DNA of 64,000 nucleotides, taken from the sequence record OQ363659.1; one strand, given 5' to 3'. This document shows positions 1-64,000 of the stretch, piece after piece. Each line of letters starts with the position of its first letter. Positions within the stretch are counted from its first letter, which is position 1. A model generated the notes under the pieces. That model was not told where the DNA came from and made no database searches. It saw nothing but the letters and a program-made list of their open reading frames with translations. The translations under genes were made by a program, and so were the position numbers.

Positions 1-150
1 GAATTTATTGATGGCGTCATGGATTGCAGCGAAATCGCTAACAGACGCAACGCTTGCCATATAGTTGATGTCAAGCAATTTGGTTAGCTGAACGCCGTCA
101 TTACGGAAATGATCCAGCATGTCGGCGGGTAGTACTAACAGTTTGACCAT
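1..150 (-). CDS. 5' part of a probable virion protein (phiKZ gp119 position), truncated by the window edge
   Basis: ATG at 150 reads MVKLLVLPADMLDHFRNDG... without a stop to position 1; divergent from DnaB as in phiKZ. Confidence 0.55.
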   Translation of the reverse strand, partial: MVKLLVLPADMLDHFRNDGVQLTKLLDINYMASVASVSDFAAIHDAINKF

Positions 151-279
151 TTGGAGGGCACCCCGTTGAATGTTGACATTTCATAGCCTTATACATAGGG
201 ATATGTAATAAACTACCTGTGAAGTTAATACTACATGGCTCATTATTAAAAACATTCACTCTTCAGGAATATCGCTAAA

Positions 280-1812
280 ATGTCATCGCATAAACAACTA
301 TTGGTTAGTTGCATCACTTTGCTCTGCCTGGAGCATCGCGAGGACTCCCCTGCATCGGCATCGACCGAGCTGATTTCTGACGTAATCGACACGATCCAAG
401 TTAAAGAAACTTCGATCGATAGCGACCATGGACGTCAAACCTTTCTCGAACTCCGTCGTCTGGTAGTTGATCTCAACTGCAAGACTCCGACGGAGTTTCC
501 TAGCATTATGCAAGTTTTGCAAAACGTGCAAGTTGCTGCTCGAGAAGAGTCTTACCTATTTGAAGCAGTTGCGACTGCGGTTAACGAAGTATTCCCTAAT
601 GGCTTGTCCATTATGCAACGTATCAACGAGAAGCGTAACGTTCTGCGTGAGCATTTGAACGACACGAAGATCTCATCGATCATGAAAGAATACTCTCACA
701 AGCTTTTGTTCAATCCAGTTGGTTCTACTAATAGCATCAGCTTGATTCGTGAAATGCAAGCTAAGCTCGATCCTTATGTTCAGGCTCGTGCAGAAGCTCG
801 TCACCCAGCAGAGATTGGTACTGTTGACTTCGATGATCCAGAAGTCGTAGCGAAGTACTTCGAAGCTGTTAAAGAAACAATGTCTATTGAAGGCGCATTC
901 AAGACTGGTTGGAAAGGTCTGAACCGAATGCTCGGTAAGCTGGGTGCACTGCGTCGAGGTGAGTTCATCCTCGGTGGTGGCTTACAGCACAACTTCAAAA
1001 CTGGTTTTGCTCTAACTGTGTTTGCTCACATCTGTTTGTTCAACAAGCCATTCATGCGTGATAAGAACAAGAAGCCTCTGTGCTTGTTCGTTACGCTTGA
1101 GAACGAACTGTCTGACAACTTGCTGATTCTGTACAAGTACCTCTGGGAAAACGAAACAGGTGAAGCTGTAGATGAAACGCTGATCGATCCTGTTGCAGCA
1201 ACGCAATACATTTCTGCTCGTTTGCAGGAATCTGGTTTCAAAGTTCTGATTACTCGTTTTGACCCGACTGAATTCACTATCTCTGGTTTCACTAACTGGC
1301 TGGATAGTCTGCAAGCTCAAGGTTACGAGATTCAGTATCTGTGTGTTGACTACTTAAACATGCTACCGAAGACTGGTCTGGATGCTAAAGTGGCTGGTGA
1401 TGACATTCGACTGCTGTTCCGTCGTATGCGTAACTACACTACACCACGTGGCATTACCTTCTTCTCTCCACATCAGCTTTCTTCTGACGCTCTGCAACTG
1501 ATGCGTGAGAACACCGAAGACTTCGTTAAGATTGTAGCTAACCGTGGTTACTACGATGGTTGCCGTCGTCTGGGTCAAGAACCTGACTTGGAACTGATCT
1601 TTCACATTGTGAAAGTAGCAGGCAAGTCTTACTTCACTATTCAACGTGGTAAACACCGGAACACAGTAACGCCAGAAGCTGACCAATACTGTGTACTTCC
1701 ATTTGCACCTGTGGGTACGATTCCATGGGACATCGACAAAGAAGTGGACTTCAGTCTGCGTCAGCTGCCAGGCATGTCTGGTGAAGCTGGTGATGAGGCT
1801 TGGTCTATTTAA
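280..1812 (+). CDS. dnaB: DnaB-like replicative helicase (phiKZ gp118-like)
   Basis: Variant Walker A GLQHNFKT, Walker B CVDYL, SPHQLS motif and QRGKHR arginine-finger region; 510 aa. Confidence 0.9.
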   Translation: MSSHKQLLVSCITLLCLEHREDSPASASTELISDVIDTIQVKETSIDSDHGRQTFLELRRLVVDLNCKTPTEFPSIMQVLQNVQVAAREESYLFEAVATAVNEVFPNGLSIMQRINEKRNVLREHLNDTKISSIMKEYSHKLLFNPVGSTNSISLIREMQAKLDPYVQARAEARHPAEIGTVDFDDPEVVAKYFEAVKETMSIEGAFKTGWKGLNRMLGKLGALRRGEFILGGGLQHNFKTGFALTVFAHICLFNKPFMRDKNKKPLCLFVTLENELSDNLLILYKYLWENETGEAVDETLIDPVAATQYISARLQESGFKVLITRFDPTEFTISGFTNWLDSLQAQGYEIQYLCVDYLNMLPKTGLDAKVAGDDIRLLFRRMRNYTTPRGITFFSPHQLSSDALQLMRENTEDFVKIVANRGYYDGCRRLGQEPDLELIFHIVKVAGKSYFTIQRGKHRNTVTPEADQYCVLPFAPVGTIPWDIDKEVDFSLRQLPGMSGEAGDEAWSI

Positions 1813-1836
1813 AGAACCTTGGTGGTGGTTGCAGGA

Positions 1837-2274
1837 ATGGTTCTCCCTTCGGGGAGAATTTATTCCGCTACTGAATTCCTGGAGTACGGAATGACAGATT
1901 TAGAATACTTGATCGATGCGATCAAGGAGAAAGTGCAGTACCACTCCATAGTTGGCGTTGGTCTGCGGTTACAAGTGTTGGTAGCTGCTCAAAATGAGAA
2001 AGCTGTCTATAAAGCTGTAGGTGAGATTGTTCACACGATCCTACGTGGTACAGGGTGGGAGAACAAAGACCTCTCAGAATCGGAGCTAGAGCTTCGTACG
2101 ACCCATTTACTGAAGGATCTCTTCTACAGTAAGCGTATCGTGCTGGAAGTGAAGGTTAAAGAGTGGCCAGAGACTGTAGGTAACCATCTCCAGTTCTGTT
2201 GTGGGAGTTGGGATCACATCATCTACGACAAGACTGTCTGCGAAAGATACCTCGCTTACCTCGAGCGAAACTAA
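1837..2274 (+). CDS. hypothetical protein
   Basis: ORF directly after dnaB ending at a terminator; ATG 1837 preferred over TTG 1819. Confidence 0.7.
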   Translation: MVLPSGRIYSATEFLEYGMTDLEYLIDAIKEKVQYHSIVGVGLRLQVLVAAQNEKAVYKAVGEIVHTILRGTGWENKDLSESELELRTTHLLKDLFYSKRIVLEVKVKEWPETVGNHLQFCCGSWDHIIYDKTVCERYLAYLERN

Positions 2275-2286
2275 AAAAAAATACAA

Positions 2287-2316
2287 CATAAGGCTACCCC
2301 GAAGGGTAGCCTTATG
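2287..2316. terminator. bidirectional hairpin terminator
   Basis: 13-bp perfect stem CATAAGGCTACCC-CGAA-GGGTAGCCTTATG between convergent genes; U-tract on the minus strand. Confidence 0.85.
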
Positions 2317-2321
2317 CCGTG

Positions 2322-2564
2322 TCATGGTAATGGTTCAGTTAGTTCTTTCAAAGCATCGTGTACGTGTATGGGATCGCACATCTCACAGTACACGCCATGA
2401 GCCTCAGTTACCTGGGCAATCATCGTACCATCCTTATTCCAGAAGTATACGACCTTCTCATGAACCGTAACTGTCCAATCAATCAATACGTTTTTGTATA
2501 AAAATGGGTTAGCGTAACGGCGTAACCGTGATGCCATAACCCAGCTTTCTTGATTGATGTCCAT
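2322..2564 (-). CDS. hypothetical protein
   Basis: 80-aa ORF coupled to its upstream neighbour. Confidence 0.65.
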   Translation of the reverse strand: MDINQESWVMASRLRRYANPFLYKNVLIDWTVTVHEKVVYFWNKDGTMIAQVTEAHGVYCEMCDPIHVHDALKELTEPLP

Positions 2565-2974
2565 TACTTGAACAGCCCTGCCTGATAACCCTCGACTACC
2601 AGGCGAGCTTCTTCGAGGCTCATGCCGGAGTAGATCCGCAGTGCACGCACTGCATCGATACTGATCCGGTAGTTCGATTGAGCATCAGCGATCTGACGCC
2701 ATTCTACACCAGGAGCTGGACGCGTGGCTTCCAGGTCGAGGTAGTAGATGATCGCACCGAACTGCTTCGCGGTTGCCAGGGTTTGTTGCTGGGATTCAGC
2801 CAGACGCAGCATCGCTACGTTGAGCGACATACTGGCTTGAGCAGCGAACTGCTCACGCACGGTACGCTGGTCTGGGTTAGCCAGGATAGAACGAACCAGT
2901 TCATCCATGCTGGTTTGGGCGGCGATCATTTCATTGATCAGATCCGCCATCTTGTTTACTTCTGGAATTTCCAT
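2564..2974 (-). CDS. protein with ribosomal L7/L12 C-terminal-like domain
   Basis: C-terminal ISIDAVRALRIYSGMSLEEARLVVE resembles the bL12 CTD pattern K-I-x-A/V-I-K-x-x-R-x-x-T-G-L-G-L-K-E-A-K-x-x-V-E. Confidence 0.55.
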   Translation of the reverse strand: MEIPEVNKMADLINEMIAAQTSMDELVRSILANPDQRTVREQFAAQASMSLNVAMLRLAESQQQTLATAKQFGAIIYYLDLEATRPAPGVEWRQIADAQSNYRISIDAVRALRIYSGMSLEEARLVVEGYQAGLFK

Positions 2975-2988
2975 AGTTCTTTCCTTGA

Positions 2989-3393
2989 TTACGAAATGTT
3001 GCGAACCAGCTCGACGAGCGACGGATCAACTTCCCGGTAGTCAGCTTTGACCTGATCCAGGAGTCGCTGTTGATGCTCGATGGCATTGGCCTGAAGGAAG
3101 TTGTAGACGTCACGCAGCACCAGGTTAACCATGTACTGGTTATCCGAGCGGATCTGAGCGTTGATCAGCCCACTGACCTGATCGGTGTGCATCACCTCGA
3201 AGGTGTGCGTTTTGACCAGGCGCTCTTCAGCGAACACCTGGACATCACGACGACACGTATCGGGGTAGTACCGATGAACAATCCGAATGTTACGACTGCC
3301 ACATTCGATCAGCGAGTAGAACGCATTGATAACCTCCATCGATTGATAGCTGTTGATTATCTTGATGCTTACTTCGTGGTGTTGTGTGTTCAT
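2989..3393 (-). CDS. hypothetical protein
   Basis: 134-aa ORF in a tightly packed minus-strand operon. Confidence 0.7.
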   Translation of the reverse strand: MNTQHHEVSIKIINSYQSMEVINAFYSLIECGSRNIRIVHRYYPDTCRRDVQVFAEERLVKTHTFEVMHTDQVSGLINAQIRSDNQYMVNLVLRDVYNFLQANAIEHQQRLLDQVKADYREVDPSLVELVRNIS

Positions 3394-3417
3394 CAGAACC
3401 TCCTAAAGGCCTTTGGG

Positions 3418-4014
3418 TTATTTGATCCAGTTATAGCTTTCCTTGTGCCCGGTAGCCAGACGACCGATGTCCTTGACTTCACGAGACATGACCACCAGGC
3501 CCATGTCGTAGATGATAGTCGAGTTCGTCGAACGAATAGCCAGAGGTTCAGCCGGGTTGTGGATGAAGCGAGCCGCATCCATTACGTTCGCGGTGACTTT
3601 GGTTTCCCCGGTGCGGAGAGTGATCATCTGGCCGTTGTTCAGAGTGAACTCGATGGAAGCTTCGATTGGCTTCGGGATCTCGAGAGTCACTTCGATCACA
3701 CCACCGTCTACACGGATAACGTTGTAGTGGGTAGCTTCGGCTTGCAGGTCAGGACGATCGGCTTTGTCATAGAACGGGTTGTAGACCAGATGCTGACGAC
3801 CACTGGCGGCGTCTACGCGTGGCATGATGAACTTCTTCGGGATCACCAGGTCATGAACCGGCTTGTCGTAGTTCGGTACGTGTTTGGTGCCACGCGCGTC
3901 ATGTACGATGTCCCAGTGTGAAGGCATACCCGAGAGATGGTAGACAGGCACATTGCCTTGGGCGTCGACCAGTTGGTTGGCCAGGTTCTGTGCTGCGGTC
4001 AGTACGTCTTTCAT
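3418..4014 (-). CDS. hypothetical protein
   Basis: 198-aa ORF with a GGAG RBS upstream. Confidence 0.75.
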   Translation of the reverse strand: MKDVLTAAQNLANQLVDAQGNVPVYHLSGMPSHWDIVHDARGTKHVPNYDKPVHDLVIPKKFIMPRVDAASGRQHLVYNPFYDKADRPDLQAEATHYNVIRVDGGVIEVTLEIPKPIEASIEFTLNNGQMITLRTGETKVTANVMDAARFIHNPAEPLAIRSTNSTIIYDMGLVVMSREVKDIGRLATGHKESYNWIK

Positions 4015-4024
4015 GGGTATCTCC

Positions 4025-4306
4025 TTAATCTGTGGACAGGGTCGAAACGAGAGCAGTGGACGTATAAGCTTGTGGCTTATCGCGCTTGGTGATTACCAGG
4101 TAGGTCTCGTAATCTTCATTGTCGTAATGGCAGCTGCAACCACGGACTTTAGTGCGTTCAACTTCCATGGACAGCTGTTCAAAGCTGATGTCTTCACCGA
4201 AGTGGGCTACGATGCTATCCGCCAGCTCACCGAAAGTGAAAGAGCTCCCGTAATGGTTAAGGTACAGGATCTCGGGGGTGTTCACGGGTTCAGAATAAAT
4301 CGACAT
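4025..4306 (-). CDS. hypothetical protein
   Basis: 93-aa ORF, packed. Confidence 0.65.
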   Translation of the reverse strand: MSIYSEPVNTPEILYLNHYGSSFTFGELADSIVAHFGEDISFEQLSMEVERTKVRGCSCHYDNEDYETYLVITKRDKPQAYTSTALVSTLSTD

Positions 4307-4314
4307 GCTATTCC

Positions 4315-5094
4315 TTACAGTGCATCTTCGCAGAAGCTTCTCATTTCACGCTCGTAATCGAGACGCTGTTGTTCTTTCTCTTCACGCAGCAGTGCAGCTT
4401 TAGGTCGACGAGTGCGTACCAGTACAGCCTTCAGAGCTTTGACCAGACGCTTCTTATTGACCGTGCAGTAACCGAAATAACCGCTGGTAGGGACACGGGT
4501 AAACAAATGCTCCAGCTGCTTGCTTACGGCTGCCACGTAGTCGTAGATGTGACCATCATGGACCAGGTCTTTGAACGCCGGGTGGTTGTACATCACGTAA
4601 GCTACGATCGTGTTGGACATGCCAGCTGCATACAGGTGCGGACGCTTGACGTTAGCAGGCAGTTGCGATTGCTGGAGCAAGTAGTCCATTTTGAAATGGT
4701 GTCCATTACCCAGATTCTCGAAGCGAGTGGTGCCATTACCACGGCTTACTACTTCGAGTACGTAACTGGCGTTGAACGATTCCTTGTGCTGCATACCAAG
4801 GATACTACAAGGCTCGTCGGTCTTGACAACCCACGAATCTACGCCGTTCTGCCAGTGACCAGTAACCACAGCTTCACGAACACCTTCATCTTTCCGATGC
4901 TCGAGTTTGTAACGGACTACAGAACCGACGGGCATGTGCTGGGGTTGCCAGTTCACTTCCCACACGGTTTCATAGACACGTTCAGTTTCTGGGTACTGAC
5001 CCAGATCAACCACGGTGCCGTCGTCACGGGTGAAGGTGCTGTTCAGCATCTTGCCGGTTTCGCGTTCGCCTTTATACTTCTTAACGTATGCCAT
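4315..5094 (-). CDS. hypothetical protein
   Basis: 259-aa ORF with an AAGGA RBS. Confidence 0.75.
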   Translation of the reverse strand: MAYVKKYKGERETGKMLNSTFTRDDGTVVDLGQYPETERVYETVWEVNWQPQHMPVGSVVRYKLEHRKDEGVREAVVTGHWQNGVDSWVVKTDEPCSILGMQHKESFNASYVLEVVSRGNGTTRFENLGNGHHFKMDYLLQQSQLPANVKRPHLYAAGMSNTIVAYVMYNHPAFKDLVHDGHIYDYVAAVSKQLEHLFTRVPTSGYFGYCTVNKKRLVKALKAVLVRTRRPKAALLREEKEQQRLDYEREMRSFCEDAL

Positions 5095-5106
5095 TTTCGA
5101 AATTCC

Positions 5107-5472
5107 TTATCGTACTAGGGTGGCCATGCAGAAATCAGTGGTATGACGACTGATGTGGTAACGTGGGCGGTGGTGTTGCAACCAACGCGCCATGTTCTTC
5201 GAACGTTGCTGACCCATCTCGCAATGGATGAACACGTTCTCTCCGTTCAAACTGTCCAGGAACGCCAATGCTTTTTGGTGATCTTCGCCATTCAAACCGA
5301 ACATCATATCAGTAAGCTCGAGCACTTTCTGTTCGGGTTTGAAGTTCGGACGACTATCGCCATCCGATACGATGCTGATGATGTTCACGCCATCAGCCAG
5401 ATCTTTTACGTAGCCCCTGGGGATGTAGGAGATTCCGTGACGTTTGCGATGTACCTCAATCAGCTTTTGCAT
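5107..5472 (-). CDS. Cys-based (CX5R) tyrosine/dual-specificity phosphatase-like protein
   Basis: VFIHCEMGQQRS matches the HCxxGxxRS P-loop. Confidence 0.75.
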   Translation of the reverse strand: MQKLIEVHRKRHGISYIPRGYVKDLADGVNIISIVSDGDSRPNFKPEQKVLELTDMMFGLNGEDHQKALAFLDSLNGENVFIHCEMGQQRSKNMARWLQHHRPRYHISRHTTDFCMATLVR

Positions 5473-5638
5473 TACTGGAGATTCCGTTTTTCTTAGTTAC
5501 AGGAAGAGTATCGCTATCTTCCAGGATGGTGACACGGTCTTGGCCCATGATCACATGCACAGCTTCTACTAGCCGTGGCTCGAGGTTAATGGGTACGTGA
5601 TATGCGTCAGGTGGTACAACGAACTGTTTACGGCTCAT
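5456..5638 (-). CDS. hypothetical protein
   Basis: 60-aa ORF with overlapping start/stop coupling. Confidence 0.55.
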   Translation of the reverse strand: MSRKQFVVPPDAYHVPINLEPRLVEAVHVIMGQDRVTILEDSDTLPVTKKNGISSNAKAD

Positions 5639-5925
5639 GCTTTCTTGATCTCGTAGCAGGTGTAATGACCACGGTCGTAACCGACATTTACATTACGGAT
5701 AGCCCAACCTGACATATCCAATTGCAGACGGATCTCAGTTTGGGTTGCTTCGTTATGGTCGTGGGGGAAGCTGAAGCGCCAGTAACTTTCATGTTCACCG
5801 CCACAACGCCATGCATTCACCCACTTCTGGTCACCCATGTGCTTGTTGAATTCAGCATGGAACTCTTTGACCTGATCGTCGTTAACTACGTTCAGTGCTT
5901 GTTCAGCAGTGATTAGTACAGACAT
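5635..5925 (-). CDS. hypothetical protein
   Basis: 96-aa ORF with an AAGGA RBS. Confidence 0.65.
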   Translation of the reverse strand: MSVLITAEQALNVVNDDQVKEFHAEFNKHMGDQKWVNAWRCGGEHESYWRFSFPHDHNEATQTEIRLQLDMSGWAIRNVNVGYDRGHYTCYEIKKA

Positions 5926-5933
5926 GTGATTCC

Positions 5934-6386
5934 TTAGTATTCCAGAGTTTCTTGGTAGAGTTTAACCAGACGTTCCATTACTTCGAATGGCTTATCCGCT
6001 GGGAACTTTTCAGTCTGCTTCTGATCGATCCAGCACCAGCTACGGTAGCGCCCGATAGACTCGAAACGGATCTGTAGTTCATCGCCTTCCAGTTCGACGA
6101 CGAAACGGTCAGCGCAATTGCAACGAATGGTGATGCCACGATTGAACATTTCACCAAGCAATGCTGTACGCCACATCTGGCATTCCAGAATATCGGCATA
6201 CTTATCGAAGCTTGCACGCCGCATGTCATCTTGGGTGGTGTAGAGGTTCTCACCATGGTTCTCTACGTACCACGGAGTGTTGAACGACTCCATGTAGATA
6301 CCCCACATGAAGATGTTGTCAGCGAGATCATCTTTCTCTACCAGACGCAGGAAAGCGGGAATAGCATTCAGTGGGATATCGAACAT
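5934..6386 (-). CDS. hypothetical protein
   Basis: 150-aa ORF, coupled. Confidence 0.7.
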   Translation of the reverse strand: MFDIPLNAIPAFLRLVEKDDLADNIFMWGIYMESFNTPWYVENHGENLYTTQDDMRRASFDKYADILECQMWRTALLGEMFNRGITIRCNCADRFVVELEGDELQIRFESIGRYRSWCWIDQKQTEKFPADKPFEVMERLVKLYQETLEY

Positions 6387-6727
6387 TACATTCTCCCTAG
6401 ATAAGTGACGTGGTTACGACGCAGGTGGTCGCGCAGTTGACGATCAGTCATTGCACGAGGGCCAACGCGATCTTGCAGTTCTTCGGTACGATCGAGACGT
6501 GCACGCTTCGCACGAGTCATCTTGAGGTTCAACGAGAATTGTTCACCGCCCTGGAACTTCTCACGGTCATAAGACCAAGCAACCAACGAGTTGAACCCGT
6601 AGTGGTCAACGATACGACGCCCGTTGTGTGCACGACGGATACGCGGAATACCATTATCCTCTTTCTTGTAGAGGCCCTCTTTAGGATCACGGTAGTTGGG
6701 GTGTTTCTTACCAAACTTACGGCACAT
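6386..6727 (-). CDS. basic (Arg/Lys-rich) hypothetical protein
   Basis: 113 aa with many R/K; AAGGA RBS. Confidence 0.65.
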   Translation of the reverse strand: MCRKFGKKHPNYRDPKEGLYKKEDNGIPRIRRAHNGRRIVDHYGFNSLVAWSYDREKFQGGEQFSLNLKMTRAKRARLDRTEELQDRVGPRAMTDRQLRDHLRRNHVTYLGRM

Positions 6728-6736
6728 AGCTTTTCC

Positions 6737-6958
6737 TTAGAACGAGAGGATCTTGATTTGGTTGCGTTCGAACAGATCATTCCGGTTATGGTCATGATCG
6801 ATGTATTCGCCAGAACGCATGTGGCGGTAAACCCAAGAACCCAGGAATGGATTACCTGTAGGTGACACCCCGTATTCCTTTGCAACTACATGCATGTGCT
6901 CCGGAGAGATGTAGATGTTGTCCTGGATGCAATCCATCAATTCGATTTGTTGGGCCAT
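6737..6958 (-). CDS. hypothetical protein
   Basis: 73 aa; GAGGT RBS. Confidence 0.65.
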   Translation of the reverse strand: MAQQIELMDCIQDNIYISPEHMHVVAKEYGVSPTGNPFLGSWVYRHMRSGEYIDHDHNRNDLFERNQIKILSF

Positions 6959-7020
6959 GCTGCTTACCTCTAACGTAATGTAGATCTAAAATAAAATGGA
7001 GCTATTAGACAAATAAAAAA

Positions 7021-7040
7021 CCAGGGCTCGAAAGCCCTGG
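7021..7040 (-). terminator. rho-independent terminator
   Basis: CCAGGGCT-CGAA-AGCCCTGG (UUCG loop on the minus strand) followed by a U-tract. Confidence 0.8.
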
Positions 7041-7048
7041 GTATTACT

Positions 7049-7489
7049 TTACAGGTTGATCAGGGTTTCTAACGTAGTTCGTTCACTACGCAGCAGGCGA
7101 ATCATGTTCCAGTAGAAATTGGAAAGGACAATCCGACGTTCGAAATGTTCCGTGTAGAACGGCGAATTTATTACATCACGGTAATACGGATCATAACTGC
7201 CCAAGTACGACGAAATGAAGCCGGCTGCCGTACTATCGTAATTGAGGCACGACAAGATATGGTTAGTCGTGATGATGTGATCCGCCTTCGAAATCTCTCC
7301 GGCCTTACGTGCAGCATCGAGCGTATGACACATGTAAAGTCCCCGGTAGCGACCACTGACGATCATCTTCTCCAGGGTATTGGCGATACGATTGTTACGA
7401 GCTTGCTCCGCTTGCAGCAGAGCTTCTTCACGAGCGGCTTCGGATTGGAACAATGCGACCAACAGCTTTTTCATTTTGAATCCTTGCAA
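7049..7489 (-). CDS. hypothetical protein, paralog family A
   Basis: Shares EK..I.G.Y..MC and ERRIxLSNxYW motifs with 7532-7960. Confidence 0.7.
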   Translation of the reverse strand: MQGFKMKKLLVALFQSEAAREEALLQAEQARNNRIANTLEKMIVSGRYRGLYMCHTLDAARKAGEISKADHIITTNHILSCLNYDSTAAGFISSYLGSYDPYYRDVINSPFYTEHFERRIVLSNFYWNMIRLLRSERTTLETLINL

Positions 7490-7502
7490 CGAAATAAAAA
7501 AA

Positions 7503-7518
7503 CCTCCCCGAAGGGAGG
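7503..7518 (-). terminator. rho-independent terminator
   Basis: CCTCCC-CGAA-GGGAGG plus a U-tract on the minus strand. Confidence 0.75.
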
Positions 7519-7531
7519 CTGGGGAAATTGA

Positions 7532-7960
7532 TCAGCGGACGCCGTAGTACTCGATCATCTCTTCGCTACCCTGCGCATACTTACGCAGTTCACGAATCCA
7601 ACGCCAGTACCAGTTCGACAGAATGATACGACGTTCGAAGTCGCACTCGAGGCTTGGATCGAGTTCACCTTCTTGCTCGAGCTTGCAGATCAGGAAGTAT
7701 TGTGGGAAAATCTTCTTCATGATCGTTTCAGTTGCGATCTTCCGGTGATGCAACGGCTCATCTTCCAGGCGCAAGACTGCTTCACACATCATCGGACGAG
7801 CATCGTTGTAGGTACCACGAATGATAGCCTTCTCGATCATGTCAGCGGTAATGCGGAACCGTGCTGCTTCATTGAGCATTTCACGATTCTGGATGATGCG
7901 TCTAGCCAGGTAAGATTCTGGTGCTACTGCAACAACCAGGGATTGAATCAGGGAGTGCAT
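7532..7960 (-). CDS. hypothetical protein, paralog family A
   Basis: ERRIILSNWYWRWIRELR versus ERRIVLSNFYWNMIRLLR in 7049-7489. Confidence 0.7.
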   Translation of the reverse strand: MHSLIQSLVVAVAPESYLARRIIQNREMLNEAARFRITADMIEKAIIRGTYNDARPMMCEAVLRLEDEPLHHRKIATETIMKKIFPQYFLICKLEQEGELDPSLECDFERRIILSNWYWRWIRELRKYAQGSEEMIEYYGVR

Positions 7961-8487
7961 TCAGGGTTTTCCTTGAAGTAATCGTTTACAATCTTAGAAG
8001 CGTGTGCATAGAGCTTTGGATCACCTTCAGTTAATACTTCCAGTAACAACCGCTTCTCATGCATGTAAATTTTGGCGAACTTGGCATCATGCTCTTGGAT
8101 GCTACCTGCATTGTCAATCAGGTCACAGAGCTTGATGGTTTTGGCACGTGGTGAAGCTTTAGCTGTGTGAGCCCGATCCAGTGCTTTACGAACATCTCGA
8201 TTCCCATCTTCAGGCTTCGAAACATCGGTAAGCATCTCAACCAGTTCACGTACGTCGGCACCGAACATATCTTCGATGGTATCCAACGTAACTTGAGTGT
8301 CTTCGACTACGTCATGGAGTAGTGCAGCAATCTCCATGTTTTCATCGAAGTTCTCAGCTTGTCTTACCAACCACCGGACATTGTGAGGATGTTCATGATA
8401 GTCGGTTAAGATGTATTTACGCTTCTGCCCAATTGCACTATGAGCAGCTACGCAGAAAGCCTTGGCAAGGTCTACTTTGCTGTACAT
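7948..8487 (-). CDS. RelA/SpoT-type HD hydrolase (small alarmone hydrolase, Mesh1-like)
   Basis: AH..GQKRK, YxxHP, AALLHDVVEDT, LTD and KLCDLIDN motifs; no synthetase domain. Confidence 0.85.
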   Translation of the reverse strand: MYSKVDLAKAFCVAAHSAIGQKRKYILTDYHEHPHNVRWLVRQAENFDENMEIAALLHDVVEDTQVTLDTIEDMFGADVRELVEMLTDVSKPEDGNRDVRKALDRAHTAKASPRAKTIKLCDLIDNAGSIQEHDAKFAKIYMHEKRLLLEVLTEGDPKLYAHASKIVNDYFKENPECTP

Positions 8488-8529
8488 TGAATTCTACTCT
8501 AAGGGATACATACACTATCCCCTAGCGTA

Positions 8530-8898
8530 TTATTTCAACGGTAGGTGGTCCTCACCACGCAGGTACTTGATGTACTCTACGTACCATGCAACGTACACAC
8601 GGTCCTTCACGTATTTACCCTGAAGGCCTTTGTAGAGCAGGAGGCTTTCGAGGAACATGTGGTGGTCCAAGAACTTCATGATGCGGTCTTTTACCAACCA
8701 GTAATGATCCTGTTTGATAGTCCCGTGTTGTGTCGCGATGCGCGCTGCCAAGCACATGTGGCCGGAACACATGGAATCGTCATGGTCATAACGGTAGAAA
8801 CCTTCCGCAATGACCTTTTCGATAGTGTCAGCTACCTTGAGACGATCACGAGCGAATACCGTGAACCACGCCCTTTTTACTTTGGATTTGAACGACAT
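8530..8898 (-). CDS. hypothetical protein, divergent paralog family A
   Basis: VADTIEKVIAEGFY...MC...WYVEYIKYLR. Confidence 0.65.
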   Translation of the reverse strand: MSFKSKVKRAWFTVFARDRLKVADTIEKVIAEGFYRYDHDDSMCSGHMCLAARIATQHGTIKQDHYWLVKDRIMKFLDHHMFLESLLLYKGLQGKYVKDRVYVAWYVEYIKYLRGEDHLPLK

Positions 8899-8907
8899 CT
8901 TTTTTCC

Positions 8908-9213
8908 TTAGCTATTCCAATAGATGGTTTCATCAGCGATGTGCCGAGCGTACTCGGCCACCACTGGTTCATCCACCAAAAAGGGGACATCAAGTCCCCC
9001 CAGGATCATACGCATGCCATGCTGCAAGGCATTACCGTTAAGAGGAACAGTGGTGTGATTGCGCACACCACGGAACCCCATTACGCAACGTGCACGATGA
9101 ATCAACGATGCTTCCAGAGATGCAGCTGAGGAGAACTCAGCGATATTGCAGTCCTCCTTCAAGAGAATTCGTTGAGGTGCAAACAGTTTCCTTACGTACA
9201 TTTTAGTTTTCAT
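8908..9213 (-). CDS. hypothetical protein
   Basis: Probable start MKTKMY at 9213, adjacent to the upstream stop. Confidence 0.55.
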   Translation of the reverse strand: MKTKMYVRKLFAPQRILLKEDCNIAEFSSAASLEASLIHRARCVMGFRGVRNHTTVPLNGNALQHGMRMILGGLDVPFLVDEPVVAEYARHIADETIYWNS

Positions 9214-9214
9214 G

Positions 9215-9901
9215 TTACATCTGCTTTGGCATCCCGATAACCAGATCGTGACCTTCAGGGCTAACATTACCCCAAGTCGCGATCCACCCTTTGGAACGAA
9301 GATCCATCATGACTTTCGCCTTGACGGGTTCTTCCATATCTCCCACGAAGTTCAGCGTCCAGAAGTACGAGAACTCATCCGACTTGCGGAGCTCGTGCAC
9401 TTTAGGATCATTGAACAGTTCTTTCACGCCATGCATGACGTCTTCGTAAGTGACCTTTATCAGGCCAGCTGCTTTACGATAGTCGCCCATGGATGGGATA
9501 TCGTCGAAGGAATCATCTTCCTTGTGGATTTTCCCATTGGTTTGTGGGGACAACTGAAACTCTTGTTTCAGCCATACCGATTTCTCGATACGGTTGCTGC
9601 CGTACAGCACAGCGTTGACGGTCAGAGTTTCTGGGTCGAAGACATTGCGTACTTCGTCGATTGCCAGTACCGACGCTACCAACGTACGCAGAGCTTCTTT
9701 CCACGTTTCGGTATCGTTGACGGGGATAACCATCAGACGATCTGGGTTCAGTCGAGGGTCGAGATGACCATCGATAGTAACGTAGCGAACGTTACCCTGA
9801 TCACAGATTGATAGGTACACCGAGTTGTCATGTTGCACTCGTGCATCGGTTGCCACCATAGTCGGGCCACTGAAAGCTGGGGAGTGTTGCACATTTTCCA
9901 T
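9215..9901 (-). CDS. hypothetical protein
   Basis: Start MENVQH at 9901 with a CAGGAG RBS (the track extends it to 9961). Confidence 0.75.
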   Translation of the reverse strand: MENVQHSPAFSGPTMVATDARVQHDNSVYLSICDQGNVRYVTIDGHLDPRLNPDRLMVIPVNDTETWKEALRTLVASVLAIDEVRNVFDPETLTVNAVLYGSNRIEKSVWLKQEFQLSPQTNGKIHKEDDSFDDIPSMGDYRKAAGLIKVTYEDVMHGVKELFNDPKVHELRKSDEFSYFWTLNFVGDMEEPVKAKVMMDLRSKGWIATWGNVSPEGHDLVIGMPKQM

Positions 9902-9973
9902 GGTCTTGCTCCTGAATAAACTTAAGGATAAGGATCTGCGGTTAATGTACGGGTATAGCACAACAACAAGGAT

Positions 9974-10072
9974 GTAGAGCAGTGTTAGACTGCTCTACTG
10001 GCTAATACAGCAAAAAGCCCACCTCCTATGCTTTTAGTCACTGACCTCCACATTAGGTTAGGAGAGCCAGTA
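9974..10072 (-). other. structured intergenic RNA candidate
   Basis: 10-bp perfect hairpin at 9974-9998 plus nested stems 9996-10003/10065-10072 and 10023-10028/10059-10064. Confidence 0.4.
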
Positions 10073-10075
10073 CTT

Positions 10076-10330
10076 TTACCCGCTTATGTATCTGTGGTGT
10101 GTGTACACCATCATAATTGCACATGCAGCTGCCAATACCATCGGCAGCACCCCTATGAATTGTGTTACAATGAAAGAGAAGTATTTTACTTGTTCATCTT
10201 TGTGAACAACTAAAGCCCTCAGCCGGTCTTCAAGTTTGCAGAAGTAGTACGTCCCCAGGCCTGCCATCGTGATGAGGAACAAACCCAACAATGCCCACAC
10301 CTGCGATTCCGTTAATGTATTCACTCGCAC
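10076..10330 (-). CDS. small two-TM membrane protein
   Basis: Two hydrophobic segments. Confidence 0.65.
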   Translation of the reverse strand: MRVNTLTESQVWALLGLFLITMAGLGTYYFCKLEDRLRALVVHKDEQVKYFSFIVTQFIGVLPMVLAAACAIMMVYTHHRYISG

Positions 10331-10818
10331 GGAACCTCGTATGGGTTCTTACCTGTGCGGAGATACTCCAGGTGGCGATGAATCTCACGAATGAGATCCT
10401 TCGGGAATACCACCCGATAATGCCCGATACGTTTATGACCTTCAGTGGTCAGATTCGTGTAGTTGAACTGGATCGTGCCCAGCTTCTTTTCAACCGATCG
10501 GTGAACGCACTTCACTTCCAGGTTCCAATCTGTGTCGGTACCGAAAGTGTAGTTGTCTAGCAACAGCGATGTGAATGCTGACAACAACGAGTCGTCGGCA
10601 ATACGCTGAGGGAACCAAGCTTGCGGATCATTGTAGTTCCGCTGCCAGTTTTCCCAAGCATGACATTCACGGAGCTCACGCATGGTGCACGGCAGTGTGT
10701 GTTCTGCCAGCTCCATCATGCCACGCAAGATGTCCGTGTAGTTTTGTTTGCCTTCCGTGAATTCCCAGCAGCGGAAGAACATTTGTTCCAACGCAATACG
10801 CGAGATCTTCTCGTTCAT
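10321..10818 (-). CDS. hypothetical protein
   Basis: 165-aa ORF. Confidence 0.7.
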   Translation of the reverse strand: MNEKISRIALEQMFFRCWEFTEGKQNYTDILRGMMELAEHTLPCTMRELRECHAWENWQRNYNDPQAWFPQRIADDSLLSAFTSLLLDNYTFGTDTDWNLEVKCVHRSVEKKLGTIQFNYTNLTTEGHKRIGHYRVVFPKDLIREIHRHLEYLRTGKNPYEVPCE

Positions 10819-10819
10819 G

Positions 10820-11071
10820 TCAACTTTCCCCGTCTAAATCCACACGTTTTCCTTTTATGGTCCCACAACCCTTACAACGAAGGGTATACAGATGACCAAT
10901 CAAGGGGTGTCGTATATTACTGATTTCGGCAACCTTGATGGTTTCCCATTCATGAGAATGGGGCGCCGGAATGACTTGTACTTTACGCTCAGTGCGTGTT
11001 GCACAGAACAAAGCGACTACAGAAACTCCCAGTGCAACCAGGGAGATAAACAGAGCTGGTGTGAGTTCCAT
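10820..11071 (-). CDS. membrane-anchored Zn-ribbon-like protein
   Basis: Start MELTPA; N-terminal TM, HxHxW and LRCKGCG. Confidence 0.6.
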   Translation of the reverse strand: MELTPALFISLVALGVSVVALFCATRTERKVQVIPAPHSHEWETIKVAEISNIRHPLIGHLYTLRCKGCGTIKGKRVDLDGES

Positions 11072-11079
11072 GACAACCC

Positions 11080-11265
11080 TTAAAGGCAAGGAGCGGTGGT
11101 GGTATTGAGAGCGATTAGCAAGATCATAATGACCGGAGCCAACAGACCCATGATCCACCACAAACGTTTCTCACGTTGGGTAGCGTCACCAAATACTGCA
11201 AACACAGCGGCACCGAGCAATCCCATCATTGCTGCGATCATCCAACCTACTAATGCGGAAAGCAT
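11080..11265 (-). CDS. small two-TM membrane protein
   Basis: Start MLSALV at 11265 with an AAGGGGG RBS. Confidence 0.65.
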   Translation of the reverse strand: MLSALVGWMIAAMMGLLGAAVFAVFGDATQREKRLWWIMGLLAPVIMILLIALNTTTAPCL

Positions 11266-11266
11266 G

Positions 11267-11488
11267 TTACCCCCTTGAAACTCTACCACTTACTTGGTTC
11301 ACTTTCTGTGTACTGATCTTACCGCAACGCCCGCAACCCATGGTGTAAAGTTCATGGGTCACGTACTTGCCGTCATGATCAATCGAGATCATTGATCCAT
11401 CATAACGGCTACGGATTTCTTTGCAAGATAGCAGCTGATAGTTGTGCTGACAACCACCAACGAACAACCGCCAGAGTTCGTACAGCAT
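11267..11488 (-). CDS. small Zn-ribbon-like protein
   Basis: GCQHNY...GCGRCGKI. Confidence 0.6.
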   Translation of the reverse strand: MLYELWRLFVGGCQHNYQLLSCKEIRSRYDGSMISIDHDGKYVTHELYTMGCGRCGKISTQKVNQVSGRVSRG

Positions 11489-11784
11489 TACCCGATCTTC
11501 CCGTCGGTTACACGGTAAACCGAGTTACGGGTTTCGATCAACCCGTTCTCATGGTCGACGTTCTGCACCAGCGAGGTACGGATCGACCACCAATCGTCAT
11601 GAACGTAATGCTCACCGACAGCGACCTGAGCATCCTCAGGGATGTCCAGACGTTGTGGCCACAGGTCGCGCGCTTTGAGCAGCTTGGCACCACGGATTGC
11701 GTAAACCAGCTTACCGTTAGGCCCTTTAACAGGATCAAGATTTTCATCGAGTTCCACCACGCGAACATCTACACCCTTTTCCAT
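11488..11784 (-). CDS. hypothetical protein
   Basis: 98 aa; AAGGAG RBS. Confidence 0.7.
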   Translation of the reverse strand: MEKGVDVRVVELDENLDPVKGPNGKLVYAIRGAKLLKARDLWPQRLDIPEDAQVAVGEHYVHDDWWSIRTSLVQNVDHENGLIETRNSVYRVTDGKIG

Positions 11785-11793
11785 GATTGCTCC

Positions 11794-12291
11794 TTAAGCG
11801 TCTGCGTATTCGTGTTGGTCAGCGATAGCGGCTTCAACCGTGTTATCGCCTTGTGACAACCGGGTAGTCCAACCCAGTCGCTCGCGGATAACCAAAGCCA
11901 ACATGACTTTGCCTACCTGGCGAGGATCGAAGTATTCCGTTGCATGTCCAGTGAACGTATCACCGAACAGCGAGACGTAGCAGAATTCGGTGAGTTCACG
12001 AATACCGTGTTCACCACGATCTGCTTCTTGGGTGTGGATGAACCAGTACGACTTCGAGTTCTCGACCTGGAACTTCATCCCCACTTTGAACATCTGGATG
12101 CGGATGTAATACCACGCGGTGTCATCAGACACCAGTGCCGAGTCAGGAACCGCGAAACCTTCCTTCCATTCAGGATGGAACGCGTTCATGTAGTTCATGA
12201 ACGTTTCCAGCTTCAGCCGGTCCACATCCGATTTGATCCGGTTTGGTACTGCTACGAACAGTTTCAGTACCGAATGATCCAATACTAACAT
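11794..12291 (-). CDS. hypothetical protein
   Basis: 165 aa; AGGA RBS. Confidence 0.7.
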   Translation of the reverse strand: MLVLDHSVLKLFVAVPNRIKSDVDRLKLETFMNYMNAFHPEWKEGFAVPDSALVSDDTAWYYIRIQMFKVGMKFQVENSKSYWFIHTQEADRGEHGIRELTEFCYVSLFGDTFTGHATEYFDPRQVGKVMLALVIRERLGWTTRLSQGDNTVEAAIADQHEYADA

Positions 12292-12553
12292 CTTTCTTTC
12301 CTGTGTTGAACCATTCGCTAAGTACGATGGTTGTTCTAGTCTTATTGTTGACCGTCTTGTATTTCAGACGAATCACTTTCCAACCTGCCCGATGCAATGC
12401 AGTGAATACATCACGCAGATCTGATTCTTCGTAACGGCCTTCCAGTTTAACGTTGTAGCCTTGAGCGCCTTTCTCGACTAGTGGGTCATTCCCCATAGAG
12501 ACCCAATAGTTGTTCCCGTCAGGAAACAGAAGTTGCTGAGCGACTTGGTTCAT
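12170..12553 (-). CDS. hypothetical protein (3' end overlaps the next gene by 122 nt)
   Basis: Probable start MNQVAQ at 12553. Confidence 0.55.
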   Translation of the reverse strand: MNQVAQQLLFPDGNNYWVSMGNDPLVEKGAQGYNVKLEGRYEESDLRDVFTALHRAGWKVIRLKYKTVNNKTRTTIVLSEWFNTGKKDVSIGSFGTETVRSSTKPDQIGCGPAEAGNVHELHERVPS

Positions 12554-12697
12554 CAGTCGCTCATCACGCTTCCTTGCGCGACGAGAGAAGGTTATGCTAG
12601 GAGCGGGCAGCGAATGAAACAGGGGCATCCTTTACCTCGAACGAATAGGCCGAGCACGGCTTCTGAGGGTCCTTACAGAACTTCTCAGACACGTACC

Positions 12698-12784
12698 CTA
12701 CCGGTTGGTTACATCATAGAAAGCCTTCGCTACGCCCACGCTACAAGCGCAGACGAGCGAGAGGGCGAGTACTGCTTTACGCAT
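12698..12784 (-). CDS. 28-aa signal-peptide-like microprotein
   Basis: Hand-translated MRKAVLALSLVCACSVGVAKAFYDVTNR*; ATG adjacent to the upstream stop. Confidence 0.35.
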   Translation of the reverse strand: MRKAVLALSLVCACSVGVAKAFYDVTNR

Positions 12785-12785
12785 A

Positions 12786-13118
12786 TCAAATCCACCGTGT
12801 AGCGTGAGGGTATTCAGCACGAATACGTTTAGCGATGTAGCGATGATCTGGGAACGATGTAGACAAGTTCACCCACATGATGCGAGCTGGGCTATTGTGC
12901 ATCTGTTCCAACCACTGACTACGGTTTAGTTTGCCAGCTGCCAATCGATCATTGATTGACTGTCTAGCGGTTGACTTCATCCATTCATCCTTGAGACGGA
13001 CGATCTCTTTATCAATAGCGCGGTATGGCGCAGCTGCATGTGCCACAGCAACGAAGCCTGCTGCGATCACCACCTTCGTGGCAACGCGGCCAACGCAGTA
13101 GAGTGTGAAATTGTTCAT
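12786..13118 (-). CDS. hypothetical protein with N-terminal hydrophobic helix
   Basis: 110-aa ORF. Confidence 0.6.
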   Translation of the reverse strand: MNNFTLYCVGRVATKVVIAAGFVAVAHAAAPYRAIDKEIVRLKDEWMKSTARQSINDRLAAGKLNRSQWLEQMHNSPARIMWVNLSTSFPDHRYIAKRIRAEYPHATRWI

Positions 13119-13174
13119 GGTGTTGTCCCTAGCTTAAATAAAATTATTATCATGTAAAAAATAAAAAGGTGGAA

Positions 13175-13194
13175 GGGGAAGCTTTCGCCTCCCC
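13175..13194 (-). terminator. rho-independent terminator
   Basis: Minus-strand GGGGAGGC-GAAA-GCTTCCCC followed by a U-rich tract. Confidence 0.65.
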
Positions 13195-13203
13195 CGCCAG
13201 GCA

Positions 13204-13488
13204 TCAGTCAGGAATCGACTCGATGTAGATTTCGAAGTTCTTGCGCAGCTCGTCGAGCGAGTCCACGTAAGTAACCCGCTTCTCGAATTTGGCGAGAAGC
13301 TCACGCCCCTCGACTTTTACGTGTGCCTGGACAGTACCGACACGAGCTTTGTCTGCCCGGACACGATCCGTGATCGCATCCAGTTCCACGTACAGGTCTT
13401 CAACCTGATAGCGGTCCCACAGCCGTTGGCAAACAATGACACCACCGGCAACGATGCCGACTTTGAAAAGTGTTCCGAGCAGAGACAT
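13204..13488 (-). CDS. N-terminally anchored membrane microprotein
   Basis: LFKVGIVAGGVIV helix. Confidence 0.7.
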   Translation of the reverse strand: MSLLGTLFKVGIVAGGVIVCQRLWDRYQVEDLYVELDAITDRVRADKARVGTVQAHVKVEGRELLAKFEKRVTYVDSLDELRKNFEIYIESIPD

Positions 13489-13493
13489 ATCGG

Positions 13494-13679
13494 TTACTCC
13501 ATGACCGTTGGGTTTGGGCCATCAGTGGTTGGCGGGGTATCACCACCACCAGGGCCATTGACGACGTCGTCGGCGATTTCTGCGGCATCAGCAGAGATCT
13601 CGTCCCAGCTGCGACCGACTTGGAATGCTACGTAGCCCAGGGCAGCGATAGCGGTAATTTTCAGCATGGTCTTGAACAT
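13494..13679 (-). CDS. membrane microprotein with acidic/Pro-rich tail
   Basis: LKITAIAALGYVAF; AAGGA RBS. Confidence 0.7.
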   Translation of the reverse strand: MFKTMLKITAIAALGYVAFQVGRSWDEISADAAEIADDVVNGPGGGDTPPTTDGPNPTVME

Positions 13680-13732
13680 GGCTTGTTTCCTTCTATTGCT
13701 TCAGGGGTGACTCCCCGTAGGGAGCCGAGGGG

Positions 13733-13864
13733 TTACTTGGATTCTTTGCGCAGTTTCACAGTGGTGGCGATGTGAGAAGCGCAGGACTTGACAGTGGATG
13801 CAACCATCAGGCAGACAACGATCTTACCGAAAGGACCCATCTCTTTGAATGCTTGTGCGATCAT
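13733..13864 (-). CDS. 43-aa membrane microprotein (not in ORF track)
   Basis: Hand-translated MIAQAFKEMGPFGKIVVCLMVASTVKS...; GGAG RBS. Confidence 0.6.
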   Translation of the reverse strand: MIAQAFKEMGPFGKIVVCLMVASTVKSCASHIATTVKLRKESK

Positions 13865-13914
13865 GTTTGTTACTCCGTAAATTATGAATTAGGTTCTAGC
13901 GGGGAAGAAGCAGA

Positions 13915-14031
13915 TTACTTCTTCTCTTCCACTTTAGGATTTGGGCGAGCGGCTTCCGAGATCGATTTGACAACTTGCTCGATGCAGCCGAGAGCGATGG
14001 AAGCGAGGATGATTTTGCCGAAAGTATTCAT
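13915..14031 (-). CDS. 38-aa membrane microprotein (not in ORF track)
   Basis: Hand-translated MNTFGKIILASIALGCIEQVVKS...; AAGGA RBS; first gene after promoter P1. Confidence 0.65.
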   Translation of the reverse strand: MNTFGKIILASIALGCIEQVVKSISEAARPNPKVEEKK

Positions 14032-14055
14032 GACTAATTCCTTGTGATCAAGTGC

Positions 14056-14100
14056 GCTATATTCACGATTGTAATATAGCCTTTAAATGGTTTTAAATCA
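14056..14100 (-). promoter_or_regulatory. early (virion RNAP-type) promoter P1
   Basis: TGATT-N17-TATATTAC; TATATTAC is the known phiKZ early consensus; 8-bp inverted repeat around +1. Confidence 0.85.
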
Positions 14101-14298
14101 GGCTTCGTCGCGGACTGCTGCAACTACCGCAGTCAAACCAGCTGTTACGCAGACGATACCCGAGCCTAACAGGATGGTTACGTCACGGCGTTGGTGACGT
14201 TTACCGGCATTATCAACACCGGCCTTGAGCATGACACCTCCGAGACCGAGGGACACACCAGAGGCCATGCCTATTGCGATACGGTTCAGAAGTTTCAT
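14098..14298 (-). CDS. two-TM Gly-rich microprotein
   Basis: AIGMASGVSLGLGG and GSGIVCVTAGLTAVV. Confidence 0.7.
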   Translation of the reverse strand: MKLLNRIAIGMASGVSLGLGGVMLKAGVDNAGKRHQRRDVTILLGSGIVCVTAGLTAVVAAVRDEA

Positions 14299-14309
14299 AC
14301 AGCCTCCGG

Positions 14310-14513
14310 TTAGCCTTTGATGATTTCGACTACGTTCTTGACAGCAACAGCCGCACCGACTGCCGCAATGAACGAACCCACACCCATGTACAGGTGGCGT
14401 TCGGCATCAGACTTATCTTCTTTCATGTTAACAGCATGTTTGACGAAGTCCGAACCAACAGCGACGGTAGCACCAGCGCAGAGAGCAATACCAGCTTTGA
14501 AGAGAAGATTCAT
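14310..14513 (-). CDS. two-TM Gly/Ala-rich microprotein
   Basis: AGIALCAGATVAVG and GVGSFIAAVGAAVAV. Confidence 0.7.
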   Translation of the reverse strand: MNLLFKAGIALCAGATVAVGSDFVKHAVNMKEDKSDAERHLYMGVGSFIAAVGAAVAVKNVVEIIKG

Positions 14514-14543
14514 GATTATACCTACTTAATTTGGGGGAATGGA

Positions 14544-14864
14544 TTAACGAGTGGAAAGTATTTCTTGGGTGTTCGCTGACTGTTTCTTTTTAAACAGTCG
14601 CTTGTGCGCACGTATCGAATAGAACGTACCCATTGCACCACCTAAAGCAGATGGCACAAACACAACCCAGCCAGAGTGCAAGAACAACCCGAAGGTAGCG
14701 AAGATGGTTGTAGTTACCAGTACAGAAGTACCAGCCGCCACCCATTCACGACCTTGTGCAATATTGCGAGATTGGAAAGACTTAACAAATGCTTCAAAGA
14801 ACGTGACAACAAAAGCCAAGATGAATGGCGTAACGAGCACAACAATGTTGACAAACGAGCTCAT
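14544..14864 (-). CDS. multi-pass membrane protein
   Basis: Three to four hydrophobic segments, ending GGAMG...H-basic tail. Confidence 0.7.
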   Translation of the reverse strand: MSSFVNIVVLVTPFILAFVVTFFEAFVKSFQSRNIAQGREWVAAGTSVLVTTTIFATFGLFLHSGWVVFVPSALGGAMGTFYSIRAHKRLFKKKQSANTQEILSTR

Positions 14865-15046
14865 CGTACCACCAACATTTCTTGGCCATTAGGGCCGATG
14901 CGGTGACCGAGGATGGTTGGTTTCTTTTCAGCTTTGATTGCAGCGTATTCTTCATGATTGGTTTCGGCCATGGCAGTCAGATGCTGCATACCGAAAGAGC
15001 CTACAGCAACAGCAATCAGGAAGTAAACAGTCTGGAACTTGATCAT
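14861..15046 (-). CDS. membrane-anchored microprotein
   Basis: YFLIAVAVGSFGM; AAGGA RBS. Confidence 0.6.
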   Translation of the reverse strand: MIKFQTVYFLIAVAVGSFGMQHLTAMAETNHEEYAAIKAEKKPTILGHRIGPNGQEMLVVR

Positions 15047-15116
15047 GGTGAAATCCTTAACTTAATGTGATAGTGCTTTTGCAATATATCGATGCGGTAC
15101 ATTGCAGAAGAACTAT

Positions 15117-15134
15117 GGGGACCCGAAGGTCCCC
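15117..15134 (-). terminator. hairpin (terminator or processing site)
   Basis: GGGGACC-CGAA-GGTCCCC; weak U-tract. Confidence 0.6.
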
Positions 15135-15141
15135 TGTTCGA

Positions 15142-15390
15142 TTATTGCGGGTAGACTTTCAACTGGGCTTCGTTCAGTCGATTGACGAACATGTGACCCA
15201 GCGCTTCGCCGAGGGAATCGGCATGTTCCTGAGTAGCTTCCCCACGAGGACCGACATCATCGGTCTCGAATGGTTCACCACGCATGGCTGCTTCGTAGCG
15301 CTCGTTGTGCCTCAATACATCCAGACGCTTCTTGTTCTTTCTGGAGAGGAATGGATAACGACCGGTGAACGGAGTTTGGTCTTGGGACAT
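15142..15390 (-). CDS. hypothetical protein
   Basis: 82 aa, coupled. Confidence 0.65.
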   Translation of the reverse strand: MSQDQTPFTGRYPFLSRKNKKRLDVLRHNERYEAAMRGEPFETDDVGPRGEATQEHADSLGEALGHMFVNRLNEAQLKVYPQ

Positions 15391-15815
15391 CAGTTGATTG
15401 CCTTTTCAGTTGCCATGCGGACAACTTCCTCACGGAAGAAGTTGCGCTGTGCGTTGTTCTGGTGACAGTCGGAAACCTCACCGTCGACCATCAGTTCATC
15501 GACGTCGATACGCGCCACGTCGATTACGGTCTCACCGAAGATGGAGATGTTGAAGCGGTTGCAGATGTACTTCTGGACGGGATCATCCTTGAATGGAATG
15601 ACCACACGTGCGCTTTGTGACTTGTCCATGAAGACGTAGTTTACGTCGTAGATGGCTTCGTTTGCTTCCATGGTGCAAGTGATCTTGGAGATCTGGCGAC
15701 CATTAGCGATCCAGCTGCTCATTGGAGCTTTAGGACCGAAGGTGAATGCAGCGTGCATCACCTGGTGAGTCAGGTGGATGCGGAAGGAGTTCAGTTCAGC
15801 GTCGTTACGGTTCAT
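15390..15815 (-). CDS. hypothetical protein
   Basis: 141 aa; AAGGA RBS. Confidence 0.75.
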   Translation of the reverse strand: MNRNDAELNSFRIHLTHQVMHAAFTFGPKAPMSSWIANGRQISKITCTMEANEAIYDVNYVFMDKSQSARVVIPFKDDPVQKYICNRFNISIFGETVIDVARIDVDELMVDGEVSDCHQNNAQRNFFREEVVRMATEKAIN

Positions 15816-15847
15816 GCAGAAATTCCTTTTACTACTTAGATTGGGAT

Positions 15848-16024
15848 TTATTGTTTCGGGAGCAGCTTGGGTTGTGTCGGCTTAGTGGTAGCCGACACTT
15901 CCACGAGAGACTTCTGGCTCAGGCTATGCAGGTAGCCTTCCCGAACGCTGCGGTAAATTCTGTGGCCGATTACGCCAACGACGGCTACACCGGCTACAAT
16001 ACCGACAGTTTTCAGAGTGCTCAT
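15848..16024 (-). CDS. 58-aa membrane microprotein (not in ORF track)
   Basis: Hand-translated MSTLKTVGIVAGVAVVGVIGHRIYRS...; TAAGGA RBS. Confidence 0.65.
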   Translation of the reverse strand: MSTLKTVGIVAGVAVVGVIGHRIYRSVREGYLHSLSQKSLVEVSATTKPTQPKLLPKQ

Positions 16025-16034
16025 GTTCTTTTCC

Positions 16035-16316
16035 TTAGAGGCCGTTGGAGGCCATTTTGATTTGCTTGAGAAGTTCGCGGTGAAACTCTTCGCGATGGGA
16101 ATCGACGGTAATCGAAGTACCGGCGAAGAATGCCCAGCCAGCCAGATCTGCTTCCAGCTCGACAGCGGTTGGCGGGAACTCGAAGTGGGTCAGAGCAGTT
16201 TTGATCTGCCCTGGGATTTCACGCATCAGGTCATTACGACGCAGGCGGGATTCGTTCCAGAAGCAGGCGCCGCAAGCAGCGATAATGCCAACAGCACCGA
16301 GGATTACGTTACGCAT
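16035..16316 (-). CDS. N-terminally anchored membrane microprotein
   Basis: VILGAVGIIAACGAC; AAGGAG RBS; first gene after P2. Confidence 0.75.
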   Translation of the reverse strand: MRNVILGAVGIIAACGACFWNESRLRRNDLMREIPGQIKTALTHFEFPPTAVELEADLAGWAFFAGTSITVDSHREEFHRELLKQIKMASNGL

Positions 16317-16341
16317 GGTGGAACTCCTTAAAGTGGATTAA

Positions 16342-16380
16342 TTCACGATTGTAATATAGCGGTTTAAAAAGATGGAATCA
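16342..16380 (-). promoter_or_regulatory. early promoter P2
   Basis: TGATT-N17-TATATTAC-AATCGTGAAT. Confidence 0.85.
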
Positions 16381-16716
16381 ACCCAGGTCTACCAGGCGAT
16401 TGATATGTTGCTTGACTTGCTCGATCCCATGAGGTGGGAACGATGCACGGCTGATCTCACGACCATCTACCGAAGTCACTACCTGGAACCCTTGCAGGTC
16501 ACGGTAGAACACCTCGACGGTGTCTTCGTCTTTTCCGTACTCACCGACCATGTAGGCGGTACCGAGGATGTACGTGTAGCGGAAGTTGACGATCGTGCCT
16601 TCGTGCTGGGTGACGTAGAACACACGCTCGTCTTTCTTGTACTTGGTCGGGTCCCAGATGTGGGTGGGATTGGTGATGTAATCGATGAACAGATCGAGTT
16701 CGTTTTTGTTGGCCAT
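16378..16716 (-). CDS. hypothetical protein
   Basis: 112 aa; AAGGAG RBS. Confidence 0.75.
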   Translation of the reverse strand: MANKNELDLFIDYITNPTHIWDPTKYKKDERVFYVTQHEGTIVNFRYTYILGTAYMVGEYGKDEDTVEVFYRDLQGFQVVTSVDGREISRASFPPHGIEQVKQHINRLVDLG

Positions 16717-16748
16717 GCTTTACTCCTTAGGTTATCTTAATGTCACGG

Positions 16749-16780
16749 CATAAAGGCTTCCCTGCTGGGAAGCGCTTATG
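16749..16780. terminator. CATA/TATG-flanked hairpin
   Basis: GCTTCCC-TGCT-GGGAAGC flanked by CATA and TTATG. Confidence 0.6.
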
Positions 16781-16788
16781 GCGTATCA

Positions 16789-17316
16789 CTATTTGTTACT
16801 CAACCATGGCGGGTATACGACTACCATGGTGTTAGGAATCTTCTGTGAGGCTTCCTCGATCATCTCTGAGACGATATCGAAGTCTAACCCACCATTACCA
16901 CATCCAAGCGGTGGAACAATGATCTTCCAGGCTGGACTGATTTGGTCTTCTTCATTACCGATGTTATCTACGAGCCATTGTAAACCTTCGGCCACGTATT
17001 CATAGGTGGAAGGATTCTTCCAATTCTCCTTGGTCGGTAGCATCAGGTATCGCTTACCATCAGTACCTTCATAGAGCGCACAATGACCGATCGTAATCGA
17101 TTTCATTTTGCAGTCATGTTTGTATTTGAGGAATAGATCAGGATGACGCTCTGCGAATGCTTTAGCTACGCCAGCACCCATCACACCAATCGTGTTAACA
17201 GTTACGATGTAAAGATCTCCTGGTTCTCTGAAGATGTCTTTACCAATAATGAATTCAGCCATTGAACCGGCTCCCATGAAATTGTCTAATGGAGGGACCG
17301 ACATGATCCCTCTCAT
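16789..17316 (-). CDS. DarG/TARG1-type macrodomain (ADP-ribosyl hydrolase)
   Basis: VNTIGVMGAGVA, LPTK.NW and PPLGCGNGGL motifs; exact start uncertain. Confidence 0.85.
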   Translation of the reverse strand: MRGIMSVPPLDNFMGAGSMAEFIIGKDIFREPGDLYIVTVNTIGVMGAGVAKAFAERHPDLFLKYKHDCKMKSITIGHCALYEGTDGKRYLMLPTKENWKNPSTYEYVAEGLQWLVDNIGNEEDQISPAWKIIVPPLGCGNGGLDFDIVSEMIEEASQKIPNTMVVVYPPWLSNK

Positions 17317-17329
17317 TAGATTGAGTTGA

Positions 17330-17500
17330 TTATTTTTTCAACTCAGATTGCAATTTCAGGGAGGCGATTACCATGCCCAGAACTACGGTAACACAGCTAC
17401 CAGCGGCAGCCATATACTTCAACCGTGCCGTCTGACGATCGATGTCTTTGGTGGACATGGCGGTCTTTGGGTCGTCGGAGAAGATGCCTTTGAATTTCAT
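17330..17500 (-). CDS. 56-aa microprotein with C-terminal TM (not in ORF track)
   Basis: Hand-translated MKFKGIFSDDPK...AAAGSCVTVVLGMVIASL...; ATGA overlap with the upstream stop. Confidence 0.6.
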   Translation of the reverse strand: MKFKGIFSDDPKTAMSTKDIDRQTARLKYMAAAGSCVTVVLGMVIASLKLQSELKK

Positions 17501-17886
17501 GCGATTGCCTTATTCTTTTCACGGAGTTCATTGAGTTTTGCCATTGCCGGACCAGCACCGATTTGCTTGTCCATGCTCAGCGCACCAGTCATGCCTTTGA
17601 TGCGAAGGTTGTGCTGGCGGCACAGGTCCAGAACACTGCGTTGTTCTTTCCAGACCATGTCGCGTATTTGCTTATCGGTCATGTAGACCGAGATGAACAT
17701 CATGGAACACATGGCTTTGAAGCCAACGGCCTGGATGCCATCGATCCACTTTTTCGCTTTCTTACGAATGCGGTCATTCTTGGAGCTGGTTGCGATCTGC
17801 ACCAACTTCATGCCACGACGCTCGATGTAGACTTCCAGGTCTTTCTTGGTCTTTTCGATCAGTTGCTTGCGAGTTTGGAACTTCAT
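17497..17886 (-). CDS. basic hypothetical protein
   Basis: 129 aa. Confidence 0.7.
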   Translation of the reverse strand: MKFQTRKQLIEKTKKDLEVYIERRGMKLVQIATSSKNDRIRKKAKKWIDGIQAVGFKAMCSMMFISVYMTDKQIRDMVWKEQRSVLDLCRQHNLRIKGMTGALSMDKQIGAGPAMAKLNELREKNKAIA

Positions 17887-17965
17887 AGTTTTTTACCCCA
17901 AAAAGAAATCAGCTTTTGATTGAATGCCCAAGGGTCCACGATCAATCGATCATGAACCCCAGCGC

Positions 17966-18088
17966 TCAGCGGCGCTGTTTAGTTTTCTGCTCGTGAGCAA
18001 CGATGGCCTTAACGGCGTAGTGAGACGCTACGCCAATGGCAGTAGCGATGGCGATGCGTTTTGCTACGTCGATCAGATGACCTTTCAT
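17966..18088 (-). CDS. 40-aa microprotein, paralog family B
   Basis: Start MKGHLID with a GGAG RBS; IAIATAIGVASHYAVKA. Confidence 0.6.
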   Translation of the reverse strand: MKGHLIDVAKRIAIATAIGVASHYAVKAIVAHEQKTKQRR

Positions 18089-18110
18089 TTTAAGCTCCCG
18101 AGCAGATGGG

Positions 18111-18281
18111 TTAGTTGGACTTGGCCAGGACGGTGGCGACACCAGCGACGCACAGGGTGACGATTGCACCACTGACAGCGATCTGGGTCATGTCACGTTT
18201 TTCAGCTTTTGCTTCATCAACCAGAGCTTTAGCGTGTGCCAGGCCGAGGATACTGAGTGCAGCGAGTTTGATGATTGGCAT
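18111..18281 (-). CDS. 56-aa hydrophobic microprotein (not in ORF track)
   Basis: Hand-translated MPIIKLAALSILGLAHAK...IAVSGAIVTLCVAGVATVLAKSN*; GGAG RBS; first gene after P3. Confidence 0.65.
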   Translation of the reverse strand: MPIIKLAALSILGLAHAKALVDEAKAEKRDMTQIAVSGAIVTLCVAGVATVLAKSN

Positions 18282-18311
18282 GATTGAATCTCCGTAGCGT
18301 GGGGTGTGTTA

Positions 18312-18351
18312 TATCACGGTTGTAATATAGCGGTTAAATCGTTTTAAATCA
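18312..18351 (-). promoter_or_regulatory. early promoter P3
   Basis: TGATT-N17-TATATTAC. Confidence 0.85.
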
Positions 18352-18726
18352 AGCAGTACGTTCTACCACGCTGATGTTGGTGACATCAACGTAGTTGGAA
18401 ACTGGGATGGTGTTGCGGTAGAAGCGGAGTTGGTGACTGTATTCAGCGCGCTTGTCACGTGGAGCTTCTTCCAGCTTCACATCGCGACGAGCGAATGCTT
18501 TACGGTACAGCGGAATCAGACGGAACTCGAAGCTCAGCGAAACTTGTTCAACTTTGGTGATGCGATCTGGACGGAAGAACCCAGGCAGGTCCTGACCGAT
18601 GATGTCCAAGATATTATCGACCTCACGTTCAATGCGAGCCATTTCCATGCTGCGGGACTGCTGGACGTGTTTGCGGATGATCAGCAGTGCGACAACGATG
18701 AAGCCGATAACGAGAACAGTGTTCAT
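18349..18726 (-). CDS. N-terminally anchored membrane protein
   Basis: VLVIGFIVVALLII; AAGGA RBS. Confidence 0.75.
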   Translation of the reverse strand: MNTVLVIGFIVVALLIIRKHVQQSRSMEMARIEREVDNILDIIGQDLPGFFRPDRITKVEQVSLSFEFRLIPLYRKAFARRDVKLEEAPRDKRAEYSHQLRFYRNTIPVSNYVDVTNISVVERTA

Positions 18727-18775
18727 TTGATATCCTTAATTCAAATCTTAGATTGGGTGTAGCGAGAGTATAGCG

Positions 18776-18892
18776 TTACTTAGCTTTCTTTGCAACCTGA
18801 GCATCGATCACTTTGATCGCGGCTTTGGTGGTGTAGTGTGCCGTGACACCGATTACGATTGCTTTGGTCAGGGCGATGGCGAACTCTTTCAT
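18776..18892 (-). CDS. 38-aa microprotein, paralog family B (not in ORF track)
   Basis: Hand-translated MKEFAIALTKAIVIGVTAHYTTKAAIKV...; AAGGAG RBS. Confidence 0.65.
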   Translation of the reverse strand: MKEFAIALTKAIVIGVTAHYTTKAAIKVIDAQVAKKAK

Positions 18893-18902
18893 GTGGAACT
18901 CC

Positions 18903-19070
18903 TTACTTTAGGGATTGTTGACGAGCTTTGTCTTCTTTGGCACGCTGTTTGGCGTGACGTTTGGCAGCGTACTGTACGCAGAAGCAGCGCTTGCCGATTT
19001 CGTTCAGAGCCAGGAAACCCAGCCCCAGAACAGCGGCAGTCTTAGCTGCCCAAATCATTTCATCTTTCAT
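18903..19070 (-). CDS. membrane-anchored microprotein
   Basis: Start MKDEMIW overlapping the upstream TGA; AAVLGLGFLAL. Confidence 0.6.
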   Translation of the reverse strand: MKDEMIWAAKTAAVLGLGFLALNEIGKRCFCVQYAAKRHAKQRAKEDKARQQSLK

Positions 19071-19273
19071 TTCTGATTCAACCATGCTGTAGTGATGACG
19101 AAAGAACCGGCAGCCAGAACTACACCACCCAGGAGGTTCTTCTTGTGAGCCGACAGCTTGACGCCATCAACGCTTACTTCAGTCTTCGGATTCATGATCC
19201 GTGCAGCGGCACCGAGAGTAGCACCACCCAGAGTAGCACCACCCAGAGCCAGAGTAGCGATGTAATTCAGCAT
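19067..19273 (-). CDS. glycine-zipper two-TM microprotein
   Basis: LALGGATLGGATLGAA, containing a 15-nt tandem duplication; AAGGAG RBS; first gene after P4. Confidence 0.7.
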   Translation of the reverse strand: MLNYIATLALGGATLGGATLGAAARIMNPKTEVSVDGVKLSAHKKNLLGGVVLAAGSFVITTAWLNQK

Positions 19274-19301
19274 GAGAACACTCCTTAGCGTAGTTATTAC
19301 A

Positions 19302-19348
19302 GGGCCATATTCACGATTGTAATATAGCCCTATAAATGTTTTAAATCA
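19302..19348 (-). promoter_or_regulatory. early promoter P4
   Basis: TGATT-N17-TATATTAC; 10-bp inverted repeat with one mismatch. Confidence 0.85.
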
Positions 19349-19663
19349 TACTTCAGCGAGTATGATGAGATGGCGATTAACAGAATACATCTGTTGCAGC
19401 CACATCTGAGTGCGTTCTGCACTGAACGTGGCACGCATGTAACGGCGCTCAATTCGCTTGTGGAGGTTGTGGAGTTCATCCAGAGCTTCCATCCGTGTGA
19501 TCGTCTTTTTGTTCTGACGGTCTCGGATCTTCTCGAACTCGGTTGTGTATTCTTCCACACAACGGCAACACTCGGTAACACGCATACCAAGCTTTGCCAT
19601 GCCCCATACAAACACAGTGGTCAAACCAACGGTTGCAAGAACAGCACTATTGTCCGTACTCAT
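19346..19663 (-). CDS. N-terminally anchored helical protein, family C
   Basis: TM followed by ITRMEA motif; AAGGAG RBS. Confidence 0.7.
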   Translation of the reverse strand: MSTDNSAVLATVGLTTVFVWGMAKLGMRVTECCRCVEEYTTEFEKIRDRQNKKTITRMEALDELHNLHKRIERRYMRATFSAERTQMWLQQMYSVNRHLIILAEV

Positions 19664-19694
19664 GGTAGAACTCCTTCGCCTCTAGGCGAGTAGG

Positions 19695-19859
19695 TTAGAA
19701 ACCGTGGACCCAGACGGTCATAACCAGGAGCACTCCGAAGAGGGCTCCCAGTCGGCGAGGCGTGATCCACAACAGATCTTGTTGGACGGGCGGAGGCTCT
19801 TGGCCCTCTGCCATTTTGCGATAACGTTCGTTTACAGCATCGTCGATTTGGTGATTCAC
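19695..19859 (-). CDS. 54-aa microprotein with C-terminal TM (not in ORF track)
   Basis: GTG start overlapping the upstream TGA, GGAGG RBS; ...LGALFGVLLVMTVWVHGF*. Confidence 0.6.
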   Translation of the reverse strand: MNHQIDDAVNERYRKMAEGQEPPPVQQDLLWITPRRLGALFGVLLVMTVWVHGF

Positions 19860-20176
19860 TTTACATCCTCCAGCAATTTCTTACGACCTACTCGGCAACG
19901 CTCGAAGAACTCTTCAGCGTCTTTTCTTTCCTCCAGGGTTACGTGGAGGTAAGCGAGCTTGTAACGATCGATGATCAGATCGATCTTGGTTTCCGCTTCC
20001 GAGCGAGTCATATGACCGTGCTTGCAATTGAACTCATTTACATCCAGTTCAACTTCCATGTTCTTCAAGGCCAAGATAGCCTTGCTGGTGCGAATGCTGA
20101 TGCGGGCGACCGATGCTACACCAATAGCAGCAGCAACACCTACGATCGAGAGCAGAGCTTTAGAGCCGAAGTCCAT
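19856..20176 (-). CDS. N-terminally anchored helical protein, family C
   Basis: LLSIVGVAAAIGVASV followed by MTRSEA motif; first gene after P5. Confidence 0.75.
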   Translation of the reverse strand: MDFGSKALLSIVGVAAAIGVASVARISIRTSKAILALKNMEVELDVNEFNCKHGHMTRSEAETKIDLIIDRYKLAYLHVTLEERKDAEEFFERCRVGRKKLLEDVK

Positions 20177-20201
20177 AATTGTGTCCTTTTAATTGCGTAG
20201 A

Positions 20202-20240
20202 TTCACGTTCGTAATATAGGCCTTTAATCAGTTTAAATCA
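20202..20240 (-). promoter_or_regulatory. early promoter P5
   Basis: TGATT-N17-TATATTAC. Confidence 0.85.
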
Positions 20241-20621
20241 AGTGCCAAACACGAATCCTTCGATATCACCTGTATCCGTGGTGATCGTAGTAACGCTTTT
20301 AATAGGGGATTGGATCTGGGCTAGTGCCGGTGAGATGATACGGAACAGATTATCGAGGTAATAGAAGAAATGGTTAAACCCTGGGGTGTAGCACTCGAAG
20401 TGTTCACGTAAGCTGTTGATGAATGCATTGTATTGCAGATTGTCTTTGCTGATATAGAACTGGTGCCGTGCTAACAAGAAAGCAGCAGTCTTGGTATAAA
20501 CATCGTTAACCAACCGCATGTCAATATTCATGGATTCTTTTAGGCTACCGATGAGGTTATAAGACCATACTTGTTCTACACGGATGAAATGGTTGATGCC
20601 CTGCATGAGATTACCTGTCAT
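20238..20621 (-). CDS. hypothetical protein, last gene of the structural operon
   Basis: Start MTGNLM at 20621 with a GGAGGG RBS. Confidence 0.7.
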   Translation of the reverse strand: MTGNLMQGINHFIRVEQVWSYNLIGSLKESMNIDMRLVNDVYTKTAAFLLARHQFYISKDNLQYNAFINSLREHFECYTPGFNHFFYYLDNLFRIISPALAQIQSPIKSVTTITTDTGDIEGFVFGT

Positions 20622-20649
20622 AGTCCCTCCCGTTGGGGAGGGACGTATG

Positions 20650-22047
20650 TTAATTTGTACGAGGTGCATCTGGGTCTACAATGACCGGATCACCTTCTTT
20701 ACGGTTAATGAATACACCCAGTGTTACGATACCTACGTGTGAAGTGACTTCAACGTTGGAATCTCCTTGGGCTCTAGATTCGTCTACACCTAATAACACT
20801 CCGTTGTAAGTTTCTACCGAGTTGTCACTAGCGGTCATGAACTTAACGGGCATACCAGGGAACAACAGATCTGAATCCCCATGGAACCACTGAAGCTTTA
20901 AGAACATCCCACGTCGACGAGCCATCTCCGAGTAATGCTTGAATGGGTTAGAGGTAGCGCGATCGTAAGCCCACCGTACGTTGTTGAACCCAGACTCTAG
21001 CAAACCAGTAGACACTTCGAACAGGTTAGATGCCCGATCGATTAACGTCCGGTTATCCTTAGCCGTACCGAAGTCCCCTAGGAGCTTCGTAACGTCGCCA
21101 AAGCGTAAACCGTTACCCTGTTTAAGGTTATCGGCTAAACCGTTGTCTAGGGCGCTTGCATCGCCTGTAGCGAGCACTGTTACGTGCTGCTCATCCACTT
21201 TGTAAGTACGCTCTGCACCTTGGTACCGATCGTTAGGAACGTTGATCAGTTTTAGTACCTTCATGTTCTTCTTGTAACGAGTTGAGTCGTACAGTGGATA
21301 CACGTACCAATACTGATCTTGCAGATAACGTCCAAAGCCTGTAGGGTAAACCCCACCTTCCTCTTCGTGGATGTAATGGGGCACGTCTTTCAACATGATC
21401 CCATCAGGGAAATCCATAACCGTACGGATCTCAGTGTTGTAACCATCGAGGAAGTTGATACCTAAGACACGCTTAGCGTCTTGAGTACCTACGTCGCCCA
21501 TTGTGGAAGCCAGCACTTCTTGGATAGCCTGCATCGGTTGACACTGCCGTAGGGAATTACCATACGACATCATGTTAACCCGGAATGCTGCTTCATCGAT
21601 GAGCTGAACTGCAACCGAGATCATCCCGAGTTGGTTCAACGATTCACGTGAGCTCGTTTGAGAGTCTTTGTTCGTAACCGCATTGTTGAACTGAGTCATT
21701 AATACTGCACGATACCGTTTAACCTCAGACTTACGAGACGTATCCATTGCATTCGAGTTGTACTTGAGTGGAACGTACACGACTTCGCATTGGAGGTTAT
21801 CCCGATTGGGAACAACGTCGTATTGGAAATCGCCTTGGTTCATCAAGAACTGAATCATCCGTCTATCAGAGAACTGTTCCTTAGAGGCATAGTCTCGTGT
21901 GAGGGATTCGTACTCAACCTTGAAGGGTTTGATCCACATCGTTTCTTTTGCGATAAGCTGGCAGTCAATCCGCCAACCCGAGTTACCTTCGCCGTTGTCA
22001 CGGATGTCATCAACCTCTCGCATTAACAGCGTATTGTCAATGGCCAT
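20650..22047 (-). CDS. virion (probably tail/baseplate) protein, phiKZ gp101-like
   Basis: 465 aa; synteny with the phiKZ gp101-gp84 block. Confidence 0.65.
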   Translation of the reverse strand: MAIDNTLLMREVDDIRDNGEGNSGWRIDCQLIAKETMWIKPFKVEYESLTRDYASKEQFSDRRMIQFLMNQGDFQYDVVPNRDNLQCEVVYVPLKYNSNAMDTSRKSEVKRYRAVLMTQFNNAVTNKDSQTSSRESLNQLGMISVAVQLIDEAAFRVNMMSYGNSLRQCQPMQAIQEVLASTMGDVGTQDAKRVLGINFLDGYNTEIRTVMDFPDGIMLKDVPHYIHEEEGGVYPTGFGRYLQDQYWYVYPLYDSTRYKKNMKVLKLINVPNDRYQGAERTYKVDEQHVTVLATGDASALDNGLADNLKQGNGLRFGDVTKLLGDFGTAKDNRTLIDRASNLFEVSTGLLESGFNNVRWAYDRATSNPFKHYSEMARRRGMFLKLQWFHGDSDLLFPGMPVKFMTASDNSVETYNGVLLGVDESRAQGDSNVEVTSHVGIVTLGVFINRKEGDPVIVDPDAPRTN

Positions 22048-22051
22048 CTAA

Positions 22052-22627
22052 TTACTCCAGCATGTAACGTTCGATTTGGTCAACCATCGAATTGTAAGGA
22101 CGGATCTGACCACCCTGCATCATTCGCTCACGAGCTTGCTTATCAGAAGCCACCAAGTTACGACGACGGTTCATACGAGCAATGCCATCAAAGATACGGG
22201 AAGCTACTTCCCGATCCTTAGGGGACAACCGTTGTGCCTCAGCGTGCATCTCTAGCGCTACTCGTTCTAACAAGCGCATATCTTCGATCGGAGGAAATGC
22301 ATCAGGTGGATAACCACCATAAGTCATGTCCAGCCAATTGCGGAAGTGCTCTTGGATATCGGAATACATCTGGACACAGTCCCAACGATTCAGAATAGAG
22401 AACGAATGTCCTTCATCGATAATCATCGCTAATCCAGCACAAGTTTGTTTAACATCCACGAGCTGGTTCATACGGAGCTTATCGAGTTGCTTGTCCCCAG
22501 AGATCCCCACGTAGTTCGTACGAAGGTATTCAGCTGAGTATTGTGCTAGCGTAGGAATCTGAACATGATATCTCAGATTCCAAATTCGCCATGCAGCAGT
22601 GTTACGGGTGATCAGTGCCTTTTCCAT
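22052..22627 (-). CDS. conserved protein, phiKZ gp100-like
   Basis: Synteny. Confidence 0.6.
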   Translation of the reverse strand: MEKALITRNTAAWRIWNLRYHVQIPTLAQYSAEYLRTNYVGISGDKQLDKLRMNQLVDVKQTCAGLAMIIDEGHSFSILNRWDCVQMYSDIQEHFRNWLDMTYGGYPPDAFPPIEDMRLLERVALEMHAEAQRLSPKDREVASRIFDGIARMNRRRNLVASDKQARERMMQGGQIRPYNSMVDQIERYMLE

Positions 22628-22634
22628 GATTTAC

Positions 22635-24062
22635 CTACATTGCGTACTTCAGCAATGCGATTACAACCGGGTAGTAATAGAACCGTTCGAGGTTATCCCA
22701 ATACCGGATGTTCTCCAACATTGCATCAAATTGTCTTTTGTCTATTTCTTCACGACGAACCATCGACGTAGTCAACATCTCCAGTTTAGACTGTAGGTGT
22801 GGATCACAACGATAGAACGATTCAGTGAATACATAGAAGTTGTCACGAACGATCGGGTGAATATCAGCAGGGATGCGATACTCTTGTCCGACGTAGTTAT
22901 GTTCGTCTTCTGGTTTAACACGACGGAACCATTCCAGGTCTCGTTCGAGTTGGGTACGGTGAGGACCGGGTTGTGGACGACGAGGTTTACCTTCGTGGAA
23001 AGGAATACCCCATGGACGTGCACGATCTTCACCATCGTACTGGGAGTCTACGTCAGTCGGTGCTTCGATAGGGAACACAAACCGAGGGATACCGGAATAC
23101 CCGATAGCTTGGAGTTCAGGACGCCAACGAGAGATCTTGGTATTCACCAAGTGACAGCGCTCAGTAGAGTCCGTGATCTTATCCATGTCATGTCGAAGGA
23201 TAGCGTCCCACAATGTAGGCTGGGACATTACCGGTTCAGACATTACGTTAAGGATCTTCACCTTACGCATCCGACCATCAGTACCTGTATCAATCATCGA
23301 AACGAATGCTTTGGTTACCCAGTGATCGTAAGTCTTGTAGAGTTGATCCGGTACGAGGAACGTAGAGTGTTCTTTCGAGAAGAAGTCAGTGATGTAGCTA
23401 TCTACCAACGTACGCAGTAACCGACGGTACATGTCCGTACGGTGTTGCTCTTCTTCTGTAACGAATGGACCACAACCTGCGTTAGCCGAAGCAGCAGAGA
23501 AGTAATACACTTCCTCAGACTTACGCTTCAGGTCATTGAACCGCTCTTCAGTCAACTCACTGACTTGCTTCCACTCAATAGCAAACGTAGAACCCGATTG
23601 GATCGTTACACGCTTAGCCGATGTGATGGTAAACAAACCAGTCTTACCATTACCGATACCCGCAGCAAACATGTCACCTTGGTTAGGTGTCATGAAGCCG
23701 TAAGTGTGACCACCACCAGTCCGTGTCCAGACGTTAATCTGGTCGTCAGCTTGGCCATCCAACGTTTGGTTTACTTTCAGCGGGATTCGCTTAAGCCAGC
23801 GGTATTGCTGTGCGTGTGGTTCACGCATCACGTTCTGCGGAGTAGGTTCTTGATCGGGACGTAGAATCTGAGACCAGTAATCTACAATCCAATTCGAACC
23901 GGAGGTCCATTGCATCAAGTGTGATGGTGGGGCGTATTCCTTATCGATGGTAATACCACGGAATACTTCTGTTTCGATCTTCACCGCACCTTCAGGAACG
24001 GGACCTTGTCCAGCGTCATAGCAGGGTTCTTCTGGCTTCTTAGCCTGTTGTACGATAGGCAT
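22635..24062 (-). CDS. virion structural protein, phiKZ gp99-like
   Basis: 475 aa; synteny. Confidence 0.65.
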   Translation of the reverse strand: MPIVQQAKKPEEPCYDAGQGPVPEGAVKIETEVFRGITIDKEYAPPSHLMQWTSGSNWIVDYWSQILRPDQEPTPQNVMREPHAQQYRWLKRIPLKVNQTLDGQADDQINVWTRTGGGHTYGFMTPNQGDMFAAGIGNGKTGLFTITSAKRVTIQSGSTFAIEWKQVSELTEERFNDLKRKSEEVYYFSAASANAGCGPFVTEEEQHRTDMYRRLLRTLVDSYITDFFSKEHSTFLVPDQLYKTYDHWVTKAFVSMIDTGTDGRMRKVKILNVMSEPVMSQPTLWDAILRHDMDKITDSTERCHLVNTKISRWRPELQAIGYSGIPRFVFPIEAPTDVDSQYDGEDRARPWGIPFHEGKPRRPQPGPHRTQLERDLEWFRRVKPEDEHNYVGQEYRIPADIHPIVRDNFYVFTESFYRCDPHLQSKLEMLTTSMVRREEIDKRQFDAMLENIRYWDNLERFYYYPVVIALLKYAM

Positions 24063-25687
24063 TATTCTCTCCTAACTGTTACGATGTCACCACACAGCAC
24101 CGTCATGATGCCATCTCGATTACCACGGAACCATGGACCACCGCGCATCTCCATTTGCCTACGTGCTTCGGTAACGTCTTCTTGTCTAACCACACCTGTC
24201 TTAAAGGTAGGGACATCTTTCGTCCATTCCGAAGTACCTTCACCTGGGCAACCCAACACTGGTAGACGCTCTTTGAGTTTGACACCCAAGAGTTTCATCT
24301 GATCCATAGGCTTACGACCAACGCTTACGTTGAACAGATTACACATTGTCCAGAACACAGTCGGGTAGTAACGCAGATCATTCCAAACGTTATCATGCAC
24401 GGCCCACCAGTTCCGATCGATTGAAATCTCGATGTGGTAATACTTGGTAGGGTCTAGATCAAACGGAGCCTTCAGCATTGTAGTGCCGGGTTCTAGTTCG
24501 AGCTGTAGATCCATCCATTCGTTGTTACGATACAGACGGAAGTTAAACAACCCACCAGGACGTACGATACACTTAGTACCTAGATCCGTGAAGTATTCCA
24601 TGAAGTGTTCAGTAAAGAACCAATCACCGATATTCGTCAGATCCAATAGACTACGACGGTCATCCTTCTCGATAGACACCAGTCCTGTGTAGAACGTAAA
24701 TGCATCGTAAGGCTTGAGGTTAGTCGTCCAGTCGTTTACTACGGGATACTGGATATAAGGAACGTGTTTAGGTCTCGGAGCTACGAACCGTTTATCTAAA
24801 GGACCCCGTAAGTATGATTGCTTACGTTGTACTTGTTGGTAACGCTTTGGTTGCTGCTTAGGCCAGAACACATCGGGGATTGGATTCTGATGACAGATCA
24901 ATGGATAGCGAACATACACATGCGTCGGTTGTTCGAACCGTACGGTGTAAGTCACAGTAACCGTGTAAGCACCGGCTTTGTCGCTGTTAGCAGCAGGCGT
25001 GTCAGGTGTACCGGTATAGTCAAACCAACCCACTACGTCTAGTTGCCGTTCACGGATAGCTGGTTGTTCGTGTTGGATAGTCAGTGTTGCTACATGTGTG
25101 TGAGATTGCCAGAAGTATTTATCCAAGTATTCCTGGAAGGTTTCTTCAATAGGCCAATCACTGCATTGAATCGTATCGTAGCAACCCCGCAGTAAAGCTT
25201 GGAGTGGACGTGGTAGCATGTAATAGTAGTCAAGCTTCAACGTCAGTTCAGCACCGCCTCGGGATACCCGAGCTCGCTGTTCATCTAGCCAACGCTTAGC
25301 TTCTACAATGCCACTGGATTGGTATTCAATGTCTACACGGAAGTCGACCATCCGACGCACAGGACAAACCTGGATATCCCGGATTGGGTCTTCCCATACT
25401 GGCAGGTTCTTGAATGTGTTCACCGCTGTAGTTAACGCGAAGTTATCATCAGCGATATCCTGATAACGAATAACGGCTCGTGCCTCAGGGTCATAAACGA
25501 TTTCTGTCGAACAACATGCACCAAACCCACCGTTGTCCAGAGGAATCTTTTCAGAGTTACCTGGGAGATACACATGTGTACCTTTAGGGATGTCGATGAT
25601 GTTAGACAGTTGTTCTGTAAGGTCTACTGCTACCCGACGAATTACAGATTCGTAGGTATCTGGTAAGACCATTAATGCATGAGGCAT
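24062..25687 (-). CDS. virion structural protein, phiKZ gp98-like
   Basis: 541 aa; synteny. Confidence 0.65.
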   Translation of the reverse strand: MPHALMVLPDTYESVIRRVAVDLTEQLSNIIDIPKGTHVYLPGNSEKIPLDNGGFGACCSTEIVYDPEARAVIRYQDIADDNFALTTAVNTFKNLPVWEDPIRDIQVCPVRRMVDFRVDIEYQSSGIVEAKRWLDEQRARVSRGGAELTLKLDYYYMLPRPLQALLRGCYDTIQCSDWPIEETFQEYLDKYFWQSHTHVATLTIQHEQPAIRERQLDVVGWFDYTGTPDTPAANSDKAGAYTVTVTYTVRFEQPTHVYVRYPLICHQNPIPDVFWPKQQPKRYQQVQRKQSYLRGPLDKRFVAPRPKHVPYIQYPVVNDWTTNLKPYDAFTFYTGLVSIEKDDRRSLLDLTNIGDWFFTEHFMEYFTDLGTKCIVRPGGLFNFRLYRNNEWMDLQLELEPGTTMLKAPFDLDPTKYYHIEISIDRNWWAVHDNVWNDLRYYPTVFWTMCNLFNVSVGRKPMDQMKLLGVKLKERLPVLGCPGEGTSEWTKDVPTFKTGVVRQEDVTEARRQMEMRGGPWFRGNRDGIMTVLCGDIVTVRRE

Positions 25688-25724
25688 GTCAAGGCCCTCG
25701 TTAGTTGAAAGTCATAAGATTCGG

Positions 25725-25757
25725 CATAAAGCCTTCCCCGGAGGGAAGGCCTCTATG
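25725..25757. terminator. CATA/TATG-flanked hairpin
   Basis: GCCTTCCC-CGGA-GGGAAGGC. Confidence 0.65.
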
Positions 25758-25760
25758 TTG

Positions 25761-27914
25761 TTACTTAGCAGCAGCGCTGCCTTTGACTTTCTGAACCAGA
25801 TGGACCAGGTTGTCAGCCAGCAGGATCAAGTGCCATTGGAAGTTGCTGTAGTTGTCCGAAGAGTTTTGCAGACCGTTCCAGAACTGGGTAACCAAAGCGT
25901 TACGAGCCTTATCGGTTTCAGCAATGGATTGCTTATCACCAGTACGCTCGGTTTGGTTAGCGGTAGACTTAGCACGGTTAACAACATCGATAGAATCAAC
26001 GATGCCTTTACCGGCAGCACCAGCCGTACCACGGCTCAGACCGATCAGTACTTTAGCCAGTTGCAGCATCTTAACCAGATCGGTTTTCTTCAGGTCAACA
26101 GACTCAGGACCGCTACCAACACCGCCGTCGTTTTGGAACGACTCAGGGATTGCACGCTCACCCAGAGTAGCCATGTCTTGGACCATCGAGCCGGTAGGTT
26201 TCTTAACTACTTTCTCGAAGCCAAACTTAGCCAGCTTGGATGGGGTGTAAACCGAAGCAGGATATGCTTTCGATGGCAGGCCAACCTTCAGGGCTTTGTT
26301 GATGATACCAGTAGCCTTGACGGAGTCACCTTCTTTGGCAGCTTGTGCCAACAGGCTCGATACAGCTTCCAGCCACTTACGGTCATGTGCGAAGATACCA
26401 GCAACTTCACCCAGCCATTGCAGTTCAGCAGTAACGGCTTTCACCGGACCACCTTCACCACGCAGAGCAGCAGGTACCTTAACGGAAACCGGAGCTTCCA
26501 GAGTCAGGTCCTTAACGCGAACGATCTGTACGTCCAGGGCTTTGTTGATAGCAGCACACTGAGTTTCAACAGCCTTCAGGTGCATCTTCTCGTTCATCGA
26601 CTTGGCGAAGTCATCGAGGAAACTGTCACGTACGTGTTTCAGTTTCTTCAGGAAGCTACCGAACGATTCCAGCGAGTTGGTGTAGTAAGCATCCAGGTTC
26701 TTCTCGGTGTAGTCTTCCATCGAAGGAATGACCGGAGATTCACGATCCAGCTTACGGGCCAGGTATTGCAGTTTGTCTTGAGCCAGAGCTACGGTTTGTG
26801 CGCTGAACTTCTTGGTACGAATACCGTGTTGCAGAACACCGATGAAGTTTTCAACGGAAGTAACGTCACCTTCCAGTTCAGCTACGGATTTCGAAGTATC
26901 AACGATTTCTTCGTCGAGCTCTTCGTCTTCAGCAACAGCTTCGTCAGCTTCTTCTTCTGCTTCGACAACATCGTCTTCGGTGGTTTCGGTGTCTACGTCT
27001 GGGATATCGAGGTCAACCCCGTCATCTTCATCAGAATCGGTTTCTTCGTCACCGGCTTCGCTTTCTTCTTCGGAACCGCTTTCTTCTTCACCGGACTCTT
27101 CAGACTCTTCTTCACCGCTGGCTTCTTCTTCACCTTCGGTTTCGGTTTCTTCTTCGCCGGTTTCTTCGCCTTCGCTTTCACCGGTTTCTTCGGAACCTTC
27201 AGCACCGTCCCCCAGACCATCATCGCCACCTTCTTCGGCACCGGCGTCTTCGCCCAGGCCGTCTTCTTCCAGTTCACCGGTTTCCTCTACTTCTTCAGTA
27301 GGAACTTCGGCTTCACCAGTTTCTTCACCACCGACATCAGTGGACTCATCGCCACCGAGGCCGTCTTCCGAACCTGCGTCTTCAATCTCAGTAGTCTCTC
27401 CACCAAGATCGCCACCGGTATCGTCGCCACCAACATCAGCGCCCACGTCACCGCCGCCAGCAGCCCCATCATCGAGACCAGCATCTTCGCCAGCATCGCC
27501 ACCCAGATCGGCGGATTCATCGGTAGTACCCTCTTCGACTACTGGATCTTCAGCAGGAGTTTCTACAGTACCGGCGTCACCGCCAGCCGAAGCTTCAGCT
27601 GGTGCCACTTGAGCTTGTTCAATTACAGCAGCATTGGAATCGCTGGCTTGTTGAGCAGCAGCTTCAGCTTCCGAGTGACCCGGATCTTCTACGACAGCAG
27701 CAGCTTGTACTTCGTCAGCCGAGGCTACCAAAGCAGGACCAGTCGATTCTGGAATTTCGAGACTGTCGGCTGGAGCTTCTGCACCAGGGACAGCAGCAGG
27801 AGCGGCACCGGCTTCAGCGCCTGGACCAGCAGAGTTGTGTGCTAGTTGATCGGCACCGACTGGCGCGTCAACAAAGTCCTCAAACGAAGGAGTGAGGTAA
27901 GACATGATATTCAT
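25761..27914 (-). CDS. inner-head protein with long acidic propeptide, phiKZ gp97-like
   Basis: About 320 aa of E/D/G/A-rich N-terminus; SFE, SVE, SME and SLE protease-type sites. Confidence 0.8.
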   Translation of the reverse strand: MNIMSYLTPSFEDFVDAPVGADQLAHNSAGPGAEAGAAPAAVPGAEAPADSLEIPESTGPALVASADEVQAAAVVEDPGHSEAEAAAQQASDSNAAVIEQAQVAPAEASAGGDAGTVETPAEDPVVEEGTTDESADLGGDAGEDAGLDDGAAGGGDVGADVGGDDTGGDLGGETTEIEDAGSEDGLGGDESTDVGGEETGEAEVPTEEVEETGELEEDGLGEDAGAEEGGDDGLGDGAEGSEETGESEGEETGEEETETEGEEEASGEEESEESGEEESGSEEESEAGDEETDSDEDDGVDLDIPDVDTETTEDDVVEAEEEADEAVAEDEELDEEIVDTSKSVAELEGDVTSVENFIGVLQHGIRTKKFSAQTVALAQDKLQYLARKLDRESPVIPSMEDYTEKNLDAYYTNSLESFGSFLKKLKHVRDSFLDDFAKSMNEKMHLKAVETQCAAINKALDVQIVRVKDLTLEAPVSVKVPAALRGEGGPVKAVTAELQWLGEVAGIFAHDRKWLEAVSSLLAQAAKEGDSVKATGIINKALKVGLPSKAYPASVYTPSKLAKFGFEKVVKKPTGSMVQDMATLGERAIPESFQNDGGVGSGPESVDLKKTDLVKMLQLAKVLIGLSRGTAGAAGKGIVDSIDVVNRAKSTANQTERTGDKQSIAETDKARNALVTQFWNGLQNSSDNYSNFQWHLILLADNLVHLVQKVKGSAAAK

Positions 27915-28016
27915 TGATTGGTACCTGTACAGGATTAAACACTTTGGCTATGCCGTTCGTCCATGGCACAGCCCGACAATTTTGGACGAAACGTCGTTTC
28001 ACAAGATTGCGTAAAA

Positions 28017-29180
28017 CTAAGCAATGTTGGCTTCACATACGTTCAGGGCTGCACGGACATTTCGGAGCACGTATGCATAGATAGACGTGTAAGGATCAGC
28101 AATCCAAGCAACGTACGATTCCAGCACTGCAACGACTCTACGGGCGTCTTCTTCACTACGAACACCGTTACGCTGGACTTCTTCGTTAACACGCTCTATG
28201 GACGCGAGAAGAGATGCTAGAGCCTGCTTACGTGCATGACGACCCGTACCGTTGTTAGACTTGGACAATGTGGCTAGAATAGCATCACATTTAGTCAACA
28301 CAGCTTCGGTCATGTTGTGGTCGAAGTATTCAAACGAAATAGCTGGAGGTGCTTCTACGGGTGTAAGCTGAGACGGAACCATTTTGATCCGTGTGCCAGC
28401 GATTTGGTCGACTTGATCAGTACTCAACCGGTTAGTGTTCGTTACCATGAACTTGTGGTTACCCATCAAGTGTGGGGATACGAAACCTTCTTCGTCTGCT
28501 TTCATAACAGAAGCAGTACCGATGTTCACAGGACTGACTTGACGCATTAGGTCAGCTAAGAACAATGCATCTTTCTGACCATTCACTGAACTTACCACTT
28601 GGTTCACTCGACCCATTACGGTTTCAGAGTGAGAGATGAAGTACAGATCGGCTACAGCTTTCAACACAGTCAAGCCGTTGATCAGATTGATAACGTTGTT
28701 GATTGGTCGATAGTTGACAGACAGGTTTACGATTCGTGTTCCGACCGTAAACGTCGGGCGATCCTTCGGCTTGCGAGATGCAGTTCGCATGTTAGTGCGA
28801 ATGTTCTCCAGCGAATGGCTATGCAACGCAGTATGTAACGAAAGTTTAAATTCCGCATCTACGAATACCTTTATCCATTTCTTGATGAATGCAATGATTC
28901 GATCAAAAATCCGAACGATCGTATCACTGATGTTTTCCATGCCCGTAAAGAAGAACGGGGTGTCGCCTACCGACTCGTATGGTCGATAGTGTTCTAGTCC
29001 ACCGATGAGATCAATTACTTCCGCAGTCGTGTTAGGATCTGCTTCCGCCAACACCTGGGTCAGCTTAAGGAGTTCTTCATTCGAATCACCACCCTGACGT
29101 TCGTAGAACTTAGCCATCCACTCGTCGCTCGTTTCTCCACGGCGTTCTTCGAGCTTGGCTAGTCTTGCTTTCAAGTCCAT
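28017..29180 (-). CDS. head protein, phiKZ gp96-like
   Basis: Start MDLKARL at 29180 with an AGGAGG RBS; GLE and GME sites. Confidence 0.7.
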   Translation of the reverse strand: MDLKARLAKLEERRGETSDEWMAKFYERQGGDSNEELLKLTQVLAEADPNTTAEVIDLIGGLEHYRPYESVGDTPFFFTGMENISDTIVRIFDRIIAFIKKWIKVFVDAEFKLSLHTALHSHSLENIRTNMRTASRKPKDRPTFTVGTRIVNLSVNYRPINNVINLINGLTVLKAVADLYFISHSETVMGRVNQVVSSVNGQKDALFLADLMRQVSPVNIGTASVMKADEEGFVSPHLMGNHKFMVTNTNRLSTDQVDQIAGTRIKMVPSQLTPVEAPPAISFEYFDHNMTEAVLTKCDAILATLSKSNNGTGRHARKQALASLLASIERVNEEVQRNGVRSEEDARRVVAVLESYVAWIADPYTSIYAYVLRNVRAALNVCEANIA

Positions 29181-29192
29181 AGGACCTCCTAA

Positions 29193-29219
29193 CATAAGAC
29201 GGGACCCAAGGCCCCGTCT
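29193..29219 (-). promoter_or_regulatory. hairpin followed by TATG (candidate late promoter)
   Basis: Minus strand: imperfect GACGGG..CCCGTC hairpin, then TTATG, then TTAGGAGG-ATG. Confidence 0.45.
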
Positions 29220-29224
29220 CTAGT

Positions 29225-30721
29225 TTAAGCTACAGCAACTTCTTTCGAGTCGCTACCAGAACCGTTGTCGTTGTTGACTTTCAGTTCTGCCAGGATTACG
29301 TCAGCGAATGCCGAAGTAGTACGGGCCAGGTAACGGATGATTTCGTTACCACGTGGGTTAGCGGAGTGCAGCAGTTTGCCTACTGCGGATTCGATCTCTT
29401 CAGCAGTCTTGGCAGCACCGTCTTCCAGGCCTTCACCAGACGAAGCTTTCTTCAGACGCTCCAGACCAGTACCGACACGTTCAGCAGCGGCAGCCATCGA
29501 CTCGTAGTGCTTCGGATAGTCTTTCAGAGCAGCCAGTACAGTGCCCATGTCTTTCAGGTCATTCTGGATAATGTTACCGGAACGAGCTTGAGCTGTGGTT
29601 TCACCGACTTGACCACCTTCACCTTCTTTGATACCGTACGATACACCCGATTCGGATACATCGATAGCAACACCACCAGGCATTGGACGATCGGAGAACT
29701 TGATGTCTTCCAGAACGTTCTTAGCTTTCTCCAGCATGCCCATTACTTCCGAGGCATCACCGTGAGCTGGATCGAAGTTCGACAGGGTAGAAGCAACAGC
29801 GTTGTAGAACTGAGTCATACGCTCTGGATAAACCTTAGCGGCCAGAGCTACAGTTGCTTTGATCTCGGCAGGGAAGTTGATGTTCACTTTGCCAGCGATG
29901 GCAATACGATCAGGGTTAGGGACTTTGAACTCACCCTTGGCACCTTTGGACTTACTGGCAGCGTTGTTAGCAGCTTTCAGTTTCCGTTCCAGACCAACTA
30001 CGCCATTGCGCAGGTCATTAACGAACTTCTTGCCTTTCTCCCAGATCTTCTTCAACCACTCCCAGATCTTGCCAGCGGCTTCTTTAATCTTCGAACCGAG
30101 GGTATCGGACTTCAGCTTAGAAGGCAGCAGGTGTTGTTTCTCGCCGTCACCCATGTCTTCCATGGCAGCGATTTGTTTGGACAGGTCGATGTGGCCATCC
30201 GAGTGGAACTGTTCCAGACCTACACGTAGGAAGCCAGCAGCTTGACGGGAAATGCCATCAGGACCAGCTTGACGCAGGAGTTTGGAGTATTCTTCCAGGG
30301 CAGTTTGTACTTCAACGATCTCGGTCAGTTCATTACCGAGTACAGTCGATTCAACAATGCCTTGGTCCATCATGTCCATGGTGTTGTCATGATCCATAGG
30401 TGAATCGATGATCAGTTCACCGGAAGCTTCTGGAGGCAGTTCTTCAGCGATCAATGCACCTTCGCCTTCAATAGCGGCAGGTACTACAGCAGGAGCTTCG
30501 GCTACAACTGGAGTTTCTTCGATAACTGGAAGTGGGGATACTTCAGGGATACCAGCAGGCATCTCACCGGCATCAGGAATTGTAGAAGGTTCATTTACTG
30601 GAGCGGCAGAGTCAACGACTTGCGGATCGACAGTATTACCTTCGGCTACGGCAACGACAGATTCTGGAATCGGGGCTTCCTCGAAATTCTCCAGAGCCTT
30701 CATCATTTTTGACAGTTTCAT
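29225..30721 (-). CDS. inner-head/ejection protein, gp93-95 paralog family
   Basis: Acidic propeptide, ALEEY..LL motif, AME site, KIWEWLKK helix. Confidence 0.8.
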   Translation of the reverse strand: MKLSKMMKALENFEEAPIPESVVAVAEGNTVDPQVVDSAAPVNEPSTIPDAGEMPAGIPEVSPLPVIEETPVVAEAPAVVPAAIEGEGALIAEELPPEASGELIIDSPMDHDNTMDMMDQGIVESTVLGNELTEIVEVQTALEEYSKLLRQAGPDGISRQAAGFLRVGLEQFHSDGHIDLSKQIAAMEDMGDGEKQHLLPSKLKSDTLGSKIKEAAGKIWEWLKKIWEKGKKFVNDLRNGVVGLERKLKAANNAASKSKGAKGEFKVPNPDRIAIAGKVNINFPAEIKATVALAAKVYPERMTQFYNAVASTLSNFDPAHGDASEVMGMLEKAKNVLEDIKFSDRPMPGGVAIDVSESGVSYGIKEGEGGQVGETTAQARSGNIIQNDLKDMGTVLAALKDYPKHYESMAAAAERVGTGLERLKKASSGEGLEDGAAKTAEEIESAVGKLLHSANPRGNEIIRYLARTTSAFADVILAELKVNNDNGSGSDSKEVAVA

Positions 30722-30789
30722 GTTTGTTCCTCAAGGAATTTGTGCTGAGCTAATTGCAATTAACATAGCATTGGGTAGTTCGAAATAAA

Positions 30790-30807
30790 GGGAGCCCGAA
30801 GGCTCCC
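30790..30807 (-). terminator. rho-independent terminator
   Basis: GGGAGCC-CGAA-GGCTCCC followed by TTTATTT on the minus strand. Confidence 0.75.
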
Positions 30808-30813
30808 GTCTAT

Positions 30814-33279
30814 TTAGGCTTGGCCACGGGCACGAGCAGCAATCATCGCGTCGCATGCAGCAACACGAGCAGCACACATCTTAGTAATCACCGAAGCGAT
30901 CACAGTAGCGCTGCTAACAATCACAGTACGCTCCATGGCGTTGTAGAAGTGAGTTACCGATTCTTCTGGTACACCAGATTCTACACGACGGTCCAGGATT
31001 GCGTTCAGCTGAGTACGCTGACGATCCAGAGCAACACGCGATTTCTCGAGGCCACCCAATGCTTTCAGCAGTTTCTTCTGACGAGCCAGAGCTTGGTCGA
31101 TCTGACGTTTCTTAGCAATCTTGACAGGTGGGACTTCACCCATCATACCTTCTTGCGAAACACGGATCTTGCAACCTTCGCCTGGAGCGATTTGACGCTG
31201 GCCAGGTACGTTCTGGGTAGGCATGCCTTGGAACAACTGTGGAACAGCCTTTTCGATAACTTGGGAGAAGCCCATGATACCGTCATCGAAGGTAGCACTA
31301 CCGGCGTAAGAGGTCAGATCACGAACGACCTTCTCTTGGGTTGGGATGTAGTGACGGATCAACCAATTGGTCATCGCCTCTTCCCACACAGGGTCCAGAG
31401 CGATATCGCCACCGACCATGATCTCACCAGCTTCAGGTACGTAAACGAAACCTTTCTGTACTGATGGTTCAACTGGAGCAGGTTCATTCACTTGGAAAGA
31501 ACTACCGGCTGGCATTTCTGTTGGAGCAGGAGGTGGAGTACCATCAGCCGAAGGACCACCCAGCGAGCGAGCAGCTTGTACGGATTTCAGGCGAGTACCG
31601 TTAGGCAGTTGTGGCAGGGCACCGGCAGGACGACCATCTTCAGGAACAGCATCGTTGGTCAGCAGCAGTACATCAGTAGATTGTTCCACACCGAAGACAC
31701 GCTTCCACAGGTTCTTAGCCCACTCAGTGAACTGAGCCCAGATACGCTGGAAGAACTCTTTAACTTTACGCCATGCTTCTTTACCAGCAGCACCTGCACG
31801 TTGCAACAGACCAGGCTTGGAAGCTTGTTGACCACCTACTACAGTCAGAGCACGCGATGGCAGAGCTTCGAAGTCTTCTTGCGATACGGTATTACCTTTG
31901 CCCAAGTGTACAGACAGGAAGAAGTCAGTAGCTTTGATAGCTCGAGTAGACAGCTTGTCCAGGTATTGACCAACAGCGATTACACGGTTCTCGATCTCGT
32001 AGCCTTTCAGGACTCGGACGATCGCATTAGCCATGGCTTCTTGTTGCTCAGGTGACAGATGGTTAGTACCATTATCACCAGTCTCAACCATCTTCTCGCC
32101 AGCAGCGGCAAACTTCTCAGCGACAGCAACGGCTTTAGGATCTTCAGAGTCGATAGCTTGTTTGACATCTTCCATGAACTTCCGCAGGTCTTGCGGTGTT
32201 GGCAGTTCTACTTCGGTATCAGCGCTGTCTTCGTTGATCTCGATATCCAGTACACCATCTTGCGAACGGGTAACTACAGCACCGTGGATTTCCCACTTAC
32301 CTGGTTTACCACCCATGGTCTTACGGATAACGTCGGCAACAGAATCTTGGATTTCTTCTTCATTGACACCGTCACGCTTCTGTTGGAACATGGCGGTCAA
32401 CTGAGTAACCATAGCTGTTGCATCAGTGATGTACTGGACAAGGCCTTCGTTACGGAGTTTGTTTTCCGCAGCCATGGACAGATCCAACTTACCGCCACGA
32501 GAAACAACTACGGCGAGATTAGCTGGAACGGATACGCGTTTCTGTGGAGCTGGAGCACGAACGTCTTCACCATGGATGGCGTCAAGTACTTGCGAAACAG
32601 TCAGACCGGATGGAGCTGGCAGACCTTTCACTTTGGCAGGGTTACCAGAAGCAACAGCCTCAGAAGCAGCGATCAGATAAACAACGGCATCTTTCTTCTT
32701 GGCATTACCCAGAGACTTGAACCAATCACGGAGCTGACCGACTTTCTTCTTCAGCCACTCCCAGATCTTGTTACCGATTTCTTTCAGTTTGGTACCGATG
32801 CCTTTCTCGTCAACTTGTGCCTTTTGCATGGCCATGACTTGAGTACCAGAGCTTTCGTTTTCCAGACCAAAGCTTACGTCACCCAGCATACGGGAGGCAC
32901 GACGCATACCAACAGCCATGAAAGCTGCCGATTGACGGGTCATGTTCTTACCGGAACTACGCAGCAGCTTCGAGTAACCTTCCAGAGCGATCTGTGCGCC
33001 CAGCAGTTGACCTGCTTCAGCGTCAGCATTCTCGGCCAGTACTTCTTCCTGGATGATTGGAGCTTCCAGTGGTTGCAGTGGGGTAGGGTCGAGCTCTGGT
33101 GGCAGTTCGACAGCTTGTTCTACCGGTAGAGCAGCAACGTCATCTACAACCTGTACATCGCCCAGGTCATCAACAGGTGTTTCTGCAATAGCAGGGATAT
33201 CGCCATCCATCAGTGGCGAAGGGATAGCTTCATCGAAGTTTTCGTTCGATGGAATGTAAGCCGAGAGATTCAGCGACAT
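30814..33279 (-). CDS. 821-aa tandem two-domain inner-head protein, gp93-95 family
   Basis: Start MSLNLS at 33279 (AAGGA RBS); two family helices; internal VSQE site. Confidence 0.8.
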   Translation of the reverse strand: MSLNLSAYIPSNENFDEAIPSPLMDGDIPAIAETPVDDLGDVQVVDDVAALPVEQAVELPPELDPTPLQPLEAPIIQEEVLAENADAEAGQLLGAQIALEGYSKLLRSSGKNMTRQSAAFMAVGMRRASRMLGDVSFGLENESSGTQVMAMQKAQVDEKGIGTKLKEIGNKIWEWLKKKVGQLRDWFKSLGNAKKKDAVVYLIAASEAVASGNPAKVKGLPAPSGLTVSQVLDAIHGEDVRAPAPQKRVSVPANLAVVVSRGGKLDLSMAAENKLRNEGLVQYITDATAMVTQLTAMFQQKRDGVNEEEIQDSVADVIRKTMGGKPGKWEIHGAVVTRSQDGVLDIEINEDSADTEVELPTPQDLRKFMEDVKQAIDSEDPKAVAVAEKFAAAGEKMVETGDNGTNHLSPEQQEAMANAIVRVLKGYEIENRVIAVGQYLDKLSTRAIKATDFFLSVHLGKGNTVSQEDFEALPSRALTVVGGQQASKPGLLQRAGAAGKEAWRKVKEFFQRIWAQFTEWAKNLWKRVFGVEQSTDVLLLTNDAVPEDGRPAGALPQLPNGTRLKSVQAARSLGGPSADGTPPPAPTEMPAGSSFQVNEPAPVEPSVQKGFVYVPEAGEIMVGGDIALDPVWEEAMTNWLIRHYIPTQEKVVRDLTSYAGSATFDDGIMGFSQVIEKAVPQLFQGMPTQNVPGQRQIAPGEGCKIRVSQEGMMGEVPPVKIAKKRQIDQALARQKKLLKALGGLEKSRVALDRQRTQLNAILDRRVESGVPEESVTHFYNAMERTVIVSSATVIASVITKMCAARVAACDAMIAARARGQA

Positions 33280-33289
33280 GGTGGTTTCC

Positions 33290-34912
33290 TTAAGGGGTGT
33301 TGTGTTGAATGGTTGCTGCTGCAACCAGATCCATGAAGTGGATACGAGTCTTAACGCGGTTTTCGATATAGGACAGGGTACGAGCGATGTCGTAGATGTT
33401 ACAAACACGGCTTACACGAGCGATAGCCGACATTGCTTCATCGTTACCTTTGAGTTTGTTAACGAGTTCTTCGAACTTGGCGATGTAGTCTTCGATCTTC
33501 GACGCTACAGGTTTCAGTGTTTCCAAACGAGCCAATACTTTCTCGTTCGCTTTACCAGCGACTACGGCATTAGGGTCGTTAGGTTTGATACCGAGCTTAG
33601 CTGAGGTACCGTCACCATCAGTGGTGTTACGGATAGCCCAACCTAAGAGATCTTCGACTGGATTGAATGTGGAGTTACCAGCAGTTTGAATCGTAGGAGT
33701 CTTGTATTCACTCAAGATGCTACTGTCCAGAACTTTCAGGAAACCTTCTGTGATCTCTTGTGGTTTTTGTGCCGACACGATAGATGCACAGGCACCATAC
33801 AGACGTTCGATTGCCGGAATCCAGGACTTCTCAATGTAGTCGAGAACTTCTATTTCACCAGTTCCATCAAAAGATAGTTCATTGTTTTCGCCAATCATGA
33901 ACAACACCCGCGGAACAGTCGAATACGTTTTCGCTTCAACTTCTGGGGATGGCTTGTTATCTTTCTCTTGCTGCTCTTTCCATTCTTTGGCACGAGCCAT
34001 AGCGGCTTTGTTTTTCTTGAAGCGTTTGATAGCTTCACCAGCTTTGAATGGTTTACGTGCGGGGCTTTCAGGAGGCTCAGGAACTTTCTCTACTGCCTCT
34101 GGTCCAGCTTCAACAGCGGACAACACTTTCAGCAGATAAACGTTTTCCTCTTTCTTCTGCTCTACGCCTTGGAACAACTTAGAGAACCAACCTTTCAGTT
34201 TCTTCCACAGTTCCAGGATCTTAGCCCAAGCAGCTTTACCTGCTTCCTTAAGCTTCTCACCAATGCCTTCAGCAGACAGGGTATAACGGCCAGCACTAGG
34301 TCCTTCAACAAACGATTCCGTAGATACCGTGTTAAGGCCCAGTTGTTTCTGAATGCGCTGTAAACCAACAGCCATAAAGGCAGCAGACTGATGGGTTAAG
34401 TTCTTACCCGAGTTACGTAACAGTTCGGTATAACACTCGACTGCGTATTGTACATCGGTAACGGCTTCTTCTTCCTCATCGTCTTCTGAAGGTTCTTCAC
34501 CGTCTAACAGTTCTTGGTCGTTCCCACTAGGGGCATCGTCTCCGGCAGATGCATCAGCATCATCGCCTTCTACGGGCTCATCAGTACCAGCGTCTTGATC
34601 ACCACCACCTAGATCAACTTCTGACGAATCAGCTGAGTCATCCTCTTTCGGATGTTCTTCCTCAAACTTCTTCTCTTCAGTTTCTTCGTAGGCTTCTTCA
34701 GTGTCCTCAGCGTTCTTTTGCTTTTGTAGCATGTTCGTGATAACGCCGTCATCTTCATTAGACTGTTCGGAGTTATCCATTGGCTTGATCAGTTCTTCCG
34801 GGATACCTGCGACGTAGGAATTCTCACCGTCGGTGGATACGTCATCTCGTAGGGTATCTGGAAGACTATCGAAGTCTTCCATGGAAGGAAGATATGCTTT
34901 TAAGTTCAGCAT
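33290..34912 (-). CDS. inner-head protein, gp93-95 family
   Basis: SME, AVE, STE and SAE sites; ECYTELLRNSGKNLTHQSAAFMAVG. Confidence 0.8.
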   Translation of the reverse strand: MLNLKAYLPSMEDFDSLPDTLRDDVSTDGENSYVAGIPEELIKPMDNSEQSNEDDGVITNMLQKQKNAEDTEEAYEETEEKKFEEEHPKEDDSADSSEVDLGGGDQDAGTDEPVEGDDADASAGDDAPSGNDQELLDGEEPSEDDEEEEAVTDVQYAVECYTELLRNSGKNLTHQSAAFMAVGLQRIQKQLGLNTVSTESFVEGPSAGRYTLSAEGIGEKLKEAGKAAWAKILELWKKLKGWFSKLFQGVEQKKEENVYLLKVLSAVEAGPEAVEKVPEPPESPARKPFKAGEAIKRFKKNKAAMARAKEWKEQQEKDNKPSPEVEAKTYSTVPRVLFMIGENNELSFDGTGEIEVLDYIEKSWIPAIERLYGACASIVSAQKPQEITEGFLKVLDSSILSEYKTPTIQTAGNSTFNPVEDLLGWAIRNTTDGDGTSAKLGIKPNDPNAVVAGKANEKVLARLETLKPVASKIEDYIAKFEELVNKLKGNDEAMSAIARVSRVCNIYDIARTLSYIENRVKTRIHFMDLVAAATIQHNTP

Positions 34913-34936
34913 AGCAGGTCCTCAGGTTAAAAGATA

Positions 34937-34963
34937 CATAAGATCGGGGACAAGCCCCGATCT
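34937..34963 (-). promoter_or_regulatory. hairpin followed by TATG (candidate late promoter or terminator)
   Basis: AGATCGGGG-ACAAG-CCCCGATCT, then TATG on the minus strand 25 nt before the ATG. Confidence 0.45.
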
Positions 34964-34970
34964 AGTAGTT

Positions 34971-36095
34971 TTAGATTTCCAAGCCAGTTGCAACCAAGAA
35001 GGAACTTTGTGCTTTAGAGCAGAAGACGTAAACATCACGTGCACGCTCTTGTTGCTTCTTCAGGATACCCGTAACTTCGATTACCGCTTGTAGTGCACCT
35101 GTATCAGCAGTGTTGACGTTCTGAGCAATGATACCCAGCAGGGCAGTCAATTGGAGAGCCAATGAACCTACTTTGTCCACGTTCTGTGTCAGGTATTGGC
35201 TCTCAGCTCGGATTACATCCAGAGCTTTAGTGAACGCACCCATGTCACGAACTTGTACTTGTGCAGGCTCAGCATTGGCCGCATCGCCAATCTCTACAGA
35301 CCAACCGCCTTCAGTGGTGGCAACAATTTCGATGTTGTCGAATTTATTACCAGTGTAATCAGGAGCTTCACGTTGACCAACAGCTTTGATTGCTTCTACG
35401 TCAGAATCCTGAATGCCTTTCTTAACTGCATCGATACCGTCCTGAACGAACTTAGCCATGCTGTCGAAAGCGAACTGCGACAATGCGTGGTAATGATTAC
35501 CTTCAAGCTGTTTGCCATCACGAACAGTGAAGAACGCCAGGTCACCAGGGATCTCTACCTTACGGCCACCGTTCTCATCGTTAGGGCCTTTGTGTTCTTC
35601 CTTAGCCTTTTGCTTCATCTCTTCCGCTTGCACGACAATCTTCTTGTTGCGGTCGGTGAGTTTAGCAAACAGGGCTTTGGCTTTCTCCAAGGCAGCAGCT
35701 ACCATGGCTTTGAACTTTTCCCAAACTTCTTTGATCTTGCCGCCAATGCCTTCTTTGGTAACTTCCGATTTCTCGTGACCAATCCGCAGAGGTTCGCCTT
35801 TTGCTTCGTCTTCTAACGATGCTACAAGTGCAGACTTCTGACCAAGCAGTCGATCGATACGGCTAATGCCGATACGCATGGCTTGAGCAGTTTGTTTGGA
35901 TACACCATCCCATTTGGCAGCATCCAGGATTTGGTTGTAACCTTCGAGAGCGATAGCAGCCGATACAGCTTCTTCAATCTCGTGGTCAATGAACTCAGCG
36001 GCCTTCTCATCTTCGACTAGGCCGAAGTCGATCATCTCGCCTTTCTCATCAGCAACAGGTTCTACTGTGCCAAAGATTTCGTCTTTGTCTTGCAT
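34971..36095 (-). CDS. inner-head protein, gp93-95 family
   Basis: ALEGY and SLE sites; GIGGKIKEVWEKFK helix. Confidence 0.8.
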   Translation of the reverse strand: MQDKDEIFGTVEPVADEKGEMIDFGLVEDEKAAEFIDHEIEEAVSAAIALEGYNQILDAAKWDGVSKQTAQAMRIGISRIDRLLGQKSALVASLEDEAKGEPLRIGHEKSEVTKEGIGGKIKEVWEKFKAMVAAALEKAKALFAKLTDRNKKIVVQAEEMKQKAKEEHKGPNDENGGRKVEIPGDLAFFTVRDGKQLEGNHYHALSQFAFDSMAKFVQDGIDAVKKGIQDSDVEAIKAVGQREAPDYTGNKFDNIEIVATTEGGWSVEIGDAANAEPAQVQVRDMGAFTKALDVIRAESQYLTQNVDKVGSLALQLTALLGIIAQNVNTADTGALQAVIEVTGILKKQQERARDVYVFCSKAQSSFLVATGLEI

Positions 36096-36097
36096 GA

Positions 36098-37192
36098 TTA
36101 AGCTCTCTGAGAATTGGTTGCGGTTTTAACTTCGTGCTCGATGATCTTGAGGTGCGCTTCCAGCACACGACCCAGATAACGAATAATGCTAGAGTTGTTG
36201 TTATCAACTTTCGAAGTGTTTTGCAATACGGTGGAAATCATCGTGTTGGCATTCTTTTGCTTTTCTTCATCGCCGTCTTTCGCTTTGGCTTCGAGTTCAT
36301 CAGTAGCTTCTACTACTTTGTTGATCGAAGTTTCAATGCGGGCGGATACTTCCTCCAGCTTCTCTGCAACACCGATAACGGTGGAGATCTGGTTCAGTAC
36401 AGCGGCAAGTTCTGCGGAACTACGAACCTTACGGACAACTTCCTGATCAACTACACGTGCTTCTACTTCAGCGATCGAATAGTTGTAACCCGATTCATCA
36501 GGTACGATCATTACGTTACCAGGATAGGTCTGGTTGTCAATGTTCGTGAAGTTCAATGGAGCCATCGATTCTTGAACGGCCTTAACCATAGAGGTAGCGT
36601 CATGGCTAGGATCGAACGACTTAACCACGGAAGCCAGTTCCATATAGAAGTCATTGATCGCGTCAGGGTAAGCGACAGCGCCAAAGTTAGCTAGGGCACG
36701 GAGTTGAGTGAAGTTACCGTCACCGAAGTCACCTTGGATGGAAACTTGTTGTGCCAGCTTAGCTGGGATATGAACTTCAGTATTCGTTTCAGGTACGGAC
36801 TTAACCGAACCTTTCAGGACTTCAACTTTCTCACGGAGTTTGGAGAACGAAGTCAGCAGGGCGCCTACTTGGTCACGAACCATCTCGTAGACTTTCTTCA
36901 GCCACTCTTTAAAGCGGGCGATGGCAGCAGAGATACGAGAACCGATCGAACTCGAGTCTTCCATGCTGAGGGCTTGAGACATGGCGTTACGCAGATCCGC
37001 ATGGGATTCCAGCGCCACAGTGTCTTCACCGATGTGACGGGTAATGCGCATGACGTCTTGGGTTACAGCAACAGCTGCTTGCTTAGACAAGCCACCGACT
37101 GCCAGTTGACGGTACTCTTCCAGAGAGACCAACATTTCACCCAGGGTTCTTAATTTGTTTTGCAGACGAATTCTTTCAAGGTCGAGGGACAT
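36098..37192 (-). CDS. inner-head protein, phiKZ gp93-like
   Basis: Start MSLDLE at 37192; SLE, ALE and SME sites. Confidence 0.75.
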   Translation of the reverse strand: MSLDLERIRLQNKLRTLGEMLVSLEEYRQLAVGGLSKQAAVAVTQDVMRITRHIGEDTVALESHADLRNAMSQALSMEDSSSIGSRISAAIARFKEWLKKVYEMVRDQVGALLTSFSKLREKVEVLKGSVKSVPETNTEVHIPAKLAQQVSIQGDFGDGNFTQLRALANFGAVAYPDAINDFYMELASVVKSFDPSHDATSMVKAVQESMAPLNFTNIDNQTYPGNVMIVPDESGYNYSIAEVEARVVDQEVVRKVRSSAELAAVLNQISTVIGVAEKLEEVSARIETSINKVVEATDELEAKAKDGDEEKQKNANTMISTVLQNTSKVDNNNSSIIRYLGRVLEAHLKIIEHEVKTATNSQRA

Positions 37193-38504
37193 TTGTGTTA
37201 CCTGCGATTTCGTTTTTGGTAGGTTTACGGAGAGGCGGTTGATATGCCTGTAACTCCAATTCAGCAACATACGTTAAACCACCCAAAGTCCTTAAGACTC
37301 CAGCCAGTGCGTTGTTGTAGTCAGTGACCATGCGAGCGACATTGTTTATCATCAATGTAACCGATTGGACAATGTCCGAAATAGCAGGACGACCTTTGAC
37401 AGATTTGTTTTCTTCGTCTTGTTTATCGGCATCATCAGGCTCAGCTTTAAACTGACCTGCTTTAGTTCGAACTTTCTCACCAGAGATCTGAATACGGCGT
37501 AGCGATTGCGCTAGCTTAGATTCATAACCCTTACGAGATTGGAAACGTTTAGACAATGCTAACAGTTGACTGAGGCGTTGTTGGATCGCACTCATCTTAT
37601 CAACTTCAACCACTAACCCGTCTTGACCTGGACCTTGCAGTTCACGAACGGTGTAATAACGGAACGAGAAATCTCGAACAGTGTTAACCATCGTTGCCCA
37701 GTTCATTGTTGGTTCTTCGCCTTCCTGTTCAATAGGACCCGAAGCATACAAAGCTTTGTTGCCTTGTACGGGGGGTGTACGGAACAAGGGTGCCGCTACA
37801 CGGATACGATCGTCGTGTTCTACTTGTTCAGGTTTAAGCATCCACAACTGAGGTGTAAGCTTAGAGAAGTCAATCCCAGTTTCTTCCGTGAAGTCATTGT
37901 TGAACGTGAGCTTGTCAAAGACCTTAGCTACTTCATCAATATACTTCAGAAACGCTTTATCGTAGAAAGCAAACGCAGAGTTCGCTAGCGTGATAATGCG
38001 TGTAATATCTTTCGGTTCGTATTGACCGTCGATGTTGAATTTCTTAGGGGACTTCAAAGTGAACTCACTCTTGTAGGGTGGGTTCTTTATGGCCTGAGTT
38101 TGTTCATACAACATGTTTACCTTGGCGGCTAGTTTATCAGCTCCCAGGTTAATCACACGTGCATACTCGATCGTTTCAGTTTGGAGTTGCTTGAGCGATT
38201 CAACTGACTTGTCCCAGATCTTCTTAGATGAGTTGGAGATGTCCTCTAAGGAGAGATACTCCTTAGGAGCTACATCGGAAAACTTCTCCAAGGCATATTG
38301 AAACATGACAGCATCGGGATCAAGCCGTTGAGCTTCCAACGCAACACCGAAGGACAAGCTTTGTGCTAACTTTCGTAGCGTTGCCTCTGTGCGTTCTTCC
38401 AGAGATACGAATTGAGATTCGAGCGAGGCGATCATATCGACGGGTTCTACCCCGTCGACTGATTTAGGGGTCTCTGGAGCAATCGCATTGGTTGCACCAA
38501 CCAT
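37176..38504 (-). CDS. head protein, phiKZ gp92-like
   Basis: Multiple SLE/ALE sites; synteny. Confidence 0.7.
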   Translation of the reverse strand: MVGATNAIAPETPKSVDGVEPVDMIASLESQFVSLEERTEATLRKLAQSLSFGVALEAQRLDPDAVMFQYALEKFSDVAPKEYLSLEDISNSSKKIWDKSVESLKQLQTETIEYARVINLGADKLAAKVNMLYEQTQAIKNPPYKSEFTLKSPKKFNIDGQYEPKDITRIITLANSAFAFYDKAFLKYIDEVAKVFDKLTFNNDFTEETGIDFSKLTPQLWMLKPEQVEHDDRIRVAAPLFRTPPVQGNKALYASGPIEQEGEEPTMNWATMVNTVRDFSFRYYTVRELQGPGQDGLVVEVDKMSAIQQRLSQLLALSKRFQSRKGYESKLAQSLRRIQISGEKVRTKAGQFKAEPDDADKQDEENKSVKGRPAISDIVQSVTLMINNVARMVTDYNNALAGVLRTLGGLTYVAELELQAYQPPLRKPTKNEIAGNTNVPRP

Positions 38505-38512
38505 GTTGACTC

Positions 38513-39034
38513 CTATTTGATTTTGACGGTAGCTTTACCGAACAGCATGTGCATTGTAAACATCAGGTCATCGAAACCTTTTGGTTGCATGCACCAGCGT
38601 TGAATCATGGCTTCCGGGGAAGTACTGAGTGCCAACGTACGGAACAGGTCTTGTACGTCACTGCGGCTACCGATCAATTGCAAACCAATAGGCGGTTCAT
38701 CCGACAGCATCATTGGCCACGAGTGAATACTTAGCTCACGACGACCAGTAGCGATAAAGCGAATGGTATCGAGCAGGAACTTGTAGTTCCAATCCACACG
38801 TTGGGCATTGGTATCCTGGAGAATAAACCAGTTGTAGTTCCCACCGAACAATCGCATAGCTTCAGCAATCACACGTTTACGGAAGTCCCAGTGCACTGCC
38901 CGAGTAGGGAAAGTGGTATACTCTTGGAACAGATCCAATACACGTTCGTCGCGTACACTTGTAATGTAGCGACGTTGTGCTTGGGCCTGACCACCAGAGT
39001 ATTCGTTATTCATTTTTACTGAATTCGTACCCAT
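38513..39034 (-). CDS. conserved protein, phiKZ gp91-like
   Basis: Synteny; AAGGA RBS. Confidence 0.6.
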   Translation of the reverse strand: MGTNSVKMNNEYSGGQAQAQRRYITSVRDERVLDLFQEYTTFPTRAVHWDFRKRVIAEAMRLFGGNYNWFILQDTNAQRVDWNYKFLLDTIRFIATGRRELSIHSWPMMLSDEPPIGLQLIGSRSDVQDLFRTLALSTSPEAMIQRWCMQPKGFDDLMFTMHMLFGKATVKIK

Positions 39035-39045
39035 GGTGGTTTCCT

Positions 39046-39936
39046 TTATTGACGTGCTTTCGCTTCAGCAGCGTTGATCTCGAACTCGTACTCAGACAGA
39101 CGCTCTTCGTACATCTTGATCTGACGTTGCAGTACTGGCGAAGCAGGGTTGCCTTGCAGCTGTTCTTTCAGTTCCAGCAGACGGTGTTGCAGAGCGTTGA
39201 ACTCTTCTTGGGCCGCTTTGTAACGAGCGACTTTCCACTCGGCAATGTATTTGCCCAGAGTCAAGAACGGGTTCTGTTGTGGAGAGAAGCCAGACATCCG
39301 CAGTGGGTCGATCTTAGCATCACCCAACGAACGGGTAGCCAGGTCGTAAGTCTCGGCATTGATCTCCGCATCCGAAGCTTGGTTGAACTTTTGCTTCAGT
39401 TCAGTAGGCGACAGGATCATCGAAGGATACAGACCGATGAATTGGTCCATGTTCGATTGTACCCAATCCACTTCAGCTGGAGCCCAGTGCGACGAGGCAG
39501 CTTTACCACGAGCTTGCGATTCTTGGGTAACCAGGAACAGCATGAACTTACGGCCCCAACGGATGTAGAAGCTCAGAGCATCGACATACTTCAGGATGTT
39601 AGCACGGTTGATAGTCAGGTTGGTATTGGTGAACTGGAAAGCGAACAGACGACGGATTTCCTGTACAACCATACCCAGGTTACCACGCACGGTTTCCATG
39701 GACTTGAAGAACAGCTCCAGGAAATTACCGCGGTAGTTCACAGAACGTTGCATGGCACCAATATACTTAGTACCAATCTGGGACTGAACTTCAATCGAAA
39801 GGATCAGGTCACGGACGTCCGGCAACAGGGGTGCGACCGTGGTGTCATATTCTTCTTCCAGGTCGGCGATTTGGTTAAGCAGTTCTTTACGCTCCTTGAA
39901 TGGAGCCAAAGAACCCACGTATTCGAGCAGTCTCAT
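39046..39936 (-). CDS. inner-body protein, phiKZ gp90-like
   Basis: Synteny; C-terminal coiled coil. Confidence 0.7.
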   Translation of the reverse strand: MRLLEYVGSLAPFKERKELLNQIADLEEEYDTTVAPLLPDVRDLILSIEVQSQIGTKYIGAMQRSVNYRGNFLELFFKSMETVRGNLGMVVQEIRRLFAFQFTNTNLTINRANILKYVDALSFYIRWGRKFMLFLVTQESQARGKAASSHWAPAEVDWVQSNMDQFIGLYPSMILSPTELKQKFNQASDAEINAETYDLATRSLGDAKIDPLRMSGFSPQQNPFLTLGKYIAEWKVARYKAAQEEFNALQHRLLELKEQLQGNPASPVLQRQIKMYEERLSEYEFEINAAEAKARQ

Positions 39937-39951
39937 TGTGGCTGTCCTTTA

Positions 39952-41178
39952 TTACAGATTGGTTTGCATGGTGCGGCTGAACATCTTGAACAGGTCAGTA
40001 ATGTCAGGGCCTTTCGATTTCTCACTACGCTCGATCTCGTCGAACTTGTGTGTGGTAGCCAGATCAACACCACGGTGCCAGATCTGTACACGCTGCCAGC
40101 GCTCGTCAACAACGATCAGCATCAGCAGGTAGCTGTTGTCGAAGATAGCTTTACGAACAGATTCTTGTTCGATCTTGCCGTACAGTTTACCAGTAGCGGC
40201 TTTCAGGGTTTCCGAAGAAACGATGGCGATGTTCGAAGCGTCAGCTACGGAGACACGACCAGTTTGCAGAGCTTTCTGCGAGTTGTTACGACGGCGGTCA
40301 GTGACCATCTTGAACACACCGGATTTGTCGTTCATCAGGGCACGGAAGTGTTCGTCGATCATGTCTTGGCCGAGAACGAAGTCACGCCAGAATTTGATCT
40401 GACCAGTTTGTACCATGAACAGACGCTGAGCCCAGCTGTCGCGGCCACCAGCACTAAACATATGAACCAACGACTGAGGTGGAACACCTGCCGGGATCAG
40501 ACGGATGAGTACAGGGAGTTTAGCTTTCTTGTCGCCATCGGAGATTTCGACGTTCAGTAACTTACCAACGACCAGGGATTCTACTTCCATGATCTTGTTG
40601 TCACCCGACGACATATCACGTGGGCCATCGTTCTGAGTACCCCAGTCGGCGTCTTTGGCGTCTTTCTCAAGCTCTCCGATTTTGTTATTTACGTCATCCC
40701 CGAATGCTTCGTTCGAGAACAGCAGGTTTGGACGGATACGACGAGAGAACGATTCCAGCGATGGCAGTCCGTTGGCATAGACACGTGGGTCATAAGCAGC
40801 GGCAGCGTAGCATTCATTCGACGACTTGATCTTGTTGTAGTCAAAGCCGAGTGAGCGGTCAGGGTTCAGGGAATCCAGTACCTTCAGGGTATCGATTCGA
40901 CCTACACCCAAAATCATGTTTACAGCTTGCAGGTAGTAACCTGCGAAGTTAGAGGTTGCCAGCTTCAGCAGCGGAACCATGTACGGCTGGTCGACAAGCG
41001 ATTGGTCAATAATCGCCAGTGGTTCAACACGAGCCGGTTTTGTCAAGTCAGCAAGCGAAGAAACTTGCATGCCGTTCTTAGCCAGGTTGAATACAGTCTG
41101 CATCAGCGCCTGACCAGCGACTTGAGCAGCGGTTGACGCAGCGGCTGTACCTACAGCAGCGATAACTGGAGCTACCAT
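39952..41178 (-). CDS. inner-body protein, phiKZ gp89-like
   Basis: Ala-rich N-terminus; SLE and SNE sites; synteny. Confidence 0.7.
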   Translation of the reverse strand: MVAPVIAAVGTAAASTAAQVAGQALMQTVFNLAKNGMQVSSLADLTKPARVEPLAIIDQSLVDQPYMVPLLKLATSNFAGYYLQAVNMILGVGRIDTLKVLDSLNPDRSLGFDYNKIKSSNECYAAAAYDPRVYANGLPSLESFSRRIRPNLLFSNEAFGDDVNNKIGELEKDAKDADWGTQNDGPRDMSSGDNKIMEVESLVVGKLLNVEISDGDKKAKLPVLIRLIPAGVPPQSLVHMFSAGGRDSWAQRLFMVQTGQIKFWRDFVLGQDMIDEHFRALMNDKSGVFKMVTDRRRNNSQKALQTGRVSVADASNIAIVSSETLKAATGKLYGKIEQESVRKAIFDNSYLLMLIVVDERWQRVQIWHRGVDLATTHKFDEIERSEKSKGPDITDLFKMFSRTMQTNL

Positions 41179-41214
41179 GTGTCTCTTCCTTTTTGAAAAT
41201 AGAGAGTGTTAAAA

Positions 41215-42300
41215 ATGTCAGCAAATAGTTACATCGAGAAAATTGCACAAAACATTGGGCAAGTCCCGCGGAACCAGGCGCTGAGCAACGCGGCGTTCGG
41301 TATCAACATCTTAGGTCGGAATGCCCCGATCCCTCAGAACACTGAGAACCATGGTTATACGTTCTTTACGAAACCGCTGTTCAATTTATCATACGATAAC
41401 TGCATGGTGGACCGAAGGTTGTCTATGCTGTTGCGTGAAGACAAAGATTGCCTTGAAAGATGGGCACGAGCAACACTAGATCCATGGGCTGCAAAACAAA
41501 AAGATGCCCCTATCATCAGTACGTTGAATGATCCATTGTCTCCATTCATTCCGATGTTGTCAAACAACTTGATCTCGTTGAACGGATGGCCAGACTTTAC
41601 ATTGAACATGTCTACAACTACCGCAGGTATCTATCGTGACTCGATGGCCTATGTAGATGACGTACCATACCAGTACGAGACTTACACGCTCCAAGCCACT
41701 TACCGGAACGTTGAAGGTGACCCGGTTACCTTGTTGCATTTCATGTGGTTGTTGGCAGCTGGTCTAGGTAAGGAAGGTCGTACAATGCCTTACCCTGAAC
41801 TTGTAATGATGAACGAACGTGATTACGACACCCGTGTGTATCGACTGATTATGGATCAGACACGTACTTACGTTACTCGGATCTTTGCATGTGGTGCAGG
41901 TACTCCTGAGAATGCTCCGACTGGTGAGATCGCTAACTTCACTGGTGATGGTAGCGAGACAGGTTCGCAAGTAATTGCTAGCCAGTTGAACTTCTCATAT
42001 CGGTGTAATGGCGTAACAACTTACGACCACATCCTCATCTATGAATTCAACGACCTACAACAAGACTTCCATCCACTGATGAAAGACGATGTTCGTGAAA
42101 CGTCGATGCATTTGTTATTCCCGTGGGAGAAAGCATATTTCAACTACCGCGCTTATCCACGAATCAATCCTACCAACATGGAATTGGAATGGTGGGTACC
42201 GAAGGATCAATACGAGCTGTTGAAGTCTGGTAACCTTCACACAGCTCCGTCTCCGACAACTACCCAGAATCCAAATCAAGCTACTGAGGCAACCCAATGA
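41215..42300 (+). CDS. virion tail/baseplate protein, phiKZ gp88-like
   Basis: Divergent from gp89-like; ATG 41215; synteny. Confidence 0.65.
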   Translation: MSANSYIEKIAQNIGQVPRNQALSNAAFGINILGRNAPIPQNTENHGYTFFTKPLFNLSYDNCMVDRRLSMLLREDKDCLERWARATLDPWAAKQKDAPIISTLNDPLSPFIPMLSNNLISLNGWPDFTLNMSTTTAGIYRDSMAYVDDVPYQYETYTLQATYRNVEGDPVTLLHFMWLLAAGLGKEGRTMPYPELVMMNERDYDTRVYRLIMDQTRTYVTRIFACGAGTPENAPTGEIANFTGDGSETGSQVIASQLNFSYRCNGVTTYDHILIYEFNDLQQDFHPLMKDDVRETSMHLLFPWEKAYFNYRAYPRINPTNMELEWWVPKDQYELLKSGNLHTAPSPTTTQNPNQATEATQ

Positions 42301-45197
42301 GTCAATATAAAGAACGCATTTATAATGCTCGTCGTAACCCTAGCCAGATGCAACAGATCGCATTAGAAGAACTCGATCAACAGCTCCAAGGCAAAGGAAC
42401 TTACGATGTGCCTGATGCTACTATTCCATTCGTAGCATCGATGGAATGTGGTACACTCGGTACGGCTATGGCCATTACTGAGATGGAAGCACAGATGCGT
42501 AAGCTTAACGCCCGCATGGCTTTAACGCAAGACGAAGTGTATTACCACATGTCGACTGATGATTACCTCGGTCGATTCTCTACCCCGGCTACTACAGAGT
42601 TTCATCTATATCTGGGTTATGAAGAGATCATTCAGAAAGCTGTGGCTTATGGCGATCAAGGTGCACGTAAACTCGTGATCCCTCGACTGACTCAGTTCCT
42701 GGGTGGTACTACTCCGTTCACTATGCAATACCCGATTGAATTGCGTGTGTTGCGACATGGTGGTTTGCAGATCGTCTATGATGGTACTGACGTATCGCCA
42801 GTAGAAACCCTGAAGACTAACCAAGTCAATTGGGACATGCTGAAAATGGCACGTAACCGAGTAGTTCGTTTGAAGATCCCGGTTCGTCAATTCCGTATCG
42901 AAACGAACACTGATGCTCTCAGTCCATCGACTCTTTTCGAACATGCCTATGCATTCACTGACAAGTTCTACTTCGCTCGGGTATATTTGAATGATGGCGG
43001 TGTTGATTCTCCTTGGCGGGAAGTCCGTACAACGCATACAGACCAGGTCTACGATCCACTGAACGTAACAGCTGTGCTGCGGGTAGTAGGTCAATCGCTG
43101 CAAGTAGCTATCCCGACTATCTATACCAACACTGGCCAAGCCAGCGGTAAGATCCGTGTAGATATCTACACTACGTTGGGTGAGCTCGATGTATCGATGG
43201 CAGATTATCGTCCCGATCAATTCCAAGCCAAGTTCAACGCAATCGATGATGACACTACTTACGTGTCGCCTCTTAACACGTTCAGTATCAAACAGGCCCT
43301 GAACGTATCCCGTGTAACAGGTGGAGCAAACGCCCTTGATCTCGTCACTCTTCGAAACCGCGCCATTGACAACACGATGGGTGATCCTGACCTTCCAATC
43401 ACTGATGTCCAACTGGAAGCAAAGCTTGACCAACGTGGCTACACACTGGTATCCAACATCGACAACATTACTGACCGACAGTTCCTCGCCTCTCGCCGCT
43501 TGGGTACTCCGCAGTCTCTTGATGTAGTCAGTGGTGCTGGTTGTGTAATGTCGCAATTACGGATTAACATGGAATCGATCGCAGCTTCTGCACACGTTGC
43601 AGATAATGGTCAACGCCTAACGATCCTACCTTCCATGCTGTATCGTTTCTCTAACGGTAAAGTAACAATGGTCTCAGATGGTGAACTCGCTAATATCCTA
43701 GCGGGTGACCCTGAAGATATCTCTCGGTTGGTTAACGAATCTCGATTTGTCTATTCACCATTCCATTACGTGATGGATGCTACGGATGACAACTTCGACT
43801 TCCGTCCTTATTACCTGGATAATCCAGTGATTACCGAGAAGACATTTGTTGGCGAGAACGATCGGTCCAACCTGCAAGCGACTGTAGATGCCTACGAGAT
43901 CGAGCGTACTACCGATGGTTATTTGATTCGGATTCGTCTAAGCTCTGGTCAAACTTTCAAGTCTTTGGATGATTCACAAGTTGCTGTGCAGATCGGGTAC
44001 CGCCCTACTGGTGAGGAAGTATTCGCTTCGGCTATGGGTCGTCAAGTAGGTCTCGATAACCAAGAACGTGTGTTCGAGTTTGATATCAAAACAAACTACG
44101 ACTTCGATTCTTCGGGCGAGATGTACACCACTAACATGTCGATCTTCTCTTCGGCTCAGACTAACTTCAAAACGAAACTGGCTAACGAGTTTGACATTTC
44201 TATTCTGGTTGTGAACGCTATCACTCCGGGTTACCAACCTAACGCTATCGATGCGATGGTTGAATCTCATCTGTTGCCTAACCAGTGGATGCTCGTAGCA
44301 CGTGAGCGGTTGGAAGTTACCCTGGGCTACGACATGACACGTATCTGGCGTCGTAACCGTTCGGTACTCGGTGAAGAAGACTATCAGAAGTGGACCACTA
44401 ACGTTCCTAAGGTCTGGGCTGAGAACGTATACGCCACGGACGAGAACGGTAACCTGATTATCGAGATCGGTCCTAATGGTGAAGTTCAGATGGAACTGCT
44501 GCATGCTAAAGGTTCACCAGTGTTGGATTCCAATGGCGAACAAGTATGGCTGCACCTCAAGAATGATCCGGTGATTGTCAACGGTAAACCTGTATTGGTT
44601 GCTCCACGTAAACTACTGCGTGAAGTTACCATGCTGATGATCGATGGTCTGTTCTACTTTGCTACTGAAGCTACCGCTGTGGCTTATCAGAAAGAGATCC
44701 CAATGGAGTTCGTAAGCTGGCTGAAGTCGGACATTGATGACATTGGTAAACGTCTCCTAGAGAAAGCTGAGCTGTACGTGTATCCAACGCAAACCTTCGG
44801 TGATACCGTGGTTAGTGTTCGTGATGGTCAACGTGCAACGATTCAGATCGATCAAGCATTCGCTATTACACATTGGCTCAAACCTGCGGCATATACGAAC
44901 GCCACCATTCGTCCTTCGCTGGTTGCTAACGACAAGCAAGTACTGGATGATAAGATCTCGCTTAAGACGGTATCTCGTTCGGATATCATTTCGCAGATTG
45001 GTGCTACTTCGGGTGATGATGTATTGTCCAACGAAGTGTCAGGTCTGGGTGGTGATGAGAACTATCCGATCCTAACAGTAGAAGACGATGCTGTACGCCT
45101 GTCCATCCGTAAGAAGATGGTGGTGTTGGCTAACCAACTGCTGACCGTGGAAGACGACGTAACGGTTAACTTCCTCCCACACGAAGTTGCTGAGTAA
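42297..45197 (+). CDS. baseplate wedge-like protein, phiKZ gp87-like
   Basis: 966 aa; VTGGANA motif typical of baseplate J/T4 gp6-like proteins; synteny. Confidence 0.65.
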   Translation: MSQYKERIYNARRNPSQMQQIALEELDQQLQGKGTYDVPDATIPFVASMECGTLGTAMAITEMEAQMRKLNARMALTQDEVYYHMSTDDYLGRFSTPATTEFHLYLGYEEIIQKAVAYGDQGARKLVIPRLTQFLGGTTPFTMQYPIELRVLRHGGLQIVYDGTDVSPVETLKTNQVNWDMLKMARNRVVRLKIPVRQFRIETNTDALSPSTLFEHAYAFTDKFYFARVYLNDGGVDSPWREVRTTHTDQVYDPLNVTAVLRVVGQSLQVAIPTIYTNTGQASGKIRVDIYTTLGELDVSMADYRPDQFQAKFNAIDDDTTYVSPLNTFSIKQALNVSRVTGGANALDLVTLRNRAIDNTMGDPDLPITDVQLEAKLDQRGYTLVSNIDNITDRQFLASRRLGTPQSLDVVSGAGCVMSQLRINMESIAASAHVADNGQRLTILPSMLYRFSNGKVTMVSDGELANILAGDPEDISRLVNESRFVYSPFHYVMDATDDNFDFRPYYLDNPVITEKTFVGENDRSNLQATVDAYEIERTTDGYLIRIRLSSGQTFKSLDDSQVAVQIGYRPTGEEVFASAMGRQVGLDNQERVFEFDIKTNYDFDSSGEMYTTNMSIFSSAQTNFKTKLANEFDISILVVNAITPGYQPNAIDAMVESHLLPNQWMLVARERLEVTLGYDMTRIWRRNRSVLGEEDYQKWTTNVPKVWAENVYATDENGNLIIEIGPNGEVQMELLHAKGSPVLDSNGEQVWLHLKNDPVIVNGKPVLVAPRKLLREVTMLMIDGLFYFATEATAVAYQKEIPMEFVSWLKSDIDDIGKRLLEKAELYVYPTQTFGDTVVSVRDGQRATIQIDQAFAITHWLKPAAYTNATIRPSLVANDKQVLDDKISLKTVSRSDIISQIGATSGDDVLSNEVSGLGGDENYPILTVEDDAVRLSIRKKMVVLANQLLTVEDDVTVNFLPHEVAE

Positions 45198-45200
45198 CGG

Positions 45201-45233
45201 CATAGAGCCTTCCCCTAGGGGAAGGCGTTTATG
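45201..45233. terminator. bidirectional CATA/TATG-flanked hairpin
   Basis: GCCTTCCCC-TA-GGGGAAGGC between convergent stops. Confidence 0.75.
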
Positions 45234-46523
45234 TCATTTCAGCTTTTGCAGTTCTGCAATGAGATTCTTCATCTCTTTCACAGTCTGTGGCGATGGGTTC
45301 TTCGACTTAAAGTCCAGCATCAGAATTTCGATAGCACTGGCGTAGTACTCGCGATAAGTCTTAGCAGCTGTGACTTGTGCCTGAGCACACTTGTTGAAGA
45401 AGCCTACGATCTTGTTCAGATGATCCACCGCTTTAGTAATCGAATCGATCACGGTCTGTGCACGTTCTGCTTGCGCGGTGTCTTCGATCTTGATAGAACG
45501 AATACGAGCCAGAGCATCGGCAGTAGAGCCGTAGTGCTTAACCAGTTCATCGAAGTCGATGACGGAAACCTTACGGAACTTCTCAACGTGTTCCCAGAAG
45601 TCTGCACCCAGTTTCTCAACCAAGTAATCAGGTTCCGAAGACAGCATCAGCATTTCATCTACTGACTGTACAACCGAAGCCAGATCCTGCAAACCACAGA
45701 TACCATCATCAGAAGGGATCTCTTGGTTGTTCATCAGTTCATTCAGGTTCTGCACGCGTGTAGCGATAGACTCTGAAGTAGCCCGAGCGGAATCGAACAG
45801 TTGCTTAACCGCCTTAACTGCGCCGTCATCCGAGAAACCGTACAGGGTTACACGGTTACGATCCAGCGTAGAACTGGTCAACATTGTCTCGGTGAGTTCA
45901 CTGGTGGTCTTGGTTGCTTCTGCACCCATAACACCGTTCAGCGTTTTCATCTTGACGTAGATATTGCGAACTTCGATCAACACATCACGTGCTTTAACGA
46001 GTTGTGCATCGAGTACCGCGTGCTTCTGCTTCAGACCTTTAACCCAGCGATAACCTTGCATCACCAGATCGATCAGTTTGCGAATCCACGCCTTGATGGT
46101 ATCGATCACAACCTTACCGATGTTTTCCATCGATGGTTTCAGGTTCAACAAAGAACGTTCTGGTGTATAGAAGTCAAACGATTCTAGGCTAGGTGTAGGC
46201 AGAGCGATGTTGTTGTCGATCAGACGTTTCTGAATTGCTTTCAATCCAGCCATGTCATGTGAACTAACACCTTTAGCTTTCACTGTAGCGTGCAGGTCCA
46301 ACAGATCGTTGATTGCTTCTACAGCAATCTCGAGTTCGGGTTGTAGAGAACCTTGGATAACGTCGATGGTTTGTGGCGCTGGCTCTTCAATCAGCGTAAC
46401 CATCTCTTGTTGGTTCTCGATTGGGTAATCAACCACAGGGTCTTCCAATAGATCAGAAGAGACCTCCACTTCGGGGAGTGTTTGTGGTTCGGTCAGTGGT
46501 TGGTTCTCAAGTTCTTGATCCAT
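45234..46523 (-). CDS. processed head protein, phiKZ gp86-like
   Basis: Acidic propeptide; AVE, SLE and SME sites; NIGKVVIDTIKAWIRK helix. Confidence 0.7.
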   Translation of the reverse strand: MDQELENQPLTEPQTLPEVEVSSDLLEDPVVDYPIENQQEMVTLIEEPAPQTIDVIQGSLQPELEIAVEAINDLLDLHATVKAKGVSSHDMAGLKAIQKRLIDNNIALPTPSLESFDFYTPERSLLNLKPSMENIGKVVIDTIKAWIRKLIDLVMQGYRWVKGLKQKHAVLDAQLVKARDVLIEVRNIYVKMKTLNGVMGAEATKTTSELTETMLTSSTLDRNRVTLYGFSDDGAVKAVKQLFDSARATSESIATRVQNLNELMNNQEIPSDDGICGLQDLASVVQSVDEMLMLSSEPDYLVEKLGADFWEHVEKFRKVSVIDFDELVKHYGSTADALARIRSIKIEDTAQAERAQTVIDSITKAVDHLNKIVGFFNKCAQAQVTAAKTYREYYASAIEILMLDFKSKNPSPQTVKEMKNLIAELQKLK

Positions 46524-46533
46524 TTCTTACCCC

Positions 46534-46974
46534 TTACTCTTCAGCAGCAGATTGACGCAGCACGTCAGCGATCTCGAGCTGGCAACGGATGAAGTCAGGA
46601 CGCGAGCTAAGCCATTCAGACATGGCGAACTCTTCACGAGTCAAACCGTCTTGCATGGTACTGGAGCACAGAGCAGCTTGGACGATCGATGGATCGATAA
46701 CACCGGCAACCAGTTCGTAACGAATACGAATGATCTCACGGAAGATGTCTTGTGCGCGTTTGGTATCGAGAGCTAGGTTCTCGTTTACCTGACCACAGAT
46801 ATCCCGGAAGGTTTTGTTGTGTGCTTCTGCACATTCAGCTGCGGTCTTGTCCAGCATGAGCGGAACATGGAAACCAACAGCGTTAGCAACGAACATGGCA
46901 CGGGCCATACGGTCGTTATTCTTGGGTGCGCTCAGTTCTTTAAGAATGCGCGCGATCATGAAACCAGTTCTCAT
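46534..46974 (-). CDS. conserved protein, phiKZ gp85-like
   Basis: Synteny. Confidence 0.6.
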   Translation of the reverse strand: MRTGFMIARILKELSAPKNNDRMARAMFVANAVGFHVPLMLDKTAAECAEAHNKTFRDICGQVNENLALDTKRAQDIFREIIRIRYELVAGVIDPSIVQAALCSSTMQDGLTREEFAMSEWLSSRPDFIRCQLEIADVLRQSAAEE

Positions 46975-46985
46975 TGGCTTGTACC

Positions 46986-48227
46986 TTAGGCTGCTTTGAA
47001 TCGGAAGGAGTCAACAAACAGAGAGTTGTTGAGTAGTGCTTCGAGGTTTTCTTCGTGGGTGATCAGACGGTTCTCACGGCGACGTTTAGGCGAAGCGAGT
47101 TCAGCCATGTAGTCATAGAGGTTCCGACCAGTGTGATATTCTTTCAGGAGTTCATCCAGAGCATCAATGTCTTTTTGGATAGGACTTACCAACGACCGAT
47201 CTTTGATGGTCTTCAGTTGGTTGATCAAATCCATACGGATTTTCTGTACGCGTTCTTTCGGGTTGTCGTAACGACCAGCGAAGTCCCAGTCCGAGTCACC
47301 CGATACAGTCATCAACCAAATAATGGTAAATGGCAAGAAGACTAAGGCGGCAGCCATACGGATCAGGTTACCCCACCACGAAGCTCGCATGTCGGTGTCC
47401 ATGCCGTATGCTTTATACATGCGGTGCAGACCAGTAGCTACGTAGCGACCATAGCCCAGACGAGTAGCGAACATGTCCGCCATCTGCTCTTCACGTTTGT
47501 GTGCAGAACTACCGTTCTCGAACAGATAGTGGCGCGATGCTTTCTTGTACGAGGACAGAATAGCACGACGAGCTTTGTCTGGAGTCGGACTGTTTACAAA
47601 TGTCTCACGTTGGTCTTCAGGAATGTTCTTCACCAGCCAGGTGTGGTCGAGAACTTCCAGGTTGTATTCATTGCGCTTGTTACCGAGGACTACGTCGATA
47701 CCGTCAGTCAACATGTAGTTGAGGTAGATGTAGTCGGACAGGGTAACGAACAGGTTGAACGCGTGACCACATTCGTGCAGGATGATCCCGGTGATCTCTT
47801 CGTCTGAGTAACCATTAGCACCCATGAAGAAAGCTTCCGAGCAGTTAGACTTGAACTTCAGTTCGTCAACCATCGGACCAGTAGCCTTCAGGTTCTTCAG
47901 GTCTACTTTGGTGATGTACTTCAAACCGTCTTTAGACGAGATGTTTTCTTTAGGGAATACCGATGACCACGTGGTACCTTGGTGACCCCAATACTGGAAC
48001 GTCATCATCCATGCATCTGGATGTGGACCAGGGGTAGAAATGAACTCTACGTTAAGACCAGTCATCTTTACGATTTCACCGAGGCCTTTCAGTGTCTCCG
48101 CGCTGACTTGTCCGGCAAGCTCGTACGACTTGCGCATTTTTGCAACTTGTGCCTGGATAAGTTTACCCAGTTCACGAGAGACATCTACAGAGATGACCTC
48201 GTTGGAAACTGTAAATTGTTGTAGCAT
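46986..48227 (-). CDS. virion protein with zinc-metallopeptidase motif, phiKZ gp84-like
   Basis: ILHECGH and EQMAD motifs; hydrophobic segment; N-terminal SNE site. Confidence 0.7.
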   Translation of the reverse strand: MLQQFTVSNEVISVDVSRELGKLIQAQVAKMRKSYELAGQVSAETLKGLGEIVKMTGLNVEFISTPGPHPDAWMMTFQYWGHQGTTWSSVFPKENISSKDGLKYITKVDLKNLKATGPMVDELKFKSNCSEAFFMGANGYSDEEITGIILHECGHAFNLFVTLSDYIYLNYMLTDGIDVVLGNKRNEYNLEVLDHTWLVKNIPEDQRETFVNSPTPDKARRAILSSYKKASRHYLFENGSSAHKREEQMADMFATRLGYGRYVATGLHRMYKAYGMDTDMRASWWGNLIRMAAALVFLPFTIIWLMTVSGDSDWDFAGRYDNPKERVQKIRMDLINQLKTIKDRSLVSPIQKDIDALDELLKEYHTGRNLYDYMAELASPKRRRENRLITHEENLEALLNNSLFVDSFRFKAA

Positions 48228-48330
48228 GGTTAGCTTCCCATGGTTAGCTGATTAATCATAAAGATAAGGCTTTGGAGGAAATACTCATCTGCATAATCTC
48301 ATGTGATCAACCATCTTAAAGGAGTGTCTA

Positions 48331-50280
48331 ATGTCGACTATTGAATTTAGTCCAGAGGACGTTATTGGGCGTGAAGCAAAACACATCACGTACGTCCCAG
48401 ACCAGTTCGGTAAACAACATGATGCTCACTTTGTAAAAGAAGTATTGCATTTAAAGGGCGGCAAAACTGTTAGCCGTCTGGTTCGGTGGGATGACTATGA
48501 GCGTAGCTATTACATTACGCAAAAGGGTCGTCGTAACCACCACGAAAAGAAAGACTACGAGCTGCTTGAGAACTTGACTAAATACAAGTCGACTCAAGTT
48601 AACTTGGCACGTAGCATTGCTAAAGCGTTAGGTGATTATTCACAGGGTCCTAACCCACGTCTGCGTAACTTATCACGTAGTCCGTATCTGTACGGTTCTG
48701 ACGTTAGTTCGACGTGTTGCTTGAAGAACGATTACCAAACTCGTTATCCAGGTTTGATCTCACGTAACACCGTAGCTGGTGGTGACATCGAAACCAACGT
48801 ATACGAGTCACACAACGACGGTCAGATCATCTGCATGTCGGTTACACATAAAGAGAATGTGTATCTGGCTTATCTGCAACACTGGGTTCATGATATCGAT
48901 GATCCGGTAGCACAGACTTACGCTGAGATGGAATCTATTCCAGAACTCAAAGCGTTGATGCATGGTCGTAACCTCAAGATTGAAGTTGAAGTTGTGAAGA
49001 CTCCAGCTGACATCGTGATTCAATGTTTCAAACGTCTACATGAGTGGAAGCCAGACTTCTTTGCTTTCTGGAACATCGAGTTCGACATGAGTCGAATCTT
49101 GAAAACACTCAATGACTACGGTATCGATCCGAAAGATGTATTCTCGGACAGTTCTGTTCCTCCAAACTATCGTCATTTCCACTTCAAGAAAGATTCGGCG
49201 ATGATGACTACAGCTTCGGGTGTATCGAAGTCTCGTGGTCCTCAAGATCAGTGGCACTGGATTACAGCTCCTGCTACTTTCCAATGTATCGACTCGATGT
49301 CAACGTATCGTGTAACACGTTTGGCTAAGGGTAAAGAACCTTCTTATGCCCTGGGTTACATTCTGGGCAAAGAGCTCAGCGTTAACGAAGAAACCGAGTT
49401 GAAGAAAGACGGTGATCTGTTAGCGTTCTTGAAGAAGTGCGAAAAGAAACTCAACGAAACTCCGGGTTCGTACCCACATTGGTTTATCAATGATGAACCA
49501 GCTCACAACCTGAACAATGCTCAGATCGGTGATACCGTTTGTCTGAAAGTAGACTTCGGTAAGTTAGACTTCGAAGCTGTTGCGAACCTCAATGGTATCG
49601 AATGGCACATTGAGATGCAAACGAAACACAAGATCAAATATGGTCTTTATAACATCATCGACAGCATGCGTCTGGAACAACTAGACGAAAAGATCAACGA
49701 CTTGGCTCGTTCGATTACTTTGTTCTCGAAGTCTTCCGACTATAAGAACTTCTCGTCGAACCCTAAGCGTCTGATTGACGACATGCACTTCTGGTATTTG
49801 AAACGTGGTCAAGTAATTGGTTCGTCTTCGGATCAGATGGTCCATGAACTCGATCAGTACGTAGTGTCACACCGTGACTGGATTGTTACGTTGCCTTCGT
49901 ATATGGCTGGTCAACATGGCATCAAGTGTGTTAAGGACTTACCGAACTATCACACACTGATCTTTGTACACGTAGCTGACTTGGACATTGTATCGACATA
50001 TCCAAACGTATCGCAGATTCTAAACATCGCACGTGAAACTACGGTGATGGAATTCTCAGCGATTCAAGGTGTGTCGGAACATTGGCGCCGTGAAGCAGGT
50101 GTTAACTTGACCGCAGGTCGTGTTAACTCTGTTGAGATTACTCAGAAGCTGATGTCTGCTCCGCGCCTGGATACCATGTTGTTGGCATTCATGGAGCACA
50201 TCGGTATGGCTGAGCCTACACTGAACCAAGCCGTGGAGGCAACCACCGAAAAGAAGAGTGTATCAGTGGAAGCGGTATGA
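48331..50280 (+). CDS. split family-B DNA polymerase, exonuclease plus motif-A subunit (phiKZ gp82-like)
   Basis: ExoI GDIET, ExoII WNIEFD, ExoIII YNIID and Pol motif A DLDIVSTYP; no motif B or C (DTD). Confidence 0.85.
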   Translation: MSTIEFSPEDVIGREAKHITYVPDQFGKQHDAHFVKEVLHLKGGKTVSRLVRWDDYERSYYITQKGRRNHHEKKDYELLENLTKYKSTQVNLARSIAKALGDYSQGPNPRLRNLSRSPYLYGSDVSSTCCLKNDYQTRYPGLISRNTVAGGDIETNVYESHNDGQIICMSVTHKENVYLAYLQHWVHDIDDPVAQTYAEMESIPELKALMHGRNLKIEVEVVKTPADIVIQCFKRLHEWKPDFFAFWNIEFDMSRILKTLNDYGIDPKDVFSDSSVPPNYRHFHFKKDSAMMTTASGVSKSRGPQDQWHWITAPATFQCIDSMSTYRVTRLAKGKEPSYALGYILGKELSVNEETELKKDGDLLAFLKKCEKKLNETPGSYPHWFINDEPAHNLNNAQIGDTVCLKVDFGKLDFEAVANLNGIEWHIEMQTKHKIKYGLYNIIDSMRLEQLDEKINDLARSITLFSKSSDYKNFSSNPKRLIDDMHFWYLKRGQVIGSSSDQMVHELDQYVVSHRDWIVTLPSYMAGQHGIKCVKDLPNYHTLIFVHVADLDIVSTYPNVSQILNIARETTVMEFSAIQGVSEHWRREAGVNLTAGRVNSVEITQKLMSAPRLDTMLLAFMEHIGMAEPTLNQAVEATTEKKSVSVEAV

Positions 50281-50629
50281 TGGTTACGAGTGTTCATCGC
50301 ATGGAGACAAACGTTTCTCAGCGATGTTCGCTCTGATGCCAGATGGGCGTACAATTGAGGCCCATTATCAATGCGACGTGAAAGGTATTGCTCCTGGCTC
50401 TACCGATTGGCGGTTAGGTAAAGGGAAGCCCCCTGTAGATCGTTCTAAGGACCTATGGAAAGAGTATAAACAACTCTGGACCGTATGGGCAGATCTTAAC
50501 CCAGACCTTATGCGCGAGCTCTCAGAGGCTTGCGCGTTGATGGACTACACGTTGTCAGATAAGTTCGCTAACACTGACATTTCTCAAGCTCGGGCGTTGT
50601 GTGAGTTGCTGAATGAAAGGACATATTAG
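50258..50629 (+). CDS. putative NADAR-like protein
   Basis: SSHGDKRFSA...TIEAHYQCDVKG resembles the NADAR T/S-x-E-H-Y-Y/F-Q-x-x-K motif. Confidence 0.4.
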   Translation: MYQWKRYDGYECSSHGDKRFSAMFALMPDGRTIEAHYQCDVKGIAPGSTDWRLGKGKPPVDRSKDLWKEYKQLWTVWADLNPDLMRELSEACALMDYTLSDKFANTDISQARALCELLNERTY

Positions 50630-50653
50630 CCTTCCCTGAGGGAAGGCTTTATG
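50622..50653. terminator. bidirectional CATA/TATG-flanked hairpin
   Basis: AGCCTTCCC-TGA-GGGAAGGCT between convergent genes. Confidence 0.7.
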
Positions 50654-50658
50654 CCGCA

Positions 50659-51357
50659 TCAAGGTGTAAACGGAAACTTGTATTTACAAGCTTGATACAT
50701 CCGCACATCAGTCAGCCATCCATTCAGGATAACTGCGCTTAGTTGTGGTGGGTTTGCACCAGTACCGTAGTAAGCACCAATACACCAGTCCACCGCTAGC
50801 TGTGCTCGAGTAGTGCTGTTAGATGTCTCAGCAGCAATCTTCCCGTTAACCCAAACCCGATGGAGGTTACCATTTCGGGTAACTGCCCAATGGTCCCACT
50901 GTAAGGTACTTGGACCAAACCCTGCTAACAACCCAGAGTTCTCACTATACGAACCCAAGTTGTAACTGAGTCCGGCATTATCGTAAAGCATTGCCAAGAA
51001 ACCACCTTGACCAGCAGCTTGTCGCCACTGGCCGATAATGTTTGCTCCGCCAGCCTTACGTGATTCTGGTTTATACCAGAACTCAATAGTGAAGTCGCCT
51101 GTCAAGAAGTTAGGAAGCTGTGTATAAGGCATCCGTAACCAACGCACAGCATTACCAGGGAAATACACGGACTTCATGCCAGCCTTAGGTCCCACGTCAG
51201 CTACTGCCAAACTACTAGGGTTGCTAATAGTCACGTTCATGCCAGAGCGATCAACCAAAGCAGTGGAACCTACGGCTAGATCCGACGGGTCTAACCAGAA
51301 TACCGGTACTCCATCAAAAGCTAACGGTTTACCTGATGACAATAATTGTTCAAACAT
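50659..51357 (-). CDS. LamG/concanavalin A-like lectin-domain protein
   Basis: FTIEFWY, WDHWAVTRNG..RVWVNG and NGWLTDVRMY. Confidence 0.8.
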   Translation of the reverse strand: MFEQLLSSGKPLAFDGVPVFWLDPSDLAVGSTALVDRSGMNVTISNPSSLAVADVGPKAGMKSVYFPGNAVRWLRMPYTQLPNFLTGDFTIEFWYKPESRKAGGANIIGQWRQAAGQGGFLAMLYDNAGLSYNLGSYSENSGLLAGFGPSTLQWDHWAVTRNGNLHRVWVNGKIAAETSNSTTRAQLAVDWCIGAYYGTGANPPQLSAVILNGWLTDVRMYQACKYKFPFTP

Positions 51358-51366
51358 AAAACTTCC

Positions 51367-52611
51367 TTATGGTACAAGTTCCAACACTGGTCGCCATCCA
51401 TAGCCTGCGTTAGTTACGTTTGCATTATGGTACCAAGGACCCATCAACCCAGGATAACCGTTAGTGCCACGGCCACGTGTGTCATCTTCTTGCACTATCA
51501 CGAGCTGACCATTGTTAGCTAGACCAGTGCCCGTGATGAGTTGCGCAGTGGTGTAGCTTGCCCAAGTACCATCAGTCAATGCGGTATACCAGCGTAACCA
51601 TTCACCAGCCACCGTGTTAGATGGGTTGGTAGCTCGCCCAGTCATGCATCGAACTTTGTAGGTCTTGCCTGCAATCACAACAGTCGTGCTACCCGTAACA
51701 ATACCACGTGCTTCGAGTTGTTCTTTAGTAACGGTGTGGCGTAGAGAAGTCTTAGCCAGGTAGTATGTCTTACCATCTTCTTCGATCTTCAGCCATGGTG
51801 TGCCAGCGTTGGTTACCGTACCCGACGTTAGACCAACGGCTGTCGCTAGATCAGCAGCTGTAATGAAATCAGCTTGTGCTACTTCACCTTTGAACGGAGT
51901 AACCGGAACAGGTGGTGTAGTACCTTTCAATACCAACATAGGGCGCCAACCATAAACGGTGCCAACATTAGCTGCCACATCTTGCGGTCGACCATACCAG
52001 AAAGATGCGATTACGGGAACACCATTTGATGGATAACGACCACGTGAAATGTATCCATCGGATGTACCATTGGCAGCTTCTTTTGTCCAGCTGCCCGTAC
52101 CAATACCCTGAGAAGCACTATCACCTTCTTCTTGGATGTTCAGCATTGCGTTTGTGTAGTTTCCCCACACCTGGCGATTCAATTCACTAGCCCGAGAGCC
52201 GCCGAATATATTGTACATATATCGATTCCACTGGCCTCCAGCTTGTGTATTGTCCACTGTAGATGGGTCAGTCTTAGCACCCGTCATGAATTCCACAACA
52301 AAATCACGGCCACCGATTGTCAGGGTCTTGCCTGATTGTGCAGCGTTGCATTCCTGCCAAGTAACTTTGTATCGCAATGTTTTCTTAGCGATATATATCT
52401 CATATCCATTATCTTCAATGAAATGCAGCCAACCCGAATTCGGATTAGATGAGAAGCCTGCTGTCAAGCCAATAGCCTGGGCTAGTGCCGGTCCATTAAT
52501 AAAGTCCTTTGAACGAACTACCCCTTTAAACGGTGTACCTGCCGGAAAAGGGAAATCATGATCGTCTTGTTCCTCTTGGAAGTAGCTGGAACTTAATAGG
52601 TTTTCAAACAT
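51367..52611 (-). CDS. virion tail-associated protein with two repeats (phiKZ gp83/gp130-135-type family)
   Basis: Two repeats of PFKG.V...DFI....LA.A.GLT.G...YGWRP.L.L. Confidence 0.7.
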   Translation of the reverse strand: MFENLLSSSYFQEEQDDHDFPFPAGTPFKGVVRSKDFINGPALAQAIGLTAGFSSNPNSGWLHFIEDNGYEIYIAKKTLRYKVTWQECNAAQSGKTLTIGGRDFVVEFMTGAKTDPSTVDNTQAGGQWNRYMYNIFGGSRASELNRQVWGNYTNAMLNIQEEGDSASQGIGTGSWTKEAANGTSDGYISRGRYPSNGVPVIASFWYGRPQDVAANVGTVYGWRPMLVLKGTTPPVPVTPFKGEVAQADFITAADLATAVGLTSGTVTNAGTPWLKIEEDGKTYYLAKTSLRHTVTKEQLEARGIVTGSTTVVIAGKTYKVRCMTGRATNPSNTVAGEWLRWYTALTDGTWASYTTAQLITGTGLANNGQLVIVQEDDTRGRGTNGYPGLMGPWYHNANVTNAGYGWRPVLELVP

Positions 52612-52646
52612 GACTGCCTCTGAGTTTTAATACACAGTATTGCGGT

Positions 52647-52675
52647 ATAAAGCCTCCCTTCGGGGAGGCTTTATG
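52647..52675. terminator. hairpin terminator
   Basis: 12-bp stem ATAAAGCCTCCC-TTCG-GGGAGGCTTTAT. Confidence 0.75.
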
Positions 52676-54268
52676 TTAGCAGTAACGCTGGAAGAATTCC
52701 AGCAGCCAGCCTTGGTGACTAGCTGGGAACTTACGCAACAGGTATGGCAGGTCGATCTGTTTACGAGCTGCTTTATCATCATCGGTATAGACGTGGAAGA
52801 TAGTCAGCAGGTTAACGTGAGTTTCTTGTACGTCGCCGTCAGTACGCAGGGTACCAGTGAAGCGGGTAGCGTAGGTTGGTTCGAACAGGCCAGTCCGATG
52901 CTTCTTATAGAAGTCACGGAAATACGCCATGGCATTACCGAAGCCTACTGGGTCTTCCAGTTTCAGGATGTAACGGAACAGGTTGTCCAGTTCCTTTTGT
53001 TCTTTGGTGCCGATCTCAACAGTGATCGGGGTACCTGGGGCGCAAGCCTTGAGGTAACGCTCGGTTTGAGTTTTCAGATATGCTGCATTCATTGCGGTCA
53101 ACCCTTGTGGGATTACAGTTGCTGTTTGAACGACCGGTTCGGCGATCGTGGGTTCAGGGGTCACAGCAGTAGGTTGCTCACCCACCACTTTCACAGAATT
53201 GCTCTGCAATTTCTTGTAAGCACGAATAACGTCTTCTGGTTTGTTCGACTGCGAACACAGATCCAGACGTTTGTTCAACTCAGTGGATACTTTCTGGTCA
53301 GTGGTTTCACCAACTGAGCGAATCTCACCCAGAGCCCAGGCAACCAGTTCTTGAGTAGTCCACTCAGCAGCAGTACGACGAGCTCGGGTTACGTCATTGC
53401 GCCAAGCACCGTTCGAAGTCTTGGCTGGTTCCAGACCTTGAGTCAAGAAGTCGATCAGGTCACGTACAGACCAAGCAGCATCTACGGCTACCAGTTGACG
53501 ATAGGCTTTGGCCAGAGCACTGTATTGGTTCTCACCGATACCATCCAGCTTACCTTCAAAGCCATCCAGAATTTCGTCCACACCCCAGGTCGAGATCTCA
53601 CGATCTTTACGAGTAGGGTCACTTACAACAGAACCGCGTTCGGTATGGGCGATTACGTTTCCGCCGGTGGCGATCCACTGGTCGACGTGTTCGTCTGTCC
53701 AGCTGTCGGGGACTCCGTGTTCGGTACGGAATTTGGCGTAGTCGAACGCCGGTTCTTGATCGCTTGTATCAGCGGTCGGTTCCATTGTGAGCTCGTCATT
53801 GCTCCCTTCTGGGATTTCATTTTGTGCGTTTTCCATTTCGATTTCTTCGTTAGCCTTGTAGGCGCGGTATTGATTGATGATCCAGTCTACAGCGTCTTCT
53901 ACATCTTGACCTGTGAAATCTGCACCAGTAAATTCGAGTTCTTCTTTGGTGAAGACATCGTAAACATAACCCGTCGGTTCATCGACATTGTATTTAAACC
54001 AACGGTCGACTAGTTCCTGATTACCCTGCATGAACCACGTCAGTGCCAGGTTGGCTTCAGATGGTCCACCATCCGTTGCTTGTAGTGTCCAGGCATTTAC
54101 ATAGTCACGATCTTCGGGAGTTGCTTCTCTCAGTTTCTCGATCAGCGTCTTATCGTTAACAGCAGCTTGTTCAGTGAACTCCGTTGCTGTCATTGGAAGA
54201 GATGGAGACATCGATTGAACCGGGATACTACCATCAGCCTGACGGAAAGATTTACGTTTGTTACCCAT
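52676..54268 (-). CDS. conserved hypothetical protein with Trp-containing repeats
   Basis: 530 aa; AAGGA RBS; TATG about 30 nt upstream. Confidence 0.75.
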   Translation of the reverse strand: MGNKRKSFRQADGSIPVQSMSPSLPMTATEFTEQAAVNDKTLIEKLREATPEDRDYVNAWTLQATDGGPSEANLALTWFMQGNQELVDRWFKYNVDEPTGYVYDVFTKEELEFTGADFTGQDVEDAVDWIINQYRAYKANEEIEMENAQNEIPEGSNDELTMEPTADTSDQEPAFDYAKFRTEHGVPDSWTDEHVDQWIATGGNVIAHTERGSVVSDPTRKDREISTWGVDEILDGFEGKLDGIGENQYSALAKAYRQLVAVDAAWSVRDLIDFLTQGLEPAKTSNGAWRNDVTRARRTAAEWTTQELVAWALGEIRSVGETTDQKVSTELNKRLDLCSQSNKPEDVIRAYKKLQSNSVKVVGEQPTAVTPEPTIAEPVVQTATVIPQGLTAMNAAYLKTQTERYLKACAPGTPITVEIGTKEQKELDNLFRYILKLEDPVGFGNAMAYFRDFYKKHRTGLFEPTYATRFTGTLRTDGDVQETHVNLLTIFHVYTDDDKAARKQIDLPYLLRKFPASHQGWLLEFFQRYC

Positions 54269-54337
54269 TGAGGAATCCTTGTTAGCTATAGTTCAAACCA
54301 TAAGGTACTTGAGTAGAACAAAAAAAAAATAAAGGGC

Positions 54338-54357
54338 ATGGAGCCCGAAGGCTCCAT
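54338..54357 (-). terminator. rho-independent terminator
   Basis: ATGGAGCC-CGAA-GGCTCCAT with a long U-tract on the minus strand. Confidence 0.8.
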
Positions 54358-55124
54358 TAATAATAACTCGTAGTCTCTGGCTTGGTGTAATACACCCGCT
54401 CTGGATCTTTTTTGAGTCGCTTGTTTATCAGCTGGAATGGCATCCGTGTAACATCCACTGCTACTCGGAATGAAGGATAAGTAATCCCATCGATAAAGAT
54501 AGGTCGAGCAAACTTATTCCTTTCCGGCAGAGCAGCTAACAACGCTTCTACAGTCTTTGGATCAGAATGTCTTTCCCACAATAGGTTCAACATCTTAGGA
54601 GATTGCTCGAAGCGTTTGATCGCATCGGCATAAGACTCCTTCATTATCTTCACCACGTACTCACCGTGGTTGTATTCGAAGATCTGTTGCATGTAGATGT
54701 TGGGGTGTCTACCTATAGCCAGTTTCCATTCCATGTTCTGGATGGAACGATGAATATTCCGAGACTCCCCAATCCAAACGAATCCATTCGGGAAAGCGAC
54801 TTTGTACACCCCTTTGTTTTTCGTCAAAGGGGATTTCGTTTCATTGAGTGTCAGTTTCTTAGTACGGGCTTCACGGAGTCGTATCAACAACACTCGTTCA
54901 GCTTGTTCTAAGTTCTGACAGACTTCAATCTCGAAAGCAAAGTCTTTATGGTTACCCGACTTGTTAAACAGTTCTTGGCACTTACGGGACTTGTGCAAAC
55001 CATCACACAGCAACCCATGATGCCAGTCTTGTTGTTTAGCAAAGTTGTTGGTCATCCCTGAAAAAACTTGCTCCGTTAGAATGTGGCGTAAGTGATACAC
55101 GCCATTAACTGAGTCAAAGAACAT
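54357..55124 (-). CDS. free-standing tandem GIY-YIG endonuclease-like protein with C-terminal DNA-binding module
   Basis: GVY..FSG and GVY..WIG motifs; C-terminal PIFIDGITYPS..A (NUMOD-like); start 55124 with AGGAGG. Confidence 0.65.
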   Translation of the reverse strand: MFFDSVNGVYHLRHILTEQVFSGMTNNFAKQQDWHHGLLCDGLHKSRKCQELFNKSGNHKDFAFEIEVCQNLEQAERVLLIRLREARTKKLTLNETKSPLTKNKGVYKVAFPNGFVWIGESRNIHRSIQNMEWKLAIGRHPNIYMQQIFEYNHGEYVVKIMKESYADAIKRFEQSPKMLNLLWERHSDPKTVEALLAALPERNKFARPIFIDGITYPSFRVAVDVTRMPFQLINKRLKKDPERVYYTKPETTSYY

Positions 55125-55145
55125 AGGACCTCCTGACGGCATAAT

Positions 55146-55195
55146 ACAGGGACTGTTACATCCCTGTAATATAGTTCTGACTTTCTATCGAATCA
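55146..55195 (-). promoter_or_regulatory. early-type promoter P7 with hairpin
   Basis: TGATT-N17-TATATTAC; ACAGGGA/TCCCTGT inverted repeat. Confidence 0.7.
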
Positions 55196-56539
55196 AGTGA
55201 TCCGTTTGTGCATGTCCCATTCCACAGTACGCAGAACAGTAGCGTGCATCTTTGCCAAGAATAGCGAAAGGAATCGACCACCCACACCAGCAGCTGCCGC
55301 AGGAATACCGTTTGGGTTTTCCGCCAGAGCCGAGCCAGCACATACCGCACAGATGTTCTTACCTTTACCGAGAATCCCTTTGTCCACGTCACGACCTGTT
55401 TTACAAGTCATTGGTCCACGGATGTCGATAGTCTTGTTAACCATCGTAGCCAGGATCTCAGGTGTCAGGACTGTAGTCTTACCGTCACGAACCATGCCGT
55501 AACCTACCAGGCTATTAACCAGATAAGGCTCAACCACAGTAGGAACACCGATGTGTGTACCGCAGTCGTGTTCTACGATTCGAGCAGTACCAACCATCCG
55601 GTAAATCGTTTTAGTCGATTCACCACCGAGTGCTGTCTGCTTACCGCGGTTATAAGAACCAGCTCGCAGGGAGTTAAACATGACTGGCAACTTGTCCATG
55701 TCAATGCCTTCTTCCAGCGACTTAGCAATCAGCTCAACCTTAGTACCGTCAGAGAACGCAGACTCACCACCGAACATGTAGTGAACTTTCTTACGCGCAC
55801 CTTCAAGCTTCTTCTTCGACTTGTAGAACTCTTCGGATTCATCGCCTGCTAGATAAGCGTCGTCTACTTTCTTCAACAGAGTAGACAGCTCAGCAACAGC
55901 AGCCGGGTCAGTCAGTCGATGCTGGTTATCAGCAATCCACTTTTCCCGTACAGCGTTACGTTCAGGCGAAGCAGTCAACGACTTCTTGGTCGTAGCTGTA
56001 ACCACACCATCAGAGTAAGCTGGTAGCGTCAGAATGTGTTCAGCGAACATCAGATACTGACGAACGTAAAGCTTACCACCTGGAGCTTTCAGATACGGAT
56101 CATCGTTGTCTTCAGGGTCATCGATCATTCGAGCCAGGATATCTTTCTCGAGTTTACCGAGATTGAACAATCCAGTTTGGAATTCGAAGATGTCACCGAA
56201 TGGCAATACCAGACACAGGTGGTTAACGAATACGTTCCCGTAAGTCGTTTCGAGTGGGCCTGTCCCTTTGTAGTTATCGATATCCCCTGGACCGATCGTG
56301 ATCGCATCACGGAAGTGCAGCAACGCTACATCTTCTTTATATTCTTCGATGTACTCTTTCTGATCACCAGACCCTGGGACAAAGAAGAACAAACCTTGCT
56401 CGTCTTTATACAACCGGTAGTCGTAGTGTTGATCGAACTCGTTGATGTTGTAAACGATAGAGAACAAACAGTTCATCCACTGTCGTTTCTTATGCAAGCC
56501 TTGCGATAGGCCTTTTAAAAAGTAATCACGAATCTTCAT
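55193..56539 (-). CDS. rpoC: virion RNA polymerase beta-prime fragment (phiKZ gp80-like)
   Basis: GSYNRGKQTALGGESTKTIYR...EHDCGT aligns by eye with the beta-prime bridge helix G.RKG..DTA..SGY..RR..EDDCGT; Cys cluster. Confidence 0.9.
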   Translation of the reverse strand: MKIRDYFLKGLSQGLHKKRQWMNCLFSIVYNINEFDQHYDYRLYKDEQGLFFFVPGSGDQKEYIEEYKEDVALLHFRDAITIGPGDIDNYKGTGPLETTYGNVFVNHLCLVLPFGDIFEFQTGLFNLGKLEKDILARMIDDPEDNDDPYLKAPGGKLYVRQYLMFAEHILTLPAYSDGVVTATTKKSLTASPERNAVREKWIADNQHRLTDPAAVAELSTLLKKVDDAYLAGDESEEFYKSKKKLEGARKKVHYMFGGESAFSDGTKVELIAKSLEEGIDMDKLPVMFNSLRAGSYNRGKQTALGGESTKTIYRMVGTARIVEHDCGTHIGVPTVVEPYLVNSLVGYGMVRDGKTTVLTPEILATMVNKTIDIRGPMTCKTGRDVDKGILGKGKNICAVCAGSALAENPNGIPAAAAGVGGRFLSLFLAKMHATVLRTVEWDMHKRIT

Positions 56540-57386
56540 TGGTCGTGTACCCTTCCAAGAATGTTACCAACGGCTTAATCGTGTTAAGCATATTGGTATT
56601 GTCGATGTTGTTGTCTGTGAAGTCTCCAATCAGATCACGAATCTTGCGAGCTATCTCTTCGACAGGTGTATTAGATAGCAACAGCAATCCAAACATTTCG
56701 ATAGCAGCTACTTCGACTTCTTTCCGATCCAGTGCTTCCAACGATTGCTGGATTAATGGAGAGATCTCACGAGTACCAATACGAACACCGTTACGGGAAA
56801 GGTCCAGCAACATAGTGAATGAACCTTCACCGAATGTACGGATAAAGTCGTTCACCATCTTCACACGTTGAATAGGTGTAGGATCAGCATCTTCCAATCC
56901 ACGATAACGAACTTGTCGTTCGATTTCCTCACGCATGGTATTCAACAAACGTGGCGATACGTCATTGATCATTGGCCATACTTCATCGGCCTTCACTTGC
57001 GTGAACAGTTGACACATCTGTGCCAAGATCTCTTCAGGCATGAATCCACCTTCGAACAACAGTAACAGTTGATCGGGGATTACATACTTGTCGAAGTTAG
57101 ACAACACGTCTACGATAGATTGTCGGACTTCTTGGTCCGCTTCCATAGACACTTGTACTTCGTGTTGTTTGAATACAGTTTCATGAGCATGCCAGATGAT
57201 GTCATCAATACGGGATACGAGCATCTCGTTATCACACATGCCATCTTTCATCTCTACGACTTGATGGAGTTCATCTAATGCAGCTTGGTAGTCCAGTGAC
57301 TCTAGGGACGCTACACAGCTCAGGATGACGTCCTTACGTTCCTCTGTGATCAGAGGCGTAAGTACACTGTCTATAATGAATTGCAT
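56526..57386 (-). CDS. conserved protein, phiKZ gp79-like
   Basis: Start MQFIID at 57386; TATG at 57420-57417 upstream. Confidence 0.65.
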   Translation of the reverse strand: MQFIIDSVLTPLITEERKDVILSCVASLESLDYQAALDELHQVVEMKDGMCDNEMLVSRIDDIIWHAHETVFKQHEVQVSMEADQEVRQSIVDVLSNFDKYVIPDQLLLLFEGGFMPEEILAQMCQLFTQVKADEVWPMINDVSPRLLNTMREEIERQVRYRGLEDADPTPIQRVKMVNDFIRTFGEGSFTMLLDLSRNGVRIGTREISPLIQQSLEALDRKEVEVAAIEMFGLLLLSNTPVEEIARKIRDLIGDFTDNNIDNTNMLNTIKPLVTFLEGYTTNEDS

Positions 57387-57514
57387 TAAAAAGCCCTCTT
57401 CCTTTGATTTTAGTAACATAGTGTTGCGTTACAAGTCAAAGTTTACCTCGTAGTAAATTACTGAGGGCTTGATACTATGTTAACAATCCGCAAATTTGCA
57501 CACAAGGAAACAAC

Positions 57515-58150
57515 ATGAATCTCCCAACTCAATCGGCCATGGCCGCTACCCTGCAACTGGCTGAAACCATCTCTCAAGTACGTAGTGTTACTCGTGATGG
57601 CGATGTGGTTAACGTCAATGTCGCCAACGATGTTGACTATGCTGAACAACCAGCAACCCTGGACAATCCAATCAACAAAGAAGTCGCTCTCGAAGTCCAA
57701 TCTTTTGTGGCCCAGAAACTTCTGGATACACAAGGCTGGGCCATCCTTCGTAAGCTGTTCGAAATCACTAATGAAATGATCGACACCACCAAACTGTTCG
57801 TTCTGCCAGTAATGTCTCAGGAAGCTCTGCTCCGTGAGAAACTGGGGGAACACTTCGATGCCTTCCACAAGGACTTCGAAGCAGTTCGTGAAGATCTGGC
57901 AACCATGGCTGGCACTCTCGTAGCACTGTCCAAGCAGCACTTGGAGCGCAAAGGTGAAATCAGTGATACTGATAAGATCCTGATCGCTGAACTCGCCAAC
58001 GGTTATAGCAACCTTCAATCTCAAATGGAAACCAAAGTCGGCCCAGAGCTGATGAAACAAATGGAAATTCTGGAAGTAGCCGGTATCGGTGCAGATGTTC
58101 TGTTCGCAGCCCTGCTGCAACTCCAGGAGACTCCTGAGGAAACGCAATGA
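57515..58150 (+). CDS. conserved helical protein, phiKZ gp78-like
   Basis: AAGGA RBS; TATG at 57476-57479. Confidence 0.7.
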   Translation: MNLPTQSAMAATLQLAETISQVRSVTRDGDVVNVNVANDVDYAEQPATLDNPINKEVALEVQSFVAQKLLDTQGWAILRKLFEITNEMIDTTKLFVLPVMSQEALLREKLGEHFDAFHKDFEAVREDLATMAGTLVALSKQHLERKGEISDTDKILIAELANGYSNLQSQMETKVGPELMKQMEILEVAGIGADVLFAALLQLQETPEETQ

Positions 58151-59778
58151 GTAATGATTTTCACGATGACGACGACTACCAAGAAATCGATCCGGCACTA
58201 GCCGTTCATTTCGAACAAGTCGCACCTGCTCCGACTTATGAAGTCGCCGCTGAACCCGAATCCATCACACTGGAGGCTACCGATCCGGTAGCCCCTGCTG
58301 TGCCGCAGGAAGAAGAAGAAACCGTTGACCAAGGTGACGAGGAAACCCTCGTACCGTTCACTCCTGCACAAAAGAAAGTCAACTTCAAGATCGAACGTCC
58401 TGTTGACTCTGAACGTATTCCAGCTGCTGTAGCTATTCTGCAACTGCTGCGTGAAAACCCTGAAACCTTCGATGAAGTTCTGCGTGTACACCGCCAGTTC
58501 TTCTCTGACGTGGAAGGTGGTGAAATCGCTACCGAGCAATCTGACCTGGAGTGGTTGGAAACTCTGCGTGATGCTATCGAACACATGGACATGCATGGCA
58601 CGCCTCGTCGGGCTACTTACCGTGAAGGTTCGGAATGGCGTCAGTTCTTCGAACACAACGGTCGTAAGATCGGTCCATCCCGTCCGAAGATCAAACTGTC
58701 TGATAAACCAGCCAAGTCTGACCTGTTGGCTTACCTGACTCGTAAGTCTGGTATGGGTGCTACCCATGAATATCCAATGCCACACACCGGTATCTGGGTA
58801 CGTCTGCGTACACCAACCAATACCGAAGTAGCTAACATGATCCAACGTCTGCAAAACATCGCAGTTCGTTTGGGCCGTGCTACCAAAGGTCAAGGTTTCT
58901 CCAACCGTATCGCTGTGTATAACAATGCACTGACTGATTTGGCTCTGCAATGTATCACCCATACCAACATGGCTGCTACTACTCCAGGCGACATCGAACA
59001 TCGCCTGAGTGCACTGGACGAACCTCTGTTACATCATGCGCTGGCATCGACCATGTTCCCTGGCGGTTTCAACTATCGTCATACATGCATCGCCGATCCA
59101 TCGAAGTGCAACCACGTCGAAGAAGCTAAGCTGGACATGTTCTCGCTGACTTGGTTCGATATCACTCAGCTGGTCGATCGTCAGAAAGATCTGCTACACA
59201 TCCGCTTCAGTCGTCAACTCCGCGCAGAGGAACTCGACCTATATGCACAAGACACCACTCTGGGTCGAAAGCCTATCAAATGGTTTGATGATATTGGCGT
59301 TCGCCTGCGTGTCCCTTCAGTTGCTGAAAGACGGGATGCTGGAAACCGGTGGATTGATGGCGTAGTAGAAGCTTCCCATAGCGCATTTAACGAGGCTCCA
59401 GGTGATGCGAACCGTAATGCATACATCGACCGACTGGGTGCGATTACTGGTGCACGTCAGTACTCTCATTGGGTTGATGCCATCTACCAGCGTGAAGATG
59501 AACATTCGTCTGAAGAGCTGCTGACCGAGAACGAAGAGATCATTGATGAATACCTGTCCAACGTAATGTCGGACAAGAAGTACGCTGCTGCTTTCGAAGA
59601 AGCCGTACTGCAATTCATCGACGATACGATTTTGTGCATGGTTGCTATTCCTTCGTGGAACTGTCCTGTGTGTGAATCTCCAATGGCTGAGAAGTTCCAT
59701 GAACGTTTCGACCACTTGATTCCTCTTGACGTAGTATCGACATTTTTTACCTTGGCGGGCCAGAAAGTCAACCAGTAG
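58147..59778 (+). CDS. conserved protein, phiKZ gp77-like; candidate baseplate/tail assembly chaperone
   Basis: Acidic N-terminus; C..C and CPVC motifs; ends STFF near the C-terminus. Confidence 0.65.
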   Translation: MSNDFHDDDDYQEIDPALAVHFEQVAPAPTYEVAAEPESITLEATDPVAPAVPQEEEETVDQGDEETLVPFTPAQKKVNFKIERPVDSERIPAAVAILQLLRENPETFDEVLRVHRQFFSDVEGGEIATEQSDLEWLETLRDAIEHMDMHGTPRRATYREGSEWRQFFEHNGRKIGPSRPKIKLSDKPAKSDLLAYLTRKSGMGATHEYPMPHTGIWVRLRTPTNTEVANMIQRLQNIAVRLGRATKGQGFSNRIAVYNNALTDLALQCITHTNMAATTPGDIEHRLSALDEPLLHHALASTMFPGGFNYRHTCIADPSKCNHVEEAKLDMFSLTWFDITQLVDRQKDLLHIRFSRQLRAEELDLYAQDTTLGRKPIKWFDDIGVRLRVPSVAERRDAGNRWIDGVVEASHSAFNEAPGDANRNAYIDRLGAITGARQYSHWVDAIYQREDEHSSEELLTENEEIIDEYLSNVMSDKKYAAAFEEAVLQFIDDTILCMVAIPSWNCPVCESPMAEKFHERFDHLIPLDVVSTFFTLAGQKVNQ

Positions 59779-59801
59779 GTCACCAGAACCGTGACCCACA
59801 A

Positions 59802-60266
59802 ATGACACGCCTGTCAGTTGATCTCGCTGATCCCCAGGGGCACGTTACGAACTACTCGTTCGGTAAGCGTCGTCCTCGTGGGGGTGAGCTTGATCGGCTC
59901 TATGCCGAGATGGGTGCCGTAAGACCAACGACTGCTGAGATCATGCTGCGTGAGGCTTACCTGGATGACTATGAGATTCGTCCCGTAGATCGTCCTAAGC
60001 ATCCTTTAGATGTCGTTCGTATGTTCGACAAAGAGGATACGGTAGAAGGTGGTGCAGTACGATCACTGATGCGTAAGTACATTCGCTACAACATCAAAGA
60101 TCAATGGGGTATGAGTTACACAGAGTTCATGGAACTCCCGTATGACGAAGCCATGTTTATCTTGGAGATTGGTGAAGCGGAGATGATGCGTAAAGTCGAT
60201 GACCAGGGTCGACTCAAGCGTGACATGGAACGTGAGATCCGTGACATGCAACGTCAACCGAAGTAA
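59802..60266 (+). CDS. conserved protein, phiKZ gp76-like; chaperone-extension-like
   Basis: WGMSYTEFMELPYDE motif; no Shine-Dalgarno; its frame is open back to 59730. Confidence 0.65.
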   Translation: MTRLSVDLADPQGHVTNYSFGKRRPRGGELDRLYAEMGAVRPTTAEIMLREAYLDDYEIRPVDRPKHPLDVVRMFDKEDTVEGGAVRSLMRKYIRYNIKDQWGMSYTEFMELPYDEAMFILEIGEAEMMRKVDDQGRLKRDMEREIRDMQRQPK

Positions 60267-60279
60267 AAAAAAAATACAG

Positions 60280-60310
60280 CATAAGGCTACCCCGAAGGGT
60301 AGCCATTATG
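60280..60310. terminator. bidirectional terminator, near-copy of 2287-2316
   Basis: GGCTACCC-CGAA-GGGTAGCC with the same flanks. Confidence 0.85.
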
Positions 60311-60315
60311 TCGTC

Positions 60316-60573
60316 TCAGTACTTACCCTGCTGCAATTGGATCTCGACGATCTCATCTTGCAACCGGTCACGAATCTTGTTGATCTCGTACATGCAGATC
60401 GACATGGTTGTGATTGTGGTTAAGATGCCAACCCACAATGCAATCATGATCTTACCCCGATGCATCACGAACCACTTGTTGTCATTCTGGGACTTGTACA
60501 GCAGTGCTCCCAGTGCGACTGGAACTATGCCAAGCATCAGCACCAGGATGAGTGCACTTATGTTTAAAAGCAT
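60316..60573 (-). CDS. two-TM membrane protein
   Basis: Hydrophobic segments. Confidence 0.7.
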   Translation of the reverse strand: MLLNISALILVLMLGIVPVALGALLYKSQNDNKWFVMHRGKIMIALWVGILTTITTMSICMYEINKIRDRLQDEIVEIQLQQGKY

Positions 60574-60845
60574 TACAGGGACTCCACGAGGCTATGCATG
60601 GTAATAGAAATATAAGCAGAGCCAAAGCCCCAGATCAGCAGCATGCCTGCGATGCTACCAATCATAATCTTCAAGCCGAGCATGAAAGTTTTCTTCTCCC
60701 ATGCTCGGGCATCTTTAACTGCCTGACTGGACTCTTCAGTTACAGGATAACTGAGACACATCATCATCAGTAACATCAGTACCGAAGAGCTGATGAGCCC
60801 ACCCAAGCATATTACATACAGCGTTAACATGAGATGATAGAGCAT
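60573..60845 (-). CDS. two-TM membrane protein
   Basis: Hydrophobic segments, coupled. Confidence 0.7.
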   Translation of the reverse strand: MLYHLMLTLYVICLGGLISSSVLMLLMMMCLSYPVTEESSQAVKDARAWEKKTFMLGLKIMIGSIAGMLLIWGFGSAYISITMHSLVESL

Positions 60846-61088
60846 TTACATTATCCGATAGCACATTAAAGTGGATCGCAAGAAACACAGCGTCGGTATT
60901 GAGATGAACATTAATGTTAATCCCAACATCATACCGATGTAAGTCATTGCGATAGTTTCGTAGTAGCGACTACTGGTGTCATATACACGGACGTGCATAA
61001 TGAACATTACTAACAATGCCAGCTCAATGAGCAACAGCGTACCGCCCATACCGAAGAAGTATCTAACTACTGATAGGTGTGGTTCCAC
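60846..61088 (-). CDS. two-TM membrane protein
   Basis: GTG start with an AAGGAG RBS. Confidence 0.7.
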   Translation of the reverse strand: MEPHLSVVRYFFGMGGTLLLIELALLVMFIMHVRVYDTSSRYYETIAMTYIGMMLGLTLMFISIPTLCFLRSTLMCYRIM

Positions 61089-61305
61089 AGTTTAACTCCT
61101 TTTGCACAGGTGGCTTTTCAGGCCATTGGGTTGGTGGGAATAGTTCAGAGATTACCATCCATTGTCCTAAGCCCATTAGTATCATGGTAAGGAACATAGC
61201 TAGGAAGCCGTACTCGTTAAACTTCTTCGACATTTTACCATTCAGGTAATTCAGCATCAATATCGATGTGAAGACAACGATTACTAGACCTACAGCAATT
61301 TTCAT
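61063..61305 (-). CDS. two-TM membrane protein
   Basis: Start MKIAVG at 61305 with a TAAGGA RBS. Confidence 0.7.
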   Translation of the reverse strand: MKIAVGLVIVVFTSILMLNYLNGKMSKKFNEYGFLAMFLTMILMGLGQWMVISELFPPTQWPEKPPVQKELNCGTTPISS

Positions 61306-61313
61306 GGGTATCC

Positions 61314-61490
61314 TTAGGTAATCTTGGTGATGATCAGGAGAACACAGTAGCCAGCCAGTAATACACACAGGCCGCCACCAAACAAACGTACGGTAACACC
61401 ACATGCTGATTTAGCCGATGCAGCACTAAAGAACAGCACGAGGCCAAGACCGAACGTAATGATAATCGGAGCTAGCAATACAATCCACAT
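61314..61490 (-). CDS. 58-aa two-TM microprotein (not in ORF track)
   Basis: Hand-translated MWIVLLAPIIITFGLGLVLFF...; TAAGGA RBS; first gene after P6. Confidence 0.65.
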   Translation of the reverse strand: MWIVLLAPIIITFGLGLVLFFSAASAKSACGVTVRLFGGGLCVLLAGYCVLLIITKIT

Positions 61491-61508
61491 GATCGTATCC
61501 TTAAATGA

Positions 61509-61555
61509 GGGCTATATTCACAACTGTAATATAGCCCCCAAGAAAGTTTAAATCA
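61509..61555 (-). promoter_or_regulatory. early promoter P6
   Basis: TGATT-N17-TATATTAC; perfect 10-bp inverted repeat GGGCTATATT/AATATAGCCC. Confidence 0.85.
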
Positions 61556-61751
61556 GATCCTTGACATACAGCCAGATAAACGTCGCGGCTCCGTAGACCG
61601 AGATGAAGAACGATATCAAGGCGATACGGTGAGGCCAGGAGTTCTTCCAGCTGAAGTAGGGGATCAGGTTAGGGTAGCAACGATCGCGGTACCACACGGA
61701 TACCAGAGTGATTATAGTGGCTATCACCCAAACGGCATATGCATATTTCAT
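61548..61751 (-). CDS. two-TM membrane protein
   Basis: Hydrophobic segments; GGAGG RBS. Confidence 0.7.
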   Translation of the reverse strand: MKYAYAVWVIATIITLVSVWYRDRCYPNLIPYFSWKNSWPHRIALISFFISVYGAATFIWLYVKDLI

Positions 61752-61772
61752 TTTGCCCTCCGGCGAAATAAA

Positions 61773-61792
61773 GTAGCACCCGAAGGTGCTAC
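61773..61792 (-). terminator. rho-independent terminator
   Basis: GTAGCACC-CGAA-GGTGCTAC followed by TTTATTT. Confidence 0.75.
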
Positions 61793-63315
61793 GAGATTCT
61801 TTTCAGGACCATGTTCAAGGCTTTACCCAAGAAATGATCACCTTTGTTACGGTGGTACTTCACATGCTGCGGGATATGCTGGCAAATCAAATACGTCAGT
61901 CGAGGCGTTACGTCAGGGAACAACTTCAGCTTACGCAGCCGACCCAAGATCTGGATGTTATCCTTCTTCGAGTCTGTAGCTTGCAACAAGAATACCTCAC
62001 GCAAGTTAGGAATGTCAACACCTGTACCAGACGACTTAATCGTCGATACGGTAACGTCATTCTCCATCAAACGTGAGTAAGGTGAACCTGAGTAGTGTTC
62101 GTTGATCTGGAGATCAGGATACTTACCTTTCAAGAACTTAACGAGTTGGTCAATGAAGACCGTGGTCGCACACAGGATCAGTGCTTTCTGTTCTTGAATC
62201 CGATCGGTGATGTACTGGCCGTAAAGAATCCGGGCAACCATTTGGTTATAGGCTTCCAGACGCTTCTTGGATTTCATCATCTGCGTTTCGTAACGCGCAT
62301 GGTTATACGTGTTCTTAAACGGAGTCAGGTAATCGCGAGACGTGATTGCCGCATCACTGTACAACACACCAACCACATTGATATACGAATCGTAATCTGG
62401 TAACCGACAGCATGTCTCTGGTGGGAGCATCAAGTCGATCATCTTCGTAACGTAGTCGTTACCAGTGAATGGTGTAGCAGACAGGTAGATCTGTTTTGCA
62501 ACGTTGGTGTACATGTCTGTACGGAACAGCAACCCTGGGTCTTCTTGGATCTCATCGTTAATCTGTAGACCAATCTTCAGAGCTTCGTGGAAGCGCGGTG
62601 GTGGAGCGTTATAGCCTACAGTGTGGAGTTGATCACCCAGCCGTTCGAATGCATCTAGATACGAACGGTACGTGATGTTAGACACTAGAATGACGTCGAT
62701 CCCGTCTAAGTCATTCTGGATACCACGGTCAATCATCATCTGGAGTTCTGCTGAACCACTGACTCGGACAAACCGTAGATCAATATCTTCGTAAACGTCT
62801 TTCAATGCTTCTTCCCAAATACCGAAGTACTTAGGTGGAACCATGATGCAAGTTCTACACGACAATGCTGCTTGTGCTTCAAGACTGGTGTAGGTCTTAC
62901 CTTTACCCGTCTGTAAGTCTACTCGGGCCGAATGCAGATGTGGCCGGAGAATGTCTTCTAGAATGGTTTTCTGGTAATCCCGCATTGAGAACTTTTCTTT
63001 TACCTTGAACGTAGCCGGAGCTGCGACAGGTACAGGAATGTCAATGACCTTGATACGGTCTTCTGGTACATTGACGTTAGCTAAATGCTTCACTAACGCA
63101 CTGTACGAATTCCTGTGGATAAAGACGCTGCGGTTGTCTTCAGTTATGCCGTAGTACTTCTTCTTTGTGACCATGACCATACGGCCTTGGACTTTAGTCG
63201 GTTCCCGTAGCAACAGCGTATCCAGGAATCGCTGCATTTTATACAACGTGTCCCTGGAATAACCGGATAGGCGTACCCCGTGGGTATACCTCTCGGCTAC
63301 AATCAGTGGCTCCAT
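61789..63315 (-). CDS. SF2 (UvsW/RAD3-like) helicase, phiKZ gp75-like
   Basis: LQTGKGKT, NDEIQ, LSATP, SGTGVDIP and QILGRLR motifs. Confidence 0.9.
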   Translation of the reverse strand: MEPLIVAERYTHGVRLSGYSRDTLYKMQRFLDTLLLREPTKVQGRMVMVTKKKYYGITEDNRSVFIHRNSYSALVKHLANVNVPEDRIKVIDIPVPVAAPATFKVKEKFSMRDYQKTILEDILRPHLHSARVDLQTGKGKTYTSLEAQAALSCRTCIMVPPKYFGIWEEALKDVYEDIDLRFVRVSGSAELQMMIDRGIQNDLDGIDVILVSNITYRSYLDAFERLGDQLHTVGYNAPPPRFHEALKIGLQINDEIQEDPGLLFRTDMYTNVAKQIYLSATPFTGNDYVTKMIDLMLPPETCCRLPDYDSYINVVGVLYSDAAITSRDYLTPFKNTYNHARYETQMMKSKKRLEAYNQMVARILYGQYITDRIQEQKALILCATTVFIDQLVKFLKGKYPDLQINEHYSGSPYSRLMENDVTVSTIKSSGTGVDIPNLREVFLLQATDSKKDNIQILGRLRKLKLFPDVTPRLTYLICQHIPQHVKYHRNKGDHFLGKALNMVLKRIS

Positions 63316-63334
63316 AAAAAATTAACGAGGTGAT

Positions 63335-63354
63335 GGAGGGCCGAAGCCCTCCAC
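63335..63354 (-). terminator. hairpin terminator
   Basis: TGGAGGGC-CGAA-GCCCTCCA. Confidence 0.7.
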
Positions 63355-63370
63355 ACGCTTCGCCCTCCGC

Positions 63371-64000
63371 TTAGGCCATGCAACCCCCCATTACGGCAGT
63401 GTCGTATGGGTGGTCGTTCCTATCTGTGTACAGGAAGCTGCCTGGGTTATTGAGTGGCTCATGCTGCTTCTCGAATGCCAGCTTACCAGCGAGGCTGCGG
63501 TTATCCATCAGCTTGTTATACTTCTCAAACTGACCCACAATCCCAGGTACGGGCAGACGATAGTCTTTAGCAGACGCCGATACGATCATCATAGCGTATA
63601 CCAAGACTTCGCAATGTACTACGTTCAGCTTGATCTTTTCATTGATCAAACTTGCGAATGCAGCGAGAGCATCGACTGGATCTTTATAGTTCTTCAGATA
63701 AGTCTTGCTGGTGAAACCAACCTTATCTGACGACAGCTTCGAACCATCACCGTTGTCACCCGAATGCAGGAACGACTGTACGCGTTTCATGAACTCGTAC
63801 ATGTTCACGTGCTTATAAGGCAACGTCAGGAATGGTTGAGAGAAGTCGAAACCAGTCAGATCAACTACGATGTTATCGCGGTTGTCTGTGATCCAACCTA
63901 CGCGTTGTACGTGTCTCAGCATTTCCGTCGATAGACTGGACTTCCGGTTATACAGCGATACCGGAAGGATGTCACCGTGGTCTTCTCCATCTTCACCTGT
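63371..64000 (-). CDS. rpoC: non-virion RNAP beta-prime C-terminal fragment (phiKZ gp74-like), 5'-truncated
   Basis: Frame open to the window edge; INEKIKLNVVHCEV and RSLAGKLAFEKQ match the beta-prime C-terminal pattern; synteny. Confidence 0.8.
   Translation of the reverse strand, partial: TGEDGEDHGDILPVSLYNRKSSLSTEMLRHVQRVGWITDNRDNIVVDLTGFDFSQPFLTLPYKHVNMYEFMKRVQSFLHSGDNGDGSKLSSDKVGFTSKTYLKNYKDPVDALAAFASLINEKIKLNVVHCEVLVYAMMIVSASAKDYRLPVPGIVGQFEKYNKLMDNRSLAGKLAFEKQHEPLNNPGSFLYTDRNDHPYDTAVMGGCMA

Follow-up and report, generated by a model that had tools for sequence, protein, structure and literature searches.

A fast-evolving array of predicted small membrane proteins behind early-promoter-like repeats in Pseudomonas jumbo phage D6

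Imm, Sp and rI of the large virulent phage T4 are small, early-made proteins that lie in the inner membrane or face the periplasm; T4 uses them for superinfection exclusion and for lysis inhibition and can do without them in single infections. In the host-takeover module of phage SPO1, about 26 early genes, most of them small, are clustered together with several strong promoters and ribosome binding sites; under laboratory conditions each gene is dispensable by itself, and host processes are their target (PMC6873191). Bacteria encode small membrane proteins such as YohP and the MgrB-type regulators, which are below about 70 aa, combine one transmembrane (TM) helix with a charged tail, and work by binding larger membrane proteins (PMC12648545; 10.1101/2022.12.22.521624). 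In phiKZ, small same-strand genes with early promoters for the virion RNA polymerase (RNAP) form the left-arm early region (orf1-orf20/23) adjacent to structural genes, a region with very early, strong expression that the phage does not need (10.1101/2024.03.24.586471; 10.1101/2025.11.23.690004).

The array described here resembles each of these systems in part. It shares gene number, gene size and multiple promoters with the SPO1 module, which nevertheless comes from a phage and a host unrelated to those considered here, has no sequence similarity to it and uses host-RNAP early promoters; the characterised SPO1 products are mostly soluble, and neither a membrane bias nor paralogue families like those of D6 have been described for them. 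The T4 genes are scattered whereas those of D6 are arrayed, and no sequence or Pfam match connects them. Some D6 members have the size, single TM helix and charged tail of the YohP/MgrB-type proteins, which differ in being host-encoded and stress-regulated and show no homology to them.

The window, a stretch of 64,000 nucleotides, comes from Pseudomonas phage D6 (OQ363659.1; window base 1 is record base 186001), which infects Pseudomonas syringae and has a 307 kb genome. D6 encodes a chimallin (ChmA) homologue, an annotated PhuZ and homologues of the phiKZ-type lysis cassette; it is a nucleus-forming, Chimalliviridae-type jumbo phage, in agreement with the phiKZ-like nature assumed in a preliminary description of the window. 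The array of about 25 small genes proposed there for 13204-20176 was found at these coordinates on the minus strand, as 25 head-to-tail ORFs of 38-157 aa with near-zero spacing. GenBank annotates 24 of the 25, all as hypothetical save one macro-domain protein; the unannotated one is 19695-19859. The array also continues one gene leftward, to 12786-13118. From right to left, the genes are:

19856-20176, minus strand: 106 aa; N-terminal TM anchor (about residues 8-26) and C-terminal domain of about 80 aa, predicted cytoplasmic; paralogue of 19346-19663 (20 bits vs 13 for the best decoy); dN/dS 0.16
19695-19859, minus strand: 54 aa; GTG start overlapping the upstream stop; C-terminal TM (tail-anchor type); conserved in 5/5 relatives; dN/dS 0.12
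19346-19663, minus strand: 105 aa; N-terminal TM anchor and soluble domain; dN/dS 0.10
19067-19273, minus strand: 68 aa; two-helix hairpin family, with Gly/Ala-rich helix 1, charged loop and TM helix 2
18903-19070, minus strand: 55 aa; one hydrophobic helix, very basic C-tail; no orthologue found in L017, Psa21 or RVTF4
18776-18892, minus strand: 38 aa; weakly hydrophobic helix and basic tail; paralogue of 17966-18088 (16 bits); dN/dS 0.27
18349-18726, minus strand: 125 aa; AF2 model with TM-plus-stalk helix (residues 2-46) and small alpha/beta domain (about 57-112), the latter without informative match to known folds
18111-18281, minus strand: 56 aa; hairpin family member
17966-18088, minus strand: 40 aa; weakly hydrophobic helix and basic tail; annotated ATG start; dN/dS 0.09
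17497-17886, minus strand: 129 aa; soluble, very basic (net +16), non-membrane
17330-17500, minus strand: 56 aa; C-terminal TM; adjoins the macro-domain gene in all relatives; dN/dS 0.07
16789-17262, minus strand: 157 aa; stand-alone DarG-type macrodomain, ADP-ribosyl glycohydrolase-like
16378-16716, minus strand: 112 aa; soluble; phiKZ gp018 homologue
16035-16316, minus strand: 93 aa; N-terminal TM anchor and soluble domain; dN/dS 0.33
15848-16024, minus strand: 58 aa; N-terminal TM, basic juxtamembrane stretch
15390-15815, minus strand: 141 aa; soluble
15142-15390, minus strand: 82 aa; soluble
14861-15046, minus strand: 61 aa; signal-peptide-like N-terminus (by eye), conserved C-terminal 17-mer; phrog_15989 match; phiKZ gp010.1 homologue
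14544-14864, minus strand: 106 aa; multi-TM (three hydrophobic segments); phrog_7045 'holin' match
14310-14513, minus strand: 67 aa; hairpin family member
14098-14298, minus strand: 66 aa; hairpin family member; AF2 helix-loop-helix, low confidence
13915-14031, minus strand: 38 aa; single-pass microprotein; tandem paralogue of 13733-13864 (up to 30 bits)
13733-13864, minus strand: 43 aa; single-pass microprotein, basic C-tail; dN/dS 0.19
13494-13679, minus strand: 61 aa; N-terminal hydrophobic segment, acidic Pro/Gly/Thr-rich tail; dN/dS 0.06
13204-13488, minus strand: 94 aa; N-terminal TM anchor and soluble domain; found only in the D6/Psa21/RVTF4 clade; dN/dS 0.14
12786-13118, minus strand: 110 aa; just outside the block; N-anchored, same class, conserved in relatives; dN/dS 0.20

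The ORFs are very short and mostly lack database relatives, and chance easily yields hydrophobic stretches, so many of them might be non-functional annotation noise in an intergenic-rich early region. We consider this highly improbable. Codon scores were 0.15-0.60 bits/codon in 25/25 block ORFs versus -0.21 for alternative frames, and a single one of the 52 alternative-frame ORFs of the block reached the lowest gene score. Good ribosome binding sites had been claimed for seven of the microproteins; an SD-like tetramer was present at 21/25 starts, compared with 7% of other same-strand ATGs; two of the four remaining starts overlap the upstream stop. Every block ORF with a measurable orthologue in a close relative had a dN/dS of 0.05-0.43, and structural neighbour genes had 0.02-0.04, so that block members evolve several-fold faster. 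Block orthologues are present in five related genomes, where the positional ones retain TM character. By these sequence measures the block ORFs are genuine, fast-evolving genes under purifying selection.

Membrane segments were called with a hydropathy scale and the positive-inside rule rather than a trained predictor, a Kyte-Doolittle 19-residue mean of at least 1.6 being taken as strictly TM-like and 1.27-1.49 as borderline. Sixteen of the 25 block ORFs were strictly TM-like and four borderline, about 20 in total, in agreement with the roughly 19 small hydrophobic-helix ORFs counted initially; the borderline four could be amphipathic rather than membrane-spanning. The strict test was passed by 5/52 alternative-frame ORFs of the block and, outside the block, by 7/58 genes of the window (Fisher p=8e-6 versus the block). 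Genome-wide, 16 of 34 small TM-like genes sit in this block, which covers 7.5 kb (2.4% of the length). The basic tails reported earlier are real, and the membrane members agree uniformly with the positive-inside rule. As to the supposedly Gly/Ala-rich helices, G+A is modestly raised in TM segments (27% vs 21%, p=0.015), but GxxxG-type motifs occur no more often than expected from composition (27 small-xxx-small motifs vs 29.8 in shuffles). The block products are predicted membrane-type microproteins, and the searchable literature yielded no description of them.

Five early promoters had also been proposed. The block contains five copies of one 51-nt repeat that share an invariant 8-nt core, listed here with two terminator-like hairpins:

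20196-20246, minus strand: P5 early-promoter-like repeat, core 20211-20218; precedes 19856-20176, 19695-19859 and 19346-19663
19304-19354, minus strand: P4 early-promoter-like repeat, core 19319-19326
18307-18357, minus strand: P3 early-promoter-like repeat, core 18322-18329
16336-16386, minus strand: P2 early-promoter-like repeat, core 16351-16358
14056-14106, minus strand: P1 early-promoter-like repeat, core 14071-14078
15117-15134, minus strand: terminator-like GC hairpin between 15142-15390 and 14861-15046
13156-13194, minus strand: putative terminator-like hairpin, then T-run, right after 13204-13488; read from the sequence, with no call by the scan tool

The five repeats match the motifs published for the early (virion-RNAP) promoters of phiKZ and 201phi2-1 (PMC7058600 Table 2; PMC11512511; 10.1101/2023.10.13.562163). 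A 17-nt promoter pattern gave 7 matches where 0.08 were expected; genome-wide the early motif has about 13 copies in 307 kb, five of them in the block, and 0 in shuffles. The five copies head short operons encoding about 20 small membrane proteins, an exported peptide with a signal-peptide-like N-terminus, a holin-like protein with 3 TM segments, four soluble proteins and the DarG-type macrodomain. In the arrays of relatives the same motif again lies immediately upstream of TM microproteins. Motif similarity, together with homology to the phiKZ early left arm, suggests that the block is transcribed early. Other early-motif units of D6 encode mostly non-membrane proteins, and early timing alone therefore does not account for the membrane bias.

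The block and the phiKZ left arm correspond in position, each next to structural genes, and share part of their content. Direct homologues of phiKZ gp010.1 (C-terminal 17-mer 88% identical) and gp018 are found in D6, and the left arm of the phiKZ-type phage KTN4 also has a homologue of the D6 holin-like gene. However, TM-like genes make up 8/29 of the phiKZ-type block as against about 16-20/25 in D6, and phiKZ lacks counterparts of most D6 membrane families. The arrays also differ in the ribosome-binding gp14 of phiKZ, for which tblastn found no counterpart among 27 D6 proteins (the array and one flanking gene on each side). In five relatives the array is syntenic, with genes gained, lost and relocated. 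It holds at least four clade-restricted paralogue families, and its members have evidently multiplied through local duplication. Most families, the hairpin family among them, are confined to one small clade, with gains and losses between close relatives.

We favour, at a probability of roughly 0.6, the reading that the block is an early accessory island directed at the envelope, a dispensable kit for host-envelope takeover or counter-defence; the positional and partial content match to the early, dispensable phiKZ left arm would form part of this explanation. During the first minutes of infection the units would be transcribed by the packaged RNA polymerase and the mRNAs translated by host ribosomes. 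The products would then enter the host inner membrane, where single-pass members would lie N-out/C-in, their tails or small domains on the cytoplasmic side, and hairpin members would have a cytoplasmic loop. There they may attach to proteins of the host envelope, or to membrane-embedded ones, and modulate them, so that secondary infection is blocked, membrane-based abortive-infection or defence effectors are neutralised, or membrane energetics are tuned. Such an island would be conditionally useful and lie outside the core replication cycle. The members matched no known exclusion, anti-defence, toxin or holin-regulator family, and nothing in the analysis ties any of them to membrane remodelling, exclusion or anti-defence.

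The preliminary description had tied an early membrane toolkit to the lipid vesicle in which chimallin-encoding, phiKZ-like phages start infection (10.1101/2023.09.20.558163; 10.1101/2024.03.24.586471). Its phage type, early motifs and selected membrane-type microproteins stand, but the link to vesicle building is weakened, since the vesicle forms in gentamicin-arrested cells and no new phage protein is required to build it (10.1101/2024.03.24.586471). A vesicle-forming role is therefore disfavoured. The microproteins might still be constituents or remodellers of this early phage infection (EPI) vesicle that stabilise its membrane, export mRNA or hand the genome to the nascent nucleus; D6 does encode chimallin, the genes do lie behind early-type promoters, and most tails and domains are predicted on the cytoplasmic face, the outer face of such a vesicle. 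We judge this unlikely. The non-virion early proteins that co-purify with injected gp93 are gp14, 16, 22, 38, 216, 238 and 280, with no small membrane proteins, although mass spectrometry under-detects tiny hydrophobic proteins (10.1101/2024.03.24.586471). Single-clade families that come and go between close relatives fit a conserved core organelle function poorly, and the homologous phiKZ region is non-essential (10.1101/2025.11.23.690004).

The holin-like gene 14544-14864 raises another alternative, that the array is a lysis-timing module in which holins, antiholins or proteins of lysis inhibition fix or postpone the moment of membrane permeabilisation, as T4 rI/rIII do. This gene recalls class I/II holins and pinholin-type proteins in its three hydrophobic segments, basic C-tail (a class-I-like layout by eye) and 'holin' PHROG match, and its homologues in relatives are likewise annotated as holins. 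The hairpin family, with its weakly hydrophobic Gly/Ala-rich helix 1 and stronger helix 2, recalls class II holins, although pinholins have the layout opposite to the cytoplasmic loop that the positive-inside rule predicts for the D6 hairpins. phiKZ may have a lysis-inhibition system, but its proven holin is gp142, a protein distinct from 14544-14864 that has a single TM and belongs to the gp141-144 cassette (PMC12894885). The canonical phiKZ-type cassette of D6 lies at record 155.8-158.3 kb, 43 kb from the block, which makes the 'holin' label doubtful. Moreover, 14544-14864 changes position among relatives (moved in L017), has no late-type motif upstream and found no match in the first 14.5 kb of the phiKZ reference, the part that carries the gene in KTN4. 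Block proteins matched no Pfam holin family, the block contains no endolysin or spanin, and its motifs are early-type. A lysis-timing module thus appears quite improbable.

We likewise see only a slim chance that the microproteins are type I toxin-like shut-off factors that act early to depolarise the inner membrane or make it permeable and halt host metabolism. They do look like small membrane toxins and stress peptides in their size, their one hydrophobic helix and their charged tail (PMC12648545; 10.1101/2025.05.06.652344), and early multi-promoter expression is reminiscent of the partly cytotoxic SPO1 takeover genes (PMC6873191). Yet a phage with a 60-min latent period (PMC11139720) depends on an energised membrane through most of its cycle, and there would be redundancy among twenty different depolarisers. 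Searches against Pfam and NCBIfam matched no toxin family, and one against Rfam found no antisense or regulatory RNA.

Among the soluble members, the macrodomain 16789-17262 is, from its family assignment, a plausible candidate for a counter-defence enzyme. Near the array position of 15142-15390, RVTF4 and L014 have a similar-sized protein with a lipobox.

The block of small genes at window 13204-20176 belongs to Pseudomonas phage D6, which infects P. syringae pv. tomato DC3000 and has a genome of 307,402 bp (OQ363659.1; 100% identity, the first base of the window being base 186001 of the record). D6 carries a homologue of chimallin (phiKZ gp54; 43% identity over 576 aa), annotated genes for PhuZ tubulin and a multi-subunit RNA polymerase, and homologues of the phiKZ lysis cassette. 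Judged by these genes, D6 is a phiKZ-like phage, as the preliminary description had implied, and forms a nucleus. The chimallin homologue, at 17038-18726 of L011, a piece of the D6 record (about 267.0-268.7 kb of that record), is labelled only 'hypothetical protein' in GenBank. The D6 genome paper contains no discussion of the array region, holins, promoters or membrane proteins. Among sequenced phages, Psa21 (genus Tepukevirus) and RVTF4 come nearest, with nucleotide-level matches to only 8-9% of the block.

The array consists of 25 minus-strand ORFs of 38-157 aa that are separated by gaps of 0-95 nt or overlap shortly. The reading of these ORFs as annotation noise is excluded; they are real genes. 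The codon-usage score is positive for all 25 (0.15-0.60 bits per codon, versus -0.21 for alternative frames), and a Shine-Dalgarno (SD)-like tetramer lies at -18 to -4 of 21 of the 25 starts, compared to 7% of other same-strand ATGs, in line with the good ribosome binding sites noted earlier. Two of the four starts that lack the tetramer overlap the upstream stop codon. Selection was measured against L017, a 305-kb metagenomic contig and the closest relative found, because Psa21, which aligns with only 9% of the block and does so at about 78% nucleotide identity, was judged too divergent. Wherever an orthologue could be measured, dN/dS was 0.05-0.43, dS being not computable for two pairs, and it was 0.02-0.04 for the adjoining structural genes. 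GenBank annotates 24 of the 25 ORFs; the one absent is a 54-aa, GTG-start ORF at 19695-19859 (minus strand) with a C-terminal TM segment. Since it is kept in five of five relatives (53-79% identity where measured, in Psa21, RVTF4 and L017), shows a dN/dS of 0.12 and has a strong SD, we regard it as a missed gene.

Membrane character was assessed with a 19-residue Kyte-Doolittle window at a threshold of 1.6. Sixteen of the array ORFs reach this value and four more score 1.27-1.49, about 20 in all, so that the earlier count of about 19 small membrane-type ORFs among 25 in 7 kb holds. Only 5 of 52 alternative-frame ORFs of the block pass the same test, as do 7 of 58 genes elsewhere in the window (Fisher p=8e-6). 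In the D6 genome, scanned as seven separate, unjoined pieces, 16 of the 34 small TM-like genes fall in the block, which makes up 2.4% of the genome length. The products can be sorted by architecture as follows (all minus strand; single numbers are first coordinates).

Architecture of the array products
14098, 14310, 18111, 19067 (minus): two-helix hairpins, four genes, by hydropathy and charge pattern
13733, 13915, 15848, 17966, 18776, 18903 (minus): short single helix with basic tail
13204, 16035, 18349, 19346, 19856, and 12786 just outside the bounds (minus): N-terminal anchor with a 60-100-aa domain
17330, 19695 (minus): C-terminally anchored, two genes
13494 (minus): N-terminal hydrophobic segment with acidic tail
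14861 (minus): signal-peptide-like N-terminus with a conserved C-terminal 17-mer
14544 (minus): multi-TM, holin-like
15142-15390, 15390-15815, 16378-16716, 16789-17262, 17497-17886 (minus): clearly soluble, five genes, by Kyte-Doolittle

The helices had been described as rich in glycine and alanine and as carrying GxxxG and AxxxG motifs. The first part holds modestly, as the G+A content of array TM segments is 27% versus 21% in other D6 TM segments (p=0.015). The second does not: 27 small-xxx-small motifs were observed versus 29.8 expected from per-segment shuffling, and such motifs are ruled out as a defining feature, their frequency not exceeding what composition gives. The basic tails, also pointed out before, proved systematic: the single-pass members have 0-1 Lys/Arg on the N-terminal side of the helix and 2-4 on its C-terminal side, and the charge of the hairpin members sits in the loop. 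By the positive-inside rule, this asymmetry therefore predicts an N-out/C-in topology for the single-pass proteins and a loop-in topology for the hairpins; both kinds would presumably insert in the inner membrane.

Several of the microproteins are related to each other. Orthologue-group profiles were compared with 20-fold composition-matched decoys, the best of which scored 13 bits, and four paralogue sets emerged: the hairpins (15-17 bits between groups), 13733 with 13915 (up to 30 bits), 17966 with 18776 (16 bits) and 19346 with 19856 (20 bits). Recent segmental duplication at the DNA level is ruled out; because the only DNA repeat family of the block is its promoter-like repeat, the paralogy must be old and is visible at the profile level only. 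An AF2 model of a hairpin, of low confidence (pLDDT 61), places helices at residues 3-29 and 39-65 with a loop between them. That of the 125-aa protein (18349; pLDDT 77) consists of a TM-plus-stalk helix and, after it, a small alpha/beta domain. No significant match to this domain was found in the PDB, and BFVD offers only the orthologue from Psa21 and a Noxifer protein, itself uncharacterised. Within the hairpin ORF 19067-19273, a 15-nt in-frame tandem at 19198-19246 repeats a Gly/Ala/Thr/Leu unit of five residues within helix 1, a small-scale example of helix expansion.

The one substantial DNA repeat family is a 51-nt repeat found in five intergenic gaps. Its 8-nt core is invariant in all five copies and identical to the phiKZ early-promoter core, and the A/T blocks on the upstream side of the core, like the bases that follow it, have counterparts in the longer early motif of 201phi2-1 (PMC7058600 Table 2). 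Thirty-two early promoters have been described and 18 detected by ONT-cappable-seq (10.1101/2023.10.13.562163). Early promoters of the 201phi2-1/phiKZ type are conserved at -10, -20 and -30; the 201phi2-1 motif sits about 10 bp ahead of the start sites, and all the genes that it precedes are hypothetical (PMC11512511). The window holds 8 exact cores versus 0.9 expected, and 7 matches to a 17-nt promoter pattern versus 0.08 expected. The five early promoters proposed in the preliminary description are thus recovered as motifs; they are putative phiKZ-type early promoters for the virion RNA polymerase, and we infer early expression in D6 from this match. Two terminator-like hairpins were seen in the array.

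Terminator-like hairpins
after 15142-15390 (minus): from a hairpin scan
after 13204-13488 (minus): read from the sequence

A weight matrix made from the five array copies, and biased to these copies, gave no site in shuffled sequence and 14 sites of at least 18 bits in D6, every one of them on the minus strand; about 13 are convincing. A membrane microprotein gene directly follows each of the five array copies and 17 of 19 copies in the arrays of the relatives (counted by hand). Since the motif elsewhere in D6 mostly heads non-membrane genes, the membrane bias is a property of the island rather than of early genes generally. The notion that all early genes encode membrane proteins is ruled out, the other D6 early-motif units encoding mostly non-TM proteins. 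The exception is a motif copy at 61518-61534 (minus), which heads a unit at 60316-61534 (minus) of three Leu/Ile-rich two-TM microproteins of 58, 90 and 85 aa; a search for kinship between this mini-cluster at 60.3-61.5 kb and the array families found none.

The position of the array is stable and its content is not. In five of five relatives it is bordered by virion-structural genes, the same throughout, and by an HD-domain gene.

Arrays in relatives of D6
Psa21: 15/23 TM-like genes; 5 motif copies
RVTF4: 14/21 TM-like genes; 3 motif copies
L014 (315-kb ENA contig): 18/30 TM-like genes; 4 motif copies
L016 (more distant Logan contig): 6/16 TM-like genes; 2 motif copies
L017 (closest relative): assigned on gene order

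The microproteins share 24-68% identity with those of Psa21 and RVTF4, versus 78-85% for the macrodomain (16789-17262) and holin-like (14544-14864) proteins of the block, and for 18903-19070 no orthologue was found in L017, Psa21 or RVTF4. The arrays of RVTF4 (L003 8106-8354) and L014 each include a gene for a small protein with a lipobox (LTGC or LAGC), and L014 also encodes a protein with a signal peptide and a glycine zipper; the L014 genes lie at 7209-7472 and 6634-7044. By these signals the proteins are predicted envelope-exported members; members of this type are absent from the D6 array. The hairpin family is confined to the clade: a word-indexed search of 5.8 billion proteins returned 10 matches, all from it, and an exhaustive HMMER search of 1.84 billion representatives returned 13, one spurious (a 5,271-aa repetitive protein) and the rest from the same clade. 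Likewise, the 94-aa protein (13204) was found only in D6, Psa21 and RVTF4 among 50,697 phage records. Three array genes reach phiKZ-type phages: 14861 (gp010.1), 16378 (gp018) and the holin-like gene (KTN4_024).

Searches of the 25 proteins against Pfam, PHROGs, NCBIfam and PADLOC gave two informative results, the macrodomain and one 'holin' PHROG. PHROG matches of 14861-15046 and 16378-16716 carry no function, and weak Pfam matches to NICE-3, DUF2157, Polysacc_synt and SfLAP were dismissed as noise from hydrophobic composition. None of the 25 proteins matched a superinfection-exclusion family (T4 Imm/Sp, Cor/Llp-type lipoproteins) in Pfam, NCBIfam or PHROGs. Type I toxin peptides (Hok, TisB, Ldr, Ibs) had no Pfam or NCBIfam match in the array; no Rfam family reached its gathering score in 12000-21000, hence no cognate antisense RNA was found either.

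Holins have at least one TM domain, and those of class I have three, with N-out and C-in termini and a basic C-tail. The product of 14544-14864 has two segments by the hydropathy threshold, a third read by eye, and a basic tail. Its 'holin' label comes from the match to phrog_7045 alone and is doubtful: no Pfam holin family matched and no homology to an experimentally proven holin was found. The gene occupies a different position in L017 (6469-6762), and no match to it was found when the phiKZ reference was searched over its first 14.5 kb, where KTN4, of the same species, carries the gene. D6 homologues of phiKZ gp141, gp141.1, gp143 and gp144 are located outside the window, at 155.8-158.3 kb of the record (L010 5797-8284), with a 110-aa gene at the gp142 position; the endolysin homologue is labelled 'tail fiber protein' in GenBank. 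In phiKZ the proven holin is gp142, a distinct single-TM protein of the gp141-144 cassette (PMC12894885). As the canonical cassette lies elsewhere, 14544-14864 is ruled out as the D6 lysis holin. Neither annotation nor Pfam places a lysis gene within the block, and a role in lysis timing is possible for a few members and not for the array as a whole.

The gene at 16789-17262 encodes a DarG-type ADP-ribosyl glycohydrolase domain, as identified by NCBIfam NF048014 (1.6e-40), PADLOC DarG (1e-39), PDB 5m3i/5m31 (5e-26/2e-23) and Pfam Macro (2.9e-10). It is 78-90% conserved in all relatives. In toxin-antitoxin systems, DarG is encoded next to the toxin DarT and has a C-terminal domain that binds it. 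The D6 protein of 157 aa (175 aa if translation began at an in-frame ATG further upstream) is the macrodomain alone, and Pfam, NCBIfam and PADLOC searches revealed no DarT-like gene beside it; we therefore consider it a stand-alone phage protein rather than an antitoxin. It could undo the ADP-ribosylation of phage DNA by DarT-type enzymes, and its presence fits a counter-defence flavour of the island.

Early arrays of small accessory genes are already known. [quoted passage not shown] It is variable among relatives; dispensability is known only for the early left arm of phiKZ, to which it is partly homologous (gp010.1, gp018) and whose orf1-20 lie within a long run found non-essential by transposon sequencing, in a study that raises anti-defence loci as a speculation (10.1101/2025.11.23.690004). 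The best-supported reading is that the array is an early accessory island aimed at the host envelope, SPO1-like in architecture; its products may act on host proteins. Its novelty lies in two things that have not been described before: a specialisation in membrane microproteins that is both strong and conserved, and paralogue families specific to the clade.

The early vesicle, the lipid-bounded compartment of early phiKZ-like infection, offers another possible destination. It forms in gentamicin-arrested cells (10.1101/2024.03.24.586471), and because it needs no new protein synthesis, a role of the microproteins in building it is disfavoured; a later association of array products with it is possible. 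A more specific proposal, which we hold to be unlikely, is that the early, duplicating, clade-specific families (hairpins, ~40-aa single-pass and N-anchored proteins) represent a hitherto undescribed class of phage factors for counter-defence or exclusion. Working within the inner membrane of the host, or on the side of the early vesicle that faces the cytoplasm, they would counter membrane-embedded sensors or effectors directed at jumbo phages in the period before the protein nucleus exists, and the rapid family turnover would then mirror an arms race at the membrane.

Intensive work on how nucleus-forming jumbo phages hide their DNA has attended almost wholly to the protein shell, injected proteins and soluble early factors. 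A 2026 jumbo-phage review lacks the terms 'membrane protein', 'small protein', 'microprotein', 'holin', 'superinfection exclusion' and 'hydrophobic', and papers on transcriptomes and antisense knockdown do not treat array-type genes. One lineage gives a large share of its early-type promoters, 5 of about 13, to a set of membrane microproteins; these are genuine products under selection that diversify quickly, and the current literature does not cover them. Should envelope-based defence, secondary infection or the early vesicle prove to be what the products act upon, the membrane would be a new front in jumbo-phage biology, and the array is a compact, well-delimited list of candidates that includes one peptide conserved to phiKZ (gp010.1). 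If these are ordinary accessory genes, the annotation is still cleaner by one missed gene, a doubtful 'holin' label, a located lysis cassette and a DarG-like counter-defence candidate.

Two further genes stand apart. In mid-array, 17497-17886 (minus) encodes a 129-aa soluble protein with a net charge of +16, which may bind nucleic acid; no counterpart was found in the Psa21 or RVTF4 arrays, and L017 has an orthologue (54% identity). Downstream of the array and in the same transcriptional direction, an isolated ORF at 11080-11289 (minus) encodes a 69-aa two-TM protein.

Follow-up and report, generated by a model that had tools for sequence, protein, structure and literature searches.

The 64,000-nt stretch of DNA analyzed here (the window) carries seven copies of a rigidly spaced module that is interpreted, with a probability of roughly 70 %, as the early promoter type of phages phiKZ and 201phi2-1 in a phiKZ-like, nucleus-forming jumbo phage, the abutting genes sharing stop codon bases with it. 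The window is 100 % identical to Pseudomonas phage D6 and represents bases 186001-250000 of OQ363659.1. D6 is a phiKZ-like jumbo phage of Pseudomonas syringae with a genome of 307 kb and a G+C content of 49 %, and its record annotates several split RNA polymerase (RNAP) beta/beta' genes and a PhuZ tubulin; the match to the PHROG RNA polymerase beta family had an E value of 7e-143.

The sequence GTAATATA is found on the plus strand at positions 14071, 16351, 18322, 19319, 20211, 55166 and 61526, each representing a minus-strand copy of the core TATATTAC, and in all seven AATCA follows exactly 17 nt beyond it (0 expected, 100 shuffles). Both the positions and the fixed spacing of the seven minus-strand TGATT-N17-TATATTAC copies reported in the initial annotation were thus reproduced. 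In total the window contains 8 core matches on both strands, compared with 0.75 expected; the eighth, at 10913 on the opposite strand, is unrelated to the module. An unbiased repeat search of the window returned as its top family the same five copies at 14071 to 20211, with a length of 51 nt, and the module measures 37-51 bases depending on the extent taken. These five copies, designated P5 to P1, lie within a 6.2 kb island of small hypothetical genes whose content varies among relatives, and divide it into promoter-to-promoter units of 3 open reading frames (ORFs) and of 4, 6 and 8 genes, in agreement with the 3-8 genes originally proposed. The 3-ORF unit includes one unannotated but conserved ORF.

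Promoter anatomy and the expected polymerase

All seven promoters of the window are on the minus strand. P5 (14064..14100) comprises TGATT (14096-14100), an A/T-rich 17-nt spacer, the core TATATTAC (14071-14078) and a conserved TG (14064-14065), and the others occupy 16344..16380 (P4), 18315..18351 (P3), 19312..19348 (P2), 20204..20240 (P1), 55159..55195 and 61519..61555. Across the 307 kb genome D6 has 25 exact cores, 23 of them on the coding strand and followed after roughly 22-45 nt by a Shine-Dalgarno sequence and start codon; this orientation and distance fit promoters upstream of gene runs, for which an early role is predicted. A weight matrix applied to the whole genome identified 9 further one-mismatch or degenerate sites, and none in a shuffled genome. 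The conserved D6 positions in the matrix, numbered from the core start, are G-21, A-20, T-18, A-15, T-9, A-5, C-1 and T+13/G+14, the conserved upstream element being GAyT at -21 to -18. The promoter consists, in this order, of GAyT, an A/T-rich stretch in which A-15 and A-5 are invariant, C-1, the core TATATTAC and, five bases beyond the core and near the probable start site, TG, with no length variation between the fixed parts. Each promoter would drive a run of small early accessory genes. Cores are not always intact in relatives, those of the P4 orthologs being degenerate (TATATAAC, TATATCAC).

The D6 core does not differ from that of the phiKZ early promoters, BLAST of the 51-nt module gave matches in the phiKZ, PhiPA3-group, RVTF4 and Psa21 genomes, and the module fits the published early promoter consensus of 201phi2-1 (PMC7058600). 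In published work the early motif precedes early start sites by about 10 bp, is ascribed to the virion RNAP, and is accompanied by conservation at -10, -20 and -30 (PMC7598289; PMC8244752; PMC11512511). Shared between D6 and the phiKZ/201phi2-1 early promoters are the core TATATTAC, a downstream G or TG, an upstream A/T-rich TTTAAA-like stretch, the conservation at about -10, -20 and -30, and the dispersal of copies ahead of runs of small hypothetical early genes; the copy number is also similar (roughly 23-32 in D6, 28-32 in phiKZ). The start site, timing and polymerase of the D6 promoters are those that its relatives would predict, the polymerase presumably being the multisubunit virion RNAP. 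The lineages differ at -21, where G is preferred in D6 and Psa21 (GATT) and T in phiKZ and 201phi2-1 (TAWT/TATT), and it is this G that makes a TGA possible at D6/Psa21 promoters. The motif stands out in D6 because of the 49 % G+C genome. A further difference from phiKZ and 201phi2-1 is the presence in D6 of two promoter subclasses, gene-abutting and terminator-preceded. The module is an unremarkable variant of a familiar promoter type for which the -20/-30 conservation is already published, and the current understanding of the family is unchanged by these findings. They provide a usable early promoter map for D6 and Psa21-type relatives (23 exact and 9 degenerate D6 sites in two subclasses), and the fixed positions (GAyT, A-15, A-5, C-1, core and TG) constitute a template for mutational study of promoter finding by the virion polymerase that nucleus-forming phages carry, an enzyme still poorly understood.

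Folding of 53 promoters gave core-overlapping stem-loops with z<-2 in 17, the strong and conserved examples being those of the P2 and P5 orthologs and of the copies at 55166 and 61526, and no stem-loop was found at P1, P3 or P4. The stem-loop over the P2 core (19297..19335, minus strand; -20.2 kcal/mol, z=-7) is retained, with G.T wobbles, in the P2 orthologs of those relatives that were tested. On the same strand, one covers the core of the 61526 copy (61506..61540; -20.0 kcal/mol, z=-6.2), one begins within the core of the 55166 copy (55140..55173; -16.0 kcal/mol, z=-5.1) and is conserved in L139, L141 and L144/145, and a weaker one covers the P5 core (14056..14080; -8.5 kcal/mol, z=-2.1). 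A virion-carried polymerase and early promoters able to form a hairpin recall phage N4, but the N4 virion RNAP is a single-subunit, T7-like enzyme that requires each of its promoters to have a short hairpin, whereas the D6 enzyme is multisubunit and most of its promoters are hairpin-free.

Gene turnover at the promoters and the PeSL comparison

Comparison with relatives identifies the island, which includes a DarG-like macrodomain, as a site where early accessory genes turn over. The PeSL cassettes of T4-type phages are credited to Arbiol et al. 2010 and Comeau et al. 2014. Their published anatomy consists of an upstream stop codon in an A/T-rich stretch, -35 and -10 boxes, a stem-loop that often covers the -10, a Shine-Dalgarno sequence and ATG, in a plastic region containing ORFans (PMC2839356). 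The initial annotation was reminded of these cassettes, and as regards anatomy the resemblance stood, the D6 modules having a stop codon, an A/T-rich stretch, -35/-10-like boxes separated by 17 nt, in about a third of copies a stem-loop able to overlap the -10, a Shine-Dalgarno sequence and start codon, and a location in a plastic ORFan region with some indel edges exactly at the motif. The strongest alternative, which is nevertheless considered unlikely, is that the modules, of about 50 nt, are PeSL-like mobile regulatory cassettes acting as recombination points through which gene units would be inserted, deleted and shuffled, with the stop codon edge as the edge of the homology block. Several rearrangements suit it: in L128 a 278-nt insert with a 97-aa gene separates the stop of the 125-aa gene from the GATT of P3, L133 inserts end at -25 and -27, several gene swaps begin at +31 to +64, P4 follows the 112-aa gene in D6 and precedes its ortholog in Psa21, and a gene of the D6 P4-P5 unit is found just upstream of P3 in L128. 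For shuffling at the modules the outcome was mixed, since beside these exact edge breakpoints the mapping of indel breakpoints in relatives placed 7 of 17 at modules, compared with about 27 % expected for random gene junctions, an enrichment that is not significant (p=0.15), and conserved modules make alignments end at their edges trivially. The order P1-P5 is stable in four phages. Module identity is 0.75 by orthologous position and 0.57 within a genome, the second value being equal to the background (0.56). Gene conversion and hybrid modules are thus not indicated, and this comparison of identity by position and by genome found no concerted evolution of the copies. The hairpin is absent in about two-thirds of copies, the polymerase is the host sigma70 enzyme for PeSLs but is expected to be that of the phage in D6, and D6, as a phiKZ-like jumbo phage of an unrelated family and not a T4-like myovirus, could possess at most a PeSL analogue and not a member of the group.

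For one clear cassette a homing endonuclease is the better explanation. Behind the 55166 promoter lies a 255-aa gene (54357..55124, minus strand) whose N-terminus resembles the GIY-YIG domain of I-TevI, and promoter and gene are jointly present or jointly absent among relatives. This cassette is a putative GIY-YIG homing-endonuclease insertion. It is closed by a terminator (54340..54355, minus strand) with a GC stem, TTCG loop and T-run, and the unit of promoter, GIY-YIG-like gene and terminator, situated between two conserved genes in some relatives and absent in others, resembles free-standing homing endonuclease genes or 'morons' with their own promoter, of which the T4 seg/mob genes are examples. 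The likeness is limited to one of the seven copies, and the endonuclease role is a prediction from sequence.

A broader suggestion, doubtful at present, is that the early promoters of phiKZ-like phages are a convergent counterpart of PeSLs, with sigma-like two-part recognition by the virion polymerase, and serve as preferred joints for the gain, loss and movement of accessory genes. If true, stop codon, -35-like and -10-like boxes and hairpin would form composite units with sigma70-like 17-nt geometry, and the joints would concern early accessory genes such as anti-defence genes and homing endonucleases.

The stop codon at the promoter edge

Annotated coding sequences (CDSs) and a separate ORF analysis bore out that in six of the seven copies the TGA is the stop of the upstream gene: 14098-14100 for CDS 14098-14298 (P5), 16378-16380 for CDS 16378-16716 (P4), 18349-18351 for CDS 18349-18726 (P3), 19346-19348 for CDS 19346-19663 (P2), 20238-20240 for CDS 20238-20621 (P1) and 55193-55195, the native stop of an RNA polymerase beta-like subunit gene (55193-56539), all on the minus strand. 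At the 61526 copy the TGA is out of frame with the upstream CDS 61548-61751, which stops at the TAA at 61548-61550 inside TGATTTAAA.

Genome-wide, the 23 D6 promoters divide into 11 that abut a gene and 12 that lie behind a terminator without overlap, and with these 12 copies the stop overlap does not hold generally; copies lacking it had been named in the initial annotation as counting against its reading. TGATT is present in only 8 of the 23, and it also occurs without a stop role, at position 43867 of the D6 record and in a Psa21 copy behind a terminator. Thus the rigidly spaced promoter module claimed initially was supported, but the TGA as a fixed part of it was not, position -22 being variable (T, C, A or G at the orthologous promoters of relatives). 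A stop begins at -22 in 8 of the 23 promoters (6 TGA, 2 TAA), and T occupies -22 in 10 of 11 gene-abutting compared with 3 of 12 terminator-preceded promoters (Fisher p=0.003); where -22 is not used as a stop in D6 and relatives, T is found in about 7 of 28 promoters, which is about background. The 127-aa gene that precedes P1 stops at a TGA at -22 in both D6 and Psa21, and its orthologs stop at -23 (TAG; L130/L134/L135) or at -30 (TAA; L128/L132/L133). Despite the sliding stops the residues of the C-terminus are identical or nearly so; the module therefore does not truncate genes. The last codon of the RNAP subunit gene is unchanged in all relatives, and its stop is TGA in the five with the promoter and TAA in the three in which a terminator takes the promoter's place. 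A few genes extend deeper and stop within the promoter, at -17, -12 and -8, and -22 is therefore not a hard limit.

The enrichment of T at -22, the sliding stops and the TGA/TAA switch of the RNAP subunit gene suggest that the gene contributes the T and the promoter the GA. Where no terminator intervenes, the preceding gene would be packed against the promoter as closely as possible, its stop codon formed by T plus GA (T plus AA in two copies), the last two bases of which would be the first two of GAyT. This state would be reached repeatedly through small indels and substitutions and not by a stop delivered with a mobile module, and compaction is inferred as the selective reason.

The alternative that the module carries TGA, and TAA five bases later, as a selected back-stop for any upstream gene, so that cassettes fit any context, is improbable. 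It would account for the built-in stops of TGATTTAAA in two of three frames, for the use of -22 in 8 of the 11 abutting promoters and of -17 in one, and for TGA being 6 of the 8 stops at -22 compared with 35 % of stops in long D6 ORFs. It is opposed by the variability of -22 at orthologous promoters, by orthologous C-termini that stay the same with stops at -22, -23 and -30 and also where there is no promoter, and by the relatives compared, among which no gene was found extended or truncated to reach the module stop. The built-in TAA at -17 is also used far less than an unbiased back-stop predicts, with a single stop there and 8 at -22 (p about 0.02). This frame bias exceeds the prediction of simple capture of built-in stops, and because of it there is still room for selection for this exact junction or for co-inheritance of stop and promoter. 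The shared codon illustrates the extent of gene packing in these phage genomes, and annotators should be aware that the TGA belongs partly to the gene and partly to the promoter.

Sigma70 likeness and other readings

The geometry of the layout mirrors the sigma70 -35/-10 arrangement, as was initially noted, and at the level of sequence this is correct: TTGATT-17-TATATT scores 9/12 in three of the five island copies, at the optimal spacing of 17 nt. That these are host sigma70 or dual-use promoters read by the Pseudomonas housekeeping holoenzyme is nonetheless very unlikely. Such scores make a fair sigma70 promoter, and the PeSLs of T4-type phages are true sigma70 promoters (PMC2839356), but sigma70-like sites are not commoner in the region than in shuffles (16 and 12.7, sd 4.0), and a -35 hexamer match of at least 4/6 at -23 to -18 occurs in only 9 of the 23 D6 promoters. 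The positions that are invariant outside the sigma70 hexamers (C-1, A-5, A-15, the AC of the core and TG at +13/+14) favour reading by a phage polymerase, as in phiKZ, whose early promoter with the same core is rifampicin-independent (PMC4666361; PMC7598289; PMC8244752).

The strong hairpins possible at some copies could also suggest a repeated terminator, RNA-processing site or nuclease target between genes in place of a promoter, but this is extremely improbable given the orientation, the start codon distance, the identical core and extended similarity to the mapped phiKZ and 201phi2-1 early promoters, the lack of any match in an Rfam search with the module, and the separate and distinct terminator type of D6. 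A terminator-like stem-loop of this type, with a 7-bp GC stem and TTCG loop, lies inside the P4-P5 unit (15117..15134, minus strand), and the same type precedes the 12 other D6 early promoters.

Phage D6 and the repeat

The sequence at window 13000-21000 is a 100% match to Pseudomonas phage D6 (OQ363659.1), a phage of P. syringae pv. tomato DC3000 with a genome of 307,402 bp, in which base 1 of the window corresponds to record base 186001. D6 is a phiKZ-like jumbo phage whose record annotation includes several split RNA polymerase beta/beta' genes, a PhuZ tubulin and many virion proteins. One of its polymerase genes matched the PHROG RNA polymerase beta family (E=7e-143), and the nearest relatives by DNA are Psa21 (genus Tepukevirus) and RVTF4.

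The initial annotation described a minus-strand module, TGATT followed after 17 nt by a fixed core, which supplies the stop codon of the gene upstream, and this observation on the repeat, its spacing and the gene ends was confirmed in full. The core, GTAATATA, occurs eight times in the window versus 0.75 expected, and GTAATATA-N17-AATCA gave seven matches, at 14071, 16351, 18322, 19319, 20211, 55166 and 61526, versus none in 100 shuffles. The eighth GTAATATA (window 10913-10920, plus strand) was rejected as a chance match, being inside a coding region on the opposite strand with no flanking promoter positions. The top-ranking family in an unbiased repeat search, with a length of 51 nt, consisted of the five copies of the island, designated here P1 (20211), P2 (19319), P3 (18322), P4 (16351) and P5 (14071). 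The TGA of TGATT is the annotated end of a minus-strand gene at 14098, 16378, 18349, 19346, 20238 and 55193, and at the seventh copy the deposited annotation places the gene end at 61548, a TAA within TGATTTAAA; stop-to-stop ORF analysis concurred with the annotated ends at all seven copies. Between successive promoters of the island lie units of 3, 4, 6 and 8 genes, within the range of 3-8 claimed, one of these genes being an unannotated 54-aa ORF (window 19695-19859, minus strand) which, with 62% identity to the annotated Psa21 protein PSA21_115, is probably a real gene overlooked in the D6 record.

Probable early promoters

The modules are best explained as early promoters of a phiKZ-like phage, packed so closely that preceding genes end within the upstream promoter element. 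Alignment of the seven copies showed conservation extending far past two boxes, with A/T-rich TTTAAAA..ATTTAA and a C preceding the core on the upstream side, and AATCGTG followed by a Shine-Dalgarno sequence and an ATG about 30-40 nt past the core on the downstream side. The core is identical to that of phiKZ early promoters, the extended sequence agrees with the 201phi2-1 consensus listed in PMC7058600, and BLAST with the 51-nt module gave matches in phiKZ (one of them upstream of PHIKZ041.3), the PhiPA3 group, RVTF4 and Psa21. In published work the motif is positioned about 10 bp before early start sites and ascribed to the virion RNA polymerase (PMC7598289); it has been described as an extended -10 with a T-rich part upstream of -19 and 5'UTRs of 31-40 nt (PMC8244752), and as conserved at -10, -20 and -30 in the early promoters of phiKZ and 201phi2-1 (PMC11512511). 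The core, the extended match and these descriptions together identify the multi-part module as a known kind of promoter. By homology, we infer the polymerase that reads the D6 modules and the start site in D6, the position of the start relative to the core being taken from the text of those papers. An IMG/VR scan with TGATT-N17-TATATTAC-N4-TG (15 specified bases) returned at least 117 single scattered matches, which is the chance level, and an Rfam scan of the window returned no match.

The entire D6 record was retrieved piecewise for a genome-wide promoter survey, which yielded 25 exact cores, 23 of them on the coding strand before genes. A weight matrix built from these 23 promoters found nine more copies with one core mismatch, none of which falls within the window, and none in a shuffled genome. 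Counted from the core start, the fixed positions are G-21 (18/23), A-20 (20/23), T-18 (22/23), A-15 (23/23), A-5 (22/23), C-1 (23/23), the core itself and T+13/G+14 (22/23); T at -22 is present in just 13 of the 23. The rigidity attributed to the module holds throughout, and is a property of the promoter, since none of the 23 shows a length change between fixed positions.

Two subclasses were distinguished. Eleven of the 23 promoters abut or nearly abut upstream sequence, the preceding gene ending no more than 25 nt from the core start in ten, while at the eleventh (record 43867), which has TGATT, no gene is annotated upstream on the same strand; most of the eleven carry TTTAAA-like spacers and AATCGTGAAT downstream. 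The remaining 12 lie behind a terminator with a GC stem, a TTCG loop and a yTTTATG tail, have AAAATCTCAGATC ahead of the core, and read CGTTT, CGACT, GGACT and the like at -22 to -18; they include those at record 51615, 88409, 104307, 129463, 183169, 258639, 287485, 290131 and 293054, all outside the window. Terminators of the GC-stem/TTCG type within the window are located at 15117-15134 and 54340-54355.

The similarity to sigma70 -35/-10 spacing pointed out in the initial annotation is present in three of the five island copies, which read TTGATT-17-TATATT (9/12), but the region as a whole is not enriched in such sites relative to shuffles (16 versus 12.7, sd 4.0), and a match of at least 4/6 to the -35 hexamer was counted by hand in just 9 of the 23 D6 promoters. 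Recognition of the D6 modules by the host polymerase appears unlikely, since the invariant promoter positions fall outside the sigma70 hexamers and transcription of phiKZ is described as rifampicin-independent in passages of PMC4666361, PMC7598289 and PMC8244752.

Origin of the stop-codon overlap

At the abutting promoters the upstream stop is at -22 in eight cases (six TGA, and two TAA in TAATT) and occurs once each at -17 and -25. T occupies -22 in 10/11 abutting versus 3/12 terminator-preceded promoters (Fisher p=0.003), and where -22 is not part of a stop, T has about its background frequency (D6 and relatives, counted by hand), on which ground the proposal that T-22 is a promoter base, with TTGATT as a -35 box, was rejected. 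Island loci of relatives were drawn from IMG/VR by searching with the adjacent virion protein, and orthologous promoters read TGATT, CGATT, AGATT, GGATT, TAATT or GAATT at -22 to -18. For the 127-aa gene upstream of P1, the stop is TGA at -22 in D6 and Psa21, TAG at -23 in three relatives, in which one added base preserves both the stop and GATT, and TAA at -30 in a further three; despite this sliding stop, the C-terminal residues of the protein are identical or nearly so in all. In RVTF4 the stops are at -27, -24, -22 and -17. The clearest example is provided by the RNA polymerase subunit gene that precedes the copy at 55166. Its final codons are the same in 8/8 sequences, and it ends in TGA (TGATT/TGATC) where the promoter follows (D6, and four distinct relatives represented by five loci, two of them nearly identical) and in TAA in the three relatives with a terminator in the promoter's place. 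The sliding stops, the distribution of T and the polymerase gene together indicate that the promoter supplies GA (or AA) and the gene supplies T. The overlap is then the tightest possible packing of a gene against the promoter, arrived at many times.

The excess of TGA at -22 (6/8 stops, versus 35% of stops in long D6 ORFs) fits a T from the gene joined to GA from the promoter. This reading cannot fully explain the preference for -22 over -17, where the built-in TAA is used once versus eight times at -22 (p about 0.02). For the wider family, the account of gene-abutting early promoters is based on the island loci of relatives and one phiKZ promoter site, at which the upstream stop is at -28. 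The stop-codon overlap is a modest detail, of which no description in phiKZ-like phages was found in the literature searched; the term 'stop codon' is absent from PMC11512511.

Gene content and hairpins around the promoters

The initial annotation likened the module to the promoter/stem-loop cassettes (PeSLs) that shuffle genes in T4-type phages. In PeSLs the upstream gene's stop lies in an A/T-rich stretch and is followed by -35/-10 boxes, a Shine-Dalgarno sequence and a start codon, the stem-loop is mostly between -35 and -10 or over -10, and the cassettes are found upstream of ORFans in plastic regions (PMC2839356). The D6 modules resemble this anatomy, a stem-loop over the core being predicted in about a third of promoters. 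Gene content between the promoters varies among relatives, and some edges are exact: in one relative (L128) an inserted 97-aa gene, related to a D6 gene of the P4-P5 unit, separates the stop of the 125-aa gene from the GATT of P3, another (L133) has inserts that end at -25 and -27 as well as a small gene inserted at +43, and P4 follows the 112-aa gene in D6 and precedes its ortholog in Psa21. Against shuffling, 7/17 gaps touch a module versus about 27% expected at random gene junctions (three disjoint pairs, p=0.15), and the modules resemble their positional orthologs (identity 0.75) rather than one another within the genome (0.57; background 0.56), an identity matrix on which gene conversion among modules was also rejected. 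The order of P1 to P5 and their individual signatures are constant in four phages, and conservation of the modules is in itself a trivial reason for alignments to end at module edges. The PeSL analogy is good in form and, as a mechanism, unproven.

Among 53 promoters from D6 and relatives, 17 were predicted to have a stem-loop over the core (z<-2). Those in the window, all on the minus strand, are at P2 (window 19326, within 19297-19335; -20 kcal/mol), the 61526 copy (window 61533, within 61506-61540; -20 kcal/mol), the 55166 copy (55140-55173; -16 kcal/mol) and P5 (14056-14080), and those of P2 and P5 are retained at orthologs with G.T wobbles. Because the 5' hairpin arm precedes the probable start, these structures could arise only in read-through RNA or in single-stranded DNA. 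A role as phage terminators was rejected, since the promoter hairpins lack the yTTTATG tail that, with a GC stem and a TTCG loop, characterises the distinct D6 terminators. A single apparent compensatory pair, GAC...GTC in place of GGC...GCC, was seen at D6 record 128753.

D6 and four distinct relatives carry the promoter at 55166 together with the 255-aa gene it precedes; Psa21 and two others have neither. The break in homology falls exactly on the polymerase gene's stop codon, and similarity returns within the next gene; phages without the cassette have a terminator directly after that stop, and in D6 a terminator is located 3' of the 255-aa gene (promoter 55159-55195, gene 54357-55124, terminator 54340-54355, minus strand). 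The N-terminus of the protein resembles the GIY-YIG domain of I-TevI (PDB 1mk0, E=9e-5; an endonuclease PHROG, E=3e-7), so that the cassette probably represents a free-standing homing endonuclease equipped with an early promoter of its own.

Several other genes were recorded. A macro-domain protein (window 16789-17262, minus strand; 85% identity in Psa21) matches the DarG antitoxin over its macrodomain half (NCBIfam NF048014, E=1.6e-40, under the full-length cut-off) and, lying in the early-gene island, is a candidate for counter-defence against DarT-type DNA ADP-ribosylation. The small gene at 19067-19273 (minus strand), missing from Psa21, contains internal 15-nt direct repeats (GTAGCACCACCCAGA-like, plus strand) implying a short repeated glycine-rich peptide in the predicted product. 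Downstream of P5, about 35 small minus-strand genes (window 2322-14031) are without the early-promoter core, exact or degenerate, and are driven either by one very long early unit or by unrecognised middle promoters. Neighbouring tiny genes of 43 and 38 aa (window 13733-13864 and 13915-14031, minus strand) are mutual paralogs, and the pair is conserved in Psa21.

Follow-up and report, generated by a model that had tools for sequence, protein, structure and literature searches.

A probable programmed -1 ribosomal frameshift conserved at the cg18 locus of nucleus-forming jumbo phages

In phage tail assembly, a stoichiometry set by frameshifting has so far been known for the tape-measure chaperones (G/GT). 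The ratio of G to GT in lambda is 30:1 (PMC5009743). Heptamers made of a U-run were reported to be much weaker shifters in E. coli than A_AAA_AAG (PMC5009743). Among the definitions given in PMC4066793 is that of a slippery motif class, which takes in the heptamer X_XXZ_ZZN or the in-phase tetramer Z_ZZN. T4 gp26 and gp51 have been listed among the chaperones of hub assembly; assembly requires gp51, but the particle does not contain it (PMC3004832). An earlier note on the DNA analysed here had likened one of its loci to both G/GT and gp26/gp51.

The window, a stretch of 64,000 nucleotides from record OQ363659.1, belongs to Pseudomonas phage D6. The earlier note had proposed that a -1 frameshift on a run of six T's fuses a gp77-like gene to the next ORF. 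The run was found at 59743-59748 within an ORF of 543 codons and is read in the 0 frame as ACA TTT TTT ACC, exactly as described in the note. The gene does not end at the run, as had been stated, but continues for nine further codons to the TAG. The -1 frame is closed by a TGA at 59727-59729 and is then stop-free through the ATG at 59802 to a stop at 60264-60266, in agreement with the proposal. This open frame shares 49 nt with the end of the 0-frame ORF, and the downstream ORF (59802-60266) lies in the -1 frame relative to the upstream ORF (58147-59778). No ATG, GTG or TTG was present in the -1 frame between the TGA and 59802. The slip site A_TTT_TTT holds the in-phase tetramer T_TTT. The downstream gene had been called gp76-like, but its phiKZ counterpart is PHIKZ076.4. 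A longer frameshift protein was annotated in none of the genome records examined. The features of the locus are listed in Table 1.

Table 1. Features of the cg18 junction of phage D6, with positions counted in the window
Feature	Position	Strand	Basis and remarks
0-frame ORF, 543 aa	58147..59778	+	ORF list and translation; short (standard) product
Proposed slip site A_TTT_TTT	59742..59748	+	sequence; Phe codons 533-534 and the base before
Open -1 frame, 178 codons and stop	59730..60266	+	includes the annotated downstream gene
0-frame stop TAG	59776..59778	+	nine codons past the T-run
Apparent intergenic spacer	59779..59801	+	coding when read in the -1 frame
Downstream CDS as in GenBank, 154 aa	59802..60266	+	phrog_12109; PHIKZ076.4-like
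Predicted RNA stem-loop	59752..59817	+	begins 3 nt past the slip site

The layout of the D6 junction exceeds the chance expectation. Thirteen runs of six or more T's were counted on both strands of the window, and the junction run alone combined a long upstream ORF ending at most 45 codons on with a -1 frame that stays open over 120 codons or more. T6 runs were depleted in the window, with 25 matches observed against 45.6 +/- 9 expected. Since an open stretch of 24 codons in D6 alone is unremarkable, the case rests on comparative data.

We compared 48 distinct junctions, whose sources were 22 annotated phage records, contigs of IMG/VR and three metagenome contigs. The set includes phiKZ, PhiPA3, 201phi2-1, Goslar, RAY, SPN3US and others, and identity of the upstream protein within it falls to about 20%. 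In each of the 48, a run of T5-T8 occupies the same (V/T/L)-F-F codons, the 0 frame stops 8-37 codons past the run, and the -1 frame is open from a point ahead of the run through to the downstream ORF. A conserved T-run and an open -1 frame in orthologs had been named in the earlier note as a check on its proposal; both were kept in 48 of 48 junctions, which strongly supports the proposed fusion of the two ORFs. The length of the -1 ORF past the run was nearly constant (154-180 codons) except in RVTF4, in which the downstream ORF is interrupted, and the +1 frame closed soon past the run in all 22 junctions checked. The note had also cautioned that the heptamer is not canonical. This is true for D6, in which the first heptamer position is A and not T, a point against frameshifting, as is the weakness reported for U-run heptamers in E. 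coli, whereas half of the relatives (22 of 44 junctions) carry the canonical T_TTT_TTY; the in-phase tetramer T_TTN was found in all.

In 42 of 42 junctions the first Phe codon was TTT, a codon that most of these genes use less often than TTC; multiplied together, the probabilities give 1e-28.6 when phylogeny is ignored. At the other Phe positions of the D6 upstream gene, TTT was used in just 3 of 21. Conservation of the T-run thus goes further in its nucleotides than the encoded amino acids would demand.

A coding signature was present in the -1 frame past the run. Alignment of the -1 translations holds from the very first codon past the run, with length changes that stay in frame, and in most lineages conserved -1 motifs precede any start codon. 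The first ATG, GTG or TTG lies +24 to +255 nt past the run (+255 in phiKZ, +204 in RAY and +168 in Phabio), and a potential -1-frame start upstream of the run was seen in five lineages, which counts against the frameshift reading. Beyond the 0-frame stop, and also in the spacer by itself, variability is highest at the third positions of the -1 frame; in the spacer, substitutions among relatives gave an entropy of 1.59 at the third -1 codon position versus 1.08 and 1.12 at the others. The spacer aligns as protein among 44 phages. The starts picked for the downstream gene by gene callers and annotators were inconsistent and led to products of 89-156 aa.

On these grounds we consider it probable that nucleus-forming jumbo phages share a programmed -1 ribosomal frameshift at these junctions. 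Ribosomes on the gp77-like gene would arrive at the two Phe codons of the run, and the majority would continue and stop nine codons on, yielding the 543-aa protein. A minority would slip back one base on the U-run, with tRNA-Phe re-pairing with UUU in the -1 frame; in D6, re-pairing in the P site would involve one first-position mismatch. Shifted ribosomes would bypass the TAG and add 172 codons up to 60266. The predicted product of about 706 aa would comprise gp77-like residues 1-534, a flexible linker of about 40 residues and the helical downstream domain. The sequences directly show the layout, its conservation, the -1 coding signature and the missing start codons; from these we infer the slip itself, its low efficiency and its function. 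No description of a cg18 frameshift was found in the literature on phiKZ, Chimalliviridae or jumbo phages. In the papers on Goslar, PhiPA3 and PCH45, the name gp77 belongs to other genes.

RNA folding predicted a stem-loop past the D6 slip site with -24.1 kcal/mol and a z of -1.99. Its outer stem pairs 59752-59760 with 59809-59817, and the hairpin at 59778-59796 that had been pointed out earlier exists as the tip of this larger structure. The predicted stem also pairs the TG of the ATG at 59802. Relatives in the D6 clade gave folding z values of about -2.6 to -3.5, while the mean for the family junctions was -0.57. RNAalifold predicted no consensus structure on 26 junctions of the Pseudomonas group; a long-range stem of the D6 type, tried on the alignment of these junctions, was 72% paired, with weak covariation. 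No SD-like sequence upstream of the slip site was seen by eye in the junction sequences. A stimulatory RNA structure conserved across the family was not detected, which counts against frameshifting; on weak evidence, the D6 stem-loop may stimulate the slip and may hide the ATG at 59802.

The locus is annotated in GenBank as two ordinary genes, in which case the D6 downstream protein would start at the ATG at 59802 and the open -1 frame before it would be incidental. In the D6 clade this ATG is in frame and 24 nt past the upstream stop, and coupled re-initiation past a nearby stop is common in phages. Since the clade has the ATG, some independent initiation there is possible. However, the absence of a Shine-Dalgarno sequence, which the earlier note had reported, was borne out: the best anti-SD duplex before the ATG reached +0.2 kcal/mol, compared with -3.3 to -11 for 13 neighbouring D6 genes. 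The ATG is also partly paired in the predicted stem, and the 18 codons preceding it show protein conservation when read in the -1 frame. Relatives beyond the D6 clade have no start codon at the corresponding position, and their nearest one may be as far as 85 codons into the conserved domain. We therefore regard two separately initiated genes as improbable. An internal promoter for the downstream ORF was rejected, as no promoter-like or terminator-like site was found between the ORFs on the + strand of D6.

About equally improbable is transcriptional slippage, in which the phage or host RNA polymerase would insert an extra U so that a fraction of the mRNAs join the two ORFs in frame. It would be expected to give the same protein outcome and the same sequence layout as a ribosomal slip, and the phiKZ-like phages have unusual RNA polymerases of their own. 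Homopolymer runs are known slippage sites (PMC5009743), and T8 was present in several lineages (RAY, RSL2, Goslar and L060-L062). Seven of the 44 tabulated lineages (PS119XW, Noxifer, pVp-JHP1101, L029, L035, L036 and L042) nevertheless had just T5, which is short for polymerase slippage. What is invariant among the junctions is the in-phase tetramer or heptamer and not the run length.

It is very improbable that translation of the -1 ORF begins at a non-canonical start codon, or that ribosomes re-initiate backward after terminating at the 0-frame stop. Near-cognate starts do occur in bacteria, but conservation of the -1 protein begins at the T-run, as much as 37 codons before the 0-frame stop (KpLz-2_45 and 2050HW), and no conserved near-cognate codon or SD was found at the run. 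The selection of TTT against codon bias would be left unexplained as well.

No natural fusion of the two ORFs was found among 22 close homologs, nor in the best 150 of 1485 family representatives from a search of 1.84 billion representatives; these 150 matches end approximately 10-25 residues from the C-terminus of proteins of 342-652 aa, and therefore none is fused. Some sequencing platforms are error-prone at homopolymer runs, but the layout is identical in 48 junctions, from isolates and from metagenomes, that were assembled independently, and this, together with fusion in 0 of the best 150 relatives, effectively refutes both a sequencing error and a decaying pseudogene in D6, and their probability is negligible.

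The upstream and downstream parts of the proposed D6 product were searched and folded separately. The upstream protein is an ortholog of phiKZ gp77, PhiPA3 gp074, 201phi2-1 gp136, Goslar gp081 and RAY gp267 and corresponds to the chimallivirus core gene cg18, which is still labelled hypothetical there. It had tblastn matches in 216 phage records and matched phrog_4585 with an E of 2e-137. Four Cys residues are conserved (314, 321, 506 and 509), and the AF2 model showed a confident fold (pLDDT 87.3). Pfam, NCBIfam and PDB sequence searches with the D6 protein gave no meaningful match, and Foldseek of the model against PDB gave nothing (best E 1.9). Against BFVD, Foldseek returned about a dozen T4-like baseplate hub subunit, assembly protein or chaperone matches, with E of 2e-5 to 3e-2, probability of 0.95-1.0 and target TM of 0.45-0.57 in this comparison of predicted with predicted structures. 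Weak matches to Pfam T4_baseplate (PF12322), the most frequent weak hit, were obtained for 3 of 79 relatives (best E 1.1e-3), and PHROG 150, annotated as baseplate hub, was matched by 2 of the 79 (best E 1.6e-5). The D6 protein itself matched neither PHROG 150 nor, at E <= 1, PF12322, and T4_baseplate was absent from Pfam scans of ten named distant orthologs. The upstream protein thus seems, weakly but repeatedly, to resemble T4-type hub assembly proteins of the gp26/gp51 kind, and these Foldseek, Pfam and PHROG hits lend some support to the recall of gp26 and gp51 in the earlier note.

The homolog in Churi is listed as non-structural and was detected 15 min after infection (PMC11849849). This is early for a tail-assembly factor and counts against a chaperone role. 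In the 201phi2-1 record, gp135 and gp136 have no mass-spectrometry note and gp138 has one, and gp81 and gp82 are not mentioned in the Goslar virion paper. The neighbours in D6 are a gp78-like ORF, a head protein, RNA polymerase subunits, small ORFs and a helicase, with no tail genes among them, which likewise counts against such a role. The upstream protein may be a non-virion assembly factor distantly related to gp26/gp51, and the frameshift would then fix the ratio of its plain to its extended form, in the manner of G/GT for tail tubes; we put this at slightly short of an even chance.

The AF2 model of the downstream domain of D6 (pLDDT 78) is helical and has a long helix at its C-terminus. 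Pfam, NCBIfam and PDB sequence searches gave no meaningful match, and Foldseek against BFVD returned orthologs alone. The likeness to P2 gpE' and to tail-chaperone extensions suggested by the earlier note was not recovered, as the domain matches just its uncharacterised orthologs. Small helical partner ORFs accompany T4_baseplate-like proteins in other large myoviruses, and the arrangement may extend beyond the phiKZ-like family.

If the frameshift operates, more than 200 deposited jumbo-phage genomes are mis-annotated at the cg18 locus, among them the model phages phiKZ, PhiPA3, 201phi2-1, Goslar, RAY and SPN3US, and their annotated downstream genes have arbitrary starts (89-156 aa). The longer core protein would then be absent from proteome lists, knock-down screens and interaction maps, a recoding event would join the conserved core of nucleus-forming phages, and the function of cg18 would gain a testable handle. 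That every nucleus-forming jumbo phage makes a hidden cg18 isoform of about 700 aa through an obligatory and anciently conserved -1 frameshift, and that the pair is the counterpart of the T4 gp26/gp51 hub chaperones, is a wider claim which we hold with rather more doubt than confidence. If the link to the hub chaperones is true, the G/GT principle of a chaperone ratio fixed by frameshifting would reach a second tail assembly step, that of the baseplate hub.

Compared with known systems, the cg18 pair resembles the orfA-orfB genes of IS elements, in which consecutive ORFs, the second without a good start, are likewise joined by a -1 slip on a homopolymer. The motif there is an A-run and not a U-run, and the protein families and biology are unrelated to cg18. 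E. coli dnaX (tau/gamma) likewise has a homopolymeric heptamer and makes two isoforms at a set ratio. In dnaX the frameshift shortens the product, and strong stimulators on either flank are part of what defines the site, whereas the shifted cg18 product would be longer and no conserved stimulator was detected. Compared with T4 gp26 and gp51, the D6 protein has about double the length, carries four conserved Cys and does not itself reach any family threshold; T4 genes 26 and 51 are not known to be subject to frameshifting. The match to G/GT drawn in the earlier note was one of layout and does not extend to family membership: the short cg18 product has 543 aa and G-type proteins roughly 140, the gene does not have tape-measure or tail tube genes as its neighbours, slipping would take place on a U-run, and no likeness to tail assembly chaperones in sequence or fold was found in Pfam, PHROGs, NCBIfam, PDB or BFVD. 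Because of size, gene neighbourhood and missing homology, the cg18 pair is not a member of the G/GT family. The match does hold for the -1 extension, and in layout the pair is G/GT-like: as in lambda G/GT and P2 E/E+E', the slip would take place a few codons before the gene end, an extra domain would be added in the -1 frame with the short product retained, the protein is probably non-virion, and the arrangement is conserved throughout the phage group despite sequence divergence.

At 100% identity, the sequence matches Pseudomonas phage D6 (OQ363659.1), a P. syringae jumbo phage with a genome of 307 kb; over the 2.1-kb locus, Psa21 is about 80% and RVTF4 about 75% identical. GenBank annotates three adjacent CDSs here, all as "hypothetical proteins".

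Annotated coding sequences at the D6 locus
Feature	Coordinates	Strand	Source
gp78-like ORF	57515-58150	+	GenBank; phrog_14050
Upstream ORF, 543 aa	58147-59778	+	GenBank
Downstream ORF, 154 aa	59802-60266	+	GenBank

Orthologs of the 543-aa protein include phiKZ gp77, PhiPA3 gp074, 201phi2-1 gp136, Goslar gp081 and RAY gp267, and tblastn found it in 216 phage records. Supplementary Table S3 of the chimallivirus core-genome study enters it as cg18, "hypothetical protein" (PMC10299810). The downstream ORF is not among core genes cg1-cg58 of that table, yet it was present in every lineage checked; its phiKZ counterpart is PHIKZ076.4, so the label "gp76-like" in the earlier note was mistaken. The gp78-like and gp77-like ORFs overlap by ATGA at 58147-58150, suggesting translational coupling, and this junction is equally tight in Psa21, PhiPA3, 201phi2-1 and others. 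An A10 run (60265-60274) abuts the downstream stop, followed by an 8-bp GC-rich hairpin (about 60285-60304) between convergent genes. Read on the minus strand, 60264-60304 is terminator-like in appearance (hairpin, spacer, T10); a pattern scan did not call it.

On sequence grounds, a programmed -1 ribosomal frameshift very probably occurs at the T6 run at 59743-59748. The run and its zero-frame codons, ACA TTT TTT ACC, are as first described, but the upstream gene does not end there as had been stated: 9 further codons precede TAG 59776-59778. TGA 59727-59729 closes the -1 frame, which from there on has no stop over 178 codons, as far as 60266, in agreement with the earlier reading, and contains no ATG, GTG or TTG between that TGA and 59802. 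The reported lack of a Shine-Dalgarno sequence at ATG 59802 was borne out by a best anti-SD duplex of +0.2 kcal/mol, compared to -3.3 to -11 kcal/mol for 13 neighbouring genes. Independent initiation of the downstream ORF in the D6 clade, as a minor or additional route, is improbable. T6 runs were rarer than expected in the window (25 matches vs 45.6 +/- 9), and only 59743-59748, out of 13 T-runs, had a frameshift-like layout. Two further long T-runs on the minus strand, T10 at 54320-54329 and T9 at 2273-2281, showed no such ORF layout in a scan of the window.

Junctions (the T-run and its flanks) were collected from 9 Pseudomonas phages, 36 IMG/VR loci, 12 distant annotated phages and 3 metagenome contigs, giving 48 distinct junctions in all. 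The distant set, at 20-28% identity, comprised FLC9, RAY, RP31, Eowyn, KpLz-2_45, RSL2, pVp-JHP1101, 2050HW, Goslar, SPN3US, Huxley and BONAISHI. In all 48, the same (V/T/L)-F-F codons hold a T5-T8 run, a zero-frame stop follows 8-37 codons past it, and the -1 frame stays open from a point 5' of the run through to the downstream ORF, so that both features for which orthologs were to be compared, the run and the open frame, are kept. The +1 frame shuts soon after the run in 22 of 22 junctions checked. The length of the -1 ORF past the run is near-constant (154-180 codons) except in RVTF4, owing to a single interruption of its downstream ORF. In RVTF4 (locus L003, PQ015378.1) this ORF has one frame change, is matched by tblastn in two pieces and is annotated in its distal part only; at the junction, neither the slip site nor the open -1 frame is disrupted. 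The frame change may be a true lesion or stem from a sequencing error.

Where the first codon of the run encodes Phe it was TTT (42 of 42), and the two junctions with another codon there (CTT and GTT) retain the T-run. Most upstream genes of the set prefer TTC to TTT for Phe; the other Phe codons are 3 TTT vs 18 TTC in D6 and 0 vs 18 in RSL2. The joint probability of TTT at this codon was 1e-28.6, without phylogenetic correction. The canonical T_TTT_TTY heptamer occurred in 22 of 44 junctions and an in-phase T_TTN tetramer in all, corresponding to the two classes of motif that PMC4066793 defines for -1 frameshifting in bacteria. The D6 heptamer, A_TTT_TTT, is non-canonical as noted before, but this is not general, and the D6 site is therefore a variant of a conserved site rather than an oddity. 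U-run heptamers are reported to be weak shifters in E. coli (PMC5009743), which fits a low-level shift without being evidence for one. Transcriptional slippage at the run, again as a minor or additional route, is unlikely.

The -1 translations of 44 phages could be aligned from the first codon past the T-run, with length changes by whole codons; in most lineages, conserved motifs precede any start codon. Across 26 aligned nucleotide sequences, third positions of -1 codons were the most variable past the zero-frame stop (1.57 vs 1.08 and 0.94), also in the spacer alone, 59779-59801 in D6 (1.59 vs 1.08 and 1.12). In KpLz-2_45 and 2050HW, where the frames overlap by 37 codons, comparison of the two phages by eye suggests that both translations are conserved. 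The first possible start codon in the -1 ORF varies from +24 to +255 nt, and annotators' choices of downstream start consequently differ greatly: from 84 nt upstream of the T-run (RAY) to 255 nt past it among phiKZ, PhiPA3, 201phi2-1, RAY, Goslar, SPN3US and others. GenBank products range from 80 to 182 aa despite the constant conserved -1 ORF length, and those of metagenome gene callers from 89 to 156 aa. The phiKZ annotation is an internal fragment of 80 aa, with about half of the conserved domain ahead of its Met, and the 201phi2-1 gene is annotated from TTG. A frameshift was annotated in none of the 22 GenBank records inspected, and no description of one at the gp77-like gene was found in the searchable literature.

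A stem-loop is predicted in D6 at 59752-59817 (-24.1 kcal/mol, z -1.99), beginning 3 nt past the slip site and pairing two bases of ATG 59802; the hairpin proposed earlier is present within it. Shuffle-based z lay between about -2.6 and -3.5 for most D6-clade members and was -1.9 in one locus (L016). Across relatives, 72% of cells in the D6-type stem were paired, with weak covariation. No family-wide common structure was found (mean z -0.57; none predicted by RNAalifold), and no SD-like element was evident 5' of the slip site in the sequences read.

Searching 1.84 billion representative proteins with a profile returned 1485 family members. The fused form was absent from the best 150, whose matches end within about 10-25 residues of the C-terminus (lengths 342-652 aa); the short product thus appears to be retained everywhere, and the sequences suggest a role for both forms, as for G and GT. 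In the AF2 model of the upstream protein (pLDDT 87.3, pTM 0.85), both slip-site Phe residues lie within the last helix (529-542). The shifted product would leave this helix early, pass through about 40 linker residues of low model confidence, and end with a helical domain bearing a long terminal helix.

Searches of Pfam, NCBIfam and PDB with the D6 proteins gave no match, and the upstream model had no neighbour among solved structures. Among predicted viral structures it matched orthologs first, then about a dozen myovirus proteins, from T4-like phages and others, that are 225-285 aa long and carry the names baseplate hub subunit, hub assembly protein or hub assembly chaperone. Pfam T4_baseplate was weakly matched by 3 of 79 relatives (best E 1.1e-3) and PHROG 150 "baseplate hub" by 2 of 79 (best E 1.6e-5). 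T4 gp26 and gp51 are listed as hub assembly chaperones, gp51 being absent from the particle (PMC3004832), and the Churi gp77 homolog, detected at 15 min, is listed as non-structural (PMC11849849). For these reasons a gp26/gp51-like assembly role is our best functional guess, a tentative one tempered by the early detection and the non-tail gene neighbourhood. The suggested likeness to T4 gp26 has some support from structure matches and weak hits in a few relatives, but not from a Pfam match in D6 itself. Given a confident model without a solved neighbour, the T4 gp26/gp51-like fold apparently lacks a solved representative. Cys 314, 321, 506 and 509 (C-x6-C, C-x2-C) are invariant or nearly so in 139 relatives, suggesting a structural zinc site. 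BFVD matches also came from Myoviridae sp. ctLnO19, Tenacibaculum phage pT24 and an Ackermannviridae contig, not obviously chimalliviruses; in each, a larger protein resembles the upstream model, and the downstream model is matched by a small helical protein. Judging from these models, the two-part arrangement, possibly with a frameshift too, may extend beyond nucleus-forming phages.

The downstream domain matched its orthologs only, and its proposed likeness to tail-chaperone extensions such as P2 gpE' is not supported. The D6 pair is like lambda G/GT and P2 E/E' in how the layout works, and to that extent the earlier comparison with the G/GT chaperone layout holds; it does not belong to that family, because it has no homology to it, is fourfold larger and lies in the wrong neighbourhood. 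The mechanism proposed for D6 is a known one; the instance is new, and so is the protein family.
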